Shown piece after piece: positions 1 through 64,000 of a DNA stretch of 64,000 nt. Under the pieces are notes generated by a model. The model was given only the letters and a program-made list of their open reading frames with translations, ran no database searches and was not told where the DNA came from. Within the stretch, counting starts at the first letter, position 1. Each line of letters begins with the position of its first letter. Location of the stretch: assembly GCA_963677485.1 (NCBI GenBank), contig OY781964.1:1856001-1920000 (forward strand). The letters are read 5' to 3'. The stretch is from Armatimonadota bacterium (lineage in GTDB: Bacteria > Armatimonadota > HRBIN16). A program made the position numbers and the translations under genes.

Positions 1-735
1 CAGCATCTGGTCCTCTTCGCCTTCATACTCGATGGAGACCGCTCCCTGGTAGTGGCTTTGCTGCAGCAGGCCCAGCAGATACTTATAATCCGCATCACGC
101 TCCTCGCCATTCGACAGGAAGTTTTGGCATTTCGCATGAACATGATACGCGTGTGGTGCCAGTTTCGCGCTCTCGGAGTTTCGCAGCTCGTTACTCCAGT
201 TGCCGAAGTCCAGGCAGGAGCCCACCCATTCTGGGTCTGTGCCGTTGATCACCTTCAGGATGGTATCGGCCTTCAGGCTGACGCCACCGTGGTTCTCGAT
301 CGTGATCTTCACATTCAACTGCTTGGCTACGGGAAGAATCTGGTTATAGGCATCCACGCACCGCTCAACCCCCACGGTGTCGTCCAGCTCTTCGCTGCCC
401 AGTCCGCCAAGGTTGATGCGCACAATCGGGGCTCCCAGGTAAGCGGCCGCTTTCAACTGCTCGATATCTTCCGCAATCTGTTTGTCGCGCGCTTTATCGT
501 CTAGTGTCGCGATGTTGCCCTCTATGATAAAGCCGGTAATCACCACACCGGCATCGGCACACGCCTTCTTGATGCTGTCCAGATAGGCGGTATCGTAACT
601 CTTCATCCATATGGAGTTATAGGTAATGCCAGCAATTCCCATCTGCTTGAGTGCCTGGGGTGCAGTCAGATAATCCAGCCTGCCATTGTTGAAGTAGTCA
701 CGCAGACTATAGGTGTCACATGAAAGAATTGGCAT
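1..735 (-). CDS. Sugar phosphate isomerase/epimerase (xylose-isomerase-like TIM barrel), 3' end runs off the window
   Basis: Not in the ORF track. Hand translation from ATG at 735 gives MPILSCDTYSLRDYF...ITIENHGG...LDFGNW...HVHAK...VSIEYEG, the typical ENH/DxGN/HxK/SIE motifs. RBS AGGAAGGA lies upstream. Confidence 0.85.
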   Translation of the reverse strand, partial: MPILSCDTYSLRDYFNNGRLDYLTAPQALKQMGIAGITYNSIWMKSYDTAYLDSIKKACADAGVVITGFIIEGNIATLDDKARDKQIAEDIEQLKAAAYLGAPIVRINLGGLGSEELDDTVGVERCVDAYNQILPVAKQLNVKITIENHGGVSLKADTILKVINGTDPEWVGSCLDFGNWSNELRNSESAKLAPHAYHVHAKCQNFLSNGEERDADYKYLLGLLQQSHYQGAVSIEYEGEEDQML

Positions 736-1018
736 TAGGTGTTCCTTCCTGACGGTGGCCTCGCGGTGTAGTGAAATAGTGTGTGTCGACTGGTGCTCAT
801 CTGCATCAGCCCTTAATGCATATAGTAGCATATTATCGGCGGATCACAACGGTCTCAGCCTCGTGATCTCAAGCCAGTGACCATCGCCGAAATCTCGTTT
901 TGTTTACGCAGTCATGATACCGGGTTTCCATGCTTGAATACGGCTGAACTGGCATTCAATCACGATGACAAGTATCATGAAATTGACTTACATATATTAA
1001 GGTGGCATAATCCGCATC

Positions 1019-1951
1019 GTGTCTTCGCAACAATATCCCCTTTCAAAACGCATCCGCGCGACTGTTGGCACCTCGTTACTAATGGGCATCAGGCATATCG
1101 CGATGACGGCTCCCATCAAAAGCATGTATCGCTTTGGAGAACGGCTTGGTACAGTGGCTTATCACTGCAGCGGCAAGTATCGACGCATCGGCCTGCAGAA
1201 CATCATGACAGCCTACCCAGAAATGACAGAACAGCAAGCACGTGAGTTGCTGCAGAAAGTATTTCGCAACTTCGGCGTTTCGACAGTAGAATTTTTGATG
1301 GCTGATCGCTTTTCGGACAAGATGATGGCCGAAATGGTTGTGTTTGTGAATGAGCACTATCTGAAGGACGCGTATGCATTGGGCGAAGGTGTGCTGTTGA
1401 TCTCTGCCCATATGGGAAGCTGGGAGCTTTGCGCCCGGGCCCTGACCAGGCTACAGAGCATCCCGTTGACTGTGGTAGCGCGCGATGCCGATGACCCCGG
1501 TGCCACCTCGCTGGTGAATGCGATACGCGGACGATCGGGGTATAAAGTGATCCCTAAAGGTGGTTCCAGCGGCATCAAGATCATCCGGGCGTTAAAAGAA
1601 AAAGACGCTGTGGTGCTAATGAGCGACCAGAACAGCGATGATGTGTTTGTGCCGTTCTTCGGTAGGATGGCAGGATGTGTGGCCGGTCCAGCCAGGCTTG
1701 CACTTCGCTCCCACGGAGCGATTGTGCCGCTGTTCGCACGGCGGTGCGCTGACGGCACCCATATTTACGAATTCTGTAAGCCGATCATCGCAGCACCTAC
1801 CGGCGATAACAAGGCCGATGTGCTGCGCATCACCGCAGAAATCCAAAAAGTGATTGAAAGCCAGGTGCGCCTCTACCCCGACCAGTGGCTGTGGTTCCAT
1901 AACCGCTGGAAATGCCGTCCACCCGAAGAGGCCATACCCAGTGAAAGCTAG
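1019..1951 (+). CDS. Lipid A biosynthesis (lauroyl) acyltransferase / lysophospholipid acyltransferase family
   Basis: SAHMGSWE (Hx4E) motif, DQ motif, FVPFFG, C-terminal PDQWLWFHNRWK. Confidence 0.9.
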   Translation: MSSQQYPLSKRIRATVGTSLLMGIRHIAMTAPIKSMYRFGERLGTVAYHCSGKYRRIGLQNIMTAYPEMTEQQARELLQKVFRNFGVSTVEFLMADRFSDKMMAEMVVFVNEHYLKDAYALGEGVLLISAHMGSWELCARALTRLQSIPLTVVARDADDPGATSLVNAIRGRSGYKVIPKGGSSGIKIIRALKEKDAVVLMSDQNSDDVFVPFFGRMAGCVAGPARLALRSHGAIVPLFARRCADGTHIYEFCKPIIAAPTGDNKADVLRITAEIQKVIESQVRLYPDQWLWFHNRWKCRPPEEAIPSES

Positions 1952-3005
1952 ACCTCGAATTGAGGATATTGACCGTCTTGCCATCGTAAAGCTGAGTGCT
2001 ATTGGCGACATGGTGCATGCTCTGCCGGTGTTGGCAGCATTGAAGAAGGCCAAGCCTCAGATGCAAATCAGCTGGATTGTAGACGAACGATACGCCAGCC
2101 TGCTGACCGACCACCCGCTTCTTCATGAGGTCATCGTGTTGCCAGTAAAACGCTGGCAGCGCGGTTTTAACAAAGCCAGTACCTGGCGTGAAATCGGGCG
2201 TGCCTCGCGTAGACTGCGGAAAGCGAAATTCCAACTCACGATTGACATCCAGGGGCTTGCCAAAAGTGCATTGATGGCTTTGCTCACCGGTGCGAAAACA
2301 CGGATCGGTCACAGCGATCAGCGCGAGGGCAGCCATCTGCTGAACACCGCCGTGCCGCGGGTGGGTCATGCCACCCATGTGACTGACAGCTACCTGGATA
2401 TCCTGCGCTACCTTGGCGTGCCAGCAGAGCCTGTGGAGTTTCCGATCTATATCGACCCTAAATCCAAAGCAGAAGTCGTGAACCTCATCACAGAGACAGG
2501 GGTCGATACAGCCAAACTCATTACCATCAACCCCTCCGCCGGACAACCGCAGAAGCGATGGGCACCAGAGTGTTTCGCTAAGACTGCTGACATCCTGAGT
2601 GCTGAGGGATACGATGTGGTGTTTGTGGGCAGCCCCGGCGATAAGCCCTTAGTGCAGCAGATTGTGGCACAATGCCACCAAAAGGTGTACGATTTTAGTG
2701 GCAGAACCAGCCTCAAGGCACTCGCAGAACTGCTGCGCATCAGTATGATGCATATCTGCGGTGATACGGGCTCTGCACACATCGCCAGCGGGCTTGGAAC
2801 CGCGGTCCTTGGGCTTTACGGCCCCACCAATCCGTCTCGCAGTCACCCTTGGGGCCAGCAGCATCATGTAGTCAGCCATTATGGTTGCTGCGAAGACTGC
2901 AACTGCCGTTTTCATTGCAAACTTCGAATTTGTATGGATAGAATAAGCGTAGACGAAGTGATAGATATGGCCCATGTAATAATCAACGAGGTGCGGCATG
3001 ATTGA
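1941..3005 (+). CDS. GT9 LPS heptosyltransferase (WaaC/WaaF-like)
   Basis: KLSAIGDMVH, IDIQGLAKS, KRW, GDTGSAH, LYGPT. Start reassigned to the in-frame GTG at 1941, which overlaps the upstream gene end. Confidence 0.9.
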   Translation: MKARPRIEDIDRLAIVKLSAIGDMVHALPVLAALKKAKPQMQISWIVDERYASLLTDHPLLHEVIVLPVKRWQRGFNKASTWREIGRASRRLRKAKFQLTIDIQGLAKSALMALLTGAKTRIGHSDQREGSHLLNTAVPRVGHATHVTDSYLDILRYLGVPAEPVEFPIYIDPKSKAEVVNLITETGVDTAKLITINPSAGQPQKRWAPECFAKTADILSAEGYDVVFVGSPGDKPLVQQIVAQCHQKVYDFSGRTSLKALAELLRISMMHICGDTGSAHIASGLGTAVLGLYGPTNPSRSHPWGQQHHVVSHYGCCEDCNCRFHCKLRICMDRISVDEVIDMAHVIINEVRHD

Positions 3006-4059
3006 TCCCAGCAATCAAAAGATTCTGGTTAGCGTGAAGTCTAGATATATAGTAGACACGATACTTGCGTTGCCTGCAATCAGGGCAATTCGCAAACAAT
3101 ACCCACAGACGCACATCACACTTTTTTCGGGCCCATGGGCAGGTGAAATCCTGCGTGGATGCCCCTATATTGACGAGTATCTGTTCCGATCCCCAAGCCA
3201 CCAACGAAAGAACGATCTTGAGATGATCAAGATCATGGGTAAGCAGCATTTTACGACCGCCGCTCTGTTCAACCGATCCTTTAGCAGCGGTTTACTGGCC
3301 TGGATGGTGGGTATTCCCGAGCGCGTCGGTTTTGACACCGAGATGCGCGGCCATCTGCTGACAGAACGTGTGGCCTATGATGCCAATTTGCATGAAATAG
3401 ACAACCTGCTGCGGATTGCGGTGGCCTGCGGAGTGGACAACACCGACCATCTTTCCCGCAACACCGAACTTTGGATCGACCCCAACGAAAGCCAGCATAT
3501 GCGGGAATGGCTGATGCACGAAGGTTGGAATGGAACCAGCCCGATTATGGTATTGCAACCAGACTCCCAAGAGGTGGCCACCAAACGCTGGGATGTTGCT
3601 AAATACATCGAAGTAGCCAAGGCGTTGCAGAAAAAAGTGGGTTATCAAATCGTGCTGATCGGGCGTGAAGGCGAACTCGAATGCTCACGCCAGATGCAGC
3701 AGGAGCTGGGCCCTGATACGATCAACCTGATCACCCGCATCCGCCTGCGTGAGACGCTGGCACTGCTGCACTTCACCGACCTGCTGCTGGGCTGTGAGAG
3801 CGGGCTGCTTCACGCCGCCATCGCCACCCGCACCCCTACACTTAGTATCTTCGCCCCCCACCGTGTCAAACAGTATGGGTATAACCGGGCGGCCAACCGG
3901 CTGATCTATCATGATGTAGCCGCTGGAACACCCATCAGCGAACAAGCGATCATTGACAGCCTTCAGTCCATCACTGTAGACGAGGTGCTCGCCTTGGCAG
4001 ACAAGCTGATTGAGGTATGGCAGCAAAGCTACGTGCCGGGTATGCCGCACGTTCAGTAG
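2998..4059 (+). CDS. GT9 glycosyltransferase (heptosyltransferase II-like, divergent)
   Basis: RVGF, HEID, KRW, ESGLLHAA. Overlaps the previous GT9 gene. Confidence 0.85.
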   Translation: MIDPSNQKILVSVKSRYIVDTILALPAIRAIRKQYPQTHITLFSGPWAGEILRGCPYIDEYLFRSPSHQRKNDLEMIKIMGKQHFTTAALFNRSFSSGLLAWMVGIPERVGFDTEMRGHLLTERVAYDANLHEIDNLLRIAVACGVDNTDHLSRNTELWIDPNESQHMREWLMHEGWNGTSPIMVLQPDSQEVATKRWDVAKYIEVAKALQKKVGYQIVLIGREGELECSRQMQQELGPDTINLITRIRLRETLALLHFTDLLLGCESGLLHAAIATRTPTLSIFAPHRVKQYGYNRAANRLIYHDVAAGTPISEQAIIDSLQSITVDEVLALADKLIEVWQQSYVPGMPHVQ

Positions 4060-4101
4060 CGTGGTGATAACCGCGTAGATACGGCATCCTCTGTGACCTA
4101 T

Positions 4102-4140
4102 GACCGGGGCGGTTTTCCCTAACCGCCCCGGTCTTTTTTC
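4102..4140 (+). terminator. Intrinsic terminator-like hairpin built from repeat family A
   Basis: GACCGGGGCGGTT-ttccct-AACCGCCCCGGTC followed by a T run, downstream of the GT9 operon. Confidence 0.65.
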
Positions 4141-4307
4141 CGCCACAAATCTATCACAGTCATCCGCCAGACCGCCCCGGACATAGGCAACGCTATGCGA
4201 AATGAAACAGTTTAGCCTTGATGTTCAGTATAATATATATTGCACATCAGCAATATTCCGCTAATCATGCGTACATCCGCACCCCCTGGAAGGAGGTGAA
4301 GCAAAGC

Positions 4308-5666
4308 TTGAGCAAACGTCACATTCTGTTCCGAGTGAGTCTATGGGGACTCGTGCTCATAGCCTGCTTCATGGTAGTCAACAGGGGATCATCATACTAC
4401 CGTCACGCCGCTGAGGTAACTCAGCAAGAAGTTGATGCACTTCCTTCGCTGCCTGCTATCACTGCAAAGGACCGCATACTCATTTTTTCGCCGCACCCGG
4501 ATGACGAAACACTCGCATGTTCAGGCTTGATCCAAAAGGCTCATAAGGCCGGTGCTGCGTTCCACGTCGCTTTCATGACCAATGGCGACGCATTCCGCGC
4601 AGAGATGCAGGTGCTGTACAAAACCGTCCGGATCACCCCTCAGATTTCGCGTCAGTTCGGGCTGCACCGCCAAACCGAGGCGTTGAATGCGGTCAAACGA
4701 AGCGGATGCACCGAGGAGCAGGTCACTTTCCTTGGGTATCCTGACAAAGGCCTAATGCCAATATGGGAAAAGAACTGGGTACCTTCAGGTGCCTATCTCT
4801 CGGCATTCACGAAAACCAGGGTGAACCCTTATGATAATTCACCAAGTGCGGGCCTGACCTATTGCGGCCAAAACCTGCTGCATGATGTGGAGACGCTGCT
4901 TAGGGAATATCGACCAAACAAGATATTTGTCGTCATGCCTGGGGACGACCATTCAGACCATGCCGGAACGACCATGTTCGTCACAGCCGCGATGGCTCGC
5001 CTGGCGAAAGAGAAGACACCTTTCACCTCTGACTGCCGCATGTTCGGTTATATGGTTCATTTTGGTGACTGGCCATATCCGCAGGGATACCGTCCAGATA
5101 GGTATTCGGCACCGCCTAGTGCGTTGATGGGCATCGGCTATAAGTGGTATAAACTGCCGCTCAGCCCCGAAGAGGTCGCGACCAAGAACCAGTCCTTAGG
5201 GCAGTATAAATCGCAGCTTCAGCTATGCGAGAGGTTTCTGCGCAGTTTCGTCCGCACGAATGAGCAGTTTGTCCAATTACCGCTGACAATCACCGCCAAT
5301 AAACCGGTGATGTGCAAAGAGCCAATCAATGAAGACCTGATGCCCATGCTGCAGCCTGGCGCAGATATCAAAAGTGTCAGTTTTTACCGTAATAAGAACA
5401 ACTTGAATGTCACGTTATATCTGAAAGAACAAGCACCAAAAGGCGCCAGATACCGATGTGTGGTCAGAGCATTGGACGATCGTCCCTTCCCGCCCAATAT
5501 GGTCTACAGTCAAGATGTGTCCATTGGTATGAAAACTCAAAACTCCACCAACCAGATTAAGTTCGAGTTTACCGACGTGCCTTCCCAACCTCTGTTGGGC
5601 ATCACCGCCAACAGCTATGTGGCGCAGGTGAAGGTAGACAAGATCATGGAACGATTCATCCAGTAG
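4308..5666 (+). CDS. PIG-L/LmbE family deacetylase with N-terminal membrane anchor
   Basis: PHPDDE, TNGD, LGYPD, DDHSDH. TTG start at 4308 follows AGGAGG at 4291-4296. Confidence 0.85.
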   Translation: MSKRHILFRVSLWGLVLIACFMVVNRGSSYYRHAAEVTQQEVDALPSLPAITAKDRILIFSPHPDDETLACSGLIQKAHKAGAAFHVAFMTNGDAFRAEMQVLYKTVRITPQISRQFGLHRQTEALNAVKRSGCTEEQVTFLGYPDKGLMPIWEKNWVPSGAYLSAFTKTRVNPYDNSPSAGLTYCGQNLLHDVETLLREYRPNKIFVVMPGDDHSDHAGTTMFVTAAMARLAKEKTPFTSDCRMFGYMVHFGDWPYPQGYRPDRYSAPPSALMGIGYKWYKLPLSPEEVATKNQSLGQYKSQLQLCERFLRSFVRTNEQFVQLPLTITANKPVMCKEPINEDLMPMLQPGADIKSVSFYRNKNNLNVTLYLKEQAPKGARYRCVVRALDDRPFPPNMVYSQDVSIGMKTQNSTNQIKFEFTDVPSQPLLGITANSYVAQVKVDKIMERFIQ

Positions 5667-5696
5667 CCCCCGCACCAACCCCCTCATTCTTCCTAT

Positions 5697-5950
5697 TAAC
5701 CGCGAATGAACACGAATGAACGCGAATGGGAAAATCACACCAACCCCCGTCCTGCTCGTCCTACTCATCTTCCTCGTCCTGCTTGGGTTTTTATTATAAC
5801 CGCGAATGAACACGGATGAACGCGAATGGGGAGGGAAGTGCCAATCGGGGGATTGGCGTTCCCAGGGGTGTCACCAGACGGTGCTCCTTTGCGTCATTGC
5901 ACCCTTGCGCCTTTGCGTTGGATCCCTTCGGGAGATTGGCGTGCCCAGGA
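5697..5950. repeat. Mosaic intergenic repeat cluster (family B)
   Basis: TAACCGCGAATGAACACG(A/G)ATGAACGCGAATGGG occurs at ~5698 and ~5798. GCCAATCGGGGGATTGGCGTTCCCAGG-type hairpins occur at ~5840 and ~5930. The same modules recur at 17063-17132. Confidence 0.75.
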
Positions 5951-6208
5951 CTGCACACCTCAACAATACCAGCTTTCTCTTTCATATCGTGAAATTCATC
6001 CTTTACGCGTCCATATTTCCAGAAATTCCATACAGCCTAAAAGGTATACTTCAGATACCATCGCTTCCGACGCTCTATCTCATGCTATCAGCGATGGCTT
6101 GAACAACCCGTATAGGAAGATATTTACATAAACAACGAATACGCGCCGTCCGAACCCGAGAACCATCCGCAAGATGCCTCCCGCAACTCCACGGAGCCGT
6201 TTGTTCGT

Positions 6209-9115
6209 GTGCCCATAGTGGGCATCGGAGCCTCTGCTGGCGGATTGGAAGCGTTGAGCTTGTTCCTGTCACACGCACCAGATGACAGTGGAATGGCCTT
6301 TGTAGTCATCCAACACCTCGACCCCACCCATATGGGCATGTTGTCGGATTTGCTGCAGCGAGCGACCTCAATGAAGGTGACGCAAGTATATGACCAACTG
6401 ACTGTAGAGCCGAATTGCGTATATGTCATTCCCCCAGGCAAAAGCATGACCGTGCAGCGGTGTATACTCCATCTGCTCGAGCCTATGGCACCCAGGGGGT
6501 TGCGTCTGCCCATCGATAGTTTCCTGAAGTCACTGGCGGAGGACCAACAGCAGCACGCTGTGGCGGTGATCCTGTCGGGTATGGGATCCGATGGTACCGC
6601 TGGGATACGTGCGATCAAAGATAGAGCGGGGCTGGTGTTGGTACAAACCCCAGAAACAGCCAAGTTTGACGGAATGCCCCGGAGTGCTATAGATTCAGGC
6701 CTTACAGATATCGTCGCTCCGGCAGAGGAGCTTGCGGGTCGTATAGTTGCATTTCGTGAGCTTGGCACTGATATGGCTGAGCCAGATGCTGAGGTTGACG
6801 ATAAATCAAGCACCAACCTGGAGAAAGTCATCGCCCTGCTCCGCACACATTCTGGCCACGACTTCACTCAGTATAAGAAAAGCACCCTATACCGCAGAAT
6901 AGAGCGGCGAATGGGCATCCACCAGATACACGGTATCAGCCAGTATGTCAGCTTTTTGCAGGATAATCCCGCGGAAGTTGGGCTGTTATTCAAAGAGCTG
7001 CTGATCGGTGTCACCTCGTTTTTCCGTGATCCTGACGAATGGGCCAACCTGAAAGATATGATCATCCATCCGCGGCTCTCGGATAAAAAAAGCAGCCACG
7101 AGCTGCGAGCCTGGGTCGCTGGCTGCTCTACAGGTGAGGAAGCCTATACACTGGCGATGGTCTTTAAAGAGGCCGTCGACCAAACCGCGCCCTCTGGTAG
7201 ATGCACCCTCAAGATATTCGCGACCGACTTGGACAAGGATGCGATAGAACGCGCCCGACAAGGCCTGTATCCTCAGAGCATCGCTGACGATGTGTCACTG
7301 GAACGCATAGCCCGTTTCTTTACTGAAGATCAGGGGCAGTACCGTGTGAACGCGGAGATCCGCGAGATGGTCATCTTTGCACCTCAGAACGTCGTCAAAG
7401 ACCCGCCGTTCACTCGTATGAACATCGTCACGTGCCGAAACCTGTTGATCTATATGGAGCAGGAGTTACAGAAGCTGGTTTTGCGGCTATTTCACTATAG
7501 CTTGCTGCCGGAAGGCGCGCTTCTGCTGGGCAGTGCCGAAACCACCAGTGGAACCCCCGATCTGTTCCGACAGATGGATGGCAAGACCAGGCTCTACCGA
7601 CGATTATCCCCGGTGGTACCACCTGATCTACTCGACTTTCCCCGCAGTGTGTTTCCCACCCAAACAGGGCAGCCGACTGCCATTGGAACCCGTTTATCGA
7701 CGGGTAACATACAGATGCTTGCTGACCAGTTGTTGTTACGAAGTTACACGCCCGCCTCTGTGCTGGTAAACGGCCAGGGCGATGTGTTGTATATCTGCGG
7801 TCACACAGGCAAATTCCTCGAACCAGCCGCAGGCAAGGCCAACTGGAACATCTTCGCGATGGCCAGAGATGACATCCGATACGAGCTGGCCAGTGCATTC
7901 CAAAAGGTGATTAAGCAAAAGACGACCATCTCAATCAAAGGCTTGAAGCTCAAGACAGATACAGAGAACCATCGCCTGGACATCAGCCTGCAGTGGATTC
8001 AGGAGCCTGTCGGCCTTCGAGGCATGGTCATGATAGTCTTTCATGAGATGCTCGCAGTCCAGACATCCAATACGAGTCAGCGCAACCTGAAACCTACCCG
8101 GTCACACTCGAAAACCGCCCTTCTGGAAACCGAGCTGCTGCATACACGTGAAGAGCTGCAAGGTGTGCAGGAACAGATGCAGGCCTCAAACGAAGAGCTA
8201 AGGTCCGCGAATGAGGAGTTACAATCAACCAATGAGGAGATACAGTCCACCAATGAAGAGCTGACGACTTCACGTGAAGAGATGCAGTCGCTCAATGAGG
8301 AGCTTCAGACGGTGAATACCGAGCTGCAGGGGAAAGTAGATGAGTTGTCACGCTCAAGCGACGATATGAAGAACCTGCTGAACAGCACCGACATCGCGAC
8401 GGTCTTCCTCGACAACAAACTGCTGGTCCGCCGGTTTACTTATCAGGCCACGAAAATCATGCGGTTGATCCCGTCCGATGTGGGACGTCCGGTCACGGAC
8501 ATCACCTCAGACCTGCTATATGATGGTCTCACAGATGATGCTCAGGGTGTGTTACGCACCCTGGTGTTTAGCCTCAAGCAGATTCCGACGCGTGATGGCC
8601 GATGGTATTCCGTCAGAATCATGCCCTATCGAACGGTGGACGATCGAATCGACGGGGTAGTGATCACCCTTTCCGATATCTCTGCGGCGAAGGCTTTGGA
8701 GGCGGAACTCAGGCTGAAGGCTGACCGCATCAAGAACATTCTGAACTGCACCAGTGATGGCTACATATCGCTTGACAGCCAACTGCGGGTAAGTTATCTC
8801 AACACGATAGCGGAACAGCTCCTGCATCGTAACAGCGATGCTTCCGTCGGTATCAGCATATACGATCTGTGCCCGTTGATCAAGGGATCCGTTTTTGACG
8901 AGATGCTAGTGAAAGCTCTCAATACTAAAGAGCAATCCTCATGTGACCCACAAATCCAAATCGAGCCGTTCGACGAATGTAAAACATTACGCATCTATCC
9001 CGAGGTTGACGGAATTTCCGTCTTCTTTCAGGCGAATATTGCAATAGAACCTGAGGAGAACCCCTTGGACAGGCGGCTCTCCGCATCTACAGACAACGGC
9101 CCGCTAAGGAATTGA
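6209..9115 (+). CDS. CheB methylesterase / CheR methyltransferase fusion with coiled coil and PAS domains
   Basis: CheB GASAGG, QHLDP, GSDG; CheR IGVTSFFRD, AGCSTGEEAY, CRNLLIY; NEELQS heptads; C-terminal PAS. Confidence 0.93.
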   Translation: MPIVGIGASAGGLEALSLFLSHAPDDSGMAFVVIQHLDPTHMGMLSDLLQRATSMKVTQVYDQLTVEPNCVYVIPPGKSMTVQRCILHLLEPMAPRGLRLPIDSFLKSLAEDQQQHAVAVILSGMGSDGTAGIRAIKDRAGLVLVQTPETAKFDGMPRSAIDSGLTDIVAPAEELAGRIVAFRELGTDMAEPDAEVDDKSSTNLEKVIALLRTHSGHDFTQYKKSTLYRRIERRMGIHQIHGISQYVSFLQDNPAEVGLLFKELLIGVTSFFRDPDEWANLKDMIIHPRLSDKKSSHELRAWVAGCSTGEEAYTLAMVFKEAVDQTAPSGRCTLKIFATDLDKDAIERARQGLYPQSIADDVSLERIARFFTEDQGQYRVNAEIREMVIFAPQNVVKDPPFTRMNIVTCRNLLIYMEQELQKLVLRLFHYSLLPEGALLLGSAETTSGTPDLFRQMDGKTRLYRRLSPVVPPDLLDFPRSVFPTQTGQPTAIGTRLSTGNIQMLADQLLLRSYTPASVLVNGQGDVLYICGHTGKFLEPAAGKANWNIFAMARDDIRYELASAFQKVIKQKTTISIKGLKLKTDTENHRLDISLQWIQEPVGLRGMVMIVFHEMLAVQTSNTSQRNLKPTRSHSKTALLETELLHTREELQGVQEQMQASNEELRSANEELQSTNEEIQSTNEELTTSREEMQSLNEELQTVNTELQGKVDELSRSSDDMKNLLNSTDIATVFLDNKLLVRRFTYQATKIMRLIPSDVGRPVTDITSDLLYDGLTDDAQGVLRTLVFSLKQIPTRDGRWYSVRIMPYRTVDDRIDGVVITLSDISAAKALEAELRLKADRIKNILNCTSDGYISLDSQLRVSYLNTIAEQLLHRNSDASVGISIYDLCPLIKGSVFDEMLVKALNTKEQSSCDPQIQIEPFDECKTLRIYPEVDGISVFFQANIAIEPEENPLDRRLSASTDNGPLRN

Positions 9116-11475
9116 TTTTGAACATGAACCATGACGAAAAGACTGATGCTGCCGCACTGCGACGCAAAGCTGAGGAGCATTTACAGGCTAGCGCGTTGAG
9201 CGACCAGGCAGGTTTTGATTCCGCCGATACACTTAAGCTGATGCATGAGCTGTCCGTGCACCAAGTGGAACTGCAGATGCAGAACGAAGAGCTGCGGGAG
9301 GCCAAAGATGAGGCCGACACTTGGTTAAGCCTCTACACGGAGCTGTTTGACTTCGCCCCAGCTGGTTATTTCTCACTAGACGCCAATGGTATGATCTGCC
9401 AGGTAAACCTTGAGGGATCACGCCTGCTAGGTATGGAGCGGTCGAGTTTGGTCGGCACACTATTTGAGGGTTTCGTCAGTGCCGAACACCTCACGTTGTT
9501 CAGGTCCTTGATGGTTGATATCGCTGAGACCCAGCTTAAACAGAGCCGCGAGCTCGTGTTGTCATCCGCGGATGGCAGACGAGTGGACGTCCGGCTAGAT
9601 GCGGTCTGCGGCAACAACGGCTTGACCTACCGCATGGCAGCAACGGACATTTCCGAACGCAAGCAGGCCGAACAGATGCTAAAGCGAATTGAATGGATGC
9701 TCACAAAAACGCCACAAAGCCTGATCGATGATGATCAAGAGCAACTGCTGTATGCGCCACCTGCACTTCAGAACGGCCTGGTCATGCAGTCCATGGGCCA
9801 GAAAGGGTTGGTGCCTATCATTCATGAGGCTTCCGAATTACTGAGGTCGTCAGCGGCTGTGTTTGAACGGAACGGCGACTGTGCTTTTATGATGCTGACT
9901 TCCGAATGGTGCCGATTGATGAACTCATCGACCACCGCGGGTCAGCCCACAGTTGAACCTGGTAAATTGAACGCCTGCCATGCCTGCGCACTGAAAGATG
10001 GCCTTAATGCCATGAGCCTGGCAACACCCACAGATACCATTTGTGCCTGCGGTTTGCACCTCTACTGCGTGCCGATCATGGCAAGTGGTGAAGTCGCAGG
10101 AGCGGTGACCGTGACGTATGGTGACCCGCCATCGGATCCGGCCATTCAGATCAAGCTAGCCTCAGAGTACCAAGTCAGCTTAGTGGATATCAAGCACGCG
10201 GCTTCTGTATATGATACACGCCCGTTATACATTATTGAAATCGCCAAACACCGTCTGCAAACATCGGCACTACTGATCGGCTCTATGATTGAGGCCGCCA
10301 GCAGTAAACAGCAGCGCGAAATGCTGGAGGTGCAGCTCAGGCAGTCACAGATCATGGAGGCCGTGGGTCGATTGGCGGGAGGTGTGGCGCATGACTACAA
10401 CAACATGCTGACCACCATCCTGGGATATGCCGAATTAGCGCTGGGTGAACTGCCGCCCACTCATCCGCTGAGCACCAGCCTGCGGGAAATTGTGACAGCA
10501 GGCCAGCGCTCAGCCGACCTGACTAATCAGTTGCTGACATTTGCCAGCAGTCAGCCGATCACACCCAAGGATGTAGACATCAACGAGGCTGTGGCTAACA
10601 TGACCAGCACTCTGCGCCGAATGATAGACCCCGGTATCGACCTGTGTTACAAACCCTGCCGTGAACCGCTGTGGGTTTATGTGGACACCGCGCAGATAGA
10701 TCAGATCATGTCAAGTCTTGTGTTAAATGCTAAAGAGGCGATCCATGGCCATGGCCAAATCACAATCGAGACCTCAAGCCATATAATCGATTCATCCTAT
10801 AACCAGTATCATAGCGAGGTGAAGCAAGGCCGGTTCGTGTTGATACAGGTCAGTGATAATGGATGCGGAATGGATAAGGATACCCTGAACAACCTTTTCG
10901 AACCTTTCTTTACCACGAAGCGGTTCGGCCAGGGAGCGGGGCTGGGATTGGCGACCGTGTATGGCATCGTGAGGCAAAATAACGGCATCATCAACGCCTC
11001 AAGTGAGCCAGGCCTTGGCACCACCATCCAAATCTATCTGCCGCAAAATGCCAGTGTGCCACATCAAACGGTCATGGGTACCGAGCAGCCAAACGAGCCG
11101 GCAAACCTGGCTACCGTGCTGCTGGTTGAGAACGAGCCCTCTGTGCTTCGCTACACGGAGATGGTATTGACCCGGTTTGGCTACACCGTGCTCAGCGCAC
11201 TGCAACCACTGCAGGCTATCTCCATCGCAAAGGAACACCAGGGTGAGATACAACTGCTCATCACCGATGTGGTGATGCCAGAGATGGACGGTAAAACTCT
11301 TGCTGACACCATCCGCGGTTTACGCCCAGAGATCAAGACCGTGTTTATGTCGGGCTATACGTCCGATGTGATGCGTGACCATGGCACTCCGGGGGACAAT
11401 CTATTCTTCGTCCAGAAACCATTCAGCCGGGGGGAACTCGCCATCGTAGTGCAGGATGCGCTTAAGCAACGATAA
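9112..11475 (+). CDS. Hybrid sensor histidine kinase (PAS, PocR-like, HisKA, HATPase, receiver)
   Basis: AGGVAHDYNN H-box, DNGCGM, FFTTK, GLGL, ITDVVMP. Cys-rich PocR-like segment CHAC...CACGLH...VPI. Confidence 0.92.
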   Translation: MILNMNHDEKTDAAALRRKAEEHLQASALSDQAGFDSADTLKLMHELSVHQVELQMQNEELREAKDEADTWLSLYTELFDFAPAGYFSLDANGMICQVNLEGSRLLGMERSSLVGTLFEGFVSAEHLTLFRSLMVDIAETQLKQSRELVLSSADGRRVDVRLDAVCGNNGLTYRMAATDISERKQAEQMLKRIEWMLTKTPQSLIDDDQEQLLYAPPALQNGLVMQSMGQKGLVPIIHEASELLRSSAAVFERNGDCAFMMLTSEWCRLMNSSTTAGQPTVEPGKLNACHACALKDGLNAMSLATPTDTICACGLHLYCVPIMASGEVAGAVTVTYGDPPSDPAIQIKLASEYQVSLVDIKHAASVYDTRPLYIIEIAKHRLQTSALLIGSMIEAASSKQQREMLEVQLRQSQIMEAVGRLAGGVAHDYNNMLTTILGYAELALGELPPTHPLSTSLREIVTAGQRSADLTNQLLTFASSQPITPKDVDINEAVANMTSTLRRMIDPGIDLCYKPCREPLWVYVDTAQIDQIMSSLVLNAKEAIHGHGQITIETSSHIIDSSYNQYHSEVKQGRFVLIQVSDNGCGMDKDTLNNLFEPFFTTKRFGQGAGLGLATVYGIVRQNNGIINASSEPGLGTTIQIYLPQNASVPHQTVMGTEQPNEPANLATVLLVENEPSVLRYTEMVLTRFGYTVLSALQPLQAISIAKEHQGEIQLLITDVVMPEMDGKTLADTIRGLRPEIKTVFMSGYTSDVMRDHGTPGDNLFFVQKPFSRGELAIVVQDALKQR

Positions 11476-11599
11476 CACATATCTATAATCTGCCAGGCTG
11501 AGTGTGTTGGCCAGGGTGGAGGAACGCCGCCACGGCCTTATGTACGTAAGTATATATAGAGGGCGTGAAACCGCCCGATAGCTTCCATGTGATAATGAT

Positions 11600-12250
11600 A
11601 TGGACATCAACAACCTGGGGATAACCACTTTGGACATAAATTTCAACGAGATCATCATCTTCATCGTCGCGTTCGTGGTCAGCATCAGCGTGCATGAGTG
11701 CGCCCATGCCTGGACTGCCGACCGACTAGGCGACCCGACACCCCGTTATCAGGGACGAGTGACGCTCAATCCGGCGGCGCATCTTGACCCTGTGGGCACG
11801 ATACTGCTGCTGACCGGTGTGATATTCCATGCCCCTGTGATAGGATGGGGCAAGCCGGTGATGTTCAACCCGCTAAACCTAAAGAATGTACGACGCGACA
11901 CCATGCTGATTGCCGCGGCAGGCCCCTTCAGCAACCTTCTGATGGCGATTTTGTTTTCGACGATATTGCGCGCTTTCCCTCATGCGCCCGGTTTACTGCC
12001 AGAGCTGTTGCTGAATACCATACTCTTGAATGTCAGCCTGATGTTCTTCAACTTGATTCCAGTACACCCTTTGGATGGGGGCAAGATCATCAGCTTCTTC
12101 CTGCCGAGTGACCTGGCTATCCGATTTGACCGGTTCATGTACCAATGGGGATTTATCGGCCTTTTCGTGGTGGTATTTGCTGTGCCCCAACTATTGAATG
12201 ACATTGTCGGTAAACCAGCCATATGGCTTGTGGGGAAGCTTCTAGGTTAG
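11600..12250 (+). CDS. Site-2 protease, peptidase M50 family
   Basis: HECAH zinc motif, AAAGP, NLIPVHPLDG. Confidence 0.92.
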   Translation: MDINNLGITTLDINFNEIIIFIVAFVVSISVHECAHAWTADRLGDPTPRYQGRVTLNPAAHLDPVGTILLLTGVIFHAPVIGWGKPVMFNPLNLKNVRRDTMLIAAAGPFSNLLMAILFSTILRAFPHAPGLLPELLLNTILLNVSLMFFNLIPVHPLDGGKIISFFLPSDLAIRFDRFMYQWGFIGLFVVVFAVPQLLNDIVGKPAIWLVGKLLG

Positions 12251-12334
12251 TTAATCAGCATCTACTGTTACCCCTGTGCGGTATACTTCATTTGGAAGAG
12301 TGCAGTCAATCTTAACCCATGAGAGACAATAACT

Positions 12335-12763
12335 ATGGTTGGAAACACACCCGATAGGCCCATAAAACGGTCCACTCGCCAGCGTGACCTCATCGCGCTG
12401 CTCGTGTTTGCTGTTGTCGCGGCGCTGTTTCATTTCAACTTTACGATGAGCATGGTCAAGGGACGGAGTATGGAACCCACTTTACACGACGGGCAGGTTG
12501 TTCTCGTTGGTAAGAGGATACCGTTCTATTCATCGAGCTCATTAAAACGCGGTGATATCATCATCTTCCATCAAGATGGAGAGACGCTGGTCAAGCGTGT
12601 ATCATTGCTTCCAGGCGACCCTCTGCCTGATGGCCGCATACTTCCCCAGGGCTTCTTCTACGTATTGGGCGATAACCCGCCCATGAGTGAAGACAGCCGC
12701 AGTTTTGGGCCCATCGCCGCCACGCAAATTGTGGGACGGCTGCTCAGAGCCAAACCTTTATAA
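12335..12763 (+). CDS. lepB: Signal peptidase I
   Basis: GRSMEPTL (catalytic Ser), RGDIIIF, VKRV (Lys), LGDN...SEDSR..G. Confidence 0.88.
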   Translation: MVGNTPDRPIKRSTRQRDLIALLVFAVVAALFHFNFTMSMVKGRSMEPTLHDGQVVLVGKRIPFYSSSSLKRGDIIIFHQDGETLVKRVSLLPGDPLPDGRILPQGFFYVLGDNPPMSEDSRSFGPIAATQIVGRLLRAKPL

Positions 12764-12784
12764 ACCGTTAAGGAGTCTAGGAAT

Positions 12785-13555
12785 TTGCAGAACCTACTAG
12801 AAGGTAAGACCGCTTTAGTTTTGGGCGTGGCGAACCACCGCAGCATCGCTTGGGCGGTGGCCCGCAAGCTATCCGCACAAGGCGCTAAACTGGTGCTCAC
12901 CTATCAAAACGAGCGCTTAGCCAAAGGCGTACAGGAGCTGGCAGACACCATCCCCGGCACACTGGTACTGCCTTGCGACCTGAGCGATGATGCGCAGATT
13001 GATGAGCTTGCCGAATCGCTGAAGCAAAAAGTGGGCACCATCCATGCCGTTGCTCATTGCGTAGCCTTCGCCAAGAAAGAAGAGCTCTCAGGACGCTTCA
13101 TCAACACCAGCCGTGACGGCTTCAAGCTCGCGATGGATGTCAGTGCCTTCACGCTGGTGGCGGTCTGCCGCGCAGTCGCCCCCCTGATGACCGAAGGCGG
13201 AAGCATCATCACCCTCACCTATATCGGATCCGTGCGCGTGGTGCCCAACTACAACGTGATGGGCGTGGCCAAAGCGGCTCTAGAGGCCTGCGTGCGCTAC
13301 CTGGCCAACGACCTGGGACCAGACGGCATCCGCGTGAACGCCATTAGTGCGGGTCCAGTGAACACCCTGGCAGCCCGTGGAATCGCCGGCTTCACCGGAA
13401 TGATGAAGCAGGTCGCCGAAGTGACCCCGCTGCGCAGTGCGACTGAGCAGGACGAGGTGGGTGACACCGCGATGTTCTTGTGCAGTGATCTGGCGCGCGG
13501 CATCACCGGCGACGTCCTGTACGTAGATAGCGGCTATCACATCATGGGTATGTAA
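12785..13555 (+). CDS. fabI: Enoyl-ACP reductase
   Basis: GVANHRSIAW, YNVMGVAKAALE, AGPVNTLAA. TTG start after AAGGAG. Confidence 0.95.
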   Translation: MQNLLEGKTALVLGVANHRSIAWAVARKLSAQGAKLVLTYQNERLAKGVQELADTIPGTLVLPCDLSDDAQIDELAESLKQKVGTIHAVAHCVAFAKKEELSGRFINTSRDGFKLAMDVSAFTLVAVCRAVAPLMTEGGSIITLTYIGSVRVVPNYNVMGVAKAALEACVRYLANDLGPDGIRVNAISAGPVNTLAARGIAGFTGMMKQVAEVTPLRSATEQDEVGDTAMFLCSDLARGITGDVLYVDSGYHIMGM

Positions 13556-13615
13556 TTCCGTGTCAGGGTATAGGTGCCAGAAACAGTCTGTGGCACCTGC
13601 TTGTAGGTACCAGTC

Positions 13616-13696
13616 GTAGGGGCGTCCCTTGTGGGCGCCCTAAACAAAAACTATCGAATAAACAACGATTAGGGCGCCCACAAGGGGCGTCCCTAC
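13616..13696. repeat. Inverted pair of GTAG-family REP hairpins
   Basis: GTAGGGGCGTCCCTTGTGGGCGCCCTA ... TAGGGCGCCCACAAGGGGCGTCCCTAC. Confidence 0.8.
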
Positions 13697-13808
13697 GACA
13701 GTACCAGTTACAGCCCAGGCTGCCGTGCCAGCACGGGAAGGTGCTATTCGGTAGTGGCGTCGTGTTGAGCAGTTACGTTTTAGCTGAATAGAAATCGAGG
13801 TATCCCTA

Positions 13809-15023
13809 ATGCCTGATGTTATTTATCCAAACTACAAACCGACAGACCCCGATGCACAGGTGATTCTGCAGGAAGACGGACGGATACGCATCGGGATATG
13901 CGATGAATCGGCTCACGAGATCGCGCGGTGCTGGGTATTCGCACGGCATATCGCCATCGGCAAAGCGCGCACCGGAATGGGCGGGATCAGCTACGTCTCA
14001 ACCGATGAGGAGCACCGCATGAAGGGGCTTGGCCGCCGCCTAATGATGGAGACCAACCGGTTCTGCCAGAGTGTGGGCATGGGCATCATCATGCTCTACG
14101 GCATACCCGACTATTACCCCAAATTCGGATATGCGGTCTGCGGGCCGGAATACCGCGTGGAGCTGCACAACCCCGATGTCCACGCAAAACTGCCGGAGGG
14201 CTGGAGCAGCCGCGAGGCGGAAGTGGAAGACCTGCCTGCCATCAGGGCAATCTACCGGCACTGGCTGGATAAGGGCTGCTGCGGAGCTCATGACAGGCAA
14301 AGTAATCTGGACCCCGCCTGGCTGAGCCTGGAATATGACTGCATGAGGCACAACATCGACGAATGCCAGCTGGTCTGTTCACCGCATGGCGATGTCGAGG
14401 GTTATGCATGGCACTGCCGGAGCAACAACTTTATAGTTGGGGCCGAACAGCAGGAGCCGGAAACCCTGGTGTGGGGTGAGGTGATGGCCCTTAACCCTGC
14501 GGCCGCCGATGCAGTGGTGGCCGTCTGCCAACAGCTCATGACCATCATAGGGTTATTGACGGACCGCAACCTCAGCAAGATCACCTTCTCCATTCCGCCG
14601 CATGGCGAGGTGGCCAACGCGCTGCGATGGGGGCACAGCCGCTTCCGGCACGACTTCCAGAAGGACGCCTGGTTTATGTCACGCTGTGCGGATGTCGGCC
14701 AGTTGCTGAAAGATATGCTTCCAGAATTTGAGTTGCAGTGTCGCCATCAAGGCGTGCTGGAGGCCCGGCTGGTGATCAGCGTCGATGGCTTACAGCACCT
14801 GCTGACGGTGCATCAGGGGATTTTCAACTACGAAAAGTGTATCAGCCAAAAGCCAGACCTGGAGTTGAGCAGCGGGCAACTTTCGCAGCTTGTGCTGGGT
14901 GCCTACACGGTCGATGAATTTTATTCTCGGCAGATAGTCAACGTCAACCCTGAGGTGATCAATATCTGCAAGGTTCTGTTCCCGAAGCGGTTTAACCACG
15001 TGTTTGTGCGAGACAGGTTCTAG
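13809..15023 (+). CDS. GNAT acetyltransferase, Eis-like (tandem GNAT + SCP-like tail)
   Basis: GGISYVSTDEEHRMKGLG, YYPKFGY, ~400 aa, C-terminal LSQLVLG. Confidence 0.8.
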   Translation: MPDVIYPNYKPTDPDAQVILQEDGRIRIGICDESAHEIARCWVFARHIAIGKARTGMGGISYVSTDEEHRMKGLGRRLMMETNRFCQSVGMGIIMLYGIPDYYPKFGYAVCGPEYRVELHNPDVHAKLPEGWSSREAEVEDLPAIRAIYRHWLDKGCCGAHDRQSNLDPAWLSLEYDCMRHNIDECQLVCSPHGDVEGYAWHCRSNNFIVGAEQQEPETLVWGEVMALNPAAADAVVAVCQQLMTIIGLLTDRNLSKITFSIPPHGEVANALRWGHSRFRHDFQKDAWFMSRCADVGQLLKDMLPEFELQCRHQGVLEARLVISVDGLQHLLTVHQGIFNYEKCISQKPDLELSSGQLSQLVLGAYTVDEFYSRQIVNVNPEVINICKVLFPKRFNHVFVRDRF

Positions 15024-15431
15024 CCGTCGCCCTGTATCAACGGATACACCTTAACACAATGGCGCAAGGGGGTAAAGACGCAAAGGGGAATGGTTGTGGG
15101 CACCGCGCACGCATCGCGTGCGGTGCCCGGGTTAGGGAAAACCTGCGCGGAGATCGGTAGATACTGTGGCTTTTGTCAAGTCCCCAGGGGCAAATCTGGG
15201 GATTTGGACCTGAATATCAGACACTGGCTCTAGACCACGTAGAATAACGTTAATGTGATGTTTGTGGCATATAGACCAAACCTGGATCCGCGACAGAAAC
15301 AGGCTCAGATGGCATCAGTTGGTCCGTAGCACCTCACATGACGCTCGGAGTCGCGAACGAACGTGCGACATCTTCGTGGCTTCGAAAGATATCGTTATGC
15401 TTCGATGCGTGCTATCGGCAGACTGCCGCAG

Positions 15432-16708
15432 CTAGGATACTGGTGTCAGAACCCTCGGTTTGTTGCCCACCCGACTGCGCGATGGCCGGTTTCGGGATGC
15501 GGGCCGACCACCGCCGGCAGGAGTGGGCTCATTGGTGGGATTTCCATCCACGCATCCCCGTCTTGGAACGCTCACGTCCAGCCCAGGATCATTGCCTACA
15601 CCGGCTATATCATGGGCCGCTCCGGCACGATCCTGGACATGTCCGTTCGCGTCGGTCAGCGGTTGCTGGTTGGCCGCATTTGAAGCTTGTTCGATGCCGA
15701 AGTTTGGATCATATGGCTGACGGCTGATTAATACCGACCACATGAGCACCAGCTGCTTGCGCATGATTGCGCACCGGACAACTCGCTTGGACTTCGGTTT
15801 CTTATTGGGATTCTTTACCAAATTCGGATGCTGCAGTTCCTTCACGAAGTCGTGCATGCTCTGGCCAAGCTTTTTCGACTTACCGTTGACCATCTTCACC
15901 ACAGTGCTCGATCCACAGTAGAGTAATGTCCGCATATATCGGTCACCCATCTTGGATATGGAGCCGTCGTATGTCTTGCAGCTTCCTGACCGTTGCGGGC
16001 AGGGGTTCATTCCGAAATAGCGCGCGACCGCTTTCGATGTTTCAAATCGTTTAGCATCACCGATTTTCGCAAGGAAATAGCTTGCTGTGACGTCGCCGAT
16101 ACCCGGAATGCTCTTCAGCAGAGCCATATCTTCGGTCATCTGCGGTGAACTCATCACAAGCTCTTTGATCTGAACATCAAGCTTTTTGATGCCCATGTCA
16201 TGAAAAGCGATCATCTCGTCCAGCACTGTGCTCCGCGTAAGCCGACAGCTTTGGCGCTGGGCGATCGCCTCATACGGCGGTCATTGGTGTAACCAATAAG
16301 CGCATCATAGCATGCTAGACGAGGGACATAGAGTGAGACATTGTGACTTTTCACATAGTCAGCGATTAGCACGCTGTCAGAGCAGTCCGTCTTTTGTTCC
16401 CAGCCTTTGGCTTTGCGGTGATAGAGAACCCGTTTTGGCTCCAGTTGGACAGCATCGTGCTGGTGCTCGTAGAGGTAATCAAGCAGCGGTCGGCTGTAAG
16501 GCCCGGTGGCTTCAGCCGCATACAAGGCGGGAGTTCGGGTAAGCTTCTTCACCCATGACAACAACTCCTTGTATCCGGCCTTGTTGTTCTTGAACTCCTT
16601 ATGGTCTATCGGCTTGTGCGATGAACCTAATACAGACGCGTCAAACGTCAATTTCGAGATGTCGATCCCGACATAATGGATGTAGATTTTGTCTTCAACT
16701 TCGTGCAT
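15432..16708 (-). pseudogene. IS110 DEDD recombinase/transposase, frameshifted near 16230-16280
   Basis: N-part (ATG 16708 after GGAG): VGIDISK, AAEATG, KTDCSD. The C-part is in another frame: SIPGIG, YFGMNP, QRSGS, ISKMGD, AIMRK. Confidence 0.85.
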
Positions 16709-16741
16709 GTGGTAATCTCCAGTTGGTAGTGATTGATGGTG

Positions 16742-16940
16742 CAATCAACCAAATCAGCCTAGCGAACACGGGGTTTTCTCCCAAGATACTGTTCGATATG
16801 GGTTGATTGGGAGAAGGATGCCTATCTACGTCACGGTGTTTTCCACCAGGGGCGGTTCCGGCATCCAATCCTTCTCCTTCACCCCCAGCTAAGGGGTGAG
16901 ATTAGCTCCCCGACTGCTTTTGGTGTCCGGGGAGCTCACC
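16742..16940 (-). ncRNA. Predicted IS110 bridge RNA
   Basis: Two 5' hairpins, then a target-binding loop (stem 16877-16860/16822-16810; guides GAACCGCCCCT and GTAG) and a donor-binding loop (stem 16809-16801/16750-16742; guides ACAGTATCT and CTAG). The guides match the actual flanks and ends. Transcript boundaries are approximate. Confidence 0.8.
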
Positions 16941-17225
16941 ATATATAGCGTACTAGGGGCGGTTCGCGAACCGCCCTTCTTGCATGCGCCACGATCACCC
17001 GTGGTTGCCCACCATTACCATCGGTCCTATCCGTCGCATCCGTCGAATTCCCGGATTGTCTGAACCGCGGATGAACACGGATGGACGCGGATGGGGAGGG
17101 AAATACCAATCGGGAGATTGGCGTGCCCAGGGCGGTAGGCTATCCCGTAATTCGGGGAATCCGTACACTTTGGCGCCCGAACCCGCCATAATGAAGATGG
17201 TAGGTCACCCCATATCGGAGGAAAC

Positions 17226-17468
17226 ATGAATTTCATCGTCTGGATCGTCATTGCGGCCATCGTCTACAACCTCATTACAGGCAACGGGCAGAAGAACGCG
17301 GGTATTCTCATATTGGGCATGATGGCTATTGTTCTGCTGGTGGTGGGAATGGTGGCTGTCAGAATCGCCTCTGTGTTGTTCCCTGTGGCTATTGTGGTTG
17401 GGCTCATCTATGTGGGCACACGCTACCTTGGCGGCGGCGGCAAGGGCGGCGGGTATTTCCCTAAGTAA
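17226..17468 (+). CDS. Small hypothetical membrane protein
   Basis: RBS GGAGG, three hydrophobic segments, Gly-rich tail. Confidence 0.7.
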   Translation: MNFIVWIVIAAIVYNLITGNGQKNAGILILGMMAIVLLVVGMVAVRIASVLFPVAIVVGLIYVGTRYLGGGGKGGGYFPK

Positions 17469-17492
17469 ATCTACTCTCAACGAGGTTCAAAT

Positions 17493-18902
17493 ATGTCTCA
17501 GACTCTCAAATTCGGCACGGATGGCTGGCGCGCGGTCATGGCCAAAGATTTCACCTTCTCCAATGTGGCCGTCGTGGCTCAGGCGATCGCAGATATGCTC
17601 ATCAAGAAGGGCACCGCCTCCAAGGGCGTGTTCATCGGGTATGATGCCCGGCTGCTGAGCGACCTGTTCGCCCGCACCGTGGCTGAAGTGCTGAGTGCCA
17701 ACGGAATCCCTGCGCTGCTGCCGGATCGTGATACCCCTACCCCGGTCACAGACTACACCATCAAGGCACGCGACCTTGCCGGTGCGGTGATGCTGACCGC
17801 CAGCCACAACCCGGCGCAATACAACGGCATCAAATTCCTGCCAGATACCCTGCACCCCGCTCTTCCCGACATCACCGATGTGATTGAGCAGAACATCTCC
17901 AAGCTGCTGATGCAGCCGTCACTGGTCAAAAGCGACGTCAACGATGCGCTGATTCAGATGATCGATCCCCTGCCCGACTACTTTGAGGCTCTGCACAAAC
18001 TAATCGACACCAGCGCGCTGAAGGGGCTGAAGGTGGTTTTTGACCCGCTATACGCCACCGGCCGCGGATATGTGGACCGCTTCCTGCGTGAAGTGGGCGC
18101 CGATGTGGTGACCATTAAAGGCGAGTGGAACCCGGGTTTCGGCGGCAAGATGCCCGACCCCAACACCGCCAACACCCGCGATCTGGCCGCCAAGGTTCTG
18201 GAGCTTGGAGCGGCCATCGGCCTGGCAAATGACGGCGATGCGGACCGCTTTGGTGTGGTGGACGACGACGGCACCTGGCTGAGCCCCAACAAAATCATCG
18301 TTTTGACCATGAACTATTTGATCCACAAGCGGAAGCCACTGAGCGGGGACGTGATTCGTACCGTGGCCAGCACCCACCAGATTGACGCTTTGGCGAAGGC
18401 GCATGGGGCCATCAAAGTCACCGAAACGCCTGTGGGCTTCAAATGGGTGGGCAGCGAAATGGCCCGTCTGAACGCGCTGGTCGGCGGCGAGGAGAGCGGC
18501 GGTCTGAGCATCATGGACCACATCCCTGAGAAGGACGGCATCATGGCGGACATTTTGATGGCGGAGATGGTCGCCGCCACCGGCAAGAGCTGCGGTCAGC
18601 ACCTGAAGGAAATTGAGGCGATCACGGGTGAGTTTGTCTCGGGCCGCATCGACATCCATATCGATGAAGCCAAGAAGAACATCATGATGTCGGAACTGAA
18701 GCAGAACCCGCCCAGCCATTTCGCCGGGCAGGACGTGATCAAAACCGACACCCGCGACGGGGTGAAGCTCTGGCTGGCCGATGGCAGTTGGGCGCTCATC
18801 CGCGCCAGCGGCACCGAGCCGATGGTGCGCGCCTACGCTGAGGGCAACAGCGCCCAGCGTCTGGCGGAAGTGCAGCAGGCCATCCGCGCAGAGCTGGGGT
18901 AG
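17493..18902 (+). CDS. Phosphoglucomutase/phosphomannomutase family
   Basis: FGTDGWR, TASHNP, DGDADR, GEESGG, RASGTEP. Confidence 0.95.
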   Translation: MSQTLKFGTDGWRAVMAKDFTFSNVAVVAQAIADMLIKKGTASKGVFIGYDARLLSDLFARTVAEVLSANGIPALLPDRDTPTPVTDYTIKARDLAGAVMLTASHNPAQYNGIKFLPDTLHPALPDITDVIEQNISKLLMQPSLVKSDVNDALIQMIDPLPDYFEALHKLIDTSALKGLKVVFDPLYATGRGYVDRFLREVGADVVTIKGEWNPGFGGKMPDPNTANTRDLAAKVLELGAAIGLANDGDADRFGVVDDDGTWLSPNKIIVLTMNYLIHKRKPLSGDVIRTVASTHQIDALAKAHGAIKVTETPVGFKWVGSEMARLNALVGGEESGGLSIMDHIPEKDGIMADILMAEMVAATGKSCGQHLKEIEAITGEFVSGRIDIHIDEAKKNIMMSELKQNPPSHFAGQDVIKTDTRDGVKLWLADGSWALIRASGTEPMVRAYAEGNSAQRLAEVQQAIRAELG

Positions 18903-19010
18903 CGTGGCCTGGCAGCGTAAGCTAGGAGAATCACAGCGTATACGATCTGAAGGAGCCTGATCATTAGGCTCCTGCGGGCGTTAATCTACAGTAACAACTG
19001 AGCCATGGTT

Positions 19011-19150
19011 GGCTATGTCCGGGGCGGTCTGTCAGTACGTTAGCGATAGCAGAAAGCTGTAGACCGCGCCGGTCTGGCGGATAGCCCTCATGGCTTAATG
19101 GCGGAAACAAGACCGGCGCGGTTAGGGGAAAACCGCCCCGGACAGTGGCA
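19011..19150. repeat. Repeat family A inverted doublet (AGACCGGCGCGGTCT ... AGACCGCCCCGGACA modules)
   Basis: The same modules occur at ~4161-4190, 22221-22385, 48156-48828 and 58364-58785. Confidence 0.85.
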
Positions 19151-19275
19151 TTTGGCACCGTCCAGCGCGTATTAGGTGCGAGCGCCCTTCGTGCGTCACC
19201 GAACCCGTCGGTTATGACTAATGACCATACCCGTCTGCGAAATACGATATACAATTTCCTTGGAGGTGTCACAGC

Positions 19276-21180
19276 ATGGCGCATGTCATCACATATGATG
19301 CACAGCAGCTTAAGGAACCGCAGTTTGCTGAGGCTGAGTGGGCACTGCCCACCGGGAACGGTGGCTATGCGTGCGGTACCCTGCGCGGCACCCGCACGAG
19401 ACGGTACCATGCGTTATATGTGGCTGCCGATGCAAACAGCTCCAAGCGGTGGGCGGTGGTGGCCGAGGTTGAAGCGTGGGCTTTGGTCAATGGCCAGAGT
19501 TTCCCGTTAAGCACTCATGCCTACAGGATGTCACACTACCCGGCCGGGTATCGATGGCTGAACCGCGTGGAGGTCACCCCCTCCTCTGTGACCCATATCT
19601 GGCAACTGCCCTCATGCACCATCTCAAGGCTCCTTCAAACCTCCCCTCAGGGGATACGGCTGACCTGGCAGATCACCGATGGGGAGGCGCAGCTTAGCCT
19701 CACCCCGCTGATGGCGATGCGCGACCACCACACGCTGATGGTGGCCAACAAGGCTCTGGATGGCCATTGTAAGATGCTGGCGAACACCTGCGTCTGCAAG
19801 CCATATGAGGATGCACCGTCGGTTTGGTGGCGATTTTCGCAAGGCATATGGAACTCCAGCCGGGACTGGTACTACCAGTTCTTTTACTCTGTAGATCAGG
19901 CACGCGGGTTGGACTTTCAGGAGGACCTGTGGACACCCGGATGCTTGACAACAGACCTGACACCCAGCCAACCTGTGGTGCTGGAGCTGGGCATTGATGA
20001 GCCATCCGTACTGGATTTACTGCCATCCTCCACGGAGTGGAACGACCTCTACCTATTTGAAGCGAAAGACCGGGGGAGCAGTATTCTGGCAGGGTTACCG
20101 TGGTTTACCGACTGGGGCCGAGACACGATGATCGTGATGCCCGGGCTGCTGTTCCGGCGCGGCCTGTATCCTCAGGCGTTTAGCATCCTGTGTACCTTCG
20201 CTAAAACCATGAAGAACGGGCTGATACCGAACAGATTTCCAGATCAGGGCGAAGAGCCGGAATACAACACGGTCGATGCCACGCTCTGGTTTGCCAGGAT
20301 GGTGGAACTCTACCTCACCCATACCCGTGACGATGCCGGTGTTGTTGAGCACATCTGGCCCGCCTTGAAACAGGCGATGCAGCATCACCTTGAAGGCACG
20401 CTTCACGGCATCAAGTGCGACCCCACCGATGGGCTGCTCACCGCTGGTGACGCCAATACGCAGTTGACATGGATGGATGCGCGGGTAGGTGATCAGGTGT
20501 TCACCCCTCGTGGAGGGAAGCCGATCGAGATTTCCGCGTTATGGATCAACTTCATGCGGTTATATCTGCAGCTCTGCAACAACCCCTTATATGGCACGAC
20601 GGAGCATCAGCCGGTTGTGGAGAAGATGCTTGCGTTGGCGGAAAGCCGGTTTGATGAGCTGTATTGGGTGCCGCAGAACAACTGGTTTGCGGATGTGATA
20701 GGCAACGACGGGGTGGCCGATGCCCGGCTTCGGCCAAACCAACTGATCGCGTTGAGTTTGCCCAATATGCCAGTTCCGAAAGAGCATATGGCCAGTGCCT
20801 TTGCCTCCTGTAAGGAGTATCTGCGCACCCCATATGGTTTACGCACTCTGGCCCATTTCGAAGAAGGCTACCAGCCCAGATATCAGGGCGGGGTGTTGGA
20901 GCGCGATGGTGCTTACCACCAAGGCACGGTTTGGCCCTGGCTGTTCAGTGCTTATGCTCGTGTATATCTGCAGCTCCACCAGGATATCTCGTCGTCCGAG
21001 CGGCATGCCACCTTGCGCAGGTTGATCGCCCCTCTGCAGGAGTATGCATTGACCGTCGGAGTGGGTCATATCGCCGAGGTATTTGATGCTGAGGAACCCC
21101 ATGTGCAGGGCGGATGCTTCGCGCAGGCTTGGAGCGACGCGGCAGTGGCCGAGATTTTAGCCGAAATCGGCAGCCGGTAA
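19276..21180 (+). CDS. Glycogen debranching enzyme (amylo-alpha-1,6-glucosidase, GDE_N + GDE_C)
   Basis: EW...GNGGYA, TRRYH, AGLPWFTDWGRDTM, YNTVDATLW, TWMDA, RPNQ, YHQGTVWPW, QAWS. Confidence 0.93.
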   Translation: MAHVITYDAQQLKEPQFAEAEWALPTGNGGYACGTLRGTRTRRYHALYVAADANSSKRWAVVAEVEAWALVNGQSFPLSTHAYRMSHYPAGYRWLNRVEVTPSSVTHIWQLPSCTISRLLQTSPQGIRLTWQITDGEAQLSLTPLMAMRDHHTLMVANKALDGHCKMLANTCVCKPYEDAPSVWWRFSQGIWNSSRDWYYQFFYSVDQARGLDFQEDLWTPGCLTTDLTPSQPVVLELGIDEPSVLDLLPSSTEWNDLYLFEAKDRGSSILAGLPWFTDWGRDTMIVMPGLLFRRGLYPQAFSILCTFAKTMKNGLIPNRFPDQGEEPEYNTVDATLWFARMVELYLTHTRDDAGVVEHIWPALKQAMQHHLEGTLHGIKCDPTDGLLTAGDANTQLTWMDARVGDQVFTPRGGKPIEISALWINFMRLYLQLCNNPLYGTTEHQPVVEKMLALAESRFDELYWVPQNNWFADVIGNDGVADARLRPNQLIALSLPNMPVPKEHMASAFASCKEYLRTPYGLRTLAHFEEGYQPRYQGGVLERDGAYHQGTVWPWLFSAYARVYLQLHQDISSSERHATLRRLIAPLQEYALTVGVGHIAEVFDAEEPHVQGGCFAQAWSDAAVAEILAEIGSR

Positions 21181-21550
21181 CGAGGCTGCTATGGAACTCA
21201 GCAGCAAACCTGGGGTGATGGCCAAATACTAGAACGATCCGTCCAATCCGTCCGATCAATCGGCTGTTCACACCTGCCTGTGTGCCATATGTGTAATATT
21301 AGGCATCAAACGATGAAATTTCCCTGCCAAGAGCACTAGTTTTTCTGAAATTGGCACTTACACTTGATATATGAGCTACATATTATGGTAGACTCACCTT
21401 GTAACCGGTGGATGTTTCGTCTTGGTTCCGAGCTCACGACACTTTCCTGAGGGTCTTCCGCTTCCGAGCCTACCGACAGCATCGTAACGTAACGTATCAA
21501 GACGCTTGGTTCAAGCGGTCTCAACGACCCATTAAGGAAGGTTTCATCAC

Positions 21551-21868
21551 ATGGCTGACGAAATTAAGACTCTGTACATCGGCAACCTATCTTACCAGAG
21601 CGGCGCCGAGAGCCTCCGCGCTTACTACGAACCATACGGTCCAGTCAAGGACGTACGCGTTGTAGAAGGCAAGGGCTTCGGATTTGTCGAGATCCCTGCT
21701 GAGAATATGCAGGCTGCGATCGACGCAACCGACAGCAAACCATTCGAGGGCCGCACCCTTCGCGTAAGCGAAGCTCAGCCCCGTGAAGATCGACGTCCTC
21801 GCACTGGTGGCGGCGGCGGCGGCGGCGGTTTCAGCGGTGGCGGCGGCGGCGGCAATCGTCGCTGGTAG
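21551..21868 (+). CDS. RRM RNA-binding protein with Gly-rich tail
   Basis: RNP2 LYIGNL, RNP1 KGFGFVE, GRTLRVSEA, poly-Gly tail. Confidence 0.93.
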   Translation: MADEIKTLYIGNLSYQSGAESLRAYYEPYGPVKDVRVVEGKGFGFVEIPAENMQAAIDATDSKPFEGRTLRVSEAQPREDRRPRTGGGGGGGGFSGGGGGGNRRW

Positions 21869-21884
21869 TTTCGGCTACTTGCCT

Positions 21885-21910
21885 GGGCGCGCTTTCGAGC
21901 GCGCCCTTTT
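21885..21910 (+). terminator. Intrinsic terminator
   Basis: GGGCGCGCT-TTCG-AGCGCGCCC-TTTT directly after the RRM gene. Confidence 0.8.
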
Positions 21911-22019
21911 CGCGTTTTAGGCTGCGTAAAACTATTGTTTTTACTCAGCCATCAGATGAGTGTGCCCAGTGTCTGTTCAGCACAGGCGCAACGCCATCAC
22001 GCACCAGGCCTTCCGGGCA

Positions 22020-22596
22020 CCCACGCAGTGGGTTTGATTCTTATAGCCAGGGGTGAGCGAAGCGATACCCCTGGAAAGTGGCGTATAATTCCTACCCCGA
22101 AGTGGGTCGAATCGATTCGCGGCAGCCATGTAATCAAATCACTATTGATGACCCACTCCGGGTTAGATGGTTATTGTCTTTCGTCCATGGGTAGCGCTAG
22201 CGCTTGTACGTAACTTGGTTGGCTATGTCCGGGGCGGTCTGTCAGTACGCCTGCGGAGGCCACTGTCTATAGACCGCGCCGGTCTTGTTCTTGGCATATA
22301 TCTTGCGTGGCTATCCGCCAGACCGGCGCGGTCTTGAGCCTTGTGCATCCGCTAGCCACCGCACAGACCGCCCCGGACATAGCCAAAACTTGTCTGCAAT
22401 AGAGGCAAAAGTCATTGGCATATCGATCTGTCACCTCAGCGTGACGTATCAGTTACAGTATGGGTTGCAGTGCCAGCACGGGCTGGCGTTTACCCGTGGC
22501 TACTAGAATCCTACCCACTTTGTGGGTGCCGGAAGCTACATCCCCGTTACCGACCGTTGACTGATGCACGATCATCGCATATGGCTCAGTAGTTAC
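22020..22596. repeat. Composite REP/MITE cluster
   Basis: Hairpins such as CCAGGGGTGAGCGAAGCGATACCCCTGG, a family A doublet at 22221-22385, and ATGGCTCAGTAGTTAC at 22581-22596. Confidence 0.7.
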
Positions 22597-22666
22597 GAAT
22601 TATTAAGCATCCGATGCCCATAAAATGGATAATTAGAGATACAGACTCAATCCAAGGAGGCCATTC

Positions 22667-23134
22667 ATGAGCGTTACAGTAGGCAGTCCTGCCCCCAGCA
22701 TCACACTTCCTGACCAGAATGGTGTCGAACACCATCTACCGATCGCATCCAAATGGTGCGTGCTCTATTTCTACCCTAAGGACAACACCCCCGGCTGCAC
22801 CACGGAGGCGTGTGATTTCCGTGACAACAACAGCTTGCTGCAGCAAATGGGTGCCGATGTCATGGGCGTCAGTCCCGATTCACCCAAATCGCATACAAGC
22901 TTCGTAAAGAAGTTTGAGCTGCCATTCACGCTTTTGGCGGACGAAAACCACGAACTGGCAGAGGCGTATGGTGTGTGGGTGGAGAAAAGCATGTATGGCA
23001 AAAAGTACATGGGCGTGGAACGAAGCACGTTTATCATCGACCCGAATGGCATAATACGCAAGGAATGGCGTAAAGTAAGTGTGACCGGTCATGTAACTGA
23101 GGTGGCCGCTGCTTTGAAGGAGCTGCAAGAATAA
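22667..23134 (+). CDS. bcp: Thioredoxin-dependent peroxiredoxin BCP/PrxQ
   Basis: YFYPKDNTPGCTTEAC, GVSPD, RSTFIID. Confidence 0.95.
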   Translation: MSVTVGSPAPSITLPDQNGVEHHLPIASKWCVLYFYPKDNTPGCTTEACDFRDNNSLLQQMGADVMGVSPDSPKSHTSFVKKFELPFTLLADENHELAEAYGVWVEKSMYGKKYMGVERSTFIIDPNGIIRKEWRKVSVTGHVTEVAAALKELQE

Positions 23135-23136
23135 CC

Positions 23137-23769
23137 ATGCGAATATCTATGTTAGTCTCTCTGCTGACCATCGCCAGTATAGGTGCCATGGCGCAAAATG
23201 AGGTCAAGGTCTCCATCACGACTAAGGTGAGTGTGACCCAGCAGATAGCCGATCTTTCATCTGACCTAGAGGGCCTTGATATCCTGGCTCCTGTGAAACT
23301 GACACCCGAGCAGGTAAAAACAGTCCTGGCAGAGGTGCAGCCTGCGGTTGCTAAGATACTAGAGCTGGACACAAAGCGCGAGGCAAGTCTGGTTGATCTG
23401 CGGGATGCGCTGGTTAAGGCAAAGTCTGAAGCCCTGGCTGGCCAACAGCCTTCTGCTGATTTGATGAAGAAGCTGGCGGCGATTCAAAAGGCTGCAGGAA
23501 TGGAAAGAGCGACCGCAGCCGATGAGGCCAGTAATGCCATCTGGTTGAAGCTCACCACGGTGCTGGATGATAACCAGAAAAAGGCCGTCTATGACCTGAC
23601 TCGTAAGGCTTTGAAAAGCATAAACACACCTAACTATCTGGAGATTCCGCAAAAGCAGCTTGGTGCTTATTTTACTCGGGAAGTACTCATGCTGCCGCGG
23701 CAGATAAGGTTAATGCAGGAGATGATCGCTCCTAAAGTACCTGAGACATCACGCAAACTGGATGAGTAG
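23137..23769 (+). CDS. Hypothetical secreted alpha-helical protein
   Basis: Signal peptide (…AMA|Q). Operonic with bcp and the MFS gene. Confidence 0.75.
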   Translation: MRISMLVSLLTIASIGAMAQNEVKVSITTKVSVTQQIADLSSDLEGLDILAPVKLTPEQVKTVLAEVQPAVAKILELDTKREASLVDLRDALVKAKSEALAGQQPSADLMKKLAAIQKAAGMERATAADEASNAIWLKLTTVLDDNQKKAVYDLTRKALKSINTPNYLEIPQKQLGAYFTREVLMLPRQIRLMQEMIAPKVPETSRKLDE

Positions 23770-25027
23770 TTCGCCGCCTATAAATTCTGCTCACAGCAAT
23801 ACATCGTTCAATCTCCGCATCATGGTTGTGGAATCCTCCATATTCATGATGGGGGTTTCGTTCATGGATATGAACACGTTGTTTCCGCAGTTCTTAAAGA
23901 CCATGGGTGCCTCCGCGCTGATAATTGGCCTCATTCAAGGCCTTCGGCAGTTTATGTTTTTCGTACCATACCCATACGCCATCGGGATGATACGCGGGAA
24001 GCCGCTGGTTAAGGGATATCTACTGAAGGCCTGTCTTTGGGGCCGCACTCCGTTGTTACTAGCAGCGGGCGTATTATGGCTACAGCCTGCCAACCATACG
24101 CTTGCCATCATCGCAGGCACACTGGCGATCGTCATGTTTACCTTTGGCGATGGCTTGGGTTGTCTGCCCTGGTATGAGCTGGTCGGACGGTTGATTCCCA
24201 GCCGGATGCGGGGCCGGTTCTTTGGCGGGATGCAGACACTGGGTGCGCTCAGCGCGCTGGCGGCTTCCTTGGTGGTGCCGAAAATCATGCGACTGTCGCA
24301 TCTTAGTGAGACCCACCGGTATGCGCTGCTGTTCGCGTGCATGGGGCTGCTGTTAGCATTTTCGACCTACCTGATCACAGTGATCCGTGAGGGATATCAG
24401 CACTTCTCCGAAGGTGATGATGACCAACCTCAGGGGTTTATGGAGCAGATCCGGCACGTACCGGTCTGCTGGAAGCGCGACCAGTCGCTGCGACGGCTGA
24501 TTTATACGCAGTTGTTGATCACCGGCGAAGGGCTGAGCATGAGCTTCTATGGGCTGTATGCCATAGATAAGTACCATCTGCCAGCGGATTGGATGGCCTA
24601 CTTTATATCAGCAGGTGCCATAGGGGCCGTCGTCACCGGCCCGCTGTGGGGCCTGGTGGCTGACCGTTTAGGGGCCGTGAAGTCACTCAAAATGATGGTA
24701 CCGTTAGCTATGATCGCTCCGGCTGTGGCCTTGTGTTCATGGAGCCCGGTGTCCTTTTTTTTCGTATTTGCCAGTATCGGCTCCGTGGTGTTTGGTGTGT
24801 GGGCTTGCATGACTAACACGGCACTTGCGATCGCACCAAAGATCGACCGACCGACCTATATCGCCTTACAGCAACTCGCCAATTTTCCGCTGAGTATCAC
24901 GCCGATTATCGGTGGCTGGATCATCCAAAACCACGGTTATATCCCCGTGTTCATACTTACATTGATCTGTGTGACAGCAGGTGCCGTATTAGCGCAGCGT
25001 ATTCCTAAACAGGCTGCCTTAGCGTAG
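23762..25027 (+). CDS. MFS transporter
   Basis: About 12 hydrophobic helices, RGRFFG, WGLVADRLG. Confidence 0.85.
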   Translation: MSSSPPINSAHSNTSFNLRIMVVESSIFMMGVSFMDMNTLFPQFLKTMGASALIIGLIQGLRQFMFFVPYPYAIGMIRGKPLVKGYLLKACLWGRTPLLLAAGVLWLQPANHTLAIIAGTLAIVMFTFGDGLGCLPWYELVGRLIPSRMRGRFFGGMQTLGALSALAASLVVPKIMRLSHLSETHRYALLFACMGLLLAFSTYLITVIREGYQHFSEGDDDQPQGFMEQIRHVPVCWKRDQSLRRLIYTQLLITGEGLSMSFYGLYAIDKYHLPADWMAYFISAGAIGAVVTGPLWGLVADRLGAVKSLKMMVPLAMIAPAVALCSWSPVSFFFVFASIGSVVFGVWACMTNTALAIAPKIDRPTYIALQQLANFPLSITPIIGGWIIQNHGYIPVFILTLICVTAGAVLAQRIPKQAALA

Positions 25028-25157
25028 ACCAAAACCTATGGATTTCGCATATTGCCGGATTCTACAGCCGGAAACTGCACCTTTTTAATACGTGATATGT
25101 CATGCTAATAGTATAAGGCCTTGAAGCCCAAACAATAGCTCAAGGAGCCTCAGCCGA

Positions 25158-28100
25158 ATGCTTGTCGCCGCAGGGTTTCTTCTGAATGCCGTATTGCTTA
25201 TCTGCATTATCATCATCAGCGTTCGGTGGGTCGCTGGTGTATCAAAACGGTCCGTTGTTCATCAGCTATTGCTTGGTCTTTTGTTCGGTGTTGTGTGTAT
25301 CATACTCAGTCTTGCAGCTTCCAACAGCCCCATTGACGCCCGTCCCGTCTTCTTGTTCATCAGTGCGATGTTCACCGGATGGCTGCCTGCTGTCGTAGCC
25401 GCGCTGATCAGTCTGCTACACGGCGTGATTAGTGAAAACACGTCTATGCTTCCGGTGATGCTGGCCGGCGTTTTGCTCATCAGCGTGGCCTCCGGCTGGT
25501 TAAGCTCCAAACTGCTCAAAAATATCACCTGGCGGGCTATACTGCTGGCCAGTTATATTAGCCATTTGCTTACCATTGGTTATCTTCTTCTATTCCACGA
25601 GGTCAGCTACCTGAGGACACTCTTGCCCGGCGTAAATAGCAGCAGTCAGACTGCTGGTATCGTCGTGGCTCTGGCACTGGGACCGATCGTCGCAGCGATA
25701 TGCGGTTTTGTGATCATCCGCTTCCGAAAGTGGCTGCTGCTGGAAGAGAAGCGGCAGAAGCAGGCGCAATACTTCCGCAGCATCTACAACAATCTGAACG
25801 CAGGTCTGTTTCACTGCGACCTTGAGGGCCGATACCTCGATATGAACAAGACCATGGCGCATATTCTGGGTTTCGATGACCCAGGGGAGGCTATAGAGTG
25901 CTGTGCTAGTGATTCGGAGGATATCGCCCCTGCAATGCAGAGCGTAAGGGACACCCTGGCGTTGTGCGCTGAAGAGGGGCAAATCCGTGACCATGAGATG
26001 AAGATGCCCAACTATCTGGGCGATGAGAAGACAATCAACATCAGCATCTGGAAGCTGCCAAAGACCGATGATGGGCAGACAGTATACGAAGGTCTCGCCG
26101 TGGATGTGTCTACACAGACCGCCATCCAAAAGCAGCTTCAGGAAAGCGAGGCGAAATATCGCAGCTATGTCCAATATGCCCCATTAGGTGTCACCGTCAC
26201 CAACCGTGGATTACAGTATCTCGAAGCGAATGACGCGTTCTGTAGAATCTTCGGATATTCCGAGCAGGAACTGCTTAGCATGACTGTGTGGCAGATATTC
26301 GCGCCGGAAGAACTCGACACTGTGCTTTGGTGCAAGCAAGAGCTGACAAGCAAAGGTTCGGTGACTGCTATCATGAAGTGCATCACCAAAACTGGTGACG
26401 CAGTTTACTGCCGAGTCGATACTGTCATGCTAAGCGAAGACAGGCTTCTTGGGCTAGTCACCGACAATACAGAGGTTATGAGAGCCAGGCAGGATCTGGA
26501 AATTCAAAAACAGGTGACCATCAACCTGATAGATTCGGAACAGGCGGGTTACTGGGACTGGAACATTGAGAAACAGACCATGTATTTGAGTCCTGGTCTG
26601 GTTTCGATGCTTGGTTATGAAAATGGGGATTTCGCCGACGGCTTTGACCTGTTGGAAACCGTGCTGTTTCCTGAAGACCGACCAGAAATTCAAGATTCTA
26701 TAGATATGCATATAGATAGTCATGCTACGGTGCCATTTCATCATAAAATGAGGTTAAAACACCGTGATGGACACACGATCTGGGGCGTCGGTTCAGGATA
26801 TATAGCTGAATGGAATAATGATAACCGGCCCATCCGCATGGCGGGCAGCTATGCAGATGTCAGCGCGATGAAAGCGGCTGAAGACGAGATAGTCAGCCTG
26901 AACCATCAGCTCAAAGAGAAGCTCTCGGACTTGGAAAGACCATCCGGTAACACATCGGCACTCGGTTTCACTGACCTGTTTGATATCGATGAGATTCAGA
27001 AGATACAAGATACTTTCGCGAAGACATCCGGGGTTGCCTCGGTCATTGTGGATGTCGCCGGGTATCGCATCACACGTCCAAGTAACTACTGTGCTCTATG
27101 CCGCGATGTTATTCGTGGATGTCAACTTGGCAAAAAGCACTGCATTGCGATTAGCGAGATGATGAATACCTCTCATCCCGATACTCCAATGATTCGCTAC
27201 TGCATGGACGGCTGTATGCTTGAGGGCAGTGCCTCTATCACGATAGATGGCAGACATATCGCCACCTGGATGTTTGGACAGGTGATGGACGAAACCGCAG
27301 ATGAGGAGCAGATGATGCAATATGCTGCGGAGCTAGGTGTGGATGAACTGCAGTATGCGCAAGCTTTGCCGTTTGTCAATAAAATGAGCCGCTCTCAGTT
27401 TGAAAGCGTGGGTCAGACCTTGCAGGCGATCGCAGATCAGTTATCGCAGCAAGCCGTGCAAAATGCAAAACAGGCCCTTTACATCTCGGAACGCAGGCAG
27501 GCAGAACGTGCCTTGCGTGCCTCCGAGCAGCGCTACCAACAGCTCTTCAATGAGATGAGCAGTGGTTTCGTTGTCGCACAGGTGATTCTAGATGCAAACG
27601 GACTACCGCTCGATTTTAGATTTGTCAGAATCAACAAGCAGGCTGAAATCATACTCGGATTCAGGGCAGATGACGTCATAGGAAAGACCTCGCGCGAGAT
27701 ATTTCCACACATTGAAAATCGGTGGATACAGCGTTTCTGTGATGTGGCCATGACAGGTCATCCTATAGAGTTCCAAGAGTTTTTTGCCCCTACATCACGC
27801 TATTACCAGGTGCATGCCTACATGCCAGAGCCACTGCATTTTGCGGTGGTATTTGACGATGTAACCGATAAGATTACCGCGGAACAAGAACGTAAACTGC
27901 TAGAGCAGAGGATGGAGCAGACCCAAAAACTGGAAGGTCTGGGTGTGCTGGCAGGTGGTATTGCGCATGACTTCAATAACATCCTGATGTCGATTATGGG
28001 AAATGCCGATATCGCATTACTGGATACACTTCCACAATCTACAGCTTACGAATGCCTCGATGAGATTAAGAACTCCTCTAACCGAGCAGCCGAACTGTGT

Positions 28101-29054
28101 ACGCAGATGCTGACCTACAGCGGGCGGACCACATATAAGATGCAGCAGATAGACATGCGGACACTGGTCATGGAGCTGGTGGATCTATTACGCGCGGGCA
28201 TATCCAAGAAGATCAAGTTTCAACTTCACATACCTCCAGGTCTTCCTTCTATCATGGCCGAAGATGCACAGGTCAGGCAGGTTTTGGTCAACATCATCGT
28301 CAACGCCAGTGAAGCCATCGGTGATAATAGCGGTACAATTTCCGTATCGGTCAAAGTACAGCATTGCAGTAAAGAGGTGCTAGCTCAAACGGTGCCGCTT
28401 GATGATGTATTGCCTGGTGAATACATGGTCTGTGCCATATCGGATAATGGCTGCGGAATGGATGAAACGACGATTAAACGCTTGTTTGAGCCGTTCTTCA
28501 CCACCAAATTTACGGGGCGCGGATTAGGTCTGAGCAGTGTGCTGGGCATCATCAGGGGGCACAAAGGGACCATCACGGTGGACAGTATAGTGGGCAAGGG
28601 CAGCACTGTCAAGGTATATCTTCCTGTGGACGTCGTCCGCCCAGAGATGCCGTTGGAAGAGGAAGCAACCGAGATCGGTGCCTGGCGTGGTAAGGGTACA
28701 GTGCTGCTGGTGGATGATGAGGAATCAATACGTGAGGTGGGCCGTCAGATGCTGATCCACATAGGGTTCGATGTATTGACCGCATCCGATGGACGGGAAG
28801 CCATTGAGGTTTACCGGGGATTTCAGCAGCAGATATCGCTGGTGTTGCTTGATATGACGATGCCCGACTTGGACGGTGTAGATACCTTTAGAGCACTTCG
28901 GCGTATGGACCCGAAGGTTAAGGTGGTGATCTCGTCTGGCTACGCTGAGAAGGATGTGGAGTTGAAGTTCGCGGCTGAGCATGTGGATGGGTTCATTGCT
29001 AAGCCATATACACTGGCGGAATTACGCGATCATCTGTATCGGTATCTGAGATAG
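25158..29054 (+). CDS. Membrane hybrid sensor histidine kinase (TM sensor, multiple PAS, PocR, HisKA, HATPase, receiver)
   Basis: N-terminal TM bundle, PAS repeats, PocR (IQDTFA...CALC...GQV), AGGIAHDFNN, FTTKFTGRGLGL, LLDMTMP. Confidence 0.92.
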   Translation: MLVAAGFLLNAVLLICIIIISVRWVAGVSKRSVVHQLLLGLLFGVVCIILSLAASNSPIDARPVFLFISAMFTGWLPAVVAALISLLHGVISENTSMLPVMLAGVLLISVASGWLSSKLLKNITWRAILLASYISHLLTIGYLLLFHEVSYLRTLLPGVNSSSQTAGIVVALALGPIVAAICGFVIIRFRKWLLLEEKRQKQAQYFRSIYNNLNAGLFHCDLEGRYLDMNKTMAHILGFDDPGEAIECCASDSEDIAPAMQSVRDTLALCAEEGQIRDHEMKMPNYLGDEKTINISIWKLPKTDDGQTVYEGLAVDVSTQTAIQKQLQESEAKYRSYVQYAPLGVTVTNRGLQYLEANDAFCRIFGYSEQELLSMTVWQIFAPEELDTVLWCKQELTSKGSVTAIMKCITKTGDAVYCRVDTVMLSEDRLLGLVTDNTEVMRARQDLEIQKQVTINLIDSEQAGYWDWNIEKQTMYLSPGLVSMLGYENGDFADGFDLLETVLFPEDRPEIQDSIDMHIDSHATVPFHHKMRLKHRDGHTIWGVGSGYIAEWNNDNRPIRMAGSYADVSAMKAAEDEIVSLNHQLKEKLSDLERPSGNTSALGFTDLFDIDEIQKIQDTFAKTSGVASVIVDVAGYRITRPSNYCALCRDVIRGCQLGKKHCIAISEMMNTSHPDTPMIRYCMDGCMLEGSASITIDGRHIATWMFGQVMDETADEEQMMQYAAELGVDELQYAQALPFVNKMSRSQFESVGQTLQAIADQLSQQAVQNAKQALYISERRQAERALRASEQRYQQLFNEMSSGFVVAQVILDANGLPLDFRFVRINKQAEIILGFRADDVIGKTSREIFPHIENRWIQRFCDVAMTGHPIEFQEFFAPTSRYYQVHAYMPEPLHFAVVFDDVTDKITAEQERKLLEQRMEQTQKLEGLGVLAGGIAHDFNNILMSIMGNADIALLDTLPQSTAYECLDEIKNSSNRAAELCTQMLTYSGRTTYKMQQIDMRTLVMELVDLLRAGISKKIKFQLHIPPGLPSIMAEDAQVRQVLVNIIVNASEAIGDNSGTISVSVKVQHCSKEVLAQTVPLDDVLPGEYMVCAISDNGCGMDETTIKRLFEPFFTTKFTGRGLGLSSVLGIIRGHKGTITVDSIVGKGSTVKVYLPVDVVRPEMPLEEEATEIGAWRGKGTVLLVDDEESIREVGRQMLIHIGFDVLTASDGREAIEVYRGFQQQISLVLLDMTMPDLDGVDTFRALRRMDPKVKVVISSGYAEKDVELKFAAEHVDGFIAKPYTLAELRDHLYRYLR

Positions 29055-29229
29055 CCTTTCGGAGCGTGGCGTTTGTGATGAAAGCTCGAGTCACTTGGTA
29101 GCCACTGCCTAGATCGATGCAGTCTACCTTGACCCATGCTGCGCATATTGAATAGACTACATCAAAGAACAACGGTTCCTGCATCGCGCGACAGCAACTC
29201 GCACTTCATATCGGAAGAGGTAATAGAAA

Positions 29230-29802
29230 ATGCCGGTAAGCGTTAAAGTTCGGACGAAAACACTCATCATACTCATCGTGATCATAGTCACACTATCGGC
29301 TGTCTGGTGGTTATTGCCATCAGGCATCTACCTGTATGGCAACTACGGCTTGGATGTCACCGTGACGAAGGGACGGGTCAACGGAATCATGGCTTCACCA
29401 GATGCCGGCTTTTCATCATGGGGTGCTCTTGGTGCTGGTCAAGAGTCCAAGGAGGAGTTGGCTCAGGAAGCGAAACAGCATCAACAATGGATATATTCCC
29501 ATTTGGACCTACGCGGATACAGGTATGGGATGAGCCGCGATGATGTGAAGGCGAATGCCCGAAGGCGCGGTGACCGCATGGCCCCTGAAAGCTCAATGGT
29601 TAAAACGGAAGATGGCACGACCTTGATGTTCTCCTACGATGACCAGCAAAAGCTGAACACGGTGGTGATTTATTGTATTTACGGTCCTAAGCTGGGATTT
29701 CGTCAGGGCAGTACCGTGTGGAGCATGAAACGGGCGATCGGGGAACCGAGTTTCGTCTTGCGTAACAGGGCTCCTTTGCCCATAATAGACCGGCCTTTAT
29801 AG
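29230..29802 (+). CDS. Hypothetical membrane-anchored protein, paralogue 1
   Basis: N-terminal TM. Shares IYS.(L/I)DLRGY..GM...V.ANA.RRGDR with the next gene. Confidence 0.8.
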   Translation: MPVSVKVRTKTLIILIVIIVTLSAVWWLLPSGIYLYGNYGLDVTVTKGRVNGIMASPDAGFSSWGALGAGQESKEELAQEAKQHQQWIYSHLDLRGYRYGMSRDDVKANARRRGDRMAPESSMVKTEDGTTLMFSYDDQQKLNTVVIYCIYGPKLGFRQGSTVWSMKRAIGEPSFVLRNRAPLPIIDRPL

Positions 29803-29832
29803 TGGGAATAATATCCGCTGGAGGGATCATCT

Positions 29833-30408
29833 ATGCCTGAATACGTAAACATTCCAGTTCGAAAAACAGTGATCATTCTGTTGGTTATGATATTGGTGGT
29901 GATCGGCGTCAAGTGGAGCCACCGTAGTAATAGACAAACAGAGATACTTCGGTACGATCGACTGGGCCTGGAGGCTATGATGGTGGGCAATAAGCTGAAC
30001 GCCATTTCGGTGTCGCCGGAGGGCCCAGCATGGACATGGGCTCAGTACCAACCGCCGCAAGATACAGCTATCGTGATGGCGCAGAAGAGGCGTGTTAAGG
30101 AAAAGTCGATCTATTCACAGATCGACTTGCGCGGATACAAGTTTGGTATGACCATGGCGGAGGTACGGGCGAATGCAAAACGACGGGGTGACCGCATCGA
30201 ACCCGGGTCCGAAATCCAGACATTGTTTCTAAAAGATGGCACTCAGATGTCATTTGGCCTTGAAAGCAACCATGTGATGTATATCCTGGTGGCTGGTTAC
30301 TTCGGCAATAAATCTGGCATCAAGCAGGGGTGTAGTGTGCGCGATATCAAACGGGTTTACGGTAAGCCCGATTTTGTGATGGATTCGAGCTCGGGTAACA
30401 TCTTCTGA
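29833..30408 (+). CDS. Hypothetical membrane-anchored protein, paralogue 2
   Basis: Same architecture and motifs as 29230-29802. Confidence 0.8.
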   Translation: MPEYVNIPVRKTVIILLVMILVVIGVKWSHRSNRQTEILRYDRLGLEAMMVGNKLNAISVSPEGPAWTWAQYQPPQDTAIVMAQKRRVKEKSIYSQIDLRGYKFGMTMAEVRANAKRRGDRIEPGSEIQTLFLKDGTQMSFGLESNHVMYILVAGYFGNKSGIKQGCSVRDIKRVYGKPDFVMDSSSGNIF

Positions 30409-30494
30409 AGGCTCAGGCCATTCACCTCACTCCGAATACATTCCGGTAATATTGTGGTCACGCGCCTAATACAACACATAGGAACACACAGAAA

Positions 30495-30995
30495 ATGAAA
30501 CACGAAGATATCATACGCATGTTGAACCTGGTGCCGCACGATGCCGAAGGCGGCTACTATCGCGAGACTTACCGCAGTGCCGAAACCATCAGCGGCGATA
30601 TGCTCCCCAGCCGGTATGGTGGTGCCAGGAGCATGGGCACGGCGATCTACTACCTTCTCACCACCGATTCTTTTTCGGTGATGCACAAGCTGGCTTCGGA
30701 TGAAGTATTCCATTTCTACCTGGGTGATCCTGTCGAGATGCTGCAGTTGTACCCAGACGGCTCGCATAGCATCGAACTGTTGGGCAGCGATTTGGAGGCA
30801 GGGCAGCATCCGCAGTTGGTGGTGCCCACCGGAGTGTGGCAGGGATGCAGGCTTGTGCCGGGTGGGCGGTTCGCGCTGATGGGAACCACCGTCGCACCAG
30901 GGTTCGAAATGGCCGACTTCGAGACCGGGTCATTCGAGGAGCTCACCGGGCTCTATCCCGACTGCACAGAGATGATCCGAAAACTGACAAGGTAG
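30495..30995 (+). CDS. Cupin_5 (DUF985) family protein
   Basis: PH.AEGGYYRETYRS, TAIYYLL, DEVFHFYLG, TVAPGFE..DFE. Confidence 0.9.
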   Translation: MKHEDIIRMLNLVPHDAEGGYYRETYRSAETISGDMLPSRYGGARSMGTAIYYLLTTDSFSVMHKLASDEVFHFYLGDPVEMLQLYPDGSHSIELLGSDLEAGQHPQLVVPTGVWQGCRLVPGGRFALMGTTVAPGFEMADFETGSFEELTGLYPDCTEMIRKLTR

Positions 30996-31086
30996 GGAGG
31001 GGTAGCCTTACCTATCAGGTCGGGCTGGCGATATGGATCACGGTGGAGGTTCGTGAGATGCCTCTTTATTTCATACATTACGATAC

Positions 31087-31200
31087 TTTCACTATAGAGT
31101 GAAAGAGGTAATATTCATGAAAATATTGGTGATATTGGCCATAATCGACTATATATTCACTAATTTGCATTATTTCACTATATTATATAAATGGTGAATA
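31087..31200 (+). promoter_or_regulatory. AT-rich promoter with TTCAC/GTGAA palindromes, putative antitoxin operator
   Basis: Perfect TTTCACT-atag-AGTGAAA at 31087-31104, further TTCACTA at 31156 and 31174, and GTGAAT overlapping the start codon region. Confidence 0.5.
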
Positions 31201-32264
31201 CAATGAGAAGTGACCCTGTATCATATACAGATGCGGAAACCGCGCTTCGGTGCTGTCTGGATGAGGTGCCGTTTATCACGGTTCAGCAACTTGGTGCTGC
31301 CGATTCTGCGTACCCCGGTTTGGACTTTCAGGCCAACCTGCTGGTCGGGGACAGGCCAATAGTGATATTTGCTGTCATCATGAGTGACGGAACCCCACGC
31401 ACAGTCAGGGAAATCACTGCCAGGGTATCAAGCTGCCTTGAGCGTGTACCGTTGAAGTCATACGGAGTGCTCATTGCCCCTTACATATCTGAAGATGCAG
31501 GCGCCATACCGCGCGAACAAGGTGTTGGGTATGTGGACCTTGCTGGTAACTATCAATTGTGCTTCGATCAGGTCTATCTGCATGTGCGCAAAGGCGAAAA
31601 GCCGATGGCTGTTAAGCAAACCCTACGCTCCATCTACTCCCCTAAAGCCTCACGCGTCTTACGCGTGCTGCTTGATGAACCGGGGAAAGTATGGAAGGTG
31701 CAGGAAATGGCCGAGAGCGCGGGCATCAGCCTGGGGATGGCCTGGAAGGTCAAAGATCAGCTATGTGCCAGGGAATGGCTTCAGGTGCAGAACAAGGATC
31801 TTGTGCTGACAAGACCGGAAGCATTGCTCAAGGAGTGGGCGTTGAACTACAAGCCTGTGCCTAAAGAGAGCATCTACGACTTCTACTCTTTCCACAGCCC
31901 AAGCGAGGTTGAATTCCGGCTTGCGGAAGTGTGTAAGGCGCGAAGCATCCCATACGCACTTGCTGAGTTCTCCGGCGGGGCACGGTATGCACCGGTTGTC
32001 CGTTACATGCGTGCAAGTGCGTATGTGGGTGAACGCGTTGACGAGATAGTGGATGCACTGCAGCTTAAGCGGGTAGCTACAGGCGCGAATGTCAGACTCA
32101 TACTGGATAAAGATGGCGGTTCATTCCTGCGATCCCGCGAGGTAGACGGTTTGAAAATTATATCGCCTGTGCAAGCATATCTGGACTTGTCCAAGATACC
32201 GGGACGTGGCGAAGAAGCGGCTGAAGGGATATTGAAGAAGGAGATTGAGCCGAAATGGCGGTAA
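31191..32264 (+). CDS. Type IV toxin-antitoxin AbiEi-like antitoxin / transcriptional regulator
   Basis: APYIS, GYVDLAGN, central HTH (EMAESAGISLG), LL.EW, SPVQAYLDL...GRGEEAA. Confidence 0.8.
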   Translation: MVNTMRSDPVSYTDAETALRCCLDEVPFITVQQLGAADSAYPGLDFQANLLVGDRPIVIFAVIMSDGTPRTVREITARVSSCLERVPLKSYGVLIAPYISEDAGAIPREQGVGYVDLAGNYQLCFDQVYLHVRKGEKPMAVKQTLRSIYSPKASRVLRVLLDEPGKVWKVQEMAESAGISLGMAWKVKDQLCAREWLQVQNKDLVLTRPEALLKEWALNYKPVPKESIYDFYSFHSPSEVEFRLAEVCKARSIPYALAEFSGGARYAPVVRYMRASAYVGERVDEIVDALQLKRVATGANVRLILDKDGGSFLRSREVDGLKIISPVQAYLDLSKIPGRGEEAAEGILKKEIEPKWR

Positions 32265-33073
32265 CTCAAACAGACTATTCTGGTGATCAGGTTGAAGCCG
32301 CGAAGTCGGTGATGCTGGAATTGACACACCTGCTGGGCGAGTATAAAGATGACATAGTGATCATCGGCGGATGGGTTCCTGAGCTTCTGCTGTCTGATCA
32401 TGTAGGCAACATTGACGTTGATCTAGCACTGAACCATCTGACACTACACGAAGCTGGCTACACTACAATCGAGAAGCTGCTTCTGTCTCAGGAATACCGT
32501 AAGAACGTGGACCAACCTTATATCTTTTACCGCACAGTGGTCGTGAACAACAAAGAGATTGATGTAGAAGTTGATCTTCTATCTGGCGAATATGCCGGAA
32601 CGAGCAAGAGCCACCGACACCAAAGTATCCAAGACATTAAGGCGAGGAAAGCGCGCGGATGCGAGCTTGCATTCGACCTGGCCTCCGAGGTGACAATATC
32701 CGGTCATCTTCCTAACGGCGGTAAGGATACAGTCAAAGTGAGGGTGGCATCCATAGTGCCCTTCATCGTAATGAAGGGTATGGCGATCTACGACCGTCTC
32801 AAAGAAAAAGACGCTTACGACATCTACTTTTGCCTTAAGAACTACCCGGGTGGCCTTGACACGCTTGTCGAAGAGTTTCGGCCGCACGCATCGAACGGGC
32901 TGGTCAAGGAGGCTTTGGGGAAGATCGCAGGTAAATTCGCCACATACGATAGCGTAGGGCCGGTCCACGTGGCTGACTTCCTGGAGATAGTAGACTCGGA
33001 AGACCGTGAACGAGTGCAGCGTGATGCCTATGAGCGTGTGAGCTACCTAGTTGGAAAACTGGTAACTGAATGA
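32255..33073 (+). CDS. AbiEii-like nucleotidyltransferase toxin
   Basis: IIGGWVP...IDVDL nucleotidyltransferase motif, VDLL, C-terminal K..A...R.KEKDAYD. Overlaps the antitoxin gene. Confidence 0.78.
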   Translation: MAVTQTDYSGDQVEAAKSVMLELTHLLGEYKDDIVIIGGWVPELLLSDHVGNIDVDLALNHLTLHEAGYTTIEKLLLSQEYRKNVDQPYIFYRTVVVNNKEIDVEVDLLSGEYAGTSKSHRHQSIQDIKARKARGCELAFDLASEVTISGHLPNGGKDTVKVRVASIVPFIVMKGMAIYDRLKEKDAYDIYFCLKNYPGGLDTLVEEFRPHASNGLVKEALGKIAGKFATYDSVGPVHVADFLEIVDSEDRERVQRDAYERVSYLVGKLVTE

Positions 33074-33300
33074 CCCCAAAGTTGAATGAGGTCTTCTAAT
33101 ACAGTCCTTTCCGCTCATCTCCGACTAGTTATGAACACCCCTGTTTCTACACCAAACATTGAAAGAGATATGCGGATACCTGCCCCAAACCCGCATACGG
33201 CAAGCGATCGGCATCGCGCCATTTTCTCGTTACCATAGTCTATTACGTCAACCCAGGTTGGACAAACACAGTGCTGCACGACCGATCGGAGAAGACTGCT

Positions 33301-35928
33301 CTATTTCATCGGGCCGATCTTCAGAATGCGTGTCTGTGCATAGCTCATCGGCAAGGTCAGTTTGGGTCCCATACCCAGCTTCTGCCCGGTCATCAAATCA
33401 AAAACCGGCTCATTGCGACCGGTGTCAACCCGGACAGCTCCATCAGTGGACGCATGTAACGCCAGAACATCGCCGTTAGCATACACGATGCAATCCTGCT
33501 GCGTATACAGATGCACTCCAGCGGCAGCGGCCAGTTTCCGCAACAGAACCCTGTTCCAACCCGGCGTTCCCCAGAACACCGTAAGGCCTCCCTCACGCTT
33601 ACGGACAGCAACCGCAGTCGATCCATCGGAGTATCTACCTTTGATTTCGGAGGGTTTCGCGTCCGTCACCGCGAACGTCGGATCCATCTTTTCCGGCCTC
33701 ACGTAGAATACGCTGCCTATGAGCTCTTTACTTGCAGGAAGCGCATATGACTGATCGAGTTGAGCAAGTTTCAAGGAAAAGCCTGTCAACTGCTTCATCG
33801 CCGAGAGTGAGTGGTACAGACCATTAAAATAACCAGGGGCATATGCCCAGATGCACACGCTGCCTTTGGTCGCTTTCAATAGTGCTGCCCTTTGCCTGGC
33901 GTCCAGCTTCCAAGCGCCAGCGAACACATACATTTTCGCCTTCACTTTACCCGCAAGCACATCATCCAGCAGATACTGCCCAAATGGAGCTCCTATACGG
34001 CTCAGTTCACGGCGAGCTTCGGTGACCAACGGCCCACCCACCTTGTCGGAGCCATCAGACAGCATCAGCATGCTTTGCTCATCGAGAACAAGGGCGATTT
34101 CTGGCCGAAATGGCTTGGCATTGTTGATGTAGTAGTCATCCATCATCGCCATCTTCTTCATCTGCGCCCACATGCTGGGGCTATCAAACCAGCCGCTGGC
34201 CGCCAAATCCGCCCACCATGTGGCGAAGTTACGGGTGGCTTCCTGGGCCACATTTCGGGTAAGCAGTTGGTTGGTCTGATCCACCGATGTCAGCACCTGC
34301 TCTGTCCCCGAAAAGCCCTTCTCCGTCACAAGCGATGTGCGGGTGTCATCCTCATTCAGCCACATCTTGCCCGCCAGCGCCACGCTTTCTGCGGCAGTCA
34401 TGCAGGGCGAAGATTGCCCCAGTCCACGGTCGCCATACGAAATCGGTGAGCAGACGATGTCGATATCCGGGCAGTCGAGTATCTGGCGAAGCGCATAGTG
34501 ACCGGACGACCCCGCTCCAGTCGTCATTGGCGCGAATTCAAATACATAGCCGTAGAACACCAACACCAGTTTGCGGCCGGAGGTGGCCTTTCGAACTACT
34601 TTGGCGTAGTCGCACACGCTGTCCGCCATACTTTTCTGCTGGAACTGCACAAAGTCCATCACCTGCCGCTCGGTCTTCGGGTCACGGAATATCCCGCCAG
34701 GGGAGCTGTGCCGTCTCTCGGGGCCAGGAACTTCAGCCGTAGTCAGTGTGACGGATTTGTCATTCCAGGCCTGCTGTATCTCAAGGTCACTCTTGTACTG
34801 TGTCTTCAGCCATTTGCGGAAGGCCGTAGCGTCGCAGGGTGAATAGCCATTCAACGGCCGATCCCAGCTATCCTGGTAGAACCACTCACCGGTCATCTGG
34901 CCGTTCGGGTGGTAGCCGGCGATGTGCTCGCCTAGTGTGCTTTCAAGGTGCTGAACCAGCTTCTGCAGCCGTACCGATGCCTCTTTTTTGAATAGCTCAG
35001 AGGCCGGAGAGGCGGTGTTGGGGTGAGTGCCGCTCTCCCAGCGCATCTTCTCGTCAGGATGCTGTGCCAGCCACCATTCAGGCGCATACACCTGTATTCT
35101 GGGGATAAGCAGCGCCTTGGGGTTGGCCTTTAGTGCGATATCCAATATGGCATCTACATTACACCAGTCCTCTGGCTCGCCGGGTTTCGGCCAGGGGAAT
35201 GGGATGGTTGTGCTCACAAAGTGGACCCCAGCCGCGGCTGCCAACTTCACTTGAGACTCGAAAGGCCCGGGAGGCCATCCGAGGAACTCATAGACATCTC
35301 CTGGTCGATAGAATGCTGTCTGTAACGACCTCTGGGTAGTAGACTTCATCCACAAGCTCACCCGATAGCGGTGAGCTGCTTCAAGCTTCAGGTTCGGCAC
35401 ATGGTGGATAAAGAAATCTGGCCAAACACCATCTGGAGGGTTGTTGATTTGAACATGCAGTCCGGCTGAGCCATCCTGCCCGACTCCGGGTTCCACACTT
35501 ACTTTGCCCACAAAATTCTTATCGTCAGGCGGCCATGTCAACCATTCTTTGGTGAATGATGCGTGGCCATCTTCGAAATCACAAACGGGGATGGTTTGTG
35601 CACCTGTAGTGAGGTCCACGACGCGGATGTTATCAATATAGACATCCCCTGCAGTGTGACCTAATCTCAGACGCATCGTCGCAGTCTTAAGCTCTGCTTG
35701 AAGAGGGGTGAACTCATATTGGATGATCTGAACCTTTGGAAGGATGGTGATCAATCCCGGCTGTGGCTGCCCCCAAAACATGCGCGCCCTGACAGGCTGC
35801 CCGTTCACCATGATCCGCGGAGCGCCTGACCGGCTTTGCACTCGCACAGTCAGCGGCTTAGCCTGTGCCATACTCACTGCGAGCATGACTACAGCTGTCA
35901 GCAGATTGATCGGACGACTGGGGGTCAT
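33301..35928 (-). CDS. Secreted GH42-like (beta-galactosidase-like) glycoside hydrolase with inserted carbohydrate-binding module
   Basis: Signal peptide, CBM4/9-like segment, PEWW...HP, TGEWFY, SPISY, EDDTRT. Paralogue of 62403-64000. Confidence 0.7.
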   Translation of the reverse strand: MTPSRPINLLTAVVMLAVSMAQAKPLTVRVQSRSGAPRIMVNGQPVRARMFWGQPQPGLITILPKVQIIQYEFTPLQAELKTATMRLRLGHTAGDVYIDNIRVVDLTTGAQTIPVCDFEDGHASFTKEWLTWPPDDKNFVGKVSVEPGVGQDGSAGLHVQINNPPDGVWPDFFIHHVPNLKLEAAHRYRVSLWMKSTTQRSLQTAFYRPGDVYEFLGWPPGPFESQVKLAAAAGVHFVSTTIPFPWPKPGEPEDWCNVDAILDIALKANPKALLIPRIQVYAPEWWLAQHPDEKMRWESGTHPNTASPASELFKKEASVRLQKLVQHLESTLGEHIAGYHPNGQMTGEWFYQDSWDRPLNGYSPCDATAFRKWLKTQYKSDLEIQQAWNDKSVTLTTAEVPGPERRHSSPGGIFRDPKTERQVMDFVQFQQKSMADSVCDYAKVVRKATSGRKLVLVFYGYVFEFAPMTTGAGSSGHYALRQILDCPDIDIVCSPISYGDRGLGQSSPCMTAAESVALAGKMWLNEDDTRTSLVTEKGFSGTEQVLTSVDQTNQLLTRNVAQEATRNFATWWADLAASGWFDSPSMWAQMKKMAMMDDYYINNAKPFRPEIALVLDEQSMLMLSDGSDKVGGPLVTEARRELSRIGAPFGQYLLDDVLAGKVKAKMYVFAGAWKLDARQRAALLKATKGSVCIWAYAPGYFNGLYHSLSAMKQLTGFSLKLAQLDQSYALPASKELIGSVFYVRPEKMDPTFAVTDAKPSEIKGRYSDGSTAVAVRKREGGLTVFWGTPGWNRVLLRKLAAAAGVHLYTQQDCIVYANGDVLALHASTDGAVRVDTGRNEPVFDLMTGQKLGMGPKLTLPMSYAQTRILKIGPMK

Positions 35929-36101
35929 GGGATCACCTCAAAGTATTGTTCATTAACGAGATGATACTGTCTTTTGCCCCTAAGCGCACGCATGGTGAAT
36001 CGGCCAGACGACCAGATCGAACGAAGTGAGCTAATGAACGACCTTCTCCTCCCATATCTGAGACGGTAGTTGTGAGGGTATACATTTATATGTTTCATTA
36101 A

Positions 36102-39100
36102 GTGCTATACTTAAGAACATACTACTCAGCCGGGGGTAACCGTGTGCGAAGAATGCTCGCTTTACTTCTCATATCGATGGTGATGCTGGGCTCAGGAACA
36201 TCTGCCCAGGATGCCGTCACCTACTATAAACAGGGCGATACTTTTCAGACTAGCGGCCAGTTTGTTGAGGCGGTTAAGTCATATGATAAGGCCATCGAAC
36301 TCGATAATAAGTATGTTGATGCCTTTATCAAGCGCGGCCAGTGTAAGCGTCAACTGAAGCCCCCCGACTATAACGGCTCGCTTGTTGATCTTAGCAGGGC
36401 CATTAAGCTTGACCCAAAGTCCTTCGTTGCTTATAACAGCCGAGGCGGCACCTATAAGGCCATGATGAAATACGATCTGGCTATGTCGGACTTCAATAAG
36501 GCCATTGAACTCGATTCAAAAAGCGAGAAAGCCCTATACAACCGCGGCACTCTGTGGCTGGATACCAAGGAATATACCAAAGCCGTCGCCGATCTGACCC
36601 TCGCCATCAACCGCGTCCCATCATATGTGTTTTCCTACTTTCAACGGGCCAAGGCCTACCAAGCCCTGAAGAGAGATCAAGACGCACTGGCTGATTATGA
36701 TAAAGCGGTGTCTATGGAACCAAAATACGCCGATGCCATGCACTACCGTTCAATATTGAAGCAAGCGATGGGTGATATACAGGGGGCGATTGCAGACTCC
36801 CGTAAAGCGGTTGAAATAGATCCCAAAAGCAACCTCTATAAGGCCCAACTTGGTGATCTCCTTAACGCTAAGCCTGTTGATGCCACCGTCGCTGACACGC
36901 CTGATAAACCGATTGCCTCTGTGAATTCAACATCAATCCCAATCACATTCCTTCCCGATAAACCGGACGATATTGCTATCTGGAACAATCCAGCGACGCC
37001 CTGGCAAAAAGGCGCGACCCCGATAACAGGCAACCTTACTGCTGCCGAGATGAACACTAACATGGATTTCAGCACGTTGGATTTCGACGGTTATCAGTCT
37101 GCCGTCATGGCCGCAATGGGCAGCATGCGGCTCGTATACGGCGATATGGCGCCAGAGGAAGAGGGTCGGTTCCAAGCTGGATGGTCGCCACTGATTGACT
37201 TCCCCACTCCGATAGGGCTCGGATACCTCAACAAGATGAATCCGCTGCTGCAGGAGTTTTTGCGTCTGCGCTCAGTCATGGTCTCAACCGCCATGCAGTT
37301 CGACGAGGCTTGGACTGAGGCAGGGGTTGCCGCTGGCTTCGGACTAGAAGATATGGCTGCCGGAGCACTTCAGAATGCGAATGTATATAAGCAAGGCCTT
37401 GTGAACCTCAAGCAGCGCATGGATGCCGTCGTCCAACAGATCACGGTACTCGGCGATCCACCCAACCCAATCGCCGCCAAACAACGCGCCAGAAAAAAAC
37501 TGGTACAGACGTTAAAGTCATTACCGTTTGTACAGATCACCCCTGCGAATCAGACCGTCTCGCTGGGGCAACCGTGCAAATTCATGCCGACTGTAAGGAA
37601 TATGCCTGCAGCAACTAAGCTATCATGGACGTTTGGTGACGGAAAATCGGCAGTCAAGCCGTCAGCTACCTCAGTTTCGTACGCCTACGCTAAACAGGGC
37701 ACATACACGGTCAAGCTCGTGGTCACAGATGCCAAGACAGGCGCAAAAGTTGGTGCATCCGAGGCAAAAGTGACCATAGGGGATGCTGCTCCCAGAGGTA
37801 GATATGTGTTGATTGATGTGACGTCGAAGATGGAGCCTGAAGAATGGCTTGAGGTTACCGGTGGTCTTGGTAGCATCACTGAAACCCACACCAGTCACGA
37901 AGATCCCAAGGATTCGACGAAAGAGACCGGTAGCTGTAGTGTGGAGTACAGTTGGACGAACCCGCCAAGCTACATAGACCCAAAGGTCAATACTAAGTTT
38001 ACGTCAAGGACAGCCTTCAAGAGTAGATCCGGACGCTGGAGCATCACGGTTCAGGGGCTTAACGCTGCTCTGCAATTCTTCAAGACTGACCAGGTAGATA
38101 TCATGAACCAGATATGGACAGGGCAGTTCAACAGTCTATCAATGATGGATATGGTCAGTATAGGCTCTACATCATTTCTTGATGAACCACGGATTTCAAC
38201 TGATGGGCCCAAAACCGAATGGCACGAAAAACCCGGCAAATATCCCCAAGAGCAGACTTGGACAGCCGAATCCGACCATATCGACACAAAAGATTGCCCA
38301 TTTGCGATGGTTGTGATCAGGGTTAGTTGCGGCTACCATATCGGGTATACATGCTATAAATACAAGTATGACCCCACCGGCGTCGAGCAGGCAATTAGCC
38401 TGGCGAAGATAGAACAAGCATCGAAGGAACAAATAGAGACGCAGACTGCGCAACAAGCCGCAGCTAATGCGCAGGAGCAGTCGAGGAAAGACGCCATCGC
38501 GGGTCATACCAGTACCATCGCGTTCTATACAACCAGCATCACCGGTTTGCGTTCACAGCTAGCTACAGAAACTAATCCTGACCGCACAAAGGAACTGAAC
38601 AGCCGGATCGTTGATGCCCTCACGGAGATACAACACGAGAAGGACCTGATCGCGTCGATCCAAACCGGCACCATCGTGCACAACCGCACGGTAGCAGAGG
38701 ATGTGCAGCACACCCAGCTCATAAACTCATGCTTCCGAGACATTCAGATTAGCAAGCAGATCCAAGACAATGCACTGCGAGCTCGAAACTTCTTCAAAGC
38801 GGCTGATAACCTGCAAGCACTCATCAACATCCTACCTCAGGCCGAGGCGGCTCAACTCCGTGAGTGGGCGAACAAGAAACTGGATGTCAAGGCGATGGTT
38901 AACCGCGATTCCTCCAAATTGAAGCAGATCAGCTCTGCCGTGTTAAACGTCGTTCAAGGTAAGAACCTGGGCGATGAGGCACAGGCCATGGAAGCCATCA
39001 ATACTCTTGAAGAGATCAAATGGGGAGCGAGTACAGCACTCATCGTAGTGGCTCCATTTGCTGCTGCTGAGGGCATCGTCGTCGGCTCGACACTGGCGGC

Positions 39101-40364
39101 GCAGGCTCCTTCATGGATCGCCACCGGATACGGTATCGGCACTGGCTACATCGAGGGTGGGCCAAAGCAGGCTATCATTACCGGCGCACGGTTCTACTCC
39201 TCATTTGTTGATGTCGCCATGGCCGGTATGGAAGGCTACCAGGCTGAAGAAGGTGGAGGGGTGAGTGGCGCAGCCAAGAACGTGGCAATTACGCTTCTCA
39301 TGCGTAAGGGCAGCGAGTTGTCCGCCAAACAGCTCATGCAAGGCAGGCTGAAGGCCAACCAGCCCGTACGCACCTGGAAAGAGGTAGTTGAAGACGCAGA
39401 TTTTGAACAGGCTAAGCAGGACGGCCAGTCGCTTGTGAAAAAGTACCAGGGCGACCAGGATGCATTTGATGCAATGGTGAACAAAAACAAACCTTCAAAC
39501 CAGAAGGCGCAGGAATATATCGCGGCTAATGCCAACAGTCTTGCCAAAACCAAAGAAGGTAAGGTGCTAACGGAATCTCTCGCGACAGTCGAAAGCAGTT
39601 ATACCGCGAAGATGGCCATCAACGAACAGAGCATATCTGCTGCGACAAAGCAAAACTACAACCAGAATCTGGAACTGTTCATGGAAAAGCCGGTCGTCGA
39701 CCGTACCAAGGAACTGATGAAGCAGCGCGGCTGGAACGACTTCGAGATGAATCAGATCCGACATGGTGCCAACATAAACAAGGTGGGACGTGACCATGAC
39801 CTGGCCGTTCAAGAAGAGGGTTTCGATCCTCAAAAAGGCGGGCAGAAGAAGACCATCATGGAGTTTCAACAAGAGTTGGAGCTGTGCCTCAAGCAGGCAT
39901 ATCAAGAAAACAGCGGAGGCCGCACATCAAAGATGGCCGACTGGAAGGCTACCACATCCGTCGACCCAGAGGCCTACATAGACAAGAGTGTACTGAACCT
40001 GAATAAGCTCCGCGATCAAGGTGGTGATCCTTACTCGATGTTGAACAAAGACCTTGCCGAGCAAACAGGCGGAGTCAACCTTTACAAGGTCAAAACGGCA
40101 CTTGCCAAAGGCTCACGTGAGGGCACTGCAGAGGCGTGTCGAACGCTCAGCAAAGAGCTTGACACTAAGATACTTCCGTCATGTCCTAAAGGTAGTTCTC
40201 AGGCAATATACTTCCTGAACTTGAAGAAGGCACTCGACAAAGGGGCGACTGACCCTCGGAATGGCGAAATGATGGTATACGGAATTACCGGCATCCGGCT
40301 CGAGGACCTGGCTTACAAGATCAAATTCGAGCTCATGAATATCACCCAAACAGGCAAGCTATAA
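36102..40364 (+). CDS. Large secreted TPR + PKD domain protein with uncharacterised C-terminal region
   Basis: Signal peptide (real start probably GTG 36144 or ATG 36153), about 6 TPRs, PKD (WTFGDG...GTYTVKLVV), coiled coil, hydrophobic Gly/Ala stretch. Confidence 0.85.
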   Translation: MLYLRTYYSAGGNRVRRMLALLLISMVMLGSGTSAQDAVTYYKQGDTFQTSGQFVEAVKSYDKAIELDNKYVDAFIKRGQCKRQLKPPDYNGSLVDLSRAIKLDPKSFVAYNSRGGTYKAMMKYDLAMSDFNKAIELDSKSEKALYNRGTLWLDTKEYTKAVADLTLAINRVPSYVFSYFQRAKAYQALKRDQDALADYDKAVSMEPKYADAMHYRSILKQAMGDIQGAIADSRKAVEIDPKSNLYKAQLGDLLNAKPVDATVADTPDKPIASVNSTSIPITFLPDKPDDIAIWNNPATPWQKGATPITGNLTAAEMNTNMDFSTLDFDGYQSAVMAAMGSMRLVYGDMAPEEEGRFQAGWSPLIDFPTPIGLGYLNKMNPLLQEFLRLRSVMVSTAMQFDEAWTEAGVAAGFGLEDMAAGALQNANVYKQGLVNLKQRMDAVVQQITVLGDPPNPIAAKQRARKKLVQTLKSLPFVQITPANQTVSLGQPCKFMPTVRNMPAATKLSWTFGDGKSAVKPSATSVSYAYAKQGTYTVKLVVTDAKTGAKVGASEAKVTIGDAAPRGRYVLIDVTSKMEPEEWLEVTGGLGSITETHTSHEDPKDSTKETGSCSVEYSWTNPPSYIDPKVNTKFTSRTAFKSRSGRWSITVQGLNAALQFFKTDQVDIMNQIWTGQFNSLSMMDMVSIGSTSFLDEPRISTDGPKTEWHEKPGKYPQEQTWTAESDHIDTKDCPFAMVVIRVSCGYHIGYTCYKYKYDPTGVEQAISLAKIEQASKEQIETQTAQQAAANAQEQSRKDAIAGHTSTIAFYTTSITGLRSQLATETNPDRTKELNSRIVDALTEIQHEKDLIASIQTGTIVHNRTVAEDVQHTQLINSCFRDIQISKQIQDNALRARNFFKAADNLQALINILPQAEAAQLREWANKKLDVKAMVNRDSSKLKQISSAVLNVVQGKNLGDEAQAMEAINTLEEIKWGASTALIVVAPFAAAEGIVVGSTLAAQAPSWIATGYGIGTGYIEGGPKQAIITGARFYSSFVDVAMAGMEGYQAEEGGGVSGAAKNVAITLLMRKGSELSAKQLMQGRLKANQPVRTWKEVVEDADFEQAKQDGQSLVKKYQGDQDAFDAMVNKNKPSNQKAQEYIAANANSLAKTKEGKVLTESLATVESSYTAKMAINEQSISAATKQNYNQNLELFMEKPVVDRTKELMKQRGWNDFEMNQIRHGANINKVGRDHDLAVQEEGFDPQKGGQKKTIMEFQQELELCLKQAYQENSGGRTSKMADWKATTSVDPEAYIDKSVLNLNKLRDQGGDPYSMLNKDLAEQTGGVNLYKVKTALAKGSREGTAEACRTLSKELDTKILPSCPKGSSQAIYFLNLKKALDKGATDPRNGEMMVYGITGIRLEDLAYKIKFELMNITQTGKL

Positions 40365-42194
40365 GAGACGAGGAGCTATACACTGTATACCGACAGTGTG
40401 CAGAACTTCACAATGCGCACGAACTGGGCCACACGATTCTGGCCCCCATGTTCAAAAACTCGAATTCGAGCATGATAAAAGTCATCTCATGACTATGATG
40501 ACCAAACCTATCTTGGAGATAGTGATGCGGATGCCGCCATATACCCGCACATTGGTGTCGTAGCAACAAAGCCGATTGAAGCATTATGGGATCAGATTTG
40601 ACTATATTGAACGTTAATAGTGCTATACTGATGCCAGACCACACGGTAAGTAGCTTGTCACGTCTGGTATAGGAGTTATACACATGTCTCGTTTACTCGT
40701 TATGACCACTCTGGTATGGCTATCTTTGCTTGCATTGTTATTCCCAGCTTTACCAGTCTATGCATGCAGCACAGTGCCAACGATAGCCTCTTTTACGCCA
40801 ACAAACGGGAAAGCAGGTGATGCAGTAACGATTACCGGCACATACTTCACCTTGGCATCTGTCGTGAGATTCAATGGCATACTTGTGACCGCACTGACCG
40901 TGAAGAACGCAACCACACTCATCTCCACTGTGCCAGTTGGTGCCACAACCGGTGCTATTTCCGTCGCTACTGCATTCGGTACCGCTTCGAGCGCAATCCC
41001 CTTCTACATCGCACCTACGATAAGCTCTCTCTCCCCGACTAGTGGTAAGGTTGGTAACATCATCACGGTCACAGGGACGAGCTTTACTGGAGCAACGGCG
41101 GTTCAATTTAACGGCATGGTTGCGGAATTCAGCGTGGCAAACGACACATCGATCACTTCTACGGTTCCCGAAGGAGCCACTACTGGTAAGATATCGGTCA
41201 CTACCCCAGGCGGAAATGCGGCAAGCGGTGCAGATTTTACGGTCGTTGAGACGTCAACACTAGCAGTTACGATCGATCCTGGTGGTGGATATATCGGGAA
41301 ATTCAGTGATATATCACTCAACTATCATCTGATAGGGCCACAATCATACACTGGAACATTGTTATTAGGCGATGACGGAAAATCAACTATAAGTGGGCTT
41401 CTCCCCGGTGCTTACAAGCTATCTCTCACCGGTAGTCATTGGTTGAGGCGGATTATAAAGGGCATCTATGTAGATGGTTCCAACAGCGTGAACACGGCAT
41501 TAGCCAATGGTGATGCTGATGGCAATGATCAAGTAAACCTGTTCGACTTCGTAGTGCTTGACTCCAAGTTCAACTCAGCCGATATCATGGCCGATCTTGA
41601 TGGCGATGGTCAGGTTAACCTTTTTAATTACATGATCATTGACCTGTATTTTGGCGCACAAGCAGACAGCCTTCTTCTTCTCGAACCTAAGCTGAACCCC
41701 AAAGATGGCGCGGAGATGGTGTGGGTGCCTTCGGGGGAGTTTTTGATGGGATCCAACTCGAATAATTCGGATGAAAGCCCCCAGCGATCGGTCTATCTGG
41801 ACGGATTCTGGATGTATAAAGACGAGGTGACGGTGGGGCAGTATCGCACGTTCTGTCAGGCAACAAGCCGTTCTATGCCTGGTGCACCAGATTGGGGATG
41901 GCAGGATACACACCCGATGGTGAATGTGAGCTGGCAGGACTCGACGGCATATGCCAGTTGGGCAGGTGCTTCGCTTCCTACGGAGGCTCAGTGGGAAAAG
42001 GCTGCTAGAGGTACAGATGGGCGACAGTATCCTTGGGGGGACGTGTGGAACACATCCAAATGTGCCAACGCTGGTAATTCGCCATCGGGTACGAAGCCGG
42101 TAGGCAGCTACCCCTCTGGTCTCAGTCCATTTGAATGCATGGACATGGCGGGCAACACATGGGAGTGGTGCAATGATTGGTATAGTACCACCTA

Positions 42195-43850
42195 AGGCGG
42201 CTTAGCCGCAACCAAAAAAGGAATGATTGCATTCGCCACGTAATATACATTCAAACACCCTTTCGTGAGGTTGCCCAGAATGACATCACTTCAAGAACGC
42301 TATGCAAAGCAGATAGCTGGGGTATATTCATGCTTCGACCGCATAGTTATCACCGGTACAATCCCAGGCTGGTGTCATAGCGACGGAATGGGCATCTATC
42401 TTCATCAACGCAACATCAGGCTATTTGACTTTCCTAAGGAATTTGCCGAACCTCTACGAGATGAGATCAAAGCCAATGCGGAACGCCTTGCCGTTACCAA
42501 CAGCATTGAAATTGAGTATATACGCCGTGCCTCTTCATTTCGAAAAGAAGACCGCATCAAAGAGATCATTAGTAGTCGAGGGTGTCACCCCGGTCTCGTC
42601 CACATATTCTCAGTGTTGGAAAAATGTCCTGCATACACCCCGTGGCACGACAAGATTACCCACAAAACCCGGCTGAATATCAAGGAGACCAAGTGTCTTC
42701 ATTACTACTTCTATTTCATCGATGCAGAGTTTGGACTGTGCTATCTACGAGTTCCGACCTGGGTGCCCTTCCGTCTGCAATTCTATTGTAATGGACACAA
42801 TTATCTCGCGCATTGCCTTCAATCCGAGGGAGTAGTTTTCACTCCACTGGACAACGCCTTTGTAAAAATCGACGACTTTAGCTGTGCTCAGAGGCTGGCA
42901 GACGCTTTTCCTGCTGATAAGCTGCACCATGCGCTGGATGCATTTGCCAGAATGTATTGCCCCGTGATACGGCTTGCTGACAATTCATATCATTGGTCGC
43001 TAATGCAGGTGGAATATGCTACAGACATCGTGTTCAAACGCGCCGAAGACCTCAAAGCCATCTACGATAATCTAGTCAAAACAGCGATACATACGGTAAC
43101 GCCAGAGTCTATCGCGATGTTTCTTGGTAAGAAACTTGATGGGCGAACACTCGCTGAGATCGGCACTGACTACAAGTTCGATCGCCGCATACAAGGCACG
43201 CGCATCAAACACTACATGGGATGGGCTTCTATCAAAATGTATGACAAGCAAGGGATAATCTTGCGTATCGAGACGACTGTGAATGACGTCTCTGAATTTA
43301 AACACTACCGTGAGGTAGAACATCATGATGGGACGACTGAGATTAAATACGCCCCTATGCAAAAGACCATCTACAGCCTTCCTCCATTGAGGGAACTGTT
43401 ATTATCTGCAAACAACAGATATCTTGACTTTCTTTCCGCCCTTGATGACAACAGCGATGGTGAACATCAGATCATCAAAATCGCGACCTCGACCACCCGT
43501 GATCATCGCTCGTATCGAGGATTCAACCTTTTCCTCAAGAAGGATTTGGAATGTCTCATTGCACTTGCTCGCGGAGAGGGATGCATCAGCGGGATCACAA
43601 ACCGTATGCTTCAAAAAGCCTTACCGCAGATGTCCAGCTCTCAGATATCATACTTCATCAAGCGATGCCGAGTATTCCGGCTCGTTAAAAAATGCGGTAA
43701 ACGCTACAAATACTACCTCACTGCACTTGGCAAGCGTATCATCATGGCAGCACTTGCTATTCGCCAGATCGTTGTGCCTAACGCTTTGTGTGGTGCGTAA
43801 TATCAGAATATTCTATACACCGTGTTCAAAATATGGTTGGTAAGATACTA
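42195..43850 (+). mobile_element. 1656-bp insertion element without long TIRs, CTA at both junctions
   Basis: Left junction acCTA|aggcggcttagccgcaacc, right junction gataCTA|ttaccaa. Excision restores the host reading frame. Left-end hairpin GCGGC-tta-GCCGC. Confidence 0.85.
42280..43800 (+). CDS. Putative transposase with Rep_trans-like (rolling-circle initiator) motifs and C-terminal winged helix
   Basis: CFDRIVITG, QVEYATD (~43006), IKMYDK (Tyr codon 43240), LRIETT (43261), wHTH ending YYLTALG. ATG 42280 follows GAGG. It is the only gene in the insertion. Confidence 0.7.
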   Translation: MTSLQERYAKQIAGVYSCFDRIVITGTIPGWCHSDGMGIYLHQRNIRLFDFPKEFAEPLRDEIKANAERLAVTNSIEIEYIRRASSFRKEDRIKEIISSRGCHPGLVHIFSVLEKCPAYTPWHDKITHKTRLNIKETKCLHYYFYFIDAEFGLCYLRVPTWVPFRLQFYCNGHNYLAHCLQSEGVVFTPLDNAFVKIDDFSCAQRLADAFPADKLHHALDAFARMYCPVIRLADNSYHWSLMQVEYATDIVFKRAEDLKAIYDNLVKTAIHTVTPESIAMFLGKKLDGRTLAEIGTDYKFDRRIQGTRIKHYMGWASIKMYDKQGIILRIETTVNDVSEFKHYREVEHHDGTTEIKYAPMQKTIYSLPPLRELLLSANNRYLDFLSALDDNSDGEHQIIKIATSTTRDHRSYRGFNLFLKKDLECLIALARGEGCISGITNRMLQKALPQMSSSQISYFIKRCRVFRLVKKCGKRYKYYLTALGKRIIMAALAIRQIVVPNALCGA

Positions 43851-44664
43851 TTACCAAATAGCACCTGGCAGAAACCCTCTCGGTCCCGTTGATGGCCAAT
43901 ATCGGCTGATGCGTGGTGGGTCGTGGCTCGACGGTGCCGAAGCCAGTTCGTTCCGCTGTTCGTTCCGAACCTACAATCTACCTACGAACCGGTACATCAG
44001 CATCGGCTTTCGTTGCGCCATGACGGAATAGCGGCTTGCGCATTGCCAAGACAGCCGCCTCTGCCCATTTGCGAGTATGCGATCAAGCCCTACACACCAC
44101 GGTTTTGCACAGGTGTCATCCGCATACCTGGCGGCTCCATGGGCAAGCCGGGTCTCAGTAAGGCCTTTACGCAAGGAAAATACATCGGCATCAACTGGAA
44201 TGTATCTGGTGCTGATACCGCCGAGAAATGCCTGGCTGCGAGCATCATTGCAGCTAATGTGAAACAGTGGGCGAATAAACGGCAATGCCTGGTGGTTTTG
44301 GACCACGATTCCTCTATGAAGAAGAGCCTTCCTGCTGCTTTATAGATGATCATCCCCTACTATCTTTCGAAGGGGTATCACTTCGGTACACTCTGTTCCG
44401 ATAGCTCCTGGCGAAAAGCCGTGGCTGCCGGACTGGTTCCACAAGAGCCCGCTTATACAATCAATAACAAAATCAAGCCGAAGTTATGAGTGGTTTTCCT
44501 GTCCCCAGACAACATGATGACCGCGCGTTGAATGCCTGGTTTCCGTGCAGCAGGCTTGCCCGTGGCCTGCAGATGGAGGTAAAATGCATTCGGTGATACC
44601 GCATTTTGCCTCAACCAACCGATGATTCCCCGCTCATGCGGGTTGATACAAGGAGATTCAGCTT

Positions 44665-45621
44665 ATGATCGTCCCCACCAGTGTGCTGTTTAAGCACGCG
44701 TATTTAAAATACGCACTTGGTGCATACAACATCAACAACCTCGAGCAGACCATGGGCCTGTTCAAGGGTAACATGGATTCCAAGGCACCCTTCATTATCC
44801 AGATTTCCAAGGGCGCACGCAGCTACACCGACAAGCGCATGCTTGAGGCGATGATCCGCGCAGCAGACGAAATCTGGCCAGACGCACTTTTTGCTGTTCA
44901 CCTTGACCATGGCGACGAAGAAGCATGTATGGACTGCATCGCCAGCGGCTTCTACAGCTCCGTGATGATCGACGGCAGCAGCCTTCCCCTGGAAGAGAAC
45001 ATCGCCGTCACCAAGCGTGTCGTCGAAGCAGCTCATGCTAAAGGCGTGAGCGTGGAAGCGGAACTCGGCACCCTGGGTGGCGTGGAAGAGCACGTTGCAG
45101 TGGACGAGAAAAATGCGCACCTCACCGACCCCAAAGAGGCAGAGTATTTCATCAAGAAGTCCGGCTGCGACAGCCTCGCCTGCGCGATTGGCACCAGCCA
45201 TGGCGCATTTAAGTTCAGCGGTGGTCAGGGTATCCATTTCGAGATCATTGACGCCATCCGCGAACTAGAGCCAGGTTTCCCGCTAGTTATGCACGGTTCC
45301 TCCAGCGTTCCGCAAGAAGAAGTTGAGTTGATCAACAAATACGGCGGCGCCATCAAGGGTGCCAAGGGTGTGGATGCTAACCAGTACCTGCCCGCAGCCA
45401 AGAAGGGCGTCACCAAAATCAACATCGACACCGACGGCCGCCTGGTGTGGTGCCGTGTTCACCGCCAGATGTTCGTAGAGAAGCCTGAAAACTTCGACCT
45501 GCGACCTCCCGGTATCATCTTCCAGAAGGAATATGCCAAGTTCATCGCCAGCCGCAATGTACTGCTTGGTTCCGCTGGTCAGTTGGATTCCGCCCGTGAG
45601 TTCTGCAAAGCCAATCTGTAG
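44665..45621 (+). CDS. fba: Fructose-bisphosphate aldolase class II
   Basis: HLDHG, SVMIDGS, EAELG, AIGTSHGAFK, VMHGSS, KINIDTD. Confidence 0.95.
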   Translation: MIVPTSVLFKHAYLKYALGAYNINNLEQTMGLFKGNMDSKAPFIIQISKGARSYTDKRMLEAMIRAADEIWPDALFAVHLDHGDEEACMDCIASGFYSSVMIDGSSLPLEENIAVTKRVVEAAHAKGVSVEAELGTLGGVEEHVAVDEKNAHLTDPKEAEYFIKKSGCDSLACAIGTSHGAFKFSGGQGIHFEIIDAIRELEPGFPLVMHGSSSVPQEEVELINKYGGAIKGAKGVDANQYLPAAKKGVTKINIDTDGRLVWCRVHRQMFVEKPENFDLRPPGIIFQKEYAKFIASRNVLLGSAGQLDSAREFCKANL

Positions 45622-45645
45622 TCTTTCGATTGGTACGGTTCGAAA

Positions 45646-45674
45646 GCCCCTCCTTGACCGGAGGGGCCTTTTTT
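45646..45674 (+). terminator. Intrinsic terminator
   Basis: GCCCCTCC-ttgacc-GGAGGGGC-cTTTTTT after fba. Confidence 0.8.
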
Positions 45675-45764
45675 CGTATGTATGAGTAGCCGTTTATGAG
45701 GGCAGGCTAATACCCACAAATGAATAACAGGTATATGGCCACGGTGCCGCGACATGAATGTCTC

Positions 45765-45881
45765 GGCTATTGACATGCCAAGCCTGCTGAAGCAGTCTGG
45801 GTGCAGCCACCATACAACAACGGCACCCTCCCAGGGCGAAGCCCTGCAGCCTGCTTCAGCAGGCTTGGTATGACAATAGCC
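45765..45881. repeat. 35-bp inverted repeat pair (REP doublet)
   Basis: 45765-45799 versus 45847-45881, three mismatches. The core GCCTGCTGAAGCAGGC is itself palindromic, and a related copy lies near 58218. Confidence 0.8.
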
Positions 45882-45935
45882 ATGTGCTTTAGCGCGTGGC
45901 GGTGCTTCAATGATATTTGTGTGTATGAGTAGCCG

Positions 45936-47735
45936 TTATTTGGGCATGGATGGGGTATGGCGTATGGAGCCAGTGAATAGCGGCGTCATCCCGGGCTTTG
46001 TTCGAGGATACACGCCGACCACGCTGTTCCCTTCCCACAGATAGCTCATCTTCAAATCCGGCACCGAAGGCCACAAGCCCGACACCGTATGCTCAAACCG
46101 TATGACCGGGTATGTGATGCTCAGCGTATCACCTGCTGAGGCGCTAAACTGCAGGTAATCACCTGACCACTTCGGACTGATCTGCTTGGAGTTCTGAAAG
46201 GCCCGTATAGCGTCTCGTTCAGCCCAGTGTGGGGGACGGATATAGAACCGGTCACTGACACGGGCAGTGACCGACAACCGCCCCTCATCCGGCAGGGATG
46301 AGCTCACAGTTCCCCACTCGGAATCGCGGCTGAAGCACATATTGACATAAACGCCAGATGGCCCTAACGGTGAGTTGGGGTTCTTGCAGATGGTGTTCAG
46401 CCAGGTGGTATACACTGCACGCATACCCTCCGGTGCGCAGCAACCTGCGATTTTGAACACATAACCGGCTCCGCCAAGTTGACTGTTTTCGAAGTCGTTC
46501 AGCCCGGCGTTGTAGAACCCGCCCTGGAATTTACGGACCTCTGCCAGTCCATTTTCAACCTTCTCTTTTCCCAGTGCTTTATTCATTTCTCGATATTTCG
46601 TCTCAAACTCTGGGGTTGCAATGAACTGCAGATTACCTATATAGTTCCGCATGTAGCGTTCGATATAGTCGTAGTATTCCGGGTGCCCATCAAGCGCGAT
46701 GTATGAGGCCGTGGACATCATATCGGATATCAGACAAACCTCGGTGCACGTCGATGCCCAGGCTGGTGCTGCAGGAAACCATCCCGTTCCGGTGCTGCGG
46801 CTGAGCATCCAGTCCCATGAACGCTTGGCAAACTCCACATACCGCCTCTCTTCAGTCACTATACCCAGATGGGCAATCCCCCAGACCGCATGCATGGTCA
46901 TGTGGCCATGACCGCTGCCAAAGTTTCCATCAGCCGCGAATGCGATGCTGCCAGGCTGCAATCCCTCTATGATCCCATCTGCATACGCCCTGGCGAAATC
47001 CAACGCTTCAGCGTCACCAGTTGACAGCCAATAGTTGATCAGTGCTTCGACTAAGGGTGCTGGTTGGGCCGTTGGTAATGCGACGGTGCCGTCTGGATGC
47101 ATCCCGCCCATCCCGCTTAGAATCCAGCACCGGCCTTTTGCGTCCCACACCGCCAGCTTCTTCAACATGAGCATGATCTTCCGAGCCAGTGCTTTCGACT
47201 TTGGATTACTCGTCCTGCGATAGTCTTCCGAAAGACTCGTCAGAATCTTGGTCGCACCCCATATATGGATGATGTAGTCGCTCTTTTTGTATACAGCGTC
47301 GACATTGCCCTCATAGAAACATCCTGGCGCACTCCACACGTAACCATTGTCATCGACATAGCTCAACATGCGCTTATGGAAAGCCTTCTCGACATCGCGC
47401 CCCATATCTGAGCCGGTGATGTCGCGCATGTAATACCACTCCCAATCCATACGGGCATCTGTGTCACAAGGCACAATCGGGTCGGTACCCTCTGGAGCTG
47501 GCGGGCACTGGTAGGTAAAACACTGGAAGACAGGATCATAGTTCAGGTGCTTACGGGGTGATTCCGTTAGGTAACGCAGTGACCATTGGGCCATGCGGTT
47601 CAAGTCGATATCTTCAGATCGTGCGAGAACAGAGGATTGCGAAGCTGCCTCGGACACTTGTTTTGCCAGCCGGATGTTTCTGACCGTTCCTGTCAGGCCC
47701 TTAATACTTGCCGCCGTCACAGATGCAGTGCTCAT
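45936..47735 (-). CDS. GH127/GH146-like (alpha/alpha)6 glycoside hydrolase
   Basis: GHGH, TEVC and GCCAPEG resemble the Glu/Cys Zn-site motifs of beta-L-arabinofuranosidases. C-terminal beta domain (IRPPHW). Confidence 0.55.
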   Translation of the reverse strand: MSTASVTAASIKGLTGTVRNIRLAKQVSEAASQSSVLARSEDIDLNRMAQWSLRYLTESPRKHLNYDPVFQCFTYQCPPAPEGTDPIVPCDTDARMDWEWYYMRDITGSDMGRDVEKAFHKRMLSYVDDNGYVWSAPGCFYEGNVDAVYKKSDYIIHIWGATKILTSLSEDYRRTSNPKSKALARKIMLMLKKLAVWDAKGRCWILSGMGGMHPDGTVALPTAQPAPLVEALINYWLSTGDAEALDFARAYADGIIEGLQPGSIAFAADGNFGSGHGHMTMHAVWGIAHLGIVTEERRYVEFAKRSWDWMLSRSTGTGWFPAAPAWASTCTEVCLISDMMSTASYIALDGHPEYYDYIERYMRNYIGNLQFIATPEFETKYREMNKALGKEKVENGLAEVRKFQGGFYNAGLNDFENSQLGGAGYVFKIAGCCAPEGMRAVYTTWLNTICKNPNSPLGPSGVYVNMCFSRDSEWGTVSSSLPDEGRLSVTARVSDRFYIRPPHWAERDAIRAFQNSKQISPKWSGDYLQFSASAGDTLSITYPVIRFEHTVSGLWPSVPDLKMSYLWEGNSVVGVYPRTKPGMTPLFTGSIRHTPSMPK

Positions 47736-48155
47736 TCATAATCTCCAAAACGCGACAACCAATCTGCCGTATATGTAGTTAGCCAACGAACCGCCGTCAA
47801 AAGATGACGCCCAGATCAGACCACGTTGATAGTATCATAACCCGCGGGTTTGCACAGGTCTATGTTTTTCGGTCATTGTGAGCATCATAGCTTCGGTACC
47901 GGTGGCATGTAGGTACACCCAGGGCGATTCGCCAATCGCCCCAAGTACGCTGAAGCGGACGGGGGAATACTCCCTGCGCCGGCCGGAGCGTAGCGACGCC
48001 GGCCGCTAATGATCAGCCACGCGGTGAGGAAACCCCGTAGGGACGCCAGTCCCGTGGGGTGACTGAACCCGTGGCCATTTGCCAATATCGTCAGTTACAC
48101 CCTGGGCTGCCGTGCCATCACGGGCGGTTGCTTGTTCCTGACACACATCATCCAT

Positions 48156-48828
48156 GGCTATCCGCCAGACCGGCGCGGTCTTGGGACTTCCGCCACCGCT
48201 AGCGTACCGCCAGACCGCCCCGGACAGTGGCAATTGGGTACCCATCCACGTCATCCTTGGTTCAGACAATCCGCGTTCATCTGTGTCCATTCGTGTCTAT
48301 CGGTGTAAATTCGTGGTTGAAAATGAATCCATAACTATTTCGTGCCAATCGCCCCCTGCTACGAAAAAAGACCGGCGCGGTCTTGAGCCTTCTGCATCCG
48401 CTAACCTACAGCCAGACCGCCCCGGACATAGCCAATTGGGCTGTGGTGTGCTCACGACAATCCGCGTTTATCTGTGTCCATTCGTGTCTATCGGCGTTTA
48501 TTCGTGGTTAAGAAATGAATCCAAACAATTTCGTGCCAATCGCCCCCTGCTACGAAAAAAGACCGGCGCGGTCTTGAGCCTTCTGCATCCGCTAGCGTAC
48601 CGCCAGACCGCCCCGGACAGTGGCATTTGGGCACCCATCCATGTCATCCGTGGTTCAGACAATCGGCGTTCATCTGTGTCCATTCGTGTTTATCGGTGTT
48701 AATTCGTGGTTAAGAATTGAATCCAAAACAATTTCGTGCCAATCGCTCCCTGCTTAGGAAAAAGACCGGCGCGGTCTCGAGCCTTCTGCAGCCATGAGCC
48801 TGCGCGCAGACCTCCCCGGACAGTGGCA
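48156..48828. repeat. Tandem array of ~200-bp composite units (family A + family B modules)
   Basis: AGACCGGCGCGGTCT starts at 48167, 48369, 48560 and 48763 (periods 202, 191, 203). The linkers are homologous. Confidence 0.88.
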
Positions 48829-49076
48829 ATGCGTGGCTGCAACGTAAGCGAACAGTTGGTGGTGCCGATTCTATGTCTTCTATTGACCAAATGCAGGCTA
48901 GCAGTTATCATATTTGAGGCATATAGGCATTTGGGAACAAAATACATGGTAATTTCCGTCTATATTTCACAGGACGTAAACATTGGTCGTCAGGTTAAGG
49001 TATAACTAACATATCATCACCCCCCGCCCAAAGGGGCCTGTCAACGCACACTCCGTGCGGGAAAGGGGCAAACACA

Positions 49077-49562
49077 ATGAGCACGACACACCTAAGAGGC
49101 TTTCTTCTCACTGAAGAGGGCCATGAAACACTAAAAAAAGAGCTGGAGCATCTGGTCAGCGTCGGTCGAAAAGAGATTGCCGACCGCATCCGTACCGCCA
49201 AAGAGTTCGGGGAGATCACAGATAATCCCGAGTATGATGATGCCAAAAACCAGCAAGCCTACATAGAGGGCCGGATCGAGGAGCTTCATAGCTTCCTGGA
49301 CAATGCGTATACTATAAACAGTGACAGCATCACCACCGATACTGTGGGATTCGGCTCGGTCGTTACAGTTTACGACGCCGACAACGACGATGAGTGGACT
49401 TTTCGACTGGTCAGCGCGCCTGAGGCTGGCGATGACGATGATCTGCTATCGATTGACTCTCCTCTAGGCAAGGCACTGGTAGGGCACGCCCCAGGCGAAT
49501 CGCTGGAGGTAAAAGCCCCCGCAGGTACGGTGAGAATTAAGATATTGGGTATTTCAAAATAG
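49077..49562 (+). CDS. greA: Transcription elongation factor GreA
   Basis: AKEFGEITDNPEYDDAK, SIDSPLGKALVG. Confidence 0.93.
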   Translation: MSTTHLRGFLLTEEGHETLKKELEHLVSVGRKEIADRIRTAKEFGEITDNPEYDDAKNQQAYIEGRIEELHSFLDNAYTINSDSITTDTVGFGSVVTVYDADNDDEWTFRLVSAPEAGDDDDLLSIDSPLGKALVGHAPGESLEVKAPAGTVRIKILGISK

Positions 49563-51068
49563 ATGGAACAGACAACCGTACAGGACCTGAACGATCAGAT
49601 GATGCGCCGCCGCGAAAAGCTGGCGGCGCTAGTCGACATGGGGCTCAACCCATACGCAATAGAGGCCTTCGAGCGCACACACACCTGCCAGAAGGTTCAT
49701 GATGAATTTGAGGCACTGACCGAGCAGCAAGTCGCGGTGTGCGGTCGTGTCGTGGCATTACGCCATATGGGCAAAGCGGCCTTCCTGCATGTGGAGGACT
49801 GGAGCGGAAAAATCCAGGCCTACCTGCGTAAGGACGACATCGGCGAAGACAAATGGCCGGTCGTGAAGCTGCTGGACCTCGGTGACTATATCGGTGTGAC
49901 CGGTAAGCCGTTCATCACCAAAACCGGTGAGCAGTCCATCCACGCCGAAAGTGTGTTGGTGCTCAGCAAATGCCTGCGCCCTATTCCTTACGGCAAAGAG
50001 AAGGAAGGGCAGAACTGGAACACGCTCCAGGACGTGGAGATACGCTATCGCCAGCGCTATCTTGACCTGCTGACCAACGATGAGGGCCGCAACCGGCTGG
50101 TACAGCGCTGCCACATCATATCGGAGGTTCGCCGCTGGCTGGATGACCGCGGCTTCCTGGAGGTCGAAACCCCCATGCTGCAGGAAGTGGCAGGCGGGGC
50201 CGCCGCCCGGCCTTTCATGACGCACCACAACGCGCTGGATTTCGACTTCAAGCTGCGCATCAGCATCGAGCTCTACCTGAAGCGACTGATCGTGGGCAAC
50301 ATCGAAAAGGTGTATGAAATCGGCAAGGTGTTCCGCAACGAGGGCATGGACCGCCGTCATAACCCGGAGTTCACTCTGCTGGAGCTGTATCAAGCCTACG
50401 TGAACCTGGAAGAGATGATGGAGATCACCGAACAACTTTTCTACACATGCTGTATGAAGCTGCACGGTGTGCCGTACATCGAAGTGGCCGGCGAGAAGGT
50501 AGACTTCACCCCGCCGTGGCCCCGCCGCAGCATGATGTCGCTGATTGAGGAGTATGCCGGGGTCAAGCCGGAAGAGCTTGCGACATTTGATACCGCTTGT
50601 GCCGCGATGAAGCGATGCGGCCTGCCTACCGCTGACGAGAACCAGGTGGGCGGAATCATGGAGAAGCTGCTGGAGCGGTTTGTTCAGCCCAGAATGATTC
50701 AGCCGATCTTCATCACCGATCATCCGCTGGAGACGTCCCCTCTGGCTAAGAAGAAGCAGGATGATCCTACGCTCACACGCCGTTTTGAGGCCTATATGCT
50801 GGGCCAAGAGGTAGCTAACGCCTTTAGCGAGTTGAACGACCCTGACGACCAACGTGAGCGGTTTATGGAGCAATTGCGCATGAGGGCTGCCGGTGATGAT
50901 GAGGCCCATCCGCTTGATGAAGACTTCCTGCAGTGCCTGGAATACGGCATGCCGCCTACGGGTGGTTTGGGGATTGGCATGGACCGCATGGCCATCATCC
51001 TGACAGCCGCCGATAGCATCCAGGATGTGATGTTCTTCCCTGCCATGAAGCCGAAGTCACAAGGCTAG
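49563..51068 (+). CDS. lysS: Lysine--tRNA ligase (class II)
   Basis: RYRQRYLDL, EVETPML, GGAAARPF, FRNEG, HNPEFT, YGMPPTGGLGIGMDR. Confidence 0.97.
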   Translation: MEQTTVQDLNDQMMRRREKLAALVDMGLNPYAIEAFERTHTCQKVHDEFEALTEQQVAVCGRVVALRHMGKAAFLHVEDWSGKIQAYLRKDDIGEDKWPVVKLLDLGDYIGVTGKPFITKTGEQSIHAESVLVLSKCLRPIPYGKEKEGQNWNTLQDVEIRYRQRYLDLLTNDEGRNRLVQRCHIISEVRRWLDDRGFLEVETPMLQEVAGGAAARPFMTHHNALDFDFKLRISIELYLKRLIVGNIEKVYEIGKVFRNEGMDRRHNPEFTLLELYQAYVNLEEMMEITEQLFYTCCMKLHGVPYIEVAGEKVDFTPPWPRRSMMSLIEEYAGVKPEELATFDTACAAMKRCGLPTADENQVGGIMEKLLERFVQPRMIQPIFITDHPLETSPLAKKKQDDPTLTRRFEAYMLGQEVANAFSELNDPDDQRERFMEQLRMRAAGDDEAHPLDEDFLQCLEYGMPPTGGLGIGMDRMAIILTAADSIQDVMFFPAMKPKSQG

Positions 51069-51090
51069 AATCCCGCAGGGTAGCCGCCTT

Positions 51091-51129
51091 AAGTCCGTCG
51101 ACCAGTTATTAGCTGGCCGGCGGACTTTT
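51091..51129 (+). terminator. Hairpin terminator between convergent lysS and radical SAM genes
   Basis: AAGTCCGTCGACCAGT...GCTGGCCGGCGGACTT followed by TT. Confidence 0.6.
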
Positions 51130-51225
51130 ACATTTATAGGACCGGTAGGATGAGTAAGACGAGTAGGACAGTGGAATACCCAGCGGTTCTCTCCTGCTCT
51201 CCTACCCTCCGATACTCCTCTTCTC

Positions 51226-52317
51226 CTACCCTCCTACCTTCTCCAGCAAAACCAGCCCTGGCTCACCACCCTCCACACTACCGCTCAGAATATAGCTCAC
51301 AGCCGGGCAGCCGGCATCACACGCCACCTGCTCGCTGCAGCCATTACAGCCCTCCGGCTTGAACTCACGCAGCACATGCTGCATCCACAACGGGTGCTGG
51401 GGGAAATCCTGGCACTGCGTGTAGTGACCCAGCCGCACCGGCGAGTGGTTGCACACCCGCACGTAACCCGAGGGGTCGACCGCCACGAAGTTGTGAACCG
51501 CGGAACACTGACTGGCCACATACAGATGCTTCAACTCCAAACCGCGAATCGCACAAGCGGGCAGCTCCGTACCCATCGAGCCATACCGACCGGCATCAAC
51601 CAGAGCCGATTCGGCGGTGAGCAGCGCCTCGCGCAGCTCGTCATTACTTAACGACAGCATCTCCCGATAGCCCAACCCCCTGCCGCCTGGCATGAAGCGG
51701 TTGAGCAGCAACTGGTCGGCCCCGGCCAGCAGACCCTCGGCGATGTTCTGGTAGAGTTCTTGCAGGTTGAGTTTGGTCACGGTGACCGCCACCGTGACCA
51801 GCAAGCCAGCGGCTTTGGCCACTCGGATGGCGTTCAACGCGCTCTGCACATCGCCACCGCCGGTGAGCTGTTCAAAGCTGCGCCATCCCGGCAGCGAGAC
51901 GGTCAACTGCAAGCCGCACTCCGCCGCGACAGCCGCGAACGCCTCATCAACCAGCCGACCATTGGTGTTCATGTGCAGTGTCGGAGGGGCTTGAGTGGCC
52001 ACAAGCTCGCCATCCACCGTCCGGAAGTGCGTGCCGGTGGCAGTGGCCGAGTGGCGCAGTATCTCCAGGATGTCCGGCCGCAACAGCGGTTCGCCGCCCG
52101 TGAAGGAGAGATGGCTGACACCCATTTCCAACAGATTGTCGATCATCTGCTTGACCTGCTGGGTGTCCTGCTCAGGCAGTCGCTCGAAGCTGCCATCGGG
52201 GGCATCCCAAGGGCAGGAGCAGAACAGGCAGCTATGGTTGCATCGGTAGGTGAGTTCCAGTGCAACGGTAGGAGGAAGCGGCGAGGGCATCAGCACCCCG
52301 CTACTTTTTTGGTTCAT
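51226..52317 (-). CDS. Radical SAM/SPASM domain protein
   Basis: CNHSCLFC (CX3CX2C), TGGEPL, TNG; SPASM C...DPSG.V..C and CNGC-x5-C-x3-C. Confidence 0.92.
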   Translation of the reverse strand: MNQKSSGVLMPSPLPPTVALELTYRCNHSCLFCSCPWDAPDGSFERLPEQDTQQVKQMIDNLLEMGVSHLSFTGGEPLLRPDILEILRHSATATGTHFRTVDGELVATQAPPTLHMNTNGRLVDEAFAAVAAECGLQLTVSLPGWRSFEQLTGGGDVQSALNAIRVAKAAGLLVTVAVTVTKLNLQELYQNIAEGLLAGADQLLLNRFMPGGRGLGYREMLSLSNDELREALLTAESALVDAGRYGSMGTELPACAIRGLELKHLYVASQCSAVHNFVAVDPSGYVRVCNHSPVRLGHYTQCQDFPQHPLWMQHVLREFKPEGCNGCSEQVACDAGCPAVSYILSGSVEGGEPGLVLLEKVGG

Positions 52318-52861
52318 GATCCATACCTAACAGTTGCCGCAGTTTCGGGGCTACTTCCGACAGCGGGGTAAGGCCCGCATATCGCTTGCCCTGGAACAGG
52401 CAGAGCAACTGGTAGATCGCTTCCGGTTGCTCCAGGTCCGCCCGATGGGCATTCCCCTTGCGGTCGGTGGTGACCAGCACGGCATAGTAGCCTGTCTTGC
52501 CCTTGGAGCAGCGTGAGCAGAGCGTTGTTTCGTCCAGCGAGATACGTATCTGCGCGCGGACCGCTGCCAGCCGGGCGTTGAGCGGTTTGACTTCACGACG
52601 GGCCGCTGAGAGTTCCAGAATGTAGTCTTTATGAAAATCGGTGAAGACTGTTCGTGCGCCGCATTTCGGGCAGAGGTAGTCCACACGATCGGGCGGCATG
52701 GCCACATCGTAGCACATGGCGGACTGCACCACCTCGTAGCGTTCGGCCTTCTCAAGCTGGTCAAGGCGCGCTTTGATCTGCTGTGCGGTTTGCAGCGGGA
52801 CGCGGTCTACTTTTTTCGCCGCGTCACTGTCGCTGATACGCTTTACTGGCTCATTTCTCAT
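52301..52861 (-). CDS. QSAMCY / double-CxxC protein, paralogue B (putative radical SAM substrate)
   Basis: VVQSAMCY, YLCPKCG, LCSRC. Overlaps the radical SAM start by 17 bp. Confidence 0.8.
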   Translation of the reverse strand: MRNEPVKRISDSDAAKKVDRVPLQTAQQIKARLDQLEKAERYEVVQSAMCYDVAMPPDRVDYLCPKCGARTVFTDFHKDYILELSAARREVKPLNARLAAVRAQIRISLDETTLCSRCSKGKTGYYAVLVTTDRKGNAHRADLEQPEAIYQLLCLFQGKRYAGLTPLSEVAPKLRQLLGMDHEPKK

Positions 52862-52982
52862 AGCTTACCCTTTCGAGATTTTTTACCATCCGATGAGATT
52901 TTCGATTCTTTTTACTTCGTCACGCAACTGCACGTAACCATATTTCTGCCTGCGACACCATTTTACATATAGCAGACTTTCA

Positions 52983-53531
52983 TCAATGCTCCAAACCCAT
53001 CAATTTAGTTAGTCGTTCCGAAATATCGCCCAGGCTGACTAGCTTTGAATACCTCTTACCCTTAAGCAGACATTGGATGGCTTGCAAATCGGTGGGATAC
53101 TCGATATCAGCTCGATGCACGTTCTTACGCTTATCCGTCGTCACCAAAGATGCACGGTTGCCGGGCTTTTCTTTGGCGCAGCGAGCGCACAACGGAGATT
53201 CATCAAGCGTGAAGTGTAGTTCAGACTTCAACTTATCAGACAGCCTGTTCAGCTCCGGAATTGTGCTTCGAGCCGACTCGATACCACGAATGTAACTCAC
53301 CATACTCTCCGTAAACACCGTGCGCGCACCGCACTTGGGACAGAGGTAGTCCACACGAGTGGCTGGAGCGGCAGGTTTGTAGCACATGGCGGACTGCACG
53401 ACCACATATTGCTCACCGCGTTTAAGTTGGGCCAGCCGTTGTTTGATTTCACTGCGAGTGCGCATCGGAACACGATCGACGATCTTCTCAGCCTGGATTT
53501 CGGGAATCTGTTTCACTGGCTCAGTTCTCAT
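52983..53531 (-). CDS. QSAMCY / double-CxxC protein, paralogue A (putative radical SAM substrate)
   Basis: VVQSAMCY, YLCPKCG, LCARC. Colinear with paralogue B. Confidence 0.8.
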   Translation of the reverse strand: MRTEPVKQIPEIQAEKIVDRVPMRTRSEIKQRLAQLKRGEQYVVVQSAMCYKPAAPATRVDYLCPKCGARTVFTESMVSYIRGIESARSTIPELNRLSDKLKSELHFTLDESPLCARCAKEKPGNRASLVTTDKRKNVHRADIEYPTDLQAIQCLLKGKRYSKLVSLGDISERLTKLMGLEH

Positions 53532-53726
53532 AGCTTACCCTTTCGAGAGTGTATGCTTTTATGACGGTATCCTGCGCTGTTGGTTACATTTCGGGTGATC
53601 TTGTTCAGGGCAGGCACGGGGGCCTGCCCCTACGGTTGTGACCATACCCATATGACATGTCAGACGAGGTGGACGAGTAGGACTGGTGTGTTTCTTCCGT
53701 CTCCGGCTCTCCTATTCTCCCATCTC

Positions 53727-54800
53727 CTAACTCCTCCAAAAGAACGCGTAACGCTCCATCGCGTCCATCAGCGCGTTGGCGTTCTCCAGCGGTACGCCGT
53801 GATACAGGCCGTAGACCATCATCAGCCCGCCTTGAGGGCTGCCCAACTCGGACACTTCTTCGCGGATCATCTCGTCAATCTGCGCTGGCGTGCCAAACCG
53901 CGTGGTCTTCTGACGGTCGATATCCAGCTCGATGCAGACCTTCCCCTTGACGTTCTGCTTGATCCAGTCGATGCCGTTGACCAGGTCCTGCAGGTTCATG
54001 ACATCCACTCCGCCATCTACGATGTCGGCATACAGGCTGCGGATATCGCCATCGGAGTGCATGTGGACCAGGCAACCGGCCTCTTTGGCCGGCTTCATCA
54101 ATCGCTGGTAACTCGGCTTGATATACTTTCGGAAGTGCGCAGGCGAGAGCATCGGGCCGTTTTGCATGCCCAGGTCTTCCGCGTAGCCCATCGTGTCGGG
54201 AGCCAAACGAACGTAACGCTTTACCAGACCAAGGTTGAACTGCTCTACCATCTCGATCAGCACGTCCAGCCTCGGATCCTCATCGGCCATATCATACATG
54301 AGGTTCTGGTAACCCCTGATATCCACCAACTGCAGGAAGGTGTGTCCATGCCGCAGGCCAGCCGCACACAGCGAGCCGTTGGCTTTCGTTTGCTCAAAGG
54401 ACTTTGCGGTCTGCTCCCAGTCGATAGGCCCTATCCCCATGCATGTTTCGGGATCGGGCGCGATGTAACCTTGCAGGCTGTCCCAGTTCTCCAGCGGGTG
54501 TTTCGTGACCACGCCCACGATACCCGCCTCAGAGGTTTCCCAGAAGCATCCCCAGTCGTCCGTGTAGGTGATGTTCCCGCTTTGCTTGGGAGACGGCGTA
54601 AATCCTTCTGGCGGCAACCAGACCGAGGGGTCGGGATACAGTAACGGGTGAGACAGGATCAACTCCTTCAAGGCGTCTACGGGGTAGTTGTTCCAGCAAG
54701 CCCCATTGATGTGGAAGGCCATCGGAATGAAGTCTGGCTTCTCAAAACGCACCGCGCGCAGATAGTTCTGTCGCCTTTCCGATTCTGATATCTTTGTCAT
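53727..54800 (-). CDS. Uroporphyrinogen decarboxylase / MtaA-CmuA-like family protein
   Basis: DDWG..W, HPL, AEDLG.Q...LSP, HSDG, GTP. Confidence 0.85.
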   Translation of the reverse strand: MTKISESERRQNYLRAVRFEKPDFIPMAFHINGACWNNYPVDALKELILSHPLLYPDPSVWLPPEGFTPSPKQSGNITYTDDWGCFWETSEAGIVGVVTKHPLENWDSLQGYIAPDPETCMGIGPIDWEQTAKSFEQTKANGSLCAAGLRHGHTFLQLVDIRGYQNLMYDMADEDPRLDVLIEMVEQFNLGLVKRYVRLAPDTMGYAEDLGMQNGPMLSPAHFRKYIKPSYQRLMKPAKEAGCLVHMHSDGDIRSLYADIVDGGVDVMNLQDLVNGIDWIKQNVKGKVCIELDIDRQKTTRFGTPAQIDEMIREEVSELGSPQGGLMMVYGLYHGVPLENANALMDAMERYAFFWRS

Positions 54801-54899
54801 AGGGATGCCTTTCGTCGTGGTTTTGTCAATTTAAGAGGTCGGACCCACCCACATGTCATTTCATATTCCTCATCCTGGCTATAGACTTCTGTCCCCATG

Positions 54900-56954
54900 C
54901 TATTTGACAAACCGCACGCTGAGCTGCCGAGAGGCCGGCACGCGAACCACCACAACCCCCTTCAGTTCATCGGATACCACGAGCTTGAGTACCTTGCCGG
55001 TGCGAGCGTCCACCACTCGCGAGAAATCGGCAGGCTGGGCGAACTCTACCTGCTTCACGCCGATCGGGCCGGTGAACACCACATCGATGCGGCGTGAGCC
55101 GTTCGCCTCGGGGCTGATGCTGACACTCAGGCGGCTGCCCTCCGAATTCGGCAGCTTGATCTTGGATATCTCAAGCTTATCCGCCTTCACCGCCTCCGGA
55201 ATGAGCGGAAAGACACGCAGACGGTTGGCGATCTGGTCGTAATCTACACCGAATAGTTTCTCCACCACGCACTGGATCCACTGCGAGGCCGACCAGCCGT
55301 AACGCTGCACGCCCTCACCGCTCCCGGTGGTGGGGTGCAGGAACTCCGTCCAGCGCCGGTTGAACTGCTTGATGGTCATCCAGTTCAGTTCCGCTGAAAG
55401 GTCGTAACGCCCCACGTCTCTCAGACCGTCGATCACGGGCAGGTTGCGCATCGTCCAGATATCGCCCCACCAGGCACGGCCATCGTAAGGTCCGGTCGCC
55501 TCCACATAGCGAGGTTCAGTCTTGGCCAGGCTGGTGATAGCCACTCCGCCCCAGTTGAACAGCTTGGGATCAAGTAGCTGCGGAATCAGCTTACCGACCT
55601 GCGCTTCTGAGGCCGTATTCAAACGCATCGGGTCAAAGGTTGTGCAGATGAGTTGCGGGTCGTGCTCACGTGTCTGCACGTTCACATTGAAGTAGTCACC
55701 GCGTGTGTTATCCCAGCTATATTTGTTTAGTGCCGATTGAAGTTCACGCTTTTGCTTCTCGTAGTAGTCTGCTTGCTCGGTATGTCCTAAGGCGCGTGCC
55801 AGTTTGGACACGTTGTCGCATCCGATAATGACCGCCATATTGGTATCCACCGGCGCCACCGTTTGGGAGGTGGGGATATCTGCACCGAGACTCTCCTCGA
55901 AGATGGCGGTGATGAGCTTCGTCTTGGCATCGCGCTTCACGGGGGAGAGCCACCAGTCCAGATAGCCCTTCAGACAAGCGTAGACGTCTTCGCGGGTTTT
56001 GATGTCGCCGCTGCGCCGCGCCACATCGTAAGCGGCCTCGAACAGCCGAGGGGTGCTGCTCTGCTCGCCCATGGTGCCCCTGACCGAGGCTGAGCCCCAC
56101 AGGTCGATGCGGCCATCGGGGTTCAACGCCTGCACGGCGGCGAATCCCCGGCACATCTGCTCAGCCAGTTGCGGGTTGGCCCACTTCGTGCCGATGATGT
56201 TCAATCCGCTGTCCAGTTGCCACCAGTTCTCGCCGTAAGCTCCGCCAGGCCCCATCACAGGCGTGGGGAAGCCCTGCACCGGCACGCTGGTGATCAAACA
56301 CTCATCCAGCACCTTGAAGGCGTCTGCAAAGTCGGCTTGAGTCACGCCTGCTATCTGCACTACCGGCACCACCGCCGGGCTGCACACATCCGGGCGGGGA
56401 AGTTTGGGCCGTGGGTCGCCCTTGGCAAACCGGATGCTGCGGATCCACATATCGCCAGCCCGCGCCAGACAAATCGGCCTAATGCGGATCTGGTCAATGG
56501 GCTTGCCCCAAGCTCCGTCCACATGAACCACCACCTCTTGCCACTCCTTGCAGTAGGACTTCATGGTGAAGCGGATCACGCCGGCATCTTGCGTGGGGTT
56601 GTCTGGATGGCGCCAGAACAGGAAGCCGTCGGTCTCTGGCGACTGGTTGAGCATGGTGATGATCACCTTGTTATAGCTCTCGTATGGGATATTCAAACCG
56701 TGCGGCGAGTCGATCTCACCCATCGGCGGAGCGTAGGTCTGGTTGGGGATCGCCGCATAGTCGTAATTCGCAGGCAGATTCGCCCTCAGGCGCATCGATC
56801 CGCCCATGATGCTGGCACTCAGGTTCGGTGCGATCGTCCAGCCCAGTGAGTCTCCGCTGCGGCTAAACTGCCACATCGGTGCATCGGCCTGTGCGGCCAT
56901 CGAAATCATGCATGGAGCGGCTATCAGTGCCAAGATAAGTATTATCGTCTTCAT
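54900..56954 (-). CDS. Secreted (alpha/alpha)6 glycoside hydrolase (GH63/MGH1-like)
   Basis: Signal peptide, W.LDS, VDTN, WWGDIW, YGWSA. Confidence 0.65.
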   Translation of the reverse strand: MKTIILILALIAAPCMISMAAQADAPMWQFSRSGDSLGWTIAPNLSASIMGGSMRLRANLPANYDYAAIPNQTYAPPMGEIDSPHGLNIPYESYNKVIITMLNQSPETDGFLFWRHPDNPTQDAGVIRFTMKSYCKEWQEVVVHVDGAWGKPIDQIRIRPICLARAGDMWIRSIRFAKGDPRPKLPRPDVCSPAVVPVVQIAGVTQADFADAFKVLDECLITSVPVQGFPTPVMGPGGAYGENWWQLDSGLNIIGTKWANPQLAEQMCRGFAAVQALNPDGRIDLWGSASVRGTMGEQSSTPRLFEAAYDVARRSGDIKTREDVYACLKGYLDWWLSPVKRDAKTKLITAIFEESLGADIPTSQTVAPVDTNMAVIIGCDNVSKLARALGHTEQADYYEKQKRELQSALNKYSWDNTRGDYFNVNVQTREHDPQLICTTFDPMRLNTASEAQVGKLIPQLLDPKLFNWGGVAITSLAKTEPRYVEATGPYDGRAWWGDIWTMRNLPVIDGLRDVGRYDLSAELNWMTIKQFNRRWTEFLHPTTGSGEGVQRYGWSASQWIQCVVEKLFGVDYDQIANRLRVFPLIPEAVKADKLEISKIKLPNSEGSRLSVSISPEANGSRRIDVVFTGPIGVKQVEFAQPADFSRVVDARTGKVLKLVVSDELKGVVVVRVPASRQLSVRFVK

Positions 56955-57121
56955 AGAACCTCCCGAATAACCCGGCTATACGCCTAGTGAGTTAGTCAGG
57001 GGTAACATTCGGCATGTTGTGCTTGCATCCCTGCATGGGTGTCTCTGCAAGCCGCACTTTATCCGTCAGGTTCCGATATGCTACACTACAACGGAAACGT
57101 CAATTATCAAGGTGAAGGCTT

Positions 57122-58138
57122 GTGATTAAGAAGTGGAACCTGTCTGACAAGTACGCCGACTGGCTGATGATGGCATCAATGGGAAGCAAATTCTTGGTGT
57201 TTATGGGCACCGCGTTCATGATCTCTGCCCTGGTAGACCCAAAATACTGCGAAGTATGCATGATCATCGCCCTTTGTGCTTATGTAATCCAGATACCAAT
57301 AATGAACACCCGTAGTTTTGAACCATTTACGTTGACATATTCCCACACCTACCCGGCGATATTCAAGGTTGCTCACTCTGACACCGCACCACACTATGTG
57401 TGCAGTTCTGACGATCCATTACTGGATACTGATATACTTTCCGAAGGCCGTACCAGTGCGTTCGGTGGGTTTTTATTTATAGTTGGTGTCATGTGTCATG
57501 CGGAACATAACTACGTCTGTTCGATACCACTCACATTTATCGGACTGACCATGGCCCTTCAAACATCGACATTTGTGCGACGCTGGATGCGTGGGCGTCG
57601 ATGGGGCGTGAAGGGCTGGCATATCGATGGGCTATATGCGTTGTTCGAGTTGCCTGGGTTGGTATTTAACCGCATCTCCGAAAAAGAGAAACTGGTTTTT
57701 GTCACCTGCTGGCCAGATAACACACAGGACGCATTTAGTGCCGCGGTTTGTGATCGTCGGCCATCGATGTACCTGGTGGGATGGCGTTATGTGTTGCCCG
57801 TCAGCTACGATTCGGAGAAGAACGCCGAGGTTCGTGAGCAGATGGTACAACAGCTATTTGGGCGTAGTTTGCCGCTAGTTGAGTTACCCCAGGAAGTCAT
57901 GCCCCAACCACGACCTACCCGGACGATCGTGACCGCAATGGTTTTATCGGCCCTAGGGTATTACTTCTTGCTTGGCTTCTTATTCCGGCTAGGCCGCCCC
58001 AATATCGAGTTGTTGCGCATGTCCCTGCCACTCCAATCGGTCATCTGCTCGTGGTTGACCATGCTGGCATATGCACATTGCCTTCAGGTTTCAGGCCGCA
58101 GACGCCTTAAGGCGGCAGCTTCAAGCTGGTGGACTTAG
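57122..58138 (+). CDS. Hypothetical membrane protein
   Basis: 338-aa ORF with several hydrophobic segments and no recognisable motif. Confidence 0.6.
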   Translation: MIKKWNLSDKYADWLMMASMGSKFLVFMGTAFMISALVDPKYCEVCMIIALCAYVIQIPIMNTRSFEPFTLTYSHTYPAIFKVAHSDTAPHYVCSSDDPLLDTDILSEGRTSAFGGFLFIVGVMCHAEHNYVCSIPLTFIGLTMALQTSTFVRRWMRGRRWGVKGWHIDGLYALFELPGLVFNRISEKEKLVFVTCWPDNTQDAFSAAVCDRRPSMYLVGWRYVLPVSYDSEKNAEVREQMVQQLFGRSLPLVELPQEVMPQPRPTRTIVTAMVLSALGYYFLLGFLFRLGRPNIELLRMSLPLQSVICSWLTMLAYAHCLQVSGRRRLKAAASSWWT

Positions 58139-58363
58139 GCTGGCGAAGCAGGGCAGGCAACCTAAGTTTCTTTTTACATATAGGTAACTACTCAGCCATA
58201 GTTGACGGGTTCCATCAACCTGCTGAAGCAGGCTTCGTCACCCGTCCCTCATCAGATGGCTGTCCGCTGAAGCGGACGCATTCCGGATTCCCTCGGCAGC
58301 GTGGCTGGTGGCTTTCGATCCACACCACCGGCACTTGGCGACGGGTTCCGTGGCCCGTCCGCG

Positions 58364-58822
58364 AGACCGGCGCGGTCTTAAGCCTTCTGCTCCCGCTAGC
58401 CATCCGCCAGACGGCCCCAGACTTAGGCAATTGGGGCCGGCGGATTTTAGGTAACAACCTTAAATACCTCCGACACGCTTAAAAGTTAGTGTTGCCACCG
58501 TCCGGGGCGGTTTTCTCCTAACCGCGCCGGTCTTGTTTCCGCCACGAGGCCTTGAGGCTATCCGCCAGACCGGCGCGGTCTTAAGCCTTCTGCTCCCGCT
58601 AGCCATCCACCAGACCGCCCCGGACTTAGGCAATTGTGGCAGGAGGATTTTAGGTAATAACCCAAAGTACCGCCGACACGCTGAACAGTTAGTGTTGCCA
58701 CTGTCCGGGGCGGTTTTCTCTAACCGCGCCGGTCTTGTTTCCGCCACGAGGCCTCGAGGCTATCCGCCAGACCGGCGCGGACTTTGGCAATTGAGGGAGG
58801 GCGATTCGCGAATCGCCCCTAC
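58364..58822. repeat. Tandem ~203-bp family A units plus a GTAG-type REP
   Basis: AGACCGGCGCGG starts at 58364, 58567 and 58769. Each unit holds one forward and one inverted module. GGGCGATTCGCGAATCGCCCCTAC lies at ~58799. Confidence 0.88.
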
Positions 58823-58923
58823 AGATCCAACCGCCCTGGGCATCGCGAACCTGAACACCTCAGAGCCGTCCCCATATAATCTGCGTAATCTGTGTCATCT
58901 GTGGATGATTCTATATACCCCAG

Positions 58924-61900
58924 CTAATACCGAGCCTCAACTGTCACCCTGCCGCTCAAGCCGTGCAGTCGAACGGTATCGCAATCGAACTCCAGCCAGT
59001 TCTGGCCATTCACCAACATGGCCTTGATCGGCATGCCCTTTGGGTGGCGGAGACGAAGCTTCACGGCAGCGGGTTGAGACCGTTTTGGCATATCGAGCTC
59101 AGCCTTGATGGTGTTTTGCTCCACATCCGAGACGATCTCGTAGGAGACCACGCCAAAGTGGGTCGGCGCGTTCTGGACGCTGATCCGCTTCCCCTGTTCC
59201 AGCCAGACCCGCGGCGTGGCCCTCGCCAGCCACAGGTTCTGCCCCTCCTCCATCACCAGCAGGTTTCGGAAGCGCTCCAAGAAGGCGGCTTCTTCGAAAA
59301 TCTTATCTGGCGGGCCATGCACGGCGTGCTCGTTGAAGATATAACCATCAAACGGCAGCAGGTCGATGGCATAGCAGTTGAAGAAGGAGCGCAGGAAAAC
59401 CGGCACATCATCGCCCGCCAGATGCATGTTCGCGGTGCGCTCCAGACCGCCCTGATACTGCCAGCCAGCCATGAACCAGTCGCCCTTGGCACGCTGGGCC
59501 ACGTAGGCGTTCTCCAACAACAGCCTGTCCTCCAGCACGTCCAGGTAGCCCTGCACCCGCACGTCATCCGGGGGCAGCAGACCCGCGAGACTGATCAGCG
59601 CGGCCGCCGATTGCACGGTCTCCCAATACATGGGCCCCACGTGGCTGCCGGAACCATCGCGCAGCCATCCCCACGCCCCAGTGCTCAGACCGCGCACATA
59701 GCAGCTAAACGGGATCACCGAATGGTATGTGCCGTCACGCACAGGCACCACCGGCGAAAGCGCGATCGAACGCTCCACCGCCGCGAGCAGGTCTTTGCGG
59801 TAAGACTTCGCCTCAGCCGCGAGCTTGGCACCAGCTTCGGGATCGACCACGCTGAGGGTGGCTGCCAGTCGTGCGATCGAAGACCAGTAGTAGGCCTCGC
59901 ACTCGTAGAACTGCATCCACAACCCGCCGCTGTCGGGGGTCACCTGCAGAGCGGGCTGTAACCCCTTACACCAGAGACGCTCACCGCCAGGAAGCATGTT
60001 TCTGTTTACCTGCCGCTGGCGCAGCATCCATTCGGCATTGGCTTGGATGCGCGGAGCGGCGGCCTTCAGCCACTGCTTGTCGCCGGTCATCCAATAGTGC
60101 TCCGTCAAGGCCAAACCGATCGAGCCCGGCCCGAAGGCGTGGATACCATCCATCTGACCACCCGCACCATCGGGACCCACCGCGTTGGTGAGGCAGCCAT
60201 GGCCATCGGTGAAGAGACCATTGGGGCGGTTGGGCAGAGCACCCGCGTTGTGGCCCACCGAGTTGGTGTCCATCGGCAGCGAGATCCACTGGTCCAGACC
60301 ATCGGCCGCCGCGGAGTGGGAACCGAACAGGTCCAGAGCCATCAGCACCATGTACGTCTCGGCGCCGAGAATGCCGTAAGGATAGTCGTCGAACCACAGT
60401 CGACCGTTCGCCAGGTTCTTCTGCGCGTGCCGCAACAGATGCCAGTTACCGAGGTTCCATTGGGCGGTCATGCGTTCTGAGGGCACGGATATCTGCATCG
60501 CCGGTTTGAACTCGGCAGGAGCCGTGGGGTGCGGTGGCAGATTCTCGCCACACATCGCGGTGACGGCGCCTTCCCAGCTCTGCTCCTCATGATCGCGTGT
60601 TTGCTGGCGGATGGTGCTCAGCTTCTTAGCCTTGAGTTGCTTCAGAAACGCCCTGGCACTAGTGGCTTTCGACGCGAGTGAGATCGGAGGATGGGACGGG
60701 ATCCCGGGCGAGACAACCGAGTTTTGCATCGCAAACTGCCAAACATCAGCATTACCCTGAGTGTCGCTGTGCGGATTACCGGCATGAAGCGATCCCAGCA
60801 CGTCCTGGCTGAGGTTCCATGTGCGTCCGCGGCCACCCACTTCCGTGATCACCAGACTGATCAGGGTGGTGTCACACACATGCGAGCCTTTCCGGCCGAC
60901 CGCCAGCGAGAGCACGTCGCCAGCTTCCAGCTTCACAGAATCCAGTGCTTTGGTCTGCTCGGAATCGGCCGGGATGCTCTGTGAGCCGGTTCCGTTGGTG
61001 GCTCCATGGGCCAGATCAAAGTGTTTTGCTTTGGTGTCGTGGGTGATCCACCACTCGATGCCGTCAGAACCGGTTTGAGCATGGGCCACACTGGCCGTGA
61101 CCTTCATGCTGCCCTTGATCGGGCTGTGCCAGCCCACCGCAACCTCGGCACTCTGACCAGGGTGCATGGCCAGGCTGTTGGCGGGAAGTTCGATACCTTG
61201 AACAGAAACCAGATGGTTGGTCGGGTTGCCTCCGAACCAGGGGGTTTCGTCGCTCCCCCATCCCACTAGCTCCGCGTTGCCCGCGATGGAGTTCATCTTG
61301 CTGGAGAGCGGAACCATCTTATTGCGATGGTCTTGCGCGGATTGCTTCTTGACCGGCGGCAGCTTTGAGCTGCGCCGTATGAAGAATCCGTATTCCGGCG
61401 CATAGATCGGGCCGTTCTCCAAGTCCGCCGCCAGGAAGGAGAAGTTGCCGGACTTAGTCCAGAGTGTGACGATGGTTCGGGCGACATCCTCGCGCTGACT
61501 AGTGAAGGGAATCTGCTCACGCCATTTGGAGGTGCCCATATACAGCAGGCTGGCTTTGATGCCCCGCCGGTCCGCAGCTTTCCCCGTTGATGACCATGAG
61601 GTGCCATCGGCTGATGTGCCCGCGTCCCCGTTCAAAGGCTGGAGGCCAGTGAGGATGCCGTCGTAACACTCGTAACGCCCGCTGTAGTCCTTCTGAGCAG
61701 TCGACTTCTCGAAAGCCCATTCGATCTCAATGTCCATATTCTTCCAGGTATCGGCGACCAGTACCCTCACCGTGGGCACATCATATTCAGAGGCGGTCTT
61801 GGGACCGGCCACGCTCAGCACGATGCCGCAGGTGTTGTGCTTCAAGTCGTAGGTATAACTCCTGCCGTCGCTGGATTTCACCGGTTTTGCGGCCTGTTCG

Positions 61901-62307
61901 ACCGCAGCGAGGTTGTTCCACCATGAGCTGGCGCTCCCTTGGTTGTCCAGCGTGGTGACCGTAAGCTGCTCGGGTGCTGGGTGGCGATTCGCACTTGATG
62001 GCCAGCTCAACTCCAGTTTTTCTATCGGGCGGATCTCTTCCCACAACAAAGCACACAGCACCCGCTTGATTTGCTCATTCTCTCTGTCCACGGGCTGGTT
62101 TAGGGGCAGTTTGGCATAATGCAGCAGTGCGATCCAGCTCTCAGGCGGGTTATCGCCGGCTTTACGGTCAGCACGATACTGGTAGGCACTCGATGCGATG
62201 TCTACCGGTTGACCCACCAGCTTGCTGGCGTCTTTCACTGCCAGCGGGGCCGAATAGCCGGCCATGGCGAAGCATAAACTCAATATGATCACTGTGAAAA
62301 TGAACAT
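58924..62307 (-). CDS. Large secreted protein, probable glycoside-hydrolase-like (alpha/alpha)6 barrel with N-terminal beta domains
   Basis: Signal peptide from ATG 62307 (GGAGG RBS), EHYWMTGD..WL, C-terminal LARATPR.WL...NAPT.FG. Confidence 0.6.
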   Translation of the reverse strand: MFIFTVIILSLCFAMAGYSAPLAVKDASKLVGQPVDIASSAYQYRADRKAGDNPPESWIALLHYAKLPLNQPVDRENEQIKRVLCALLWEEIRPIEKLELSWPSSANRHPAPEQLTVTTLDNQGSASSWWNNLAAVEQAAKPVKSSDGRSYTYDLKHNTCGIVLSVAGPKTASEYDVPTVRVLVADTWKNMDIEIEWAFEKSTAQKDYSGRYECYDGILTGLQPLNGDAGTSADGTSWSSTGKAADRRGIKASLLYMGTSKWREQIPFTSQREDVARTIVTLWTKSGNFSFLAADLENGPIYAPEYGFFIRRSSKLPPVKKQSAQDHRNKMVPLSSKMNSIAGNAELVGWGSDETPWFGGNPTNHLVSVQGIELPANSLAMHPGQSAEVAVGWHSPIKGSMKVTASVAHAQTGSDGIEWWITHDTKAKHFDLAHGATNGTGSQSIPADSEQTKALDSVKLEAGDVLSLAVGRKGSHVCDTTLISLVITEVGGRGRTWNLSQDVLGSLHAGNPHSDTQGNADVWQFAMQNSVVSPGIPSHPPISLASKATSARAFLKQLKAKKLSTIRQQTRDHEEQSWEGAVTAMCGENLPPHPTAPAEFKPAMQISVPSERMTAQWNLGNWHLLRHAQKNLANGRLWFDDYPYGILGAETYMVLMALDLFGSHSAAADGLDQWISLPMDTNSVGHNAGALPNRPNGLFTDGHGCLTNAVGPDGAGGQMDGIHAFGPGSIGLALTEHYWMTGDKQWLKAAAPRIQANAEWMLRQRQVNRNMLPGGERLWCKGLQPALQVTPDSGGLWMQFYECEAYYWSSIARLAATLSVVDPEAGAKLAAEAKSYRKDLLAAVERSIALSPVVPVRDGTYHSVIPFSCYVRGLSTGAWGWLRDGSGSHVGPMYWETVQSAAALISLAGLLPPDDVRVQGYLDVLEDRLLLENAYVAQRAKGDWFMAGWQYQGGLERTANMHLAGDDVPVFLRSFFNCYAIDLLPFDGYIFNEHAVHGPPDKIFEEAAFLERFRNLLVMEEGQNLWLARATPRVWLEQGKRISVQNAPTHFGVVSYEIVSDVEQNTIKAELDMPKRSQPAAVKLRLRHPKGMPIKAMLVNGQNWLEFDCDTVRLHGLSGRVTVEARY

Positions 62308-62402
62308 GGGATATCTGACCTCCATCGCTTTGGTTCCCTTCTATGATCGGGGTTTCGACGATTCCTCAAGGGATGTCACCACACGTCCGTTAGTTCGCCA
62401 CT

Positions 62403-64000
62403 TTACCGGTTGATATGGAACAACCGGGTTTCACCAAGCAGCATATCGAACTTGAACGAAGTTGCTCTGCCCATCTCAACACCGTCTGTCACCGATGTCA
62501 GACTGCATTCATATGGCATATGGAGCGTCTTCGGACCCGCCGTGCTGGCATGAATCGAGACATAGCCGTTACCGGCGGCGACAACATCATTTTGCACACT
62601 GTAGAGATGAACACCTGCTTGGGCCGCATATTTTGATAGCGTGGCCGCGGGCAACGTGGTGGCATTGGCATAATAGCTGCGGCTACCGGTGCCCTCTCCC
62701 AGCTTCACGACCTCACTCACATTGCTGGGTGACACAACACCTCCGCGCACAATGCCCGGGTCGGACATCCACAGCAGCACGTTGCCCGGACGACAGGCCT
62801 GCTTCTTGATGGCGCGCAACTGGTTTGTGTCCAGCCGAAAGGTGTCCAGGAAGATGTATATTTTCGCCTTTGGCAGCTTGCCCGCCACCAGGTCCTCCAG
62901 CAGATACACGCCCACCGGTGCACCGATCCGGTAGTATTGCTGCCGGAACACATGAAGAAGGTAGTCCTGCGAGGCGGGATGGTAATAACAGCTTCGCTCA
63001 TCAAGAATCACCGCGATCTCAGGACTGTACTTTGTGAGCTCAGCGATGTTTGAGTTGTAGGCCTTTACCAGTTTGCCATTGTATTGCCAGATGGCCTCAT
63101 CGTTGAACCATCCGCGGCTGGCGATGTCGCCCCACCACTGGCCTGCGCCATGTGTTAATGAAACCGCAAAGTTGCGCTGCAGCACGCCCAGCGTTTCCCT
63201 GAGGTCCGCGCAGCGGCCGAAGCCAGCATCAGCATCGGCCAGGAACGTGCGCGTGTCGTCCTCGGTCAGCCAGAGCTTCCCGTGCAGCCTCACGGAGTCG
63301 AACGCGCCCATCATCGCCCCGGAGCCACCAGCGGAACGGTCGTAGTAGGAGGTGGGTGACACAATGGCGTCGACATAGGGTGACTTCAGCAGCCGCCCCA
63401 GCGCCAACCCGCCGCTGCCCGGCAGACCGAACTGCTCCATCTGGTAGCCGTAGAACGCGATCGCGAGCTTGTCCGGGGCCACATCCTTCACCGCTTTGCA
63501 CATCAACGCCACGGCGTCAGCCATACCGGTGTTCGCAAATTCGTCGAAGTCGATCGCCTTTTGCTGTTTCTGCGGGTCGCGATACTGGCCAACCGTCACT
63601 TCCGTGCGCTCAGACACGGTGGGCACATCCGCAGTGTTGATGGTCACGCTGGGGGCCGCCCAAGCCACCTGAAGTGCGCGGTCAGTGCGGTATTTCGTGC
63701 GCATAAACCTCTGGAATGCCGTCACAGCGGCCGGTTCGAAGCCGGTCACCTTCTGCGGAAAATTCCAAAAGAACCATTCGTCGGAGGTTTGTCCGGTCAC
63801 ATGGTATCCAGCGATGTTGTTGCCGTATTTTGCTTCCATGTGTTTCACATATGCACGGATGTTCATCGCGGCGTCTTTTCGCCATGCCGATGAATGGACG
63901 CACGCCAGAGGACCGACCGTGCCATCGTCGAACTTCATCACACCTCCTGGATGCTCGCTCTTCCACCAGTCAGGCGGGCCATCGGTCTGGAACCTCGGGA
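62403..64000 (-). CDS. GH42-like glycoside hydrolase, 5' end outside the window
   Basis: The frame is open to the window edge (PRFQTDGPPDWW...HP). IAGYH, EWF, SPTSY, EDDTRT as in 33301-35928. Confidence 0.72.
   Translation of the reverse strand, partial: PRFQTDGPPDWWKSEHPGGVMKFDDGTVGPLACVHSSAWRKDAAMNIRAYVKHMEAKYGNNIAGYHVTGQTSDEWFFWNFPQKVTGFEPAAVTAFQRFMRTKYRTDRALQVAWAAPSVTINTADVPTVSERTEVTVGQYRDPQKQQKAIDFDEFANTGMADAVALMCKAVKDVAPDKLAIAFYGYQMEQFGLPGSGGLALGRLLKSPYVDAIVSPTSYYDRSAGGSGAMMGAFDSVRLHGKLWLTEDDTRTFLADADAGFGRCADLRETLGVLQRNFAVSLTHGAGQWWGDIASRGWFNDEAIWQYNGKLVKAYNSNIAELTKYSPEIAVILDERSCYYHPASQDYLLHVFRQQYYRIGAPVGVYLLEDLVAGKLPKAKIYIFLDTFRLDTNQLRAIKKQACRPGNVLLWMSDPGIVRGGVVSPSNVSEVVKLGEGTGSRSYYANATTLPAATLSKYAAQAGVHLYSVQNDVVAAGNGYVSIHASTAGPKTLHMPYECSLTSVTDGVEMGRATSFKFDMLLGETRLFHINR

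Follow-up and report, generated by a model that had tools for sequence, protein, structure and literature searches.

Extent, Copies, and Boundaries of the Element

The window (i.e., the whole 64,000-nt stretch of DNA analyzed here) carries on its minus strand an insertion sequence of the IS110 group, designated type A, which contains a recombinase gene preceded by a structured leader and which lies at the foot of a REP-like palindrome. The main features are as follows.

15159–16956, minus strand: whole IS110-group element (type A), 1,798 bp including the CT core at both junctions
16742–16940, minus strand: predicted bridge RNA; its predicted start lies just past a candidate −10 box, and it ends with the donor-loop stem (covariance-model match 16741–16880, 141 bits)
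16211–16708, minus strand: N-terminal (RuvC-like DEDD) part of the recombinase, running into a frameshift (PF01548, E = 4.9e-20)
15432–16226, minus strand: C-terminal part of the recombinase (Tnp domain with the catalytic Ser) and a tail of about 90 aa, in the shifted frame (PF02371, E = 1.9e-22)
16957–16976, minus strand: target, a REP-like perfect 20-nt palindrome (GGGCGGTTCG/CGAACCGCCC), with the insertion point at the CT directly 3′

The genome (5.22 Mb, one contig) contains 12 copies of type A with 98.6–100% identity and the same ends; all 12 read ...CCCCT|AGTACGC at the left and ACAGTATCT|A at the right. The CT core dinucleotide is present at both junctions, and no other target duplication was observed in the 12 copies or at an empty site. 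This empty site was identified in G003, a genome of the same genus, where the orthologous locus lacks the element and reads GAACCGCCCCT|ACCGATCTCC; the letters at this locus (...AAGGGCGGTTCGCGAACCGCCCCT ACCGATCTCCGCG...) represent the left flank, one CT, and the right flank (GAACCGCCCCT|ACCGATCTCCGCG), which fixes the element boundaries to the base and proves the CT core.

An alignment of the 12 copies presented 22 variable columns, 16 of which represent one 16-nt deletion adjoining position 16271 in the window copy and one other copy. None of the variable columns falls within 16954–16709, and the leader is identical in all 12 genomic copies. The left end, as delimited by these positions, comprises 246 nt, while the right end extends approximately 270 nt past the stop codon at 15432, or approximately 540 nt if the tail of the ORF is reckoned as non-coding. 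A left end clearly longer than the right end, which is described as typical of the IS110 group (PMC11208160) and is a non-defining feature, was thus not found in type A. Type A was absent from the other genomes of the order; only two of 18 genomes presented a match at E ≤ 1e-40, namely the genome itself (G000) and G003, which contains only the sister elements designated type B below. Scans of genomes and metagenomes for related DNA likewise returned only type-B-like and distant loci. The identity of the copies and the intact ORFs in 10 of the 12 mark the element family as recently active. As a separate observation, one contig (X16) joins position 15128 to position 16956 with 13 other letters between them.

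Recombinase Gene

In the window copy, the 16-nt deletion shifts the frame of the recombinase gene, so that this copy cannot make its own recombinase; those 16 nt are present in the collapsed contig. An intact 430-aa recombinase (P0001) is encoded by 10 of the 12 genomic copies, and the repaired recombinase that the sequence-only reading had called for in a recombination assay is therefore unneeded. As the bridge RNA and both ends of the window copy are still perfect, this copy could be mobilized in trans by the 10 intact ones. The closest protein relatives of P0001 (P0002–P0006) presented 61–95% identity, and its best relatives of solved structure were the transposases of IS621 (8wt6, E = 2.5e-28) and ISCro4 (9t56, E = 5e-26). 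Residues D16, E66, D108, D111, and S246 of P0001 align to D11, E60, D102, D105, and S241 of IS621, i.e., to all five residues named as catalytic in IS621 (Hiraizumi et al. 2024, PMC11208158).

Target Site and Insertion Preference

All 12 copies have entered ...GCCCCT^AC sites, each at the foot of a REP-like hairpin; in 10 copies, this hairpin is the 20-nt palindrome of the window copy, with the insertion at its 3′ foot, and two copies lie beside other GC-rich hairpins. The 9-mer CGCCCCTAC occurs at 228 genomic sites, as compared to approximately 60 expected, mostly at such hairpins. When the nine flank bases ending in CT were compared to ACCGCCCCT, six copies presented no mismatch, five presented one, and one (copy c12) presented three; the right flank begins with AC in 11 copies and with AT in one (copy c3). 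From these flanks, the 11-bp target specificity of type A is read as ACCGCCC-CT-AC. Nine perfect 11-bp sites are implied, of which six are occupied and three (ACCGCCCCTAC) are empty.

Fold and Guide Segments of the Predicted Bridge RNA

The covariance-model match to the leader ends 33 nt upstream of the recombinase ATG at 16708, on the same strand. Within the leader, we identified the following parts.

16904–16936, minus strand: 5′ hairpin 1 in the minimum-energy fold; type B has a hairpin of different sequence at the same place
16879–16899, minus strand: 5′ hairpin 2 (CACCCC/GGGGUG) in the minimum-energy fold; sequence conserved in type B
16810–16877, minus strand: target-binding loop (outer stem 16877–16869/16818–16810, inner stem 16863–16860/16822–16819, inner hairpin 16847–16835)
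16848–16856, minus strand: left target guide ACCGCCCCU of 9 nt (core included), equal to the flank; an extra 5′ GA (16858–16857) also matches the flank of the window copy
16826–16829, minus strand: right target guide GUAG, complementary to CT+AC
16824–16825, minus strand: handshake guide AU of the target loop, complementary to donor positions 6–7 (AT)
16742–16809, minus strand: donor-binding loop (outer stem 16809–16801/16750–16742, inner hairpin 16782–16770)
16784–16792, minus strand: left donor guide ACAGUAUCU, with the same sequence as 15167–15159 in the right end
16759–16767, minus strand: right donor guide GU/UC/GCUAG, nine RNA bases pairing discontiguously with the seven donor bases CTAGTAC (16956–16950)
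16757–16758, minus strand: handshake guide GC of the donor loop, in which G is complementary to target position 7 (C) and the second base is unpaired

The minimum-energy fold of the leader (247 nt) reached −88 kcal/mol (z = −3.30), and none of 200 shuffled sequences was as stable. It consists of two 5′ hairpins, which the sequence-only reading had already noticed, followed by two long stem-loops with the four guide segments in their internal loops. The order within the target loop is UGCC stem, GGA, ACCGCCCCU, inner hairpin GGUG-GAAAA-CACC, GUGAC, GUAG, and AU; the order within the donor loop is ACAGUAUCU, inner hairpin, GU, GU-UC-GCUAG, and GC. No flank sequence that could pair with the three bases 5′ of GUAG is conserved, and the right target guide is thus of the short, 4-nt form. 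The right donor guide would pair through five plus two bases, with UC looped out and one G·T wobble. The AU handshake pairs at both of its positions with donor AT and at neither with target CC, and the GC handshake pairs with target position 7 only. When RNAalifold was applied to the whole leader, 5′ hairpin 2 was paired with distant 3′ sequence; this pairing was rejected in favor of the local hairpin of the single-sequence fold. A scan of 14800–17400 on both strands yielded no Rfam match at E values up to 1, and the covariance model of the two loops found no second copy of the bridge RNA in the right end.

The four guide segments proposed from the sequence alone all lie where they had been read. 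The target-loop segment GAACCGCCCCT at 16858–16848 is identical to 16965–16955 (left flank plus CT), GTAG at 16829–16826 is the reverse complement of CTAC at 15160–15157 (core plus right flank), and the donor-loop segment ACAGTATCT at 16792–16784 is identical to 15167–15159 (right end plus CT). The fourth, CTAG at 16762–16759, is indeed a palindromic complement of CT|AG (16956–16953); the full right donor guide, however, is 9 nt long and extends over 16767–16759.

The genome has a GC content of 54% and is rich in CCCC-containing REP-like repeats, such that guide matches might be thought to be chance similarity in GC-rich sequence. As a control, the 246-nt left end was shuffled 20,000 times, and matches to the flank end and to the right end were counted; matches of at least 9 nt were obtained with the flank end in 20 shuffles and with the right end in 17, and both were matched over at least 7 nt in three, while the actual matches are 11 nt (flank) and 9 nt (right end). 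The matches also sit exactly at the loop positions expected from IS621, and the covariation described below contradicts a chance origin as well; we consider this origin to be nearly out of the question. A further motif, CAGTATCCTAG, located at the stop codon of the recombinase gene, resembles the circle junction and is not conserved in type B, so that the resemblance is probably a coincidence.

Covariation in Relatives and in Sister Elements

Five sequences served to build a covariance model of the two loops. This model identified further left-end RNAs in seven of 95 non-training loci (E ≤ 1), all located just upstream of a recombinase ORF; a second model added four of 89 loci (E ≤ 0.1), one of which is an IS621-like Brenneria element. 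Both models are thus narrow, and the majority of distant IS110 left ends lie outside their reach. The searches covered 99 of 114 loci, the remainder being the G003 copies L031–L036 and L039 as well as L076, L102, L116, L124, L125, L127, L128, and L137. In the resulting alignment of 16 rows, which was fitted to the model and thus favors the structure, 94.5% of cells pair in the stems and 27 of 28 pairs are changed on both sides; none of 500 shuffles reached the observed values, and slid controls paired in 34–54% of cells. Helices 1–4, which form the target loop, presented 84–100% of cells paired and compensatory changes at all pairs, while helices 5–7 represent the donor loop. The sequence-only reading had proposed RNA folding and a covariance model of left ends as a check, and the two-loop stems indeed covary across the 16 sequences. 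G·U pairs occur on the minus strand only (UG in 13 of 16 rows at pair 125–148 and GU in four at pair 126–147); together with the covarying stems, this strand limitation points to an RNA.

This bears on a reading in which the repeated 9–11-mers are double-stranded DNA sites (i.e., subterminal repeats bound by the recombinase) without any involvement of RNA, since the same sequences are found at the ends and inside the left end, like the subterminal repeats of other transposons. Covariation of the surrounding stems and G·U pairs limited to one strand speak against such sites, as does the observation that the 3′ guides are complementary, not identical, to their DNA; in addition, the homologous IS621 system has been shown to be RNA-guided (PMC11208160, PMC11208158). 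We regard DNA sites as a highly improbable explanation.

Type B elements, which allow guides and target sequences to be compared between sister elements, are found in the same genome (G000:1296596–1298386, 45% amino-acid identity; two copies, one of which is split by a 2.5-kb insertion), in the same-genus genome G003 (nine copies), and on metagenome contigs (L109–L111). Types A and B share 42–45% amino-acid identity, an RNA architecture with both 5′ hairpins, the right end ACAGTATCT, the 3′ extension of the ORF, and a 148-nt hairpin within it. Type B differs in its left end (TGTATGC), its right donor guide (AU..ACAAG), its left target guides, and its targets, and encodes a protein of 387–401 aa. 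The left target guides of type B and the flanks that they face are as follows.

CGCGCCCCU: flank CGCGCCCCT
GUCAUCCCU: flank GTCATCCCT in six of nine G003 left junctions (eight loci printed), the other three being off by one base
GUGGCCCCU: flank GTTGCCCCT, with a match at eight of nine positions
CGUGCCCCU: flank CATGCCCCT, with a match at eight of nine positions; the mismatch would be a G·T pair

The right donor guide changes from GU..GCUAG in type A to AU..ACAAG in type B as the left end changes from AGTAC to TGTAT, such that the type B guide AU/UU/ACAAG faces CTTGTAT. Of 15 relatives, 12 carry a second instance of their donor-loop 8-mer (with 7 or more of 8 nt identical) at their own right end, approximately 1–1.6 kb downstream; for foreign guides, the corresponding figure was seven of 154 comparisons. 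A match to the left flank was found for only a few rows among the distant relatives, because their element boundaries are not known. GC/GC is present on either side of the donor in type A and in part of the type B elements, though not in type B from G000 itself, and may correspond to the 2–3-bp subterminal inverted repeat mentioned by Durrant et al. (PMC11208160).

Candidate Promoter and Expression

We identified two candidate promoter boxes, one at each end of the element.

16947–16952, minus strand: candidate −10 box TACGCT in the left end, 17 nt from the right-end −35 box after circularization
15174–15179, minus strand: candidate −35 box TTGACA of the right end; its last base lies 15 nt ahead of the end of the CT core

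The −10 box presents three of six consensus positions, and the two boxes would form a candidate promoter that is read across the type A circle junction. The type B junction presents the same arrangement (TTGACA-17-TATGCT), and in L131, L119, L118, L038, and L140 the distance from a TTGAC(A/T) box to the end of the core is likewise exactly 15 nt. For the integrated element, a scan of the minus strand detected no consensus promoter, which fits the published model and a report that IS621 loci express their bridge RNA weakly (PMC13626964). In relatives that are 90–97% alike, the leader is covered by contigs from three metatranscriptome runs (two studies), which continue beyond the left end into the flank and are without strand or end information; contigs of RNA runs left parts of the element uncovered, which is uninformative, and no circle junction was found among the assembled contigs.

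These contigs do not separate a short RNA from an mRNA leader, which leaves room for a reading in which the structured leader acts solely as a cis-regulatory 5′ UTR governing translation of the recombinase and the sequence matches have no guide function. The stem of the donor loop ends 34 nt before the start codon, and a leader structure that inhibits translation has been reported for ISPpu9 (PMC12288879). A 5′ UTR alone would, however, leave unexplained why the loop sequences change with flanks and ends in the sister elements while the stems are kept, as well as the base-for-base agreement with the guide layout of IS621; we therefore judge it to be improbable as the sole function of the leader. 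A role as a 5′ UTR and a role as a guide are not mutually exclusive.

A Conserved Hairpin in the 3′ Extension of the Recombinase ORF

The 3′ extension of the ORF, which comprises approximately 90 codons and is conserved in types A and B, contains one further structured segment.

15536–15683, minus strand: imperfect hairpin of 148 nt, conserved, lying within the 3′ extension of the recombinase ORF

Substitutions in the extension occur at 0.37, 0.42, and 0.39 per site at the first, second, and third codon positions, as compared to 0.42, 0.38, and 0.62 in the core of the gene, and thus show no third-position excess. Besides the bridge RNA, the extension is the only region that a DNA search detects between types A and B (71% identity). 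The hairpin folds with −65 kcal/mol and a z score of −3.62 on the sense strand, as compared to −1.32 on the antisense strand. In five sequences, 94.8% of its cells pair and seven of 50 pairs are compensatory, while slid controls paired in 24–37%; because four of these five sequences are close to each other, this covariation is suggestive, not conclusive. A model of the hairpin matched only copies of the elements, with 14 matches in G000 and nine in G003, i.e., in two of 151 genomes sampled from the phylum; among 100 sources (the window and 99 loci), the sole match outside types A and B was a weak one in L119 (E = 0.3).

It is possible, though we hold this only tentatively, that types A and B use the 148-nt hairpin as a second functional RNA element beside the bridge RNA. 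To our knowledge, such a second RNA component has not been described for IS621-type systems. The hairpin could be an accessory or regulatory RNA, e.g., one involved in recombinase dosage, in the stability of the mRNA 3′ end, or in protein binding.

Proposed Function of the Locus

We conclude, with a probability of about 0.9, that 16940–16742 on the minus strand encodes the bridge RNA of an IS621-like insertion sequence of the IS110 group. The bispecific layout of the IS621 type, which had been recognized from the sequence alone, is borne out by the position of the RNA in the left end, the homologous DEDD/Ser recombinase, the two-loop fold, the guide matches at 12 insertions and at the empty site, the covariation of the stems, and the joint changes of guides with targets and with donors in relatives. 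By analogy with IS621, transcription, binding of the RNA by the protein, and catalysis would proceed as follows. The element would excise as a circle, and joining of its right end to its left end would set the TTGACA −35 box 17 nt upstream of the TACGCT −10 box; an RNA of approximately 200 nt would be transcribed from this circle-junction promoter and would be bound by the DEDD/Ser recombinase. For the first internal loop, the predicted partner is the chromosomal sequence ACCGCCC-CT-AC, located where REP-like hairpins have their 3′ foot; here, the left target guide ACCGCCCCU would bind the bottom strand and GUAG, the right target guide, would bind the top strand. The second loop may pair with the circle junction ACAGTAT-CT-AGTAC (donor ACAGTATCTAGTAC) via ACAGUAUCU and the split GU..GCUAG. 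Recombination at the CT core would then insert the element.

The class of bridge RNAs has been known since 2024, and this locus leaves knowledge of the mechanism unchanged. It does document a natural bridge-RNA system unusually fully, with 12 insertions, an empty site, guides and targets that have changed together in sister elements, and a defective copy with a perfect guide RNA. It also adds an orthologue from a little-studied lineage, with an 11-bp specificity, a longer 5′ region, and a longer recombinase, which could serve as comparison material in the engineering of bridge recombinases; a gene next to the element groups with a protein from an Armatimonadota MAG. The clade-specific 3′ hairpin is the only part of the locus that could lead to something new. 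Among the papers listed by literature searches, none dealt with this element, which the supplementary tables of Durrant et al. 2024 may list.

Comparison with Known Systems

Covariance models have been reported to predict bridge RNAs in 85.7% of the IS110-group elements in ISfinder (Durrant et al. 2024, PMC11208160). In IS621 from Escherichia coli (8wt6), the target loop is described as a stem, a 3-nt linker, a 9-nt left target guide, a 1-nt linker, an inner stem-loop, 5 nt, the right target guide G77–G80, and the handshake bases A81 and U82, and the donor loop as the left donor guide A123–C130, a right donor guide consisting of A157–U158, the flipped-out U159 and U160, G161·dT12, and C162–G165, and the handshake bases G166 and U167 (PMC11208160, PMC11208158); only the first base of this wild-type handshake pairs (PMC11208158). 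Type A resembles IS621 in the location of the RNA in the left end, upstream of a DEDD/Ser recombinase, and in its CT core, as well as in the order of the loops (target, then donor), a left target guide of 9 nt, a 4-nt right target guide GUAG, and the handshake AU. Donor positions 6–9, 11, 12, and 13 (A, T, C, T, G, T, and A) are also shared; in both elements, the right donor guide is split, loops out two bases, and has its G·T wobble at donor position 12. G residues of the window RNA stand at the syn-G positions of IS621, and both elements have a REP-type hairpin as target. The candidate −35 and −10 boxes of type A are read in the right and the left end, respectively, where IS621 has its boxes.

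Type A and IS621 differ in several respects. The alignment of the recombinases (E = 2.5e-28) covers only residues 10–274 of 430, and the type A ORF is longer (430 aa, as compared to 326–328). The left target guide of type A is ACCGCCCCU, which represents the novelty with respect to the guides of IS621; the different target specificity that had been proposed from the sequence alone thus applies to this guide, while both elements have GUAG as right target guide and AU as target-loop handshake. Donor positions 10 and 14 are A and C in type A, as compared to T and T in IS621, and the left donor guide of type A pairs with both core bases, while IS621 has A131 at the last position. IS621 has a single 5′ stem-loop, with a target loop that starts at nt 34 (PMC11208160, PMC11208158), i.e., 33 nt before this loop, whereas type A has two 5′ hairpins and approximately 63 nt. 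The right end of type A, finally, is at least as long as its left end and holds the conserved 148-nt hairpin.

ISPpu9 and ISPpu10 from Pseudomonas putida are also IS110-group elements that are reported to insert into REP sequences, and, in addition to its bridge RNA, ISPpu9 has further small RNAs, including one located downstream of its transposase gene (PMC12288879, 10.64898/2026.03.19.712850). According to the same sources, ISPpu9, unlike type A, recombines at AG; it forms no hybrid promoter of the kind predicted for type A, and its Ssr9 module is a separable MITE-like unit (PMC12288879, 10.64898/2026.03.19.712850); the type A hairpin, in contrast, is located inside the ORF extension and was found only within copies of the elements. 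The bridge or seek RNAs of the IS1111 group are associated with the same recombinase family and with a long structured right end. In that group, the guide RNA is described as located in the right end (PMC11208160), whereas type A carries a complete two-loop RNA in its left end.

A conserved hairpin in the recombinase ORF

The recombinase ORF of the type A element (the IS621-like IS110-group copy in the window) has a 3′ extension specific to this clade, and within it lies an imperfect hairpin of 148 nt that is conserved in three other loci, as follows:

Window 15536-15683, minus strand: imperfect 148-nt hairpin
L003:2843-2990: same hairpin
L025:2512-2659: same hairpin
L030:2521-2668: same hairpin

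This hairpin is conserved at the nucleotide level, with no excess of substitutions at third codon positions, and contains seven compensatory pairs among five sequences; the fold is specific to the sense strand. Among the sources searched, all occurrences were inside copies of type A or of its sister elements in the same clade (type B).

A separate motif, CAGTATCCTAG, is located at the stop codon of the recombinase ORF (window 15432-15450, minus strand) and, apart from one additional C, looks like the circle junction, CAGTATCT|AG. Type B does not conserve this motif, so the resemblance may be coincidental, or the motif may be left over from an earlier right end.

Target-like sites and flanking sequence

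The 7 nt of the type A left end, AGTACGC, also stand in the element's own genome (G000) after REP-like hairpins with a terminal CCCCT but with no element behind them, at C1 positions 264919, 1990837, 2010706, 2382964, and 3436712. Seven such element-less sites were also found in the same-genus genome G003, which lacks type A; a control search for these sites with the reversed pattern gave 0 matches. These sites could represent a native repeat variant (CCCCT-AGT-ACGCG, as opposed to the common CCCCT-ACGCG), or they could be old footprints.

The left flank of the type A copy (window 16957-17140) is part of a dispersed repeat of approximately 180 nt, the end of which is the targeted hairpin; about 50 partial matches to this repeat were found in G003, and similar sequence also adjoins other type A copies. 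The neighbouring phosphoglucomutase-family gene (window 17493-18902) belongs to a 90%-identity cluster in which the single named protein comes from an Armatimonadota MAG.

Related type B elements

G000 also carries two copies of another IS110 element, type B (loci L025, L028, and L029), which shows 45% amino-acid identity and has a bridge RNA of its own:

C1:1296596-1298386: type B copy
C1:2667677-2672037: type B copy, with a foreign insert of about 2.5 kb splitting the recombinase gene

One G003 locus (L032, C1:5014979-5018512) contains a tandem pair of type-B-like copies; their left ends are separated by 2,274 bp, and each copy adjoins a near-identical copy of the target hairpin.

What the first reader, a model, noticed from the sequence alone, without database searches (positions are those of the whole stretch)
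42192..43850. Candidate new class of transposon driven by a Rep_trans-like rolling-circle initiator
Seen: a single-gene 1656-bp element interrupts a host gene mid-domain, which is direct evidence of mobility. It has no long TIRs, only CTA at both junctions, a left-end hairpin GCGGC-tta-GCCGC (42197-42209) and a short subterminal inversion (CAACCA at left, TGGTTG at right). The protein shows no DDE, HUH, serine or tyrosine-recombinase signature. It has QVEYATD ... KMYDK ... LRIE in the same order as the pT181/RepC Rep_trans active-site motifs RxDxAxD ... IYNK (catalytic Tyr) ... RxE (established), plus a C-terminal winged helix that would attract a misleading 'MarR regulator' label. Inference: a plasmid/phage-type initiator domesticated as a transposase, nicking at the end hairpin or CTA through a phosphotyrosine and moving via a single-strand or circle intermediate. 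I know of no mechanistic description of such an element but cannot search to confirm novelty.
Basis: partly seen in the sequence, partly recalled or inferred. Interest (0 to 1): 0.88.

Follow-up and report, generated by a model that had tools for sequence, protein, structure and literature searches.

The report
Jumping gene with plasmid-type nickase
This is an active 1.66-kb insertion sequence from a very large, unannotated family whose only protein looks like the tyrosine nicking enzymes that start rolling-circle plasmid replication, an enzyme type I could not find reported as a transposase.

Summary
A 1656-bp single-gene element splits an FGE-sulfatase gene. It has 22 full-length copies in this 5.22-Mb genome and a same-genus empty site. 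There are no terminal inverted repeats.

All 21 exact-end copies lie at CCT|A, 18 at CCT|AA. The ends recur across phyla: AA(G/C), a 5-bp GC hairpin with compensatory changes and AACCAAA on the left; TAAGRNACT on the right.

The 506-aa protein has at least 6,547 homologue clusters and no Pfam, NCBIfam, PHROG or PDB sequence match. A confident model (pLDDT 93-96) gives a TBP-like double beta-sheet core plus a MarR-like winged helix. Invariant D20, E245, K319-x-Y321, R329-x-E331 follow the order of the Rep_trans metal and tyrosine residues. CT|AA is the published Rep_trans/MOBT nick site.

Against: full profile comparisons with Rep_trans and DUF7845 are negative, and no Rep_trans structure was among the listed Foldseek hits.

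Verdict: a real insertion sequence, probably (about 0.6) driven by a Rep_trans-like tyrosine nickase. This scan had already noted the family in this and other genomes. I found no paper on it.

The parts
40684..42193 (+). 5' part of the interrupted host gene (TIG + FGE-sulfatase domains); its last three bases, CCT, are the left half of the target
   Evidence: Pfam PF03781 profile 3-194, E 5.5e-41, and PF01833 TIG. CCT precedes 21 of 21 exact-end copies.
42194..43849 (+). The insertion sequence, 1656 bp, if the break is CT|A at both ends. The boundary cannot be placed more finely than the shared CTA, so 42192-43847 or 42195-43850 describe the same insertion.
   Evidence: 22 copies share exactly this stretch. 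Same-genus empty site for another copy.
42194..42221 (+). Left end: AAG, then hairpin GCGGC-TTA-GCCGC (42197-42209), then box AACCAAAAAAGG (42210-42221)
   Evidence: Conserved in 53 distinct left ends from many phyla. In the 5-bp stem, 2 of 5 pairs show compensatory changes (13 cells) and 95.1% of cells pair; 0 of 500 shuffles reach the covariation score.
42280..43800 (+). The single gene: a 506-aa protein from ATG 42280 (a GTG at 42265 would add 5 residues), stop included
   Evidence: At least 7,998 homologues at E<=1e-3 among the 8,000 candidates scored. 6,547 clusters at 50% identity.
42280..43455 (+). Catalytic core, residues 1-392: two TBP-like beta-alpha-beta(4+)-alpha halves. Invariant residues D20, E245, K319, Y321 (codon 43240-43242), R329, E331.
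   Evidence: AlphaFold2 core model, pLDDT 95.8, pTM 0.92. Foldseek hits to TBPs. Invariant columns.
43537..43797 (+). C-terminal MarR/ArsR-like winged helix-turn-helix, about residues 420-505
   Evidence: Profile against PDB: MarR 3bj6_A, E 0.013, profile positions 429-500. Foldseek MarR/ArsR/SmtB hits with probability 0.97-1.00.
43841..43849 (+). Right end, TAAGATACT (family consensus TAAG-R-N-ACT)
   Evidence: Same motif in the other multi-copy genomes and in 33 distinct end pairs.
43850..44031 (+). 3' part of the interrupted host gene; its first base, A, is the right half of the target
   Evidence: PF03781 profile 202-254, E 2.4e-7. A follows 21 of 21 exact-end copies.

Best explanation
This is an autonomous insertion sequence of a very large, unclassified family.

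Its single protein is the transposase. It has a metal-dependent tyrosine nickase core with the TBP-like fold of the Rep_trans / Rep-Arvir rolling-circle initiators, fused to a MarR-like winged helix that probably reads the conserved end sequences.

Proposed steps, all inferred:
1. The enzyme cuts one strand at 5'-CT|AA-3' at the left junction (CCT|AAG, 3 nt before the GC hairpin) and at the right junction (ACT|A). Tyr321 becomes linked to the 5' phosphate. D20, E245 and E331 hold the metal.
2. The freed strand, or a rolling-circle copy of it, is joined right end to left end, which rebuilds CT|AA.
3. That strand is pasted into a new CCT|AA site by the reverse reaction, without a true target duplication.

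The element therefore works like the HUH-driven IS200/IS605 or IS91 elements, but with an unrelated enzyme.

Shown here: mobility, copy number, exact ends, target, hairpin covariation, miniature derivatives and head-to-tail joints, the fold class, and conservation of the candidate catalytic residues.
For: Mobility:
- 22 full-length copies, 19 of them identical.
- A host gene is split and its frame restored by removal.
- A same-genus empty site.

Ends and target:
- No terminal inverted repeats.
- The two ends are unlike each other but conserved across Armatimonadota, Chloroflexota, Acidobacteriota, Planctomycetota, Pseudomonadota and archaeal MAGs.
- The left hairpin covaries: CG/GC/UA at one pair and CG/UA at another, with no broken cells at those two pairs.
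- Target in this genome: CCT on the left in 21 of 21, A at +1 in 21 of 21, AA in 18 of 21.
- In other genomes, +1 is A in 31 of 33 end pairs.
- In one multi-copy MAG the base after ACT is a, t, a, c, c, a, t. That base is therefore flank, not element.
- CT'AA is the conserved nick site of MOBT relaxases and of Rep_trans origins (PMC9371924, passages read).

Protein:
- Confident models: pLDDT 93.4 and 95.8.
- TBPs are the recurrent structural match. PDB: 1ais_A probability 0.87, 1mp9_B 0.94. BFVD: a viral TBP at E 2.5e-4, probability 0.99, among 9 hits at E<=1e-3.
- Rep_trans catalytic domains share the TBP sheet. They use D46, D142 and E214 for the metal, plus Y191, R189 and K193. [quoted passage not shown]
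- Here 6 of the 15 invariant residues (D20, E245, K319, Y321, R329, E331) fall in that order on strands 12-27, 238-252, 316-323 and 327-334.
- Q243-x-E245-x-A247-x-D249 mirrors R140-x-D142-x-A144-x-D146, which is invariant in my own Rep_trans alignment.
- A local hhalign of residues 232-345 against RepC 132-222 put Q243/R140, E245/D142, A247/A144, D249/D146, K319/R189, Y321/Y191 and K323/K193 in register (E 0.014, probability 3%). I chose those regions myself, so this is weak support.
- The architecture, a TBP-like core followed by a MarR-like wHTH, matches the Rep-Arvir initiators (PMC13107129, passages).

Head-to-tail joints:
- A degenerate pattern of the right end abutting the left end found 23 metagenome stretches.
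- 8 of the 23 carry the gene. Two show element-to-element joints (L140, L152).
- In two others the sequence after the joint equals the contig's own left end: 110 of 110 nt (L141) and 64 of 64 nt (L156).
- Gene-less LE...RE units of 64-235 bp occur, in tandem in L136.
Against: - No sequence-level link. The PF02486 and PF25227 HMMs find nothing in the genome. Pfam finds nothing on the protein. Full-length hhalign gives probability 0.5% against Rep_trans and 0.2% against DUF7845.
- The full-length hhalign's best, non-significant alignment placed the Rep_trans motifs on the N-terminal half (Y143 opposite Y191), not on Y321.
- The listed Foldseek hits of both PDB searches hold no Rep_trans structure. 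The TBP matches are partial: TM about 0.25 by query and 0.47 by target, rmsd 10-13 A.
- I had no coordinates, so clustering of D20, E245, E331 and Y321 in space is inferred from strand order, not measured.
- Motif II (T/S-x-Y/E-x-G) has no clear counterpart. Motif I has Q and E where Rep_trans has R and D.
- Invariant Y143 and Y145 are unexplained.
- In plasmids and ICEs the nick lies in the hairpin loop. Here it lies 3 nt outside the stem, and the right end has no matching GC hairpin.
- Orientation relative to replication is not significantly biased (15 of 22), and the origin is uncertain: skew minimum at 2.15 Mb, dnaA at 1.20 Mb.
- The shared CTA could equally be a 3-bp target duplication at a fixed target.
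- Head-to-tail joints could arise from insertion next to a resident copy.
Confidence: 0.6

Rival explanations
1. It is an insertion sequence whose protein is a new kind of metal-dependent, DDE-style cut-and-paste or copy-paste transposase. D20, E245 and E331 would act as a hydrolytic/transesterification triad with no covalent tyrosine step. It would insert at the fixed target CTA and duplicate it (a 3-bp target duplication, 2 bp in some lineages).
For: CTA stands at both junctions in all 22 copies, and the empty site holds one triplet. Three invariant acidic residues exist. There is no sequence homology to any tyrosine nickase.
Against: No terminal inverted repeats, and the ends are unlike each other. 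No RNase H-like or other transposase fold appears among the listed Foldseek hits. The invariant K-x-Y-x-K strand next to R-x-E is unexplained by a DDE mechanism. The C before the left CTA is constant in 21 of 21 copies, while the base before the right CTA belongs to the element. In one MAG the right junction is ACT + N, which leaves at most CT shared.
Confidence: 0.15
2. The enzyme is a Rep_trans-like nickase, but the element moves by IS91-style rolling-circle copying of double-stranded DNA: nick at the left end, displacement synthesis, termination at the right end. There would be no excised single-strand 'peel and paste' circle. This rival concerns step 2 of the main model only.
For: The copy number grew to 22 near-identical copies. 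Head-to-tail element-element and miniature-miniature arrays occur in metagenome contigs, including 211-bp units repeated in tandem. Rep_trans enzymes are known as rolling-circle initiators that recruit a helicase (PMC4797284, passages).
Against: All 21 exact-end copies are exactly 1656 bp. There are no read-through or one-ended products, and no solo ends in the genome. Tandem arrays can also arise from insertion at the CT|AA that each element's own right junction offers.
Confidence: 0.2
3. The 506-aa protein is only a DNA-binding regulator or passenger (the MarR/ArsR label is right), and the element is moved in trans by another enzyme.
For: Public records call homologues MarR or ArsR family regulators. 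The C-terminal winged helix is real.
Against: It is the only gene in every full-length element examined. It travels with the same conserved ends across phyla. About 390 of its 506 residues form a separate, highly conserved core with invariant D/E/K/Y/R residues. Gene-less miniatures keep only the ends, as expected if this protein acts on them.
Confidence: 0.04

Closest known systems
Rep_trans rolling-circle initiators and MOBT relaxases (PF02486: RepC/RepD of pT181/pC221, RepSTK1, NicK of ICEBs1, RelSt3)
   Same: A TBP-like beta-sheet catalytic fold. An ordered set of conserved residues on beta-strands: N-terminal D; (R/Q)-x-(D/E)-x-A-x-D; (R/K)-x-Y-x-K; R-x-E. A separate DNA-binding domain. 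A CT|AA motif next to a GC-rich hairpin at the site acted on.
   Different: No detectable sequence homology. The core is about twice as large. Motif II is missing. The nick motif lies outside the hairpin loop. The element is a chromosomal multi-copy insertion sequence with two defined ends and a target, not a replicon origin or oriT. The DNA-binding domain is a MarR-like wHTH.
Rep-Arvir (DUF7845, PF25227) initiators of archaeal pleolipoviruses and plasmids (PMC13107129)
   Same: The same domain order: a large TBP-like catalytic domain followed by a MarR-like winged helix. Its relation to Rep_trans is also visible only by structure. An acidic residue lies near the N-terminus. The spacing from the second acidic residue to the tyrosine is 76 residues in both (D207-Y283 in that paper; E245-Y321 here).
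   Different: No HMM or profile similarity. A different tyrosine context (KHYYM against IKMYDK). Those proteins replicate viral and plasmid circles. This protein sits in a transposable element found mainly in bacteria.
IS200/IS605 family (IS608, ISDra2; HUH Y1 transposase TnpA)
   Same: A small element with no terminal inverted repeats. A subterminal hairpin. Insertion 3' of a fixed short sequence without a true target duplication. A related short motif at the right end. Predicted end-to-end joined intermediate.
   Different: The enzyme is unrelated: no Y1_Tnp or HUH match and it is about 3.5 times larger. A conserved hairpin was found only at the left end. No significant bias of orientation with replication was seen here.
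IS91 / ISCR / Helitron rolling-circle transposons (HUH Y2)
   Same: A single gene, no inverted repeats, two unlike ends, a tetranucleotide-type target, and tandem head-to-tail forms.
   Different: No HUH domain. One invariant tyrosine in the candidate site rather than a Y2 pair. No one-ended or read-through products among the 22 copies.

Membership tests
Rep_trans (PF02486) | Match to the family HMM above its cut-off | tested here: not met
   Pfam scan of the protein found 0 families at E<=1. PF02486 searched over the whole genome, which holds 22 copies of the gene, gave 0 matches, while the Bacillus subtilis control matched.
Rep_trans (PF02486) | Profile-profile similarity to family members | tested here: inconclusive
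   Full-length hhalign of A2 (74 sequences) against A4 (10 Rep_trans sequences): probability 0.5%, E 0.12. The motif regions alone, chosen by me: E 0.014, probability 3%, with motifs I and III in the expected register.
Rep_trans (PF02486) | TBP-like extended beta-sheet catalytic domain | tested here: inconclusive
   TBPs are the recurrent Foldseek match to the core model: probability up to 0.94 in PDB and 0.99 in BFVD. No Rep_trans PDB entry is among the listed hits, and the TM-scores are partial.
Rep_trans (PF02486) | Ordered motifs N' (D), I (RxD), II (T/SxY/ExG), III (YxK), IV (RxE) on beta-strands (PMC5714925, PMC4797284) | tested here: inconclusive
   D20, QxE245(xAxD249), KxY321xK323 and RxE331 are invariant or at least 90% conserved and lie on strands. 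Motif II has no clear counterpart. Motif I is QxE rather than RxD.
Rep_trans (PF02486) | Nick at CT'AA in the loop of a GC-rich hairpin (PMC9371924) | tested here: inconclusive
   CT|AA is at the left junction, at the right junction in 18 of 21 copies, and in the target. The GC hairpin is present and covaries. But the motif lies 3 nt 5' of the stem, not in the loop. The actual cut position was not determined.
Rep_trans (PF02486) | Metal-dependent nicking with a covalent 5'-phosphotyrosine adduct | not testable with these tools
   Needs purified protein and end oligonucleotides.
Rep-Arvir (DUF7845, PF25227) | Match to the DUF7845 HMM or profile | tested here: not met
   PF25227 over the genome: 0 matches at E<=1, with the Haloferax control positive. 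hhalign A2 against A6 (8 pleolipovirus proteins): probability 0.2%.
Rep-Arvir (DUF7845, PF25227) | TBP-like catalytic domain followed by a MarR-like wHTH | tested here: met
   Core residues 1-392 plus wHTH about 420-505. The architecture is as described in PMC13107129 (passages).
IS200/IS605 | HUH Y1 transposase (Y1_Tnp) | tested here: not met
   No Pfam or NCBIfam match. No RRM/HUH fold among the listed Foldseek hits.
IS200/IS605 | No inverted repeats, subterminal hairpins, insertion 3' of a fixed short target without duplication | tested here: inconclusive
   No inverted repeats. Fixed CCT|A(A) target. A conserved hairpin only at the left end. The shared CTA cannot be told apart from a duplication.
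IS91 / ISCR | HUH Y2 transposase | tested here: not met
   No Pfam or NCBIfam match on the protein.
DDE insertion sequences with fixed targets (such as IS5- or IS630-type) | Terminal inverted repeats and an RNase H-like DDE domain | tested here: not met
   No terminal inverted repeats. No DDE family in Pfam or NCBIfam. No RNase H-like hit among the listed Foldseek matches.

The most novel reading that the evidence does not exclude
This family is a further mechanistic class of prokaryotic transposable element, beside DDE, DEDD, HUH, serine and tyrosine-recombinase elements. These would be insertion sequences driven by a TBP-fold (Rep_trans / Rep-Arvir superfamily) tyrosine nickase that cuts and rejoins one strand at CT|AA. 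With thousands of unannotated members in many bacterial phyla and some archaea, plus their own miniature derivatives, it would link rolling-circle plasmids, ICE relaxases, archaeal virus initiators and transposons in a second, HUH-independent lineage.
Probability: 0.55. Interest if true: 0.9.

Novelty: categorically new. Interest (0 to 1): 0.84.

Why it matters
Transposases are classified by their chemistry, and the list of classes has been stable for years. A Rep_trans-fold transposase would add a class. It would also mirror what HUH enzymes already show: one nickase fold serving plasmid replication, conjugation, viruses and transposition.

The practical effect is on annotation. At least 6,547 clusters at 50% identity are currently labelled 'hypothetical', 'MarR' or 'ArsR regulator'. 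Gene disruptions, repeats and assembly breaks caused by this element are therefore missed.

A single-protein element with a 5-nt target and simple ends is easy to test in vitro. If it works as proposed, it may be of use as a sequence-specific single-strand DNA cutting and joining enzyme.

Tried and rejected
Sequence searches that found nothing useful:
- PHROGs: best E 0.18.
- PDB by phmmer: best E 0.91.
- NCBIfam: best E 0.12.
- ESM Atlas: only the family's own unnamed clusters (HTH_5 on 12% of one cluster), and no named cluster for residues 1-392.

Comparisons with known initiators:
- hhalign of A3 against the single RepC fragment: probability 0.08%.
- The search for homologous proteins with RepC listed only homologues of 86% identity or more in its 120 rows. 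It did not give a diverse profile.
- I therefore assembled Rep_trans sequences from plasmids and from 3 of 300 gammaproteobacterial genomes.
- One of these, L114, is identical to a staphylococcal plasmid Rep. The alignment really holds about 8 independent sequences.
- DUF7845 was not found in 301 genomes of one archaeal phylum. I took it from pleolipovirus records instead.

Self-association: complex prediction with two copies of the core gave no verdict (score 0.01, mark 0.42). This is neither for nor against dimerisation.

Reads: all four runs laid were contigs. No excision or circle joint at the element's ends was seen, and contigs cannot show rare forms. Two metagenome runs held the element but not this window's flanks.

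Orientation relative to replication: 15 of 22 copies have the gene strand on the lagging side if the origin is at the skew minimum (2.15 Mb). By my own binomial estimate this is about p = 0.13. dnaA lies at 1.20 Mb and gene-strand bias is flat from 0.25 to 2.25 Mb. I draw no conclusion.

Complementarity between the right and left subterminal regions is not above shuffles. I also looked by eye for covariation between right-end positions -6..-4 and left-end positions +3..+5 and saw none.

Rejected ideas:
- XerCD/dif-type integration, as in CTXphi. The 22 sites share only CCTAA.
- A retroelement or group II intron. There is no reverse transcriptase and only a single ORF of another fold.

Literature: five searches found no paper describing a Rep_trans- or TBP-fold transposase. 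This covers only the held library. The Rep-Arvir paper's supplementary tables of DUF7845 homologues might bear on overlap with this family.

An earlier scan note says a later check made 'part' of a sister finding fall. I could not learn which part.

Full report
THE OBSERVATION

The window holds a gene for a TIG + FGE-sulfatase protein that is cut in two. ORF 40684-42195 matches Pfam PF03781 profile positions 3-194 (E 5.5e-41). ORF 43822-44031 matches positions 202-254 (E 2.4e-7).

Between the two lies a stretch with one ORF (42280-43800, 506 aa).
- CTA at 42192-42194 and at 43848-43850;
- hairpin GCGGC-TTA-GCCGC at 42197-42209;
- CAACCA at 42209-42214 and TGGTTG at 43834-43839;
- the Tyr321 codon at 43240-43242.

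There are no terminal inverted repeats. The longest inverted pairs in 42150-43900 are internal and only 70-81% complementary.

IT IS MOBILE AND RECENTLY ACTIVE

The genome is one 5.22-Mb contig. It holds 22 copies: 19 at 100% identity, 2 with single changes and 1 at 99%. A motif scan found 22 left ends and 22 right ends. It found no solo ends or miniatures, and one chance-like three-mismatch hit.

All 21 copies with the exact left end measure 1656 bp.

For the copy at 920,254, the same-genus genome G001 has the uninterrupted site. It carries one CTG where G000 reads CTA-element-CTA, and the flanks on both sides align.

G001 and G002 gave no DNA match to the element part of the query. The expansion therefore seems specific to this lineage.

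ENDS AND TARGET

In six other genomes that carry 2-7 copies each, the shared stretch begins and ends in the same way. Across 53 distinct left ends from many phyla the consensus is CCTAA(C/G), a 5-bp GC stem with a 3-nt loop, then AACCAAA(C/A)AGG.

Hairpin statistics:
- The stem pairs in 95.1% of cells.
- Two of its five pairs change on both sides: CG 47, GC 4, UA 2 at one pair; CG 46, UA 7 at the other. Neither has a broken cell.
- 0 of 500 shuffles reach the covariation score.
- Slid registers pair in at most 38.5% of cells.

The right end is TAAG-R-N-ACT in 33 distinct end pairs.

Target in this genome:
- Left flank: CCT in 21 of 21 copies, and never G at position -4.
- Right flank: A at +1 in 21 of 21, AA in 18 of 21, and never G at +3.

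Elsewhere, +1 is A in 31 of 33 end pairs, and the first two bases are AA in 24 of the 31 pairs that have two flank bases. In one Acidobacteriaceae MAG the seven copies read ACT followed by a, t, a, c, c, a, t. This places the flank directly after ACT.

The simplest description is therefore an element AA(G/C)...ACT inserted at CCT|A(A). In this window that is 42194-43849. Both junctions and the target carry CT|A(A). From sequence alone this cannot be told apart from a 2-3-bp duplication of a fixed target.

As a family feature it is no better than chance: 4.76 against 4.52 +/- 0.18.

THE PROTEIN

It has a huge family: 7,998 of the 8,000 scored candidates at E<=1e-3. In the library clustered at 50% identity there are 6,547 clusters at E<=1e-3 and 659 at E<=1e-30. 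In the species-representative genomes, 363 of 377 candidate stretches were confirmed, spread over many bacterial phyla and some archaeal MAGs.

Homologue-bearing contigs are typically 1.6-2.5 kb, as expected for a repeat that breaks assemblies.

No library names it:
- Pfam: 0 families.
- NCBIfam, PHROGs and PDB sequences: noise only.
- The ESM Atlas shows only the family's own unnamed clusters.
- Where public records give a name, it is 'hypothetical protein', 'MarR family' or 'ArsR family transcriptional regulator'.

Fifteen columns are invariant across 74 homologues of 28-77% identity: D20, R21, G105, Y143, Y145, G152, P163, N171, N192, E245, F252, K319, Y321, R329, E331.

AlphaFold2 models are confident: whole protein pLDDT 93.4, pTM 0.80; residues 1-392 pLDDT 95.8, pTM 0.92. 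The core consists of two beta-alpha-beta(4+)-alpha halves. Residues from about 420 to 505 form a winged helix.

Foldseek results:
- Against PDB, no hit reached E<=1e-3 (the best is 1.0e-3).
- For the whole protein, the confident local matches are MarR/ArsR/SmtB winged helices.
- For the core, the recurrent matches are TATA-binding proteins: 1ais_A probability 0.87, 1mp9_B 0.94, TM by target about 0.47.
- Against BFVD, 9 hits have E<=1e-3. They include a viral TBP (E 2.5e-4, probability 0.99) and several entries for which the tool had no name.
- No RNase H-like, HUH/RRM, serine- or tyrosine-recombinase fold is among the listed hits. No Rep_trans structure is listed either.

LINK TO REP_TRANS

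From Carr et al. 2016 (PMC4797284; passages read with the find mode):
- D46, D142 and E214 bind the metal, each from a separate strand.
- Y191 is the nucleophile and R189 and K193 flank it.
- R140-x-D142-x-A144-x-D146 and R212-x-E214 are strictly conserved.

My own alignment of Rep_trans proteins has the same invariants.

In the element's protein:
- D20 lies on the first strand (12-27).
- Q243-x-E245-x-A247-x-D249 lies on the first strand of the second half (238-252).
- K319-x-Y321-x-K323 lies on strand 316-323.
- R329-x-E331 lies on the next strand (327-334).

Thus 6 of the 15 invariant residues map, in order, onto the Rep_trans catalytic set.

The review PMC5714925 (passages) lists the motif order N'(D), I (RxD), II, III (YxK), IV (RxE). 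It lists plasmid, phage and ICE roles for the family, and no insertion sequence.

The Rep-Arvir paper (PMC13107129, passages) describes archaeal initiators with the same architecture: a TBP-like domain followed by a MarR-like wHTH. Their relation to Rep_trans is likewise invisible at the sequence level. Their Foldseek behaviour was the same as here: winged-helix hits in PDB and TBP hits in the viral library.

Laroussi et al. 2022 (PMC9371924, passages) state that MOBT relaxases and Rep_trans origins share a conserved CT'AA nick site in the loop of a GC-rich hairpin. The element's junctions and target carry exactly CT|AA, and a covarying GC hairpin stands 3 nt away. This is the strongest independent line, because it comes from the DNA and not from the protein.

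TESTS THAT WENT AGAINST OR WERE WEAK

- PF02486 and PF25227 HMMs over the whole genome found nothing, while their control genomes matched.
- Full-length hhalign against 10 Rep_trans sequences gave probability 0.5%, E 0.12. Its non-significant alignment put the Rep_trans motifs on the N-terminal half, with Y143 opposite Y191.
- hhalign against 8 DUF7845 proteins gave probability 0.2%.
- When I cut both alignments to the motif regions, hhalign returned E 0.014 (probability 3%). I chose those regions with the hypothesis in mind, so this is weak support.
- I had no access to model coordinates. Clustering of the four residues in space is inferred from strand order only.
- Invariant Y143 and Y145 remain unexplained. 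They might form a second nucleophile site.

HEAD-TO-TAIL FORMS AND MINIATURES

A degenerate pattern for 'right end directly followed by left end' found 23 stretches in the metagenome collection.
- Eight of the 23 carry the gene.
- L152 and L140 show element-to-element joints.
- In L141 and L156 the sequence after the joint is identical to the contig's own left end (110 of 110 nt and 64 of 64 nt). That indicates either a tandem dimer or a circular form read into the assembly.
- Gene-less LE...RE units of 64-235 bp lie at or beside the joints. They include three 211-bp units in L136, two of them identical.

These show three things. The two ends are the cis-acting parts. Miniature derivatives exist. 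And the ends are joined precisely as ACT|AA. They do not tell a circle apart from a tandem insertion at the CT|AA that each right junction offers.

MECHANISM

Most likely (about 0.6): a Rep_trans-like tyrosine nickase cuts one strand at CT|AA at both ends, joins right end to left end, and reverses the reaction at CCT|AA targets. The winged helix would position it on the end sequences.

Whether the mobile strand is peeled out, as in IS608, or copied by rolling-circle synthesis, as in IS91, is open. Exact 1656-bp copies with no read-through products favour precise termination. Tandem arrays and the copy-number expansion fit a replicative route.

Orientation relative to replication gave no significant signal, and the origin position is uncertain. 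The reads available were contigs and showed no joint.

COMPARISON AND NOVELTY

The element works like the HUH-driven IS200/IS605 and IS91 elements but fails their defining enzyme test. It resembles Rep_trans and Rep-Arvir enzymes in fold class, motif order, domain order and nick motif. It fails their sequence-membership tests. I therefore file it as a separate family within, at most, the same structural superfamily.

Five literature searches found no description of such a transposase. ISfinder could not be queried, and supplements were closed.

This scan's own notebook shows the same family flagged in this genome and in several others, with the same reading. One sister finding was later marked 'part of it fell' without saying which part. 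These notes are not independent evidence. I re-derived the target, the ends, the fold and the motif mapping here.

VERDICT

The thing is a real, active insertion sequence of an unannotated family, probably driven by a transposase type new to the literature.

Noticed in passing
Metagenome loci L136 (6094-6516 and 8713-8924, oriented as), L138, L142, L143, L146, L147, L155, L157: Gene-less miniature derivatives (64-235 bp, left end plus right end) of this insertion-sequence family. They often lie head-to-tail with each other or with full elements. In L136 three 211-bp units occur, two of them identical.
   Followed up: partly
G000:C1, nine places (for example 830584-830910, 1694753-1695079, 5199360-5199686): Nine identical-scoring matches of the Bac_DnaA AAA+ profile in 262-aa open frames. 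This looks like the helper ATPase of another multi-copy insertion sequence (my guess: IS21-type IstB). The real dnaA is at 1204144-1204629.
   Followed up: no
L010:4305-4615 (right flank of the copy at G000:C1:2650754): A short repeat of about 100-170 bp beside this copy gives 80 matches in the same-genus genome G001. It is a very abundant dispersed intergenic repeat unrelated to the element.
   Followed up: no
L114 (G191:C184:1-2211): A contig in a genome drawn from the gammaproteobacterial class sample encodes a Rep protein identical to that of a Staphylococcus epidermidis plasmid (L119). This is probably contamination of that assembly.
   Followed up: no
G032 (archaeal MAG that holds L045): Besides one near-full copy with a single in-frame TGA, this archaeal genome holds six degraded fragments of the gene with many stops. 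The family has therefore been resident there long enough to decay.
   Followed up: no
window 36102-40364 (+): A 1420-aa ORF with TPR-like repeats at its N-terminus lies just upstream of the interrupted gene. I did not examine it.
   Followed up: no
G000 whole genome: The cumulative GC-skew minimum (2.15 Mb) and dnaA (1.20 Mb) lie about 0.95 Mb apart. Gene-strand bias is flat from 0.25 to 2.25 Mb. This suggests rearrangements, possibly between insertion-sequence copies.
   Followed up: partly

Follow-up and report, generated by a model that had tools for sequence, protein, structure and literature searches.

A radical SAM enzyme whose C-terminal half is of SPASM type and a small protein of putative zinc-ribbon type, bearing an invariant Cys-Tyr loop, together make up a two-part module conserved in several phyla of bacteria. 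In the 64,000-nucleotide stretch of DNA analysed here (the window), the module comprises one enzyme gene and two paralogous small genes, A and B. Our assessment leans towards the enzyme being a maturase and the small protein its folded substrate, modified at the Cys-Tyr loop.

The locus and its enzyme

The module occupies the following positions in the window:

51226..52317, minus strand: radical SAM enzyme, SPASM-type C-terminal half, 363 aa (ORF; PF04055)
51307..51555, minus strand: SPASM region of the enzyme, residues 255-337, with C255, C271, C289, C324, C327, C333 and C337 (read from sequence; clade alignments)
52213..52242, minus strand: radical SAM cluster motif CNHSCLFCSC, residues 26-35 (clade alignments)
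52301..52861, minus strand: small protein B, 186 aa, paralogue of A (ORF; family profile match 3.8e-97)
52508..52519, minus strand: second knuckle of B, CSRC (A/B BLASTP)
52661..52672, minus strand: first knuckle of B, CPKC (A/B BLASTP)
52709..52723, minus strand: SAMCY of B, codons 47-51 (A/B alignment)
52862..52878, minus strand: 17-nt leader directly 5' of the ATG of B, same letters as that of A (nucleotide comparison; family D3)
52983..53531, minus strand: small protein A, 182 aa, putative zinc-ribbon type with SAMCY loop (ORF; family profile match 6.2e-102)
53178..53189, minus strand: second knuckle of A, C115-A-R-C118, after the L109-D110-E111 motif (family alignment)
53331..53342, minus strand: first knuckle of A, C64-P-K-C67 (family alignment)
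53379..53393, minus strand: SAMCY of A, codons 47-51, the GAMCY loop of the small family (family alignment)
53532..53548, minus strand: 17-nt leader directly 5' of the ATG of A (nucleotide comparison; family D3)

The two small proteins align without gaps and are identical at 90 of 182 positions (49%; BLASTP E 9e-66). A preliminary description of this DNA had presented them as co-oriented paralogues that keep VVQSAMCY, RVDYLCPKCGARTVF and LDE..LCxRC, and all of these were found in place on the minus strand, both proteins carrying VVQSAMCY, RVDYLCPKCGARTVF(T) and LDE(S/T)xLCxRC. The 21 identical nucleotides given for VVQSAMCY were likewise recovered: they read GTGCAGTCCGCCATGTGCTAC, cover codons 45-51 and lie at 53379-53399 in A. 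Over their whole length the genes share 307/546 nucleotides (56%), with 69/182 third positions identical, and a run of at least 21 nt arose in 8 of 10,000 column shuffles. A second identical run, of 18 nt, spans codons 58-64. Since the 17-nt leaders of A and B are identical as well, the ribosome-binding region was duplicated along with the gene. The reported overlap of the second small gene with the start of the enzyme gene measures 17 nt (52301-52317). Small protein A lacks a hydrophobic segment at its N-terminus and contains six Cys in 182 residues and no C-x-x-Q/D repeats; two codons 5' of its ATG is a TAA in frame. Searches of positions 44000-64000 of the window returned no tRNA and no Rfam family, and the promoter/terminator scan gave nothing exceeding shuffle expectation. 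GGAG-rich hairpins flanking the module were considered as marks of a mobile unit and rejected, because their core matches at least 50 places in the genome and is therefore a general intergenic repeat.

The enzyme belongs to the radical SAM superfamily (PF04055, 75 bits against a cut-off of 29.5). Its cluster motif reads C26-x3-C30-x2-C33-x-C35, in which C26, C30 and C33 are invariant among 57 clade members. The extended CX3CX2CxC form noted earlier is thus present in the window enzyme, but the extra Cys35 is not invariant in the clade, being kept in at least 90% of the 57 members and replaced by Val in one orthologue. The 25 residues that precede the motif are too few for an N-terminal RRE. 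Assignment to the SPASM type was upheld by reading the cysteine pattern, C271-x12-G284-x4-C289 and C324-x2-C327-x5-C333-x3-C337, but not by the Pfam SPASM model, which gave no match at E <= 0.1. C271, C289, C327, C333 and C337 are invariant in the clade alignments, which provide seven SPASM cysteines for two auxiliary clusters. Alignments to the NCBIfam models of MftC, PqqE and GeoRSP are full-length (to residue 353-356) and sub-threshold. Relatives are named "radical SAM protein with 4Fe4S-binding SPASM domain" in one source, and hundreds of enzyme clusters carry the annotation "radical SAM protein" alone.

Pairing of the enzyme with the small family

An exhaustive profile search found the small family in 622 representative clusters at E <= 0.001; a word-index homologue search with small protein A, which underestimates the family, gave 7 matches. 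Six of the 401 genomes from the phylum of the window carry the family. The same six and one other, G245, carry the enzyme clade at 294 bits or more, all remaining matches scoring at most 152.5 bits. The two genes are adjacent in five of the six, and in the sixth both lie at contig ends. In all three loci found via another small protein (P0040), from MAGs titled Fibrobacteres, Verrucomicrobiota and "bacterium", the next gene downstream is a radical SAM gene of ~360 codons, which overlaps the small gene by 4 nt or follows it after 16 nt.

For the converse test, 80 metagenomic loci were fetched via the enzyme alone, of which 7 were too short and 73 informative. In 70 of these 73 the immediate neighbour of the enzyme, in the same orientation, is a small-family gene. 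The match ends at most 300 nt upstream, on the same strand, in 65 loci; it is directly downstream in 5 and nearby in a further 2. The last locus (L081) has no profile match, and reading it revealed a divergent ...ISAACY-x11-CPEC...CSEC gene ~870 nt upstream. No opposite-strand small-family matches were seen in the enzyme-anchored loci. Among the 72 match-bearing loci, one match is commonest (45 loci), followed by two (20) and three (4), with four, five and six matches in one locus each. Start and stop codons of the small gene and the enzyme overlap in several phyla. Co-localisation of the small-protein homologues with the radical SAM gene was a point on which the preliminary description had staked its proposal, and the pairing held.

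We give next to no credence to chance adjacency, or to a decaying remnant whose small ORFs are not functional partners. Two genomes speak for it. The orphan enzyme of G245 is truncated, its N-terminus and cluster motif missing, which also fits enzyme decay after partner loss and in that sense counts for a functional module; in G001, a sister species, a deletion of 1 nt breaks the enzyme gene in two, with all three small genes open. Direct same-strand adjacency in nearly all informative loci contradicts such an explanation, and the number of family clusters, the codon overlaps in several phyla and the confident monomer model described below are further points against it. If the G001 deletion is real, small proteins persist without the enzyme, which counts against their being substrates.

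Beyond the pair, no third family recurs. Across 86 loci the enzyme is found in 73, the small family in 59 and the next gene cluster in at most 9, which means that there is no conserved protease, exporter or RRE protein. Other neighbours are variable and island-like (a PIN protein, a PD-(D/E)XK nuclease, toxin-antitoxin-like pairs). Such neighbours, together with the sporadic distribution in the phylum, would suit a regulatory, sensory or conflict module, in which the small protein gates or reports the state of the enzyme, for example by Cys50 binding cluster iron, and signals to other cell components. A C-terminally fused DksA/TraR zinc finger in P0056 and P0127 (PF01258, 43 bits against a cut-off of 24.9) and conserved surface motifs outside the predicted interface point the same way. 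We nevertheless judge this role improbable: the fusions are just 2 of the 150 matches listed, the small proteins gave no match to a defence family, and no conserved output partner is linked to the module. The enzyme does resemble PADLOC pVip (46 bits, residues 21-101), but the likeness is weak and was rejected as generic to radical SAM proteins.

The Cys-Tyr loop, the fold and the predicted complex

Ala48, Cys50 and Tyr51 are invariant in an alignment of 90 small-family sequences. Of the enzyme-adjacent domains, 99 cover the motif; Cys50 is kept in all 99 and Tyr51 in 96, whereas all four zinc-knuckle cysteines are kept in 76, and the better retention of the Cys-Tyr pair fits the loop as the functional site. 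Paralogues as far apart as A and B still keep it. CPxCG is nearly invariant across the family and CxxC is conserved; L109-D110-E111 and a C-terminal RLxxLLG are conserved too, yet lie outside the confident predicted interface. A glycyl-radical-type motif at Gly47 was considered and rejected on the grounds that the window copies carry Ser47. Some polypeptides contain two or three fused small-protein modules.

An N-terminal hydrophobic 19-mer is present in 105 of 139 motif-bearing relatives and may, judging from sequence, be an N-out/C-in anchor. It is preceded by K/R in 4 of the 105 and not in the other 101, and a loosely defined lipobox-like string occurs in 37; on these counts we set aside the possibility that the relatives are lipoproteins or secreted proteins. 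A membrane helix is missing from A and B and from the relatives closest to them.

Neither A nor B has an above-cut-off match to a curated family in Pfam, NCBIfam, PHROGs or PADLOC; zinc-ribbon Pfam models match below their cut-offs only, and PHROGs gave nothing beyond E 0.013. Relatives fared similarly, with no family in Pfam (30 tested) or NCBIfam (24 tested) bar the two DksA/TraR fusions. The best hit of a PDB profile search (E 0.009) covers the knuckle region only. AlphaFold2 nevertheless models small protein A as a confident monomer (pLDDT 94.4, pTM 0.88). Foldseek found no match to this model in the PDB at E <= 0.001, the best Z of VIA-align wide (4.4) is at background level, and ESM Atlas returned no usable feature match and structures of TM <= 0.40. 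The model therefore suggests a well-defined fold for which no solved look-alike was found, a result that does not by itself prove the fold new.

The predicted complex of small protein and enzyme has an ipSAE of 0.87 (runs 0.88, 0.87 and 0.87; best of three controls 0.00). In the calibration of this score, which does not cover own alignments and riding ligands as used here, 116 of 157 solved complexes come out this high, as do 2 of 215 mismatched pairs. The runs share at least 60% of contacts, with partner pLDDT of at least 73. With no solved relative of the small protein, there was nothing for the prediction to copy from. The interface is large (194-211 contacts). On the small protein it involves residues 50-55, 23-39 and 58-76, and on the enzyme residues 5-16, 69, 71, 113, 115, 139, 175 and 204, as well as 270-276, 289-290 and 330-332 near the SPASM cysteines. 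Residues 50-55 are absent from the 25 lowest-error contact pairs listed, which counts against the substrate reading, and a possible entry of the loop into the active site is read from the interface residue lists. Interface residues are slightly better conserved than the rest (0.53 versus 0.45, one-sided p = 0.03). The complex model supports binding of the small protein to the enzyme, short of demonstrating it.

Given the pairing, the conservation pattern and the predicted complex, we infer catalysis on the small protein along the following lines. The enzyme would dock onto the folded small protein, its N-terminal tail (residues 5-16) pairing with a beta-strand (residues 69-72) and the conserved helix of residues 26-38 packing on the enzyme, while the loop with Cys50-Tyr51 would reach the enzyme. 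There, the enzyme may carry out a two-electron oxidative modification at Cys50/Tyr51. The most likely product would be a thioether-type crosslink from Cys50, formed with the Cys50 thiolate bound at the open iron site of an auxiliary cluster that has three protein ligands only; Cys50 oxidation would be the alternative chemistry. The product would be a matured protein and not a released peptide, probably membrane-tethered via the N-terminal hydrophobic helix in most relatives and soluble in the case of the two window copies.

The earlier proposal that MCY is the functional site on a folded protein, and not part of a short RiPP precursor, gains from the conservation of the loop, the confident monomer and an interface comprising residues 50-55 and the preceding helix. 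The particular chemistries put forward there, a Cys-Tyr crosslink or a non-YG splice, are conjecture. The main rival, somewhat unlikely though substantial, takes the small protein as an obligate subunit that is not itself a substrate, the true substrate being encoded elsewhere. It might serve as a rubredoxin- or Dph3-like electron donor, as a scaffold whose Cys50 completes the active site or an auxiliary cluster, or, in most relatives, as a membrane anchor that takes the enzyme to a substrate in the membrane, for instance a lipid. A radical-SAM-like enzyme receives electrons from Dph3/Kti11, and the conserved CPxCG, which is a rubredoxin-type knuckle too, and CxxC would suit such a donor. A large, confident interface and a single copy in most match-bearing loci suit a stable 1:1 subunit as well as a substrate; contact with enzyme residues 330-332, within the CX2CX5C stretch, the frequency of the hydrophobic 19-mer with so few preceding K/R, and the lack of conserved processing or export genes can all be counted for a subunit. 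Two features already described also weigh against a substrate, namely the conserved LDE and RLxxLLG outside the interface and the small margin by which the interface is better conserved. Against a subunit, arrays of 2-6 copies and fusions of 2-3 modules to one enzyme sit oddly with a 1:1 complex, and the knuckle cysteines are less well kept than Cys50-Tyr51. Moreover, since A, B and their nearest relatives lack a membrane helix, anchoring cannot be the core function, and no other conserved neighbour hints at a different substrate.

Known systems and significance

Radical SAM/SPASM enzymes have been studied mostly as makers of small modified peptides. To our knowledge, cases in which such an enzyme modifies a whole folded protein are few: QhpC, the sulfatases and, since 2026, CrpA. 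The SPASM enzyme QhpD installs Cys thioether crosslinks in QhpC, the small subunit of quinohemoprotein amine dehydrogenase, and as in the module proposed here the modified partner stays a protein. QhpC, however, has several Cys-Asp/Glu pairs, whereas the small protein has one conserved Cys site, with no dehydrogenase subunit genes or other conserved neighbours, and no QhpD model is among the best 25 NCBIfam rows of the enzyme (the weakest at 31.8 bits).

Anaerobic sulfatase-maturating enzymes (anSME; PDB 4K36-4K39) resemble the enzyme in size (~370 aa), in combining a radical SAM core with SPASM, in lacking an RRE and in having as target a Cys that belongs to a protein and not to a RiPP. The likeness is remote (29.7 bits to the PDB anSME chains) and places the enzyme outside that family; the C/S-x-P-x-R sulfatase motif is in neither small protein, and the partner is a dedicated adjacent protein of unmatched fold. 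Closest by sequence are sactisynthases and other SPASM peptide maturases (SkfB, CteB, PqqE, MftC), whose substrate gene also lies directly upstream, often in multiple copies (PDB profile search: SkfB 65.3 bits, PqqE 60.4 bits). Scores are far below the family cut-offs, that for MftC (TIGR03962) being 80.7 bits against 265. These maturases act on leader-core peptides; here the partner is a folded protein of ~185-215 aa, with no RRE/PqqD partner and no conserved protease or exporter. With a confidently folded 182-aa partner, no RRE and no recurring third family in 86 loci, the module differs from a classical RiPP system.

A close precedent is CrpC/CrpA of Methanococcus voltae (TIGR04463), in which, according to PMC13692751, a SPASM enzyme modifies a whole adjacent protein; QhpD/QhpC is mentioned there as well. 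As here, that cluster has paralogous substrate-like genes and docking extends beyond a short leader, and CrpC has the same count of seven SPASM cysteines, for which the authors propose a substrate-Cys-binding free iron on AuxI (PMC13692751). CrpA as described there is Cys-rich, with 10 C-x-x-Q/D repeats and a low-confidence model, and CrpC carries an RRE, whereas the small protein has one invariant A-M-C-Y loop on a confidently modelled fold of putative zinc-ribbon type and the enzyme has no RRE. The enzyme falls outside TIGR04463, which is absent from its best 25 NCBIfam rows, and has no room for an RRE, nor does its partner have Cys repeats. The claim that the locus matches no nameable system therefore stands in so far as we found no curated family or paper naming the module, although supplements of radical SAM compendia (e.g. 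PMC10288494) may list the clade; it does not stand as to kind, which has precedents in QhpD/QhpC and CrpC/CrpA (PMC13692751). SPASM enzymes that modify whole neighbouring proteins are already known, and this pair of enzyme and partner is a variant of that kind.

Taken further, and only tentatively, since we rate it a little short of an even chance, the module may define a new radical-SAM-matured class. An RRE-less SPASM enzyme would dock by its N-terminal tail on a zinc-ribbon protein of novel fold and build a protein-derived crosslink or cofactor from its Cys-Tyr pair. The mature protein, cytoplasmic and in most cases tethered to the membrane, would itself act in catalysis or redox chemistry, and horizontal transfer would have carried the module between bacteria whose annotations read Planctomycetota, Verrucomicrobiota, Fibrobacteres, Myxococcota, Sumerlaeota and Fermentibacteria.

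The module is compact, comprising two gene families, and widespread, and its candidate site, the invariant Cys-Tyr, is sharply defined. If the enzyme modifies the small protein, a fold without a solved relative would carry a chemistry new to proteins or a new protein-derived cofactor; if the small protein is unmodified, it would be a new obligate radical SAM subunit.

Three-gene module and its surroundings

The module and the two genes upstream of it are laid out as follows.

52983-53531, minus strand: small gene A, 182 aa
52301-52861, minus strand: small gene B, 186 aa
51226-52317, minus strand: radical SAM gene, 363 aa, its start region sharing 17 nt with the end of B
53727-54800, minus strand (as the module): upstream URO-D/MtaA-like gene, 46.8 bits
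54900-56954, minus strand (as the module): upstream GH63/MGH1-like glycosidase, by profile match

Every element of the sequence observation in the preliminary description was found in place: two co-oriented paralogues (49% identical over 182 residues in a gapless protein comparison), 21 identical nucleotides over the motif (codons 45-51 of A and B, VQSAMCY), and a second small gene that overlaps the start of the radical SAM gene. At the nucleotide level A and B are 56% identical, with 38% identity at third positions, and of 10,000 column shuffles 8 gave an identical run of at least 21 nt. A second identical run of 18 nt covers codons 58-64, and the 17 nt preceding each ATG are also identical. 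The reading frame of A cannot extend further upstream, since it meets a TAA two codons before the ATG.

GGAG-rich imperfect hairpins lie on both sides of the module, at 51130-51250 (-45.8 kcal/mol, z -2.9) and 53641-53723. The core of the first, ~35 nt (GTCCTACTCGTC...), has at least 50 matching places in the same genome; it is thus a dispersed intergenic repeat, not a feature specific to the module. At 47885-48702, two minus-strand ORF translations start nearly alike (MDTDER.LSEPRMTWMG.Q.PLSGAVWRYASG) and a plus-strand ORF is internally repetitive, which suggests that the intergenic region before greA/lysS contains a direct repeat spanning a few hundred bases. Neither the URO-D/MtaA-like gene nor the glycosidase gene is a constant neighbour of the module: in the sister species G001 a purH-like gene takes that position. 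Short contigs of a close relative, present in two metatranscriptome libraries of separate studies, cover parts of the enzyme and of B (records 4 and 10 span the B/enzyme junction), a weak hint of transcription from a type of contig that does not itself show it.

Co-occurrence of the small genes and the enzyme

The genome itself holds no small-family copies beyond A and B, and among 61 relatives the family is found in G001 only, as three tandem copies at the same place beside lysS. Across 401 phylum genomes it occurs in six, always in tandem or fused arrays. Matches to the enzyme clade (at least 294 bits) were obtained in the same six and in one more genome, G245; all non-clade matches scored 152.5 bits or less. 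The G245 enzyme (locus L029, 7375-8436; 418 bits) is an orphan without the N-terminus, the CX3CX2C cluster motif or an adjoining small gene. Two small ORFs directly before it (6753-7040 and 7040-7372) resemble what we take to be an antitoxin/toxin pair. Three genome-contig loci from MAGs titled Fibrobacteres, Verrucomicrobiota and 'bacterium' carry one to three small copies each, directly followed by a radical SAM gene (~360 aa) with 39-50% identity to the window enzyme.

For the converse test, 80 metagenomic loci were retrieved by enzyme motifs alone. A small-family match on the same strand ends within 300 nt upstream in 65 of them; the small gene lies directly downstream in 5 and nearby in 2, while 7 lack enough flank. 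The one locus without a profile match, L081, has by reading a divergent ISAACY...CPEC...CSEC gene upstream of the enzyme, a short member that the profile missed. Co-localisation held from both starting points, and the pairing is real. Clustering of all neighbour ORFs in 86 loci revealed no third recurrent gene family.

Some loci depart from the simple layout. In L081 (253-876, 1181-1486) a presumably ParE-like ORF is inserted between small gene and enzyme. On one metagenomic contig (L039, 2499-10164) six family domains surround a single enzyme gene. Two lie ~1.3 kb upstream of it, three follow it directly and the sixth is 3.5 kb further along. In L024 (5334-6458) and L026 (4508-6040) the module adjoins another radical SAM gene of a different kind, which in L026 is of the B12-binding type.

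Enzyme clade and small-protein family

The enzyme matches PF04055 with 75 bits (cut-off 29.5) and aligns full length to several SPASM families, all far under their cut-offs (MftC, 80.7 versus 265; PqqE, 59.3 versus 381; GeoRSP, 63.2 versus 400). The Pfam SPASM model reported no match; the SPASM cysteine pattern is readable in the sequence and kept across the clade. The closest solved enzymes are SkfB (65 bits), PqqE (60 bits), CteB, MoaA and anSME (30 bits). Relatives are labelled in the sources merely as 'radical SAM protein', with annotated hosts in Planctomycetota, Thermoguttaceae, Sumerlaeota, Myxococcota and Fermentibacteria.

No Pfam, NCBIfam, PHROGs or PADLOC model reaches its curated cut-off on A or B. 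The outcome was alike for 30 relatives compared with Pfam and 24 with NCBIfam, except for a DksA/TraR finger in two. These two, P0056 and P0127, have no membrane helix, GACCY in place of GAMCY and a fused C-terminal DksA/TraR C4 zinc finger, a hint that some lineages may connect the family with regulation of RNA polymerase. A word-index search found 7 relatives, and an exhaustive profile search 622 representative clusters at E <= 0.001 (286 of them <= 1e-10). Members are typically 200-220 aa long, and some chains hold two or three modules. In a 90-sequence alignment L33, A48, C50, Y51, C64, C115 and C118 are invariant and M49, Y62, P65, C67, G68, T71, R88, L109-D110-E111 and L177-L178-G179 are kept in at least 90%, giving the family signature xGAMCY-x13-CPxCG ... 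LDExxxCxxC. An N-terminal hydrophobic 19-mer, present in 105 of 139 listed motif-bearing relatives, has no K/R ahead of it in 101 of the 105 and a positive net charge after it; it probably anchors the protein in the membrane with the domain on the cytoplasmic side. A, B and their closest relatives lack this helix. The AlphaFold2 model built with the family alignment is confident (pLDDT 94.4, pTM 0.88), and Foldseek, VIA-align (best Z 4.4) and PDB sequence profiles found no solved look-alike.

Cys-Tyr loop and the role of the small protein

Among 99 enzyme-linked domains covering the motif, Cys50 is kept in all and Tyr51 in 96, while all four cysteines of the CxxC knuckles are kept in 76. The tightest constraint is thus on the Cys-Tyr dyad and not on the metal site. 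The best fit, which we favour with some reserve, is an enzyme with a folded protein substrate modified at this loop: one enzyme serves one to six copies, the copies diverge yet retain the loop, no RRE, protease or exporter is present, and seven SPASM cysteines would leave a free cluster iron. CrpC has the same number of SPASM cysteines, and such a free iron is proposed for it (PMC13692751).

A complex prediction that included SAM and three clusters as riding ligands gave a score of 0.87 over three runs and 0.00 for the three controls; by comparison, 116 of 157 solved complexes reach the mark, against 2 of 215 mismatched pairs. At least 60% of contacts are common to the runs, with partner pLDDT of at least 73. 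The model supports, but does not show, binding of the small protein to the enzyme, with custom alignments and ligands that lie outside the tool calibration. The lowest-error contacts join enzyme residues 8-16 to small-protein residues 68-72. The predicted interface also includes 23-39 (a conserved helix) and 50-55 of the small protein and, on the enzyme, residues beside C271, C289 and C327-C333 as well as 69, 71, 113, 115, 139, 175 and 204, which the GGE, NTNG and SLPG motifs would place on inner barrel strands. Conservation is in slight excess at the interface (0.53 versus 0.45 for remaining residues, p = 0.03).

The large predicted interface also suits the main rival, a possible but distinctly less probable one, in which the small protein is an obligate subunit that donates electrons, completes the active site or provides an anchor. 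The frequent 1:1 arrangement, the rubredoxin-like CPxCG and the state of G001, where a 1-nt deletion splits the enzyme and three small genes are still open, argue in the same direction. The G001 orthologue (L006, 6524-7635) lies in two ORFs, with the deletion outside any long homopolymer, and could be either a true pseudogene or an artefact of the assembly.

For the substrate reading, because SPASM enzymes typically perform two-electron oxidations, our committed guess is that Cys50 would undergo a thioether-type crosslink or oxidation. Full-text literature searches found no description of the motif or of this set of features. The kind of system has precedents in QhpD/QhpC and anSME. CrpC/CrpA, published in 2026, is another (PMC13692751). 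The enzyme clade, the small-protein family and the single Cys-Tyr site are new, and so, probably, is the fold, for which the searches found no solved look-alike.
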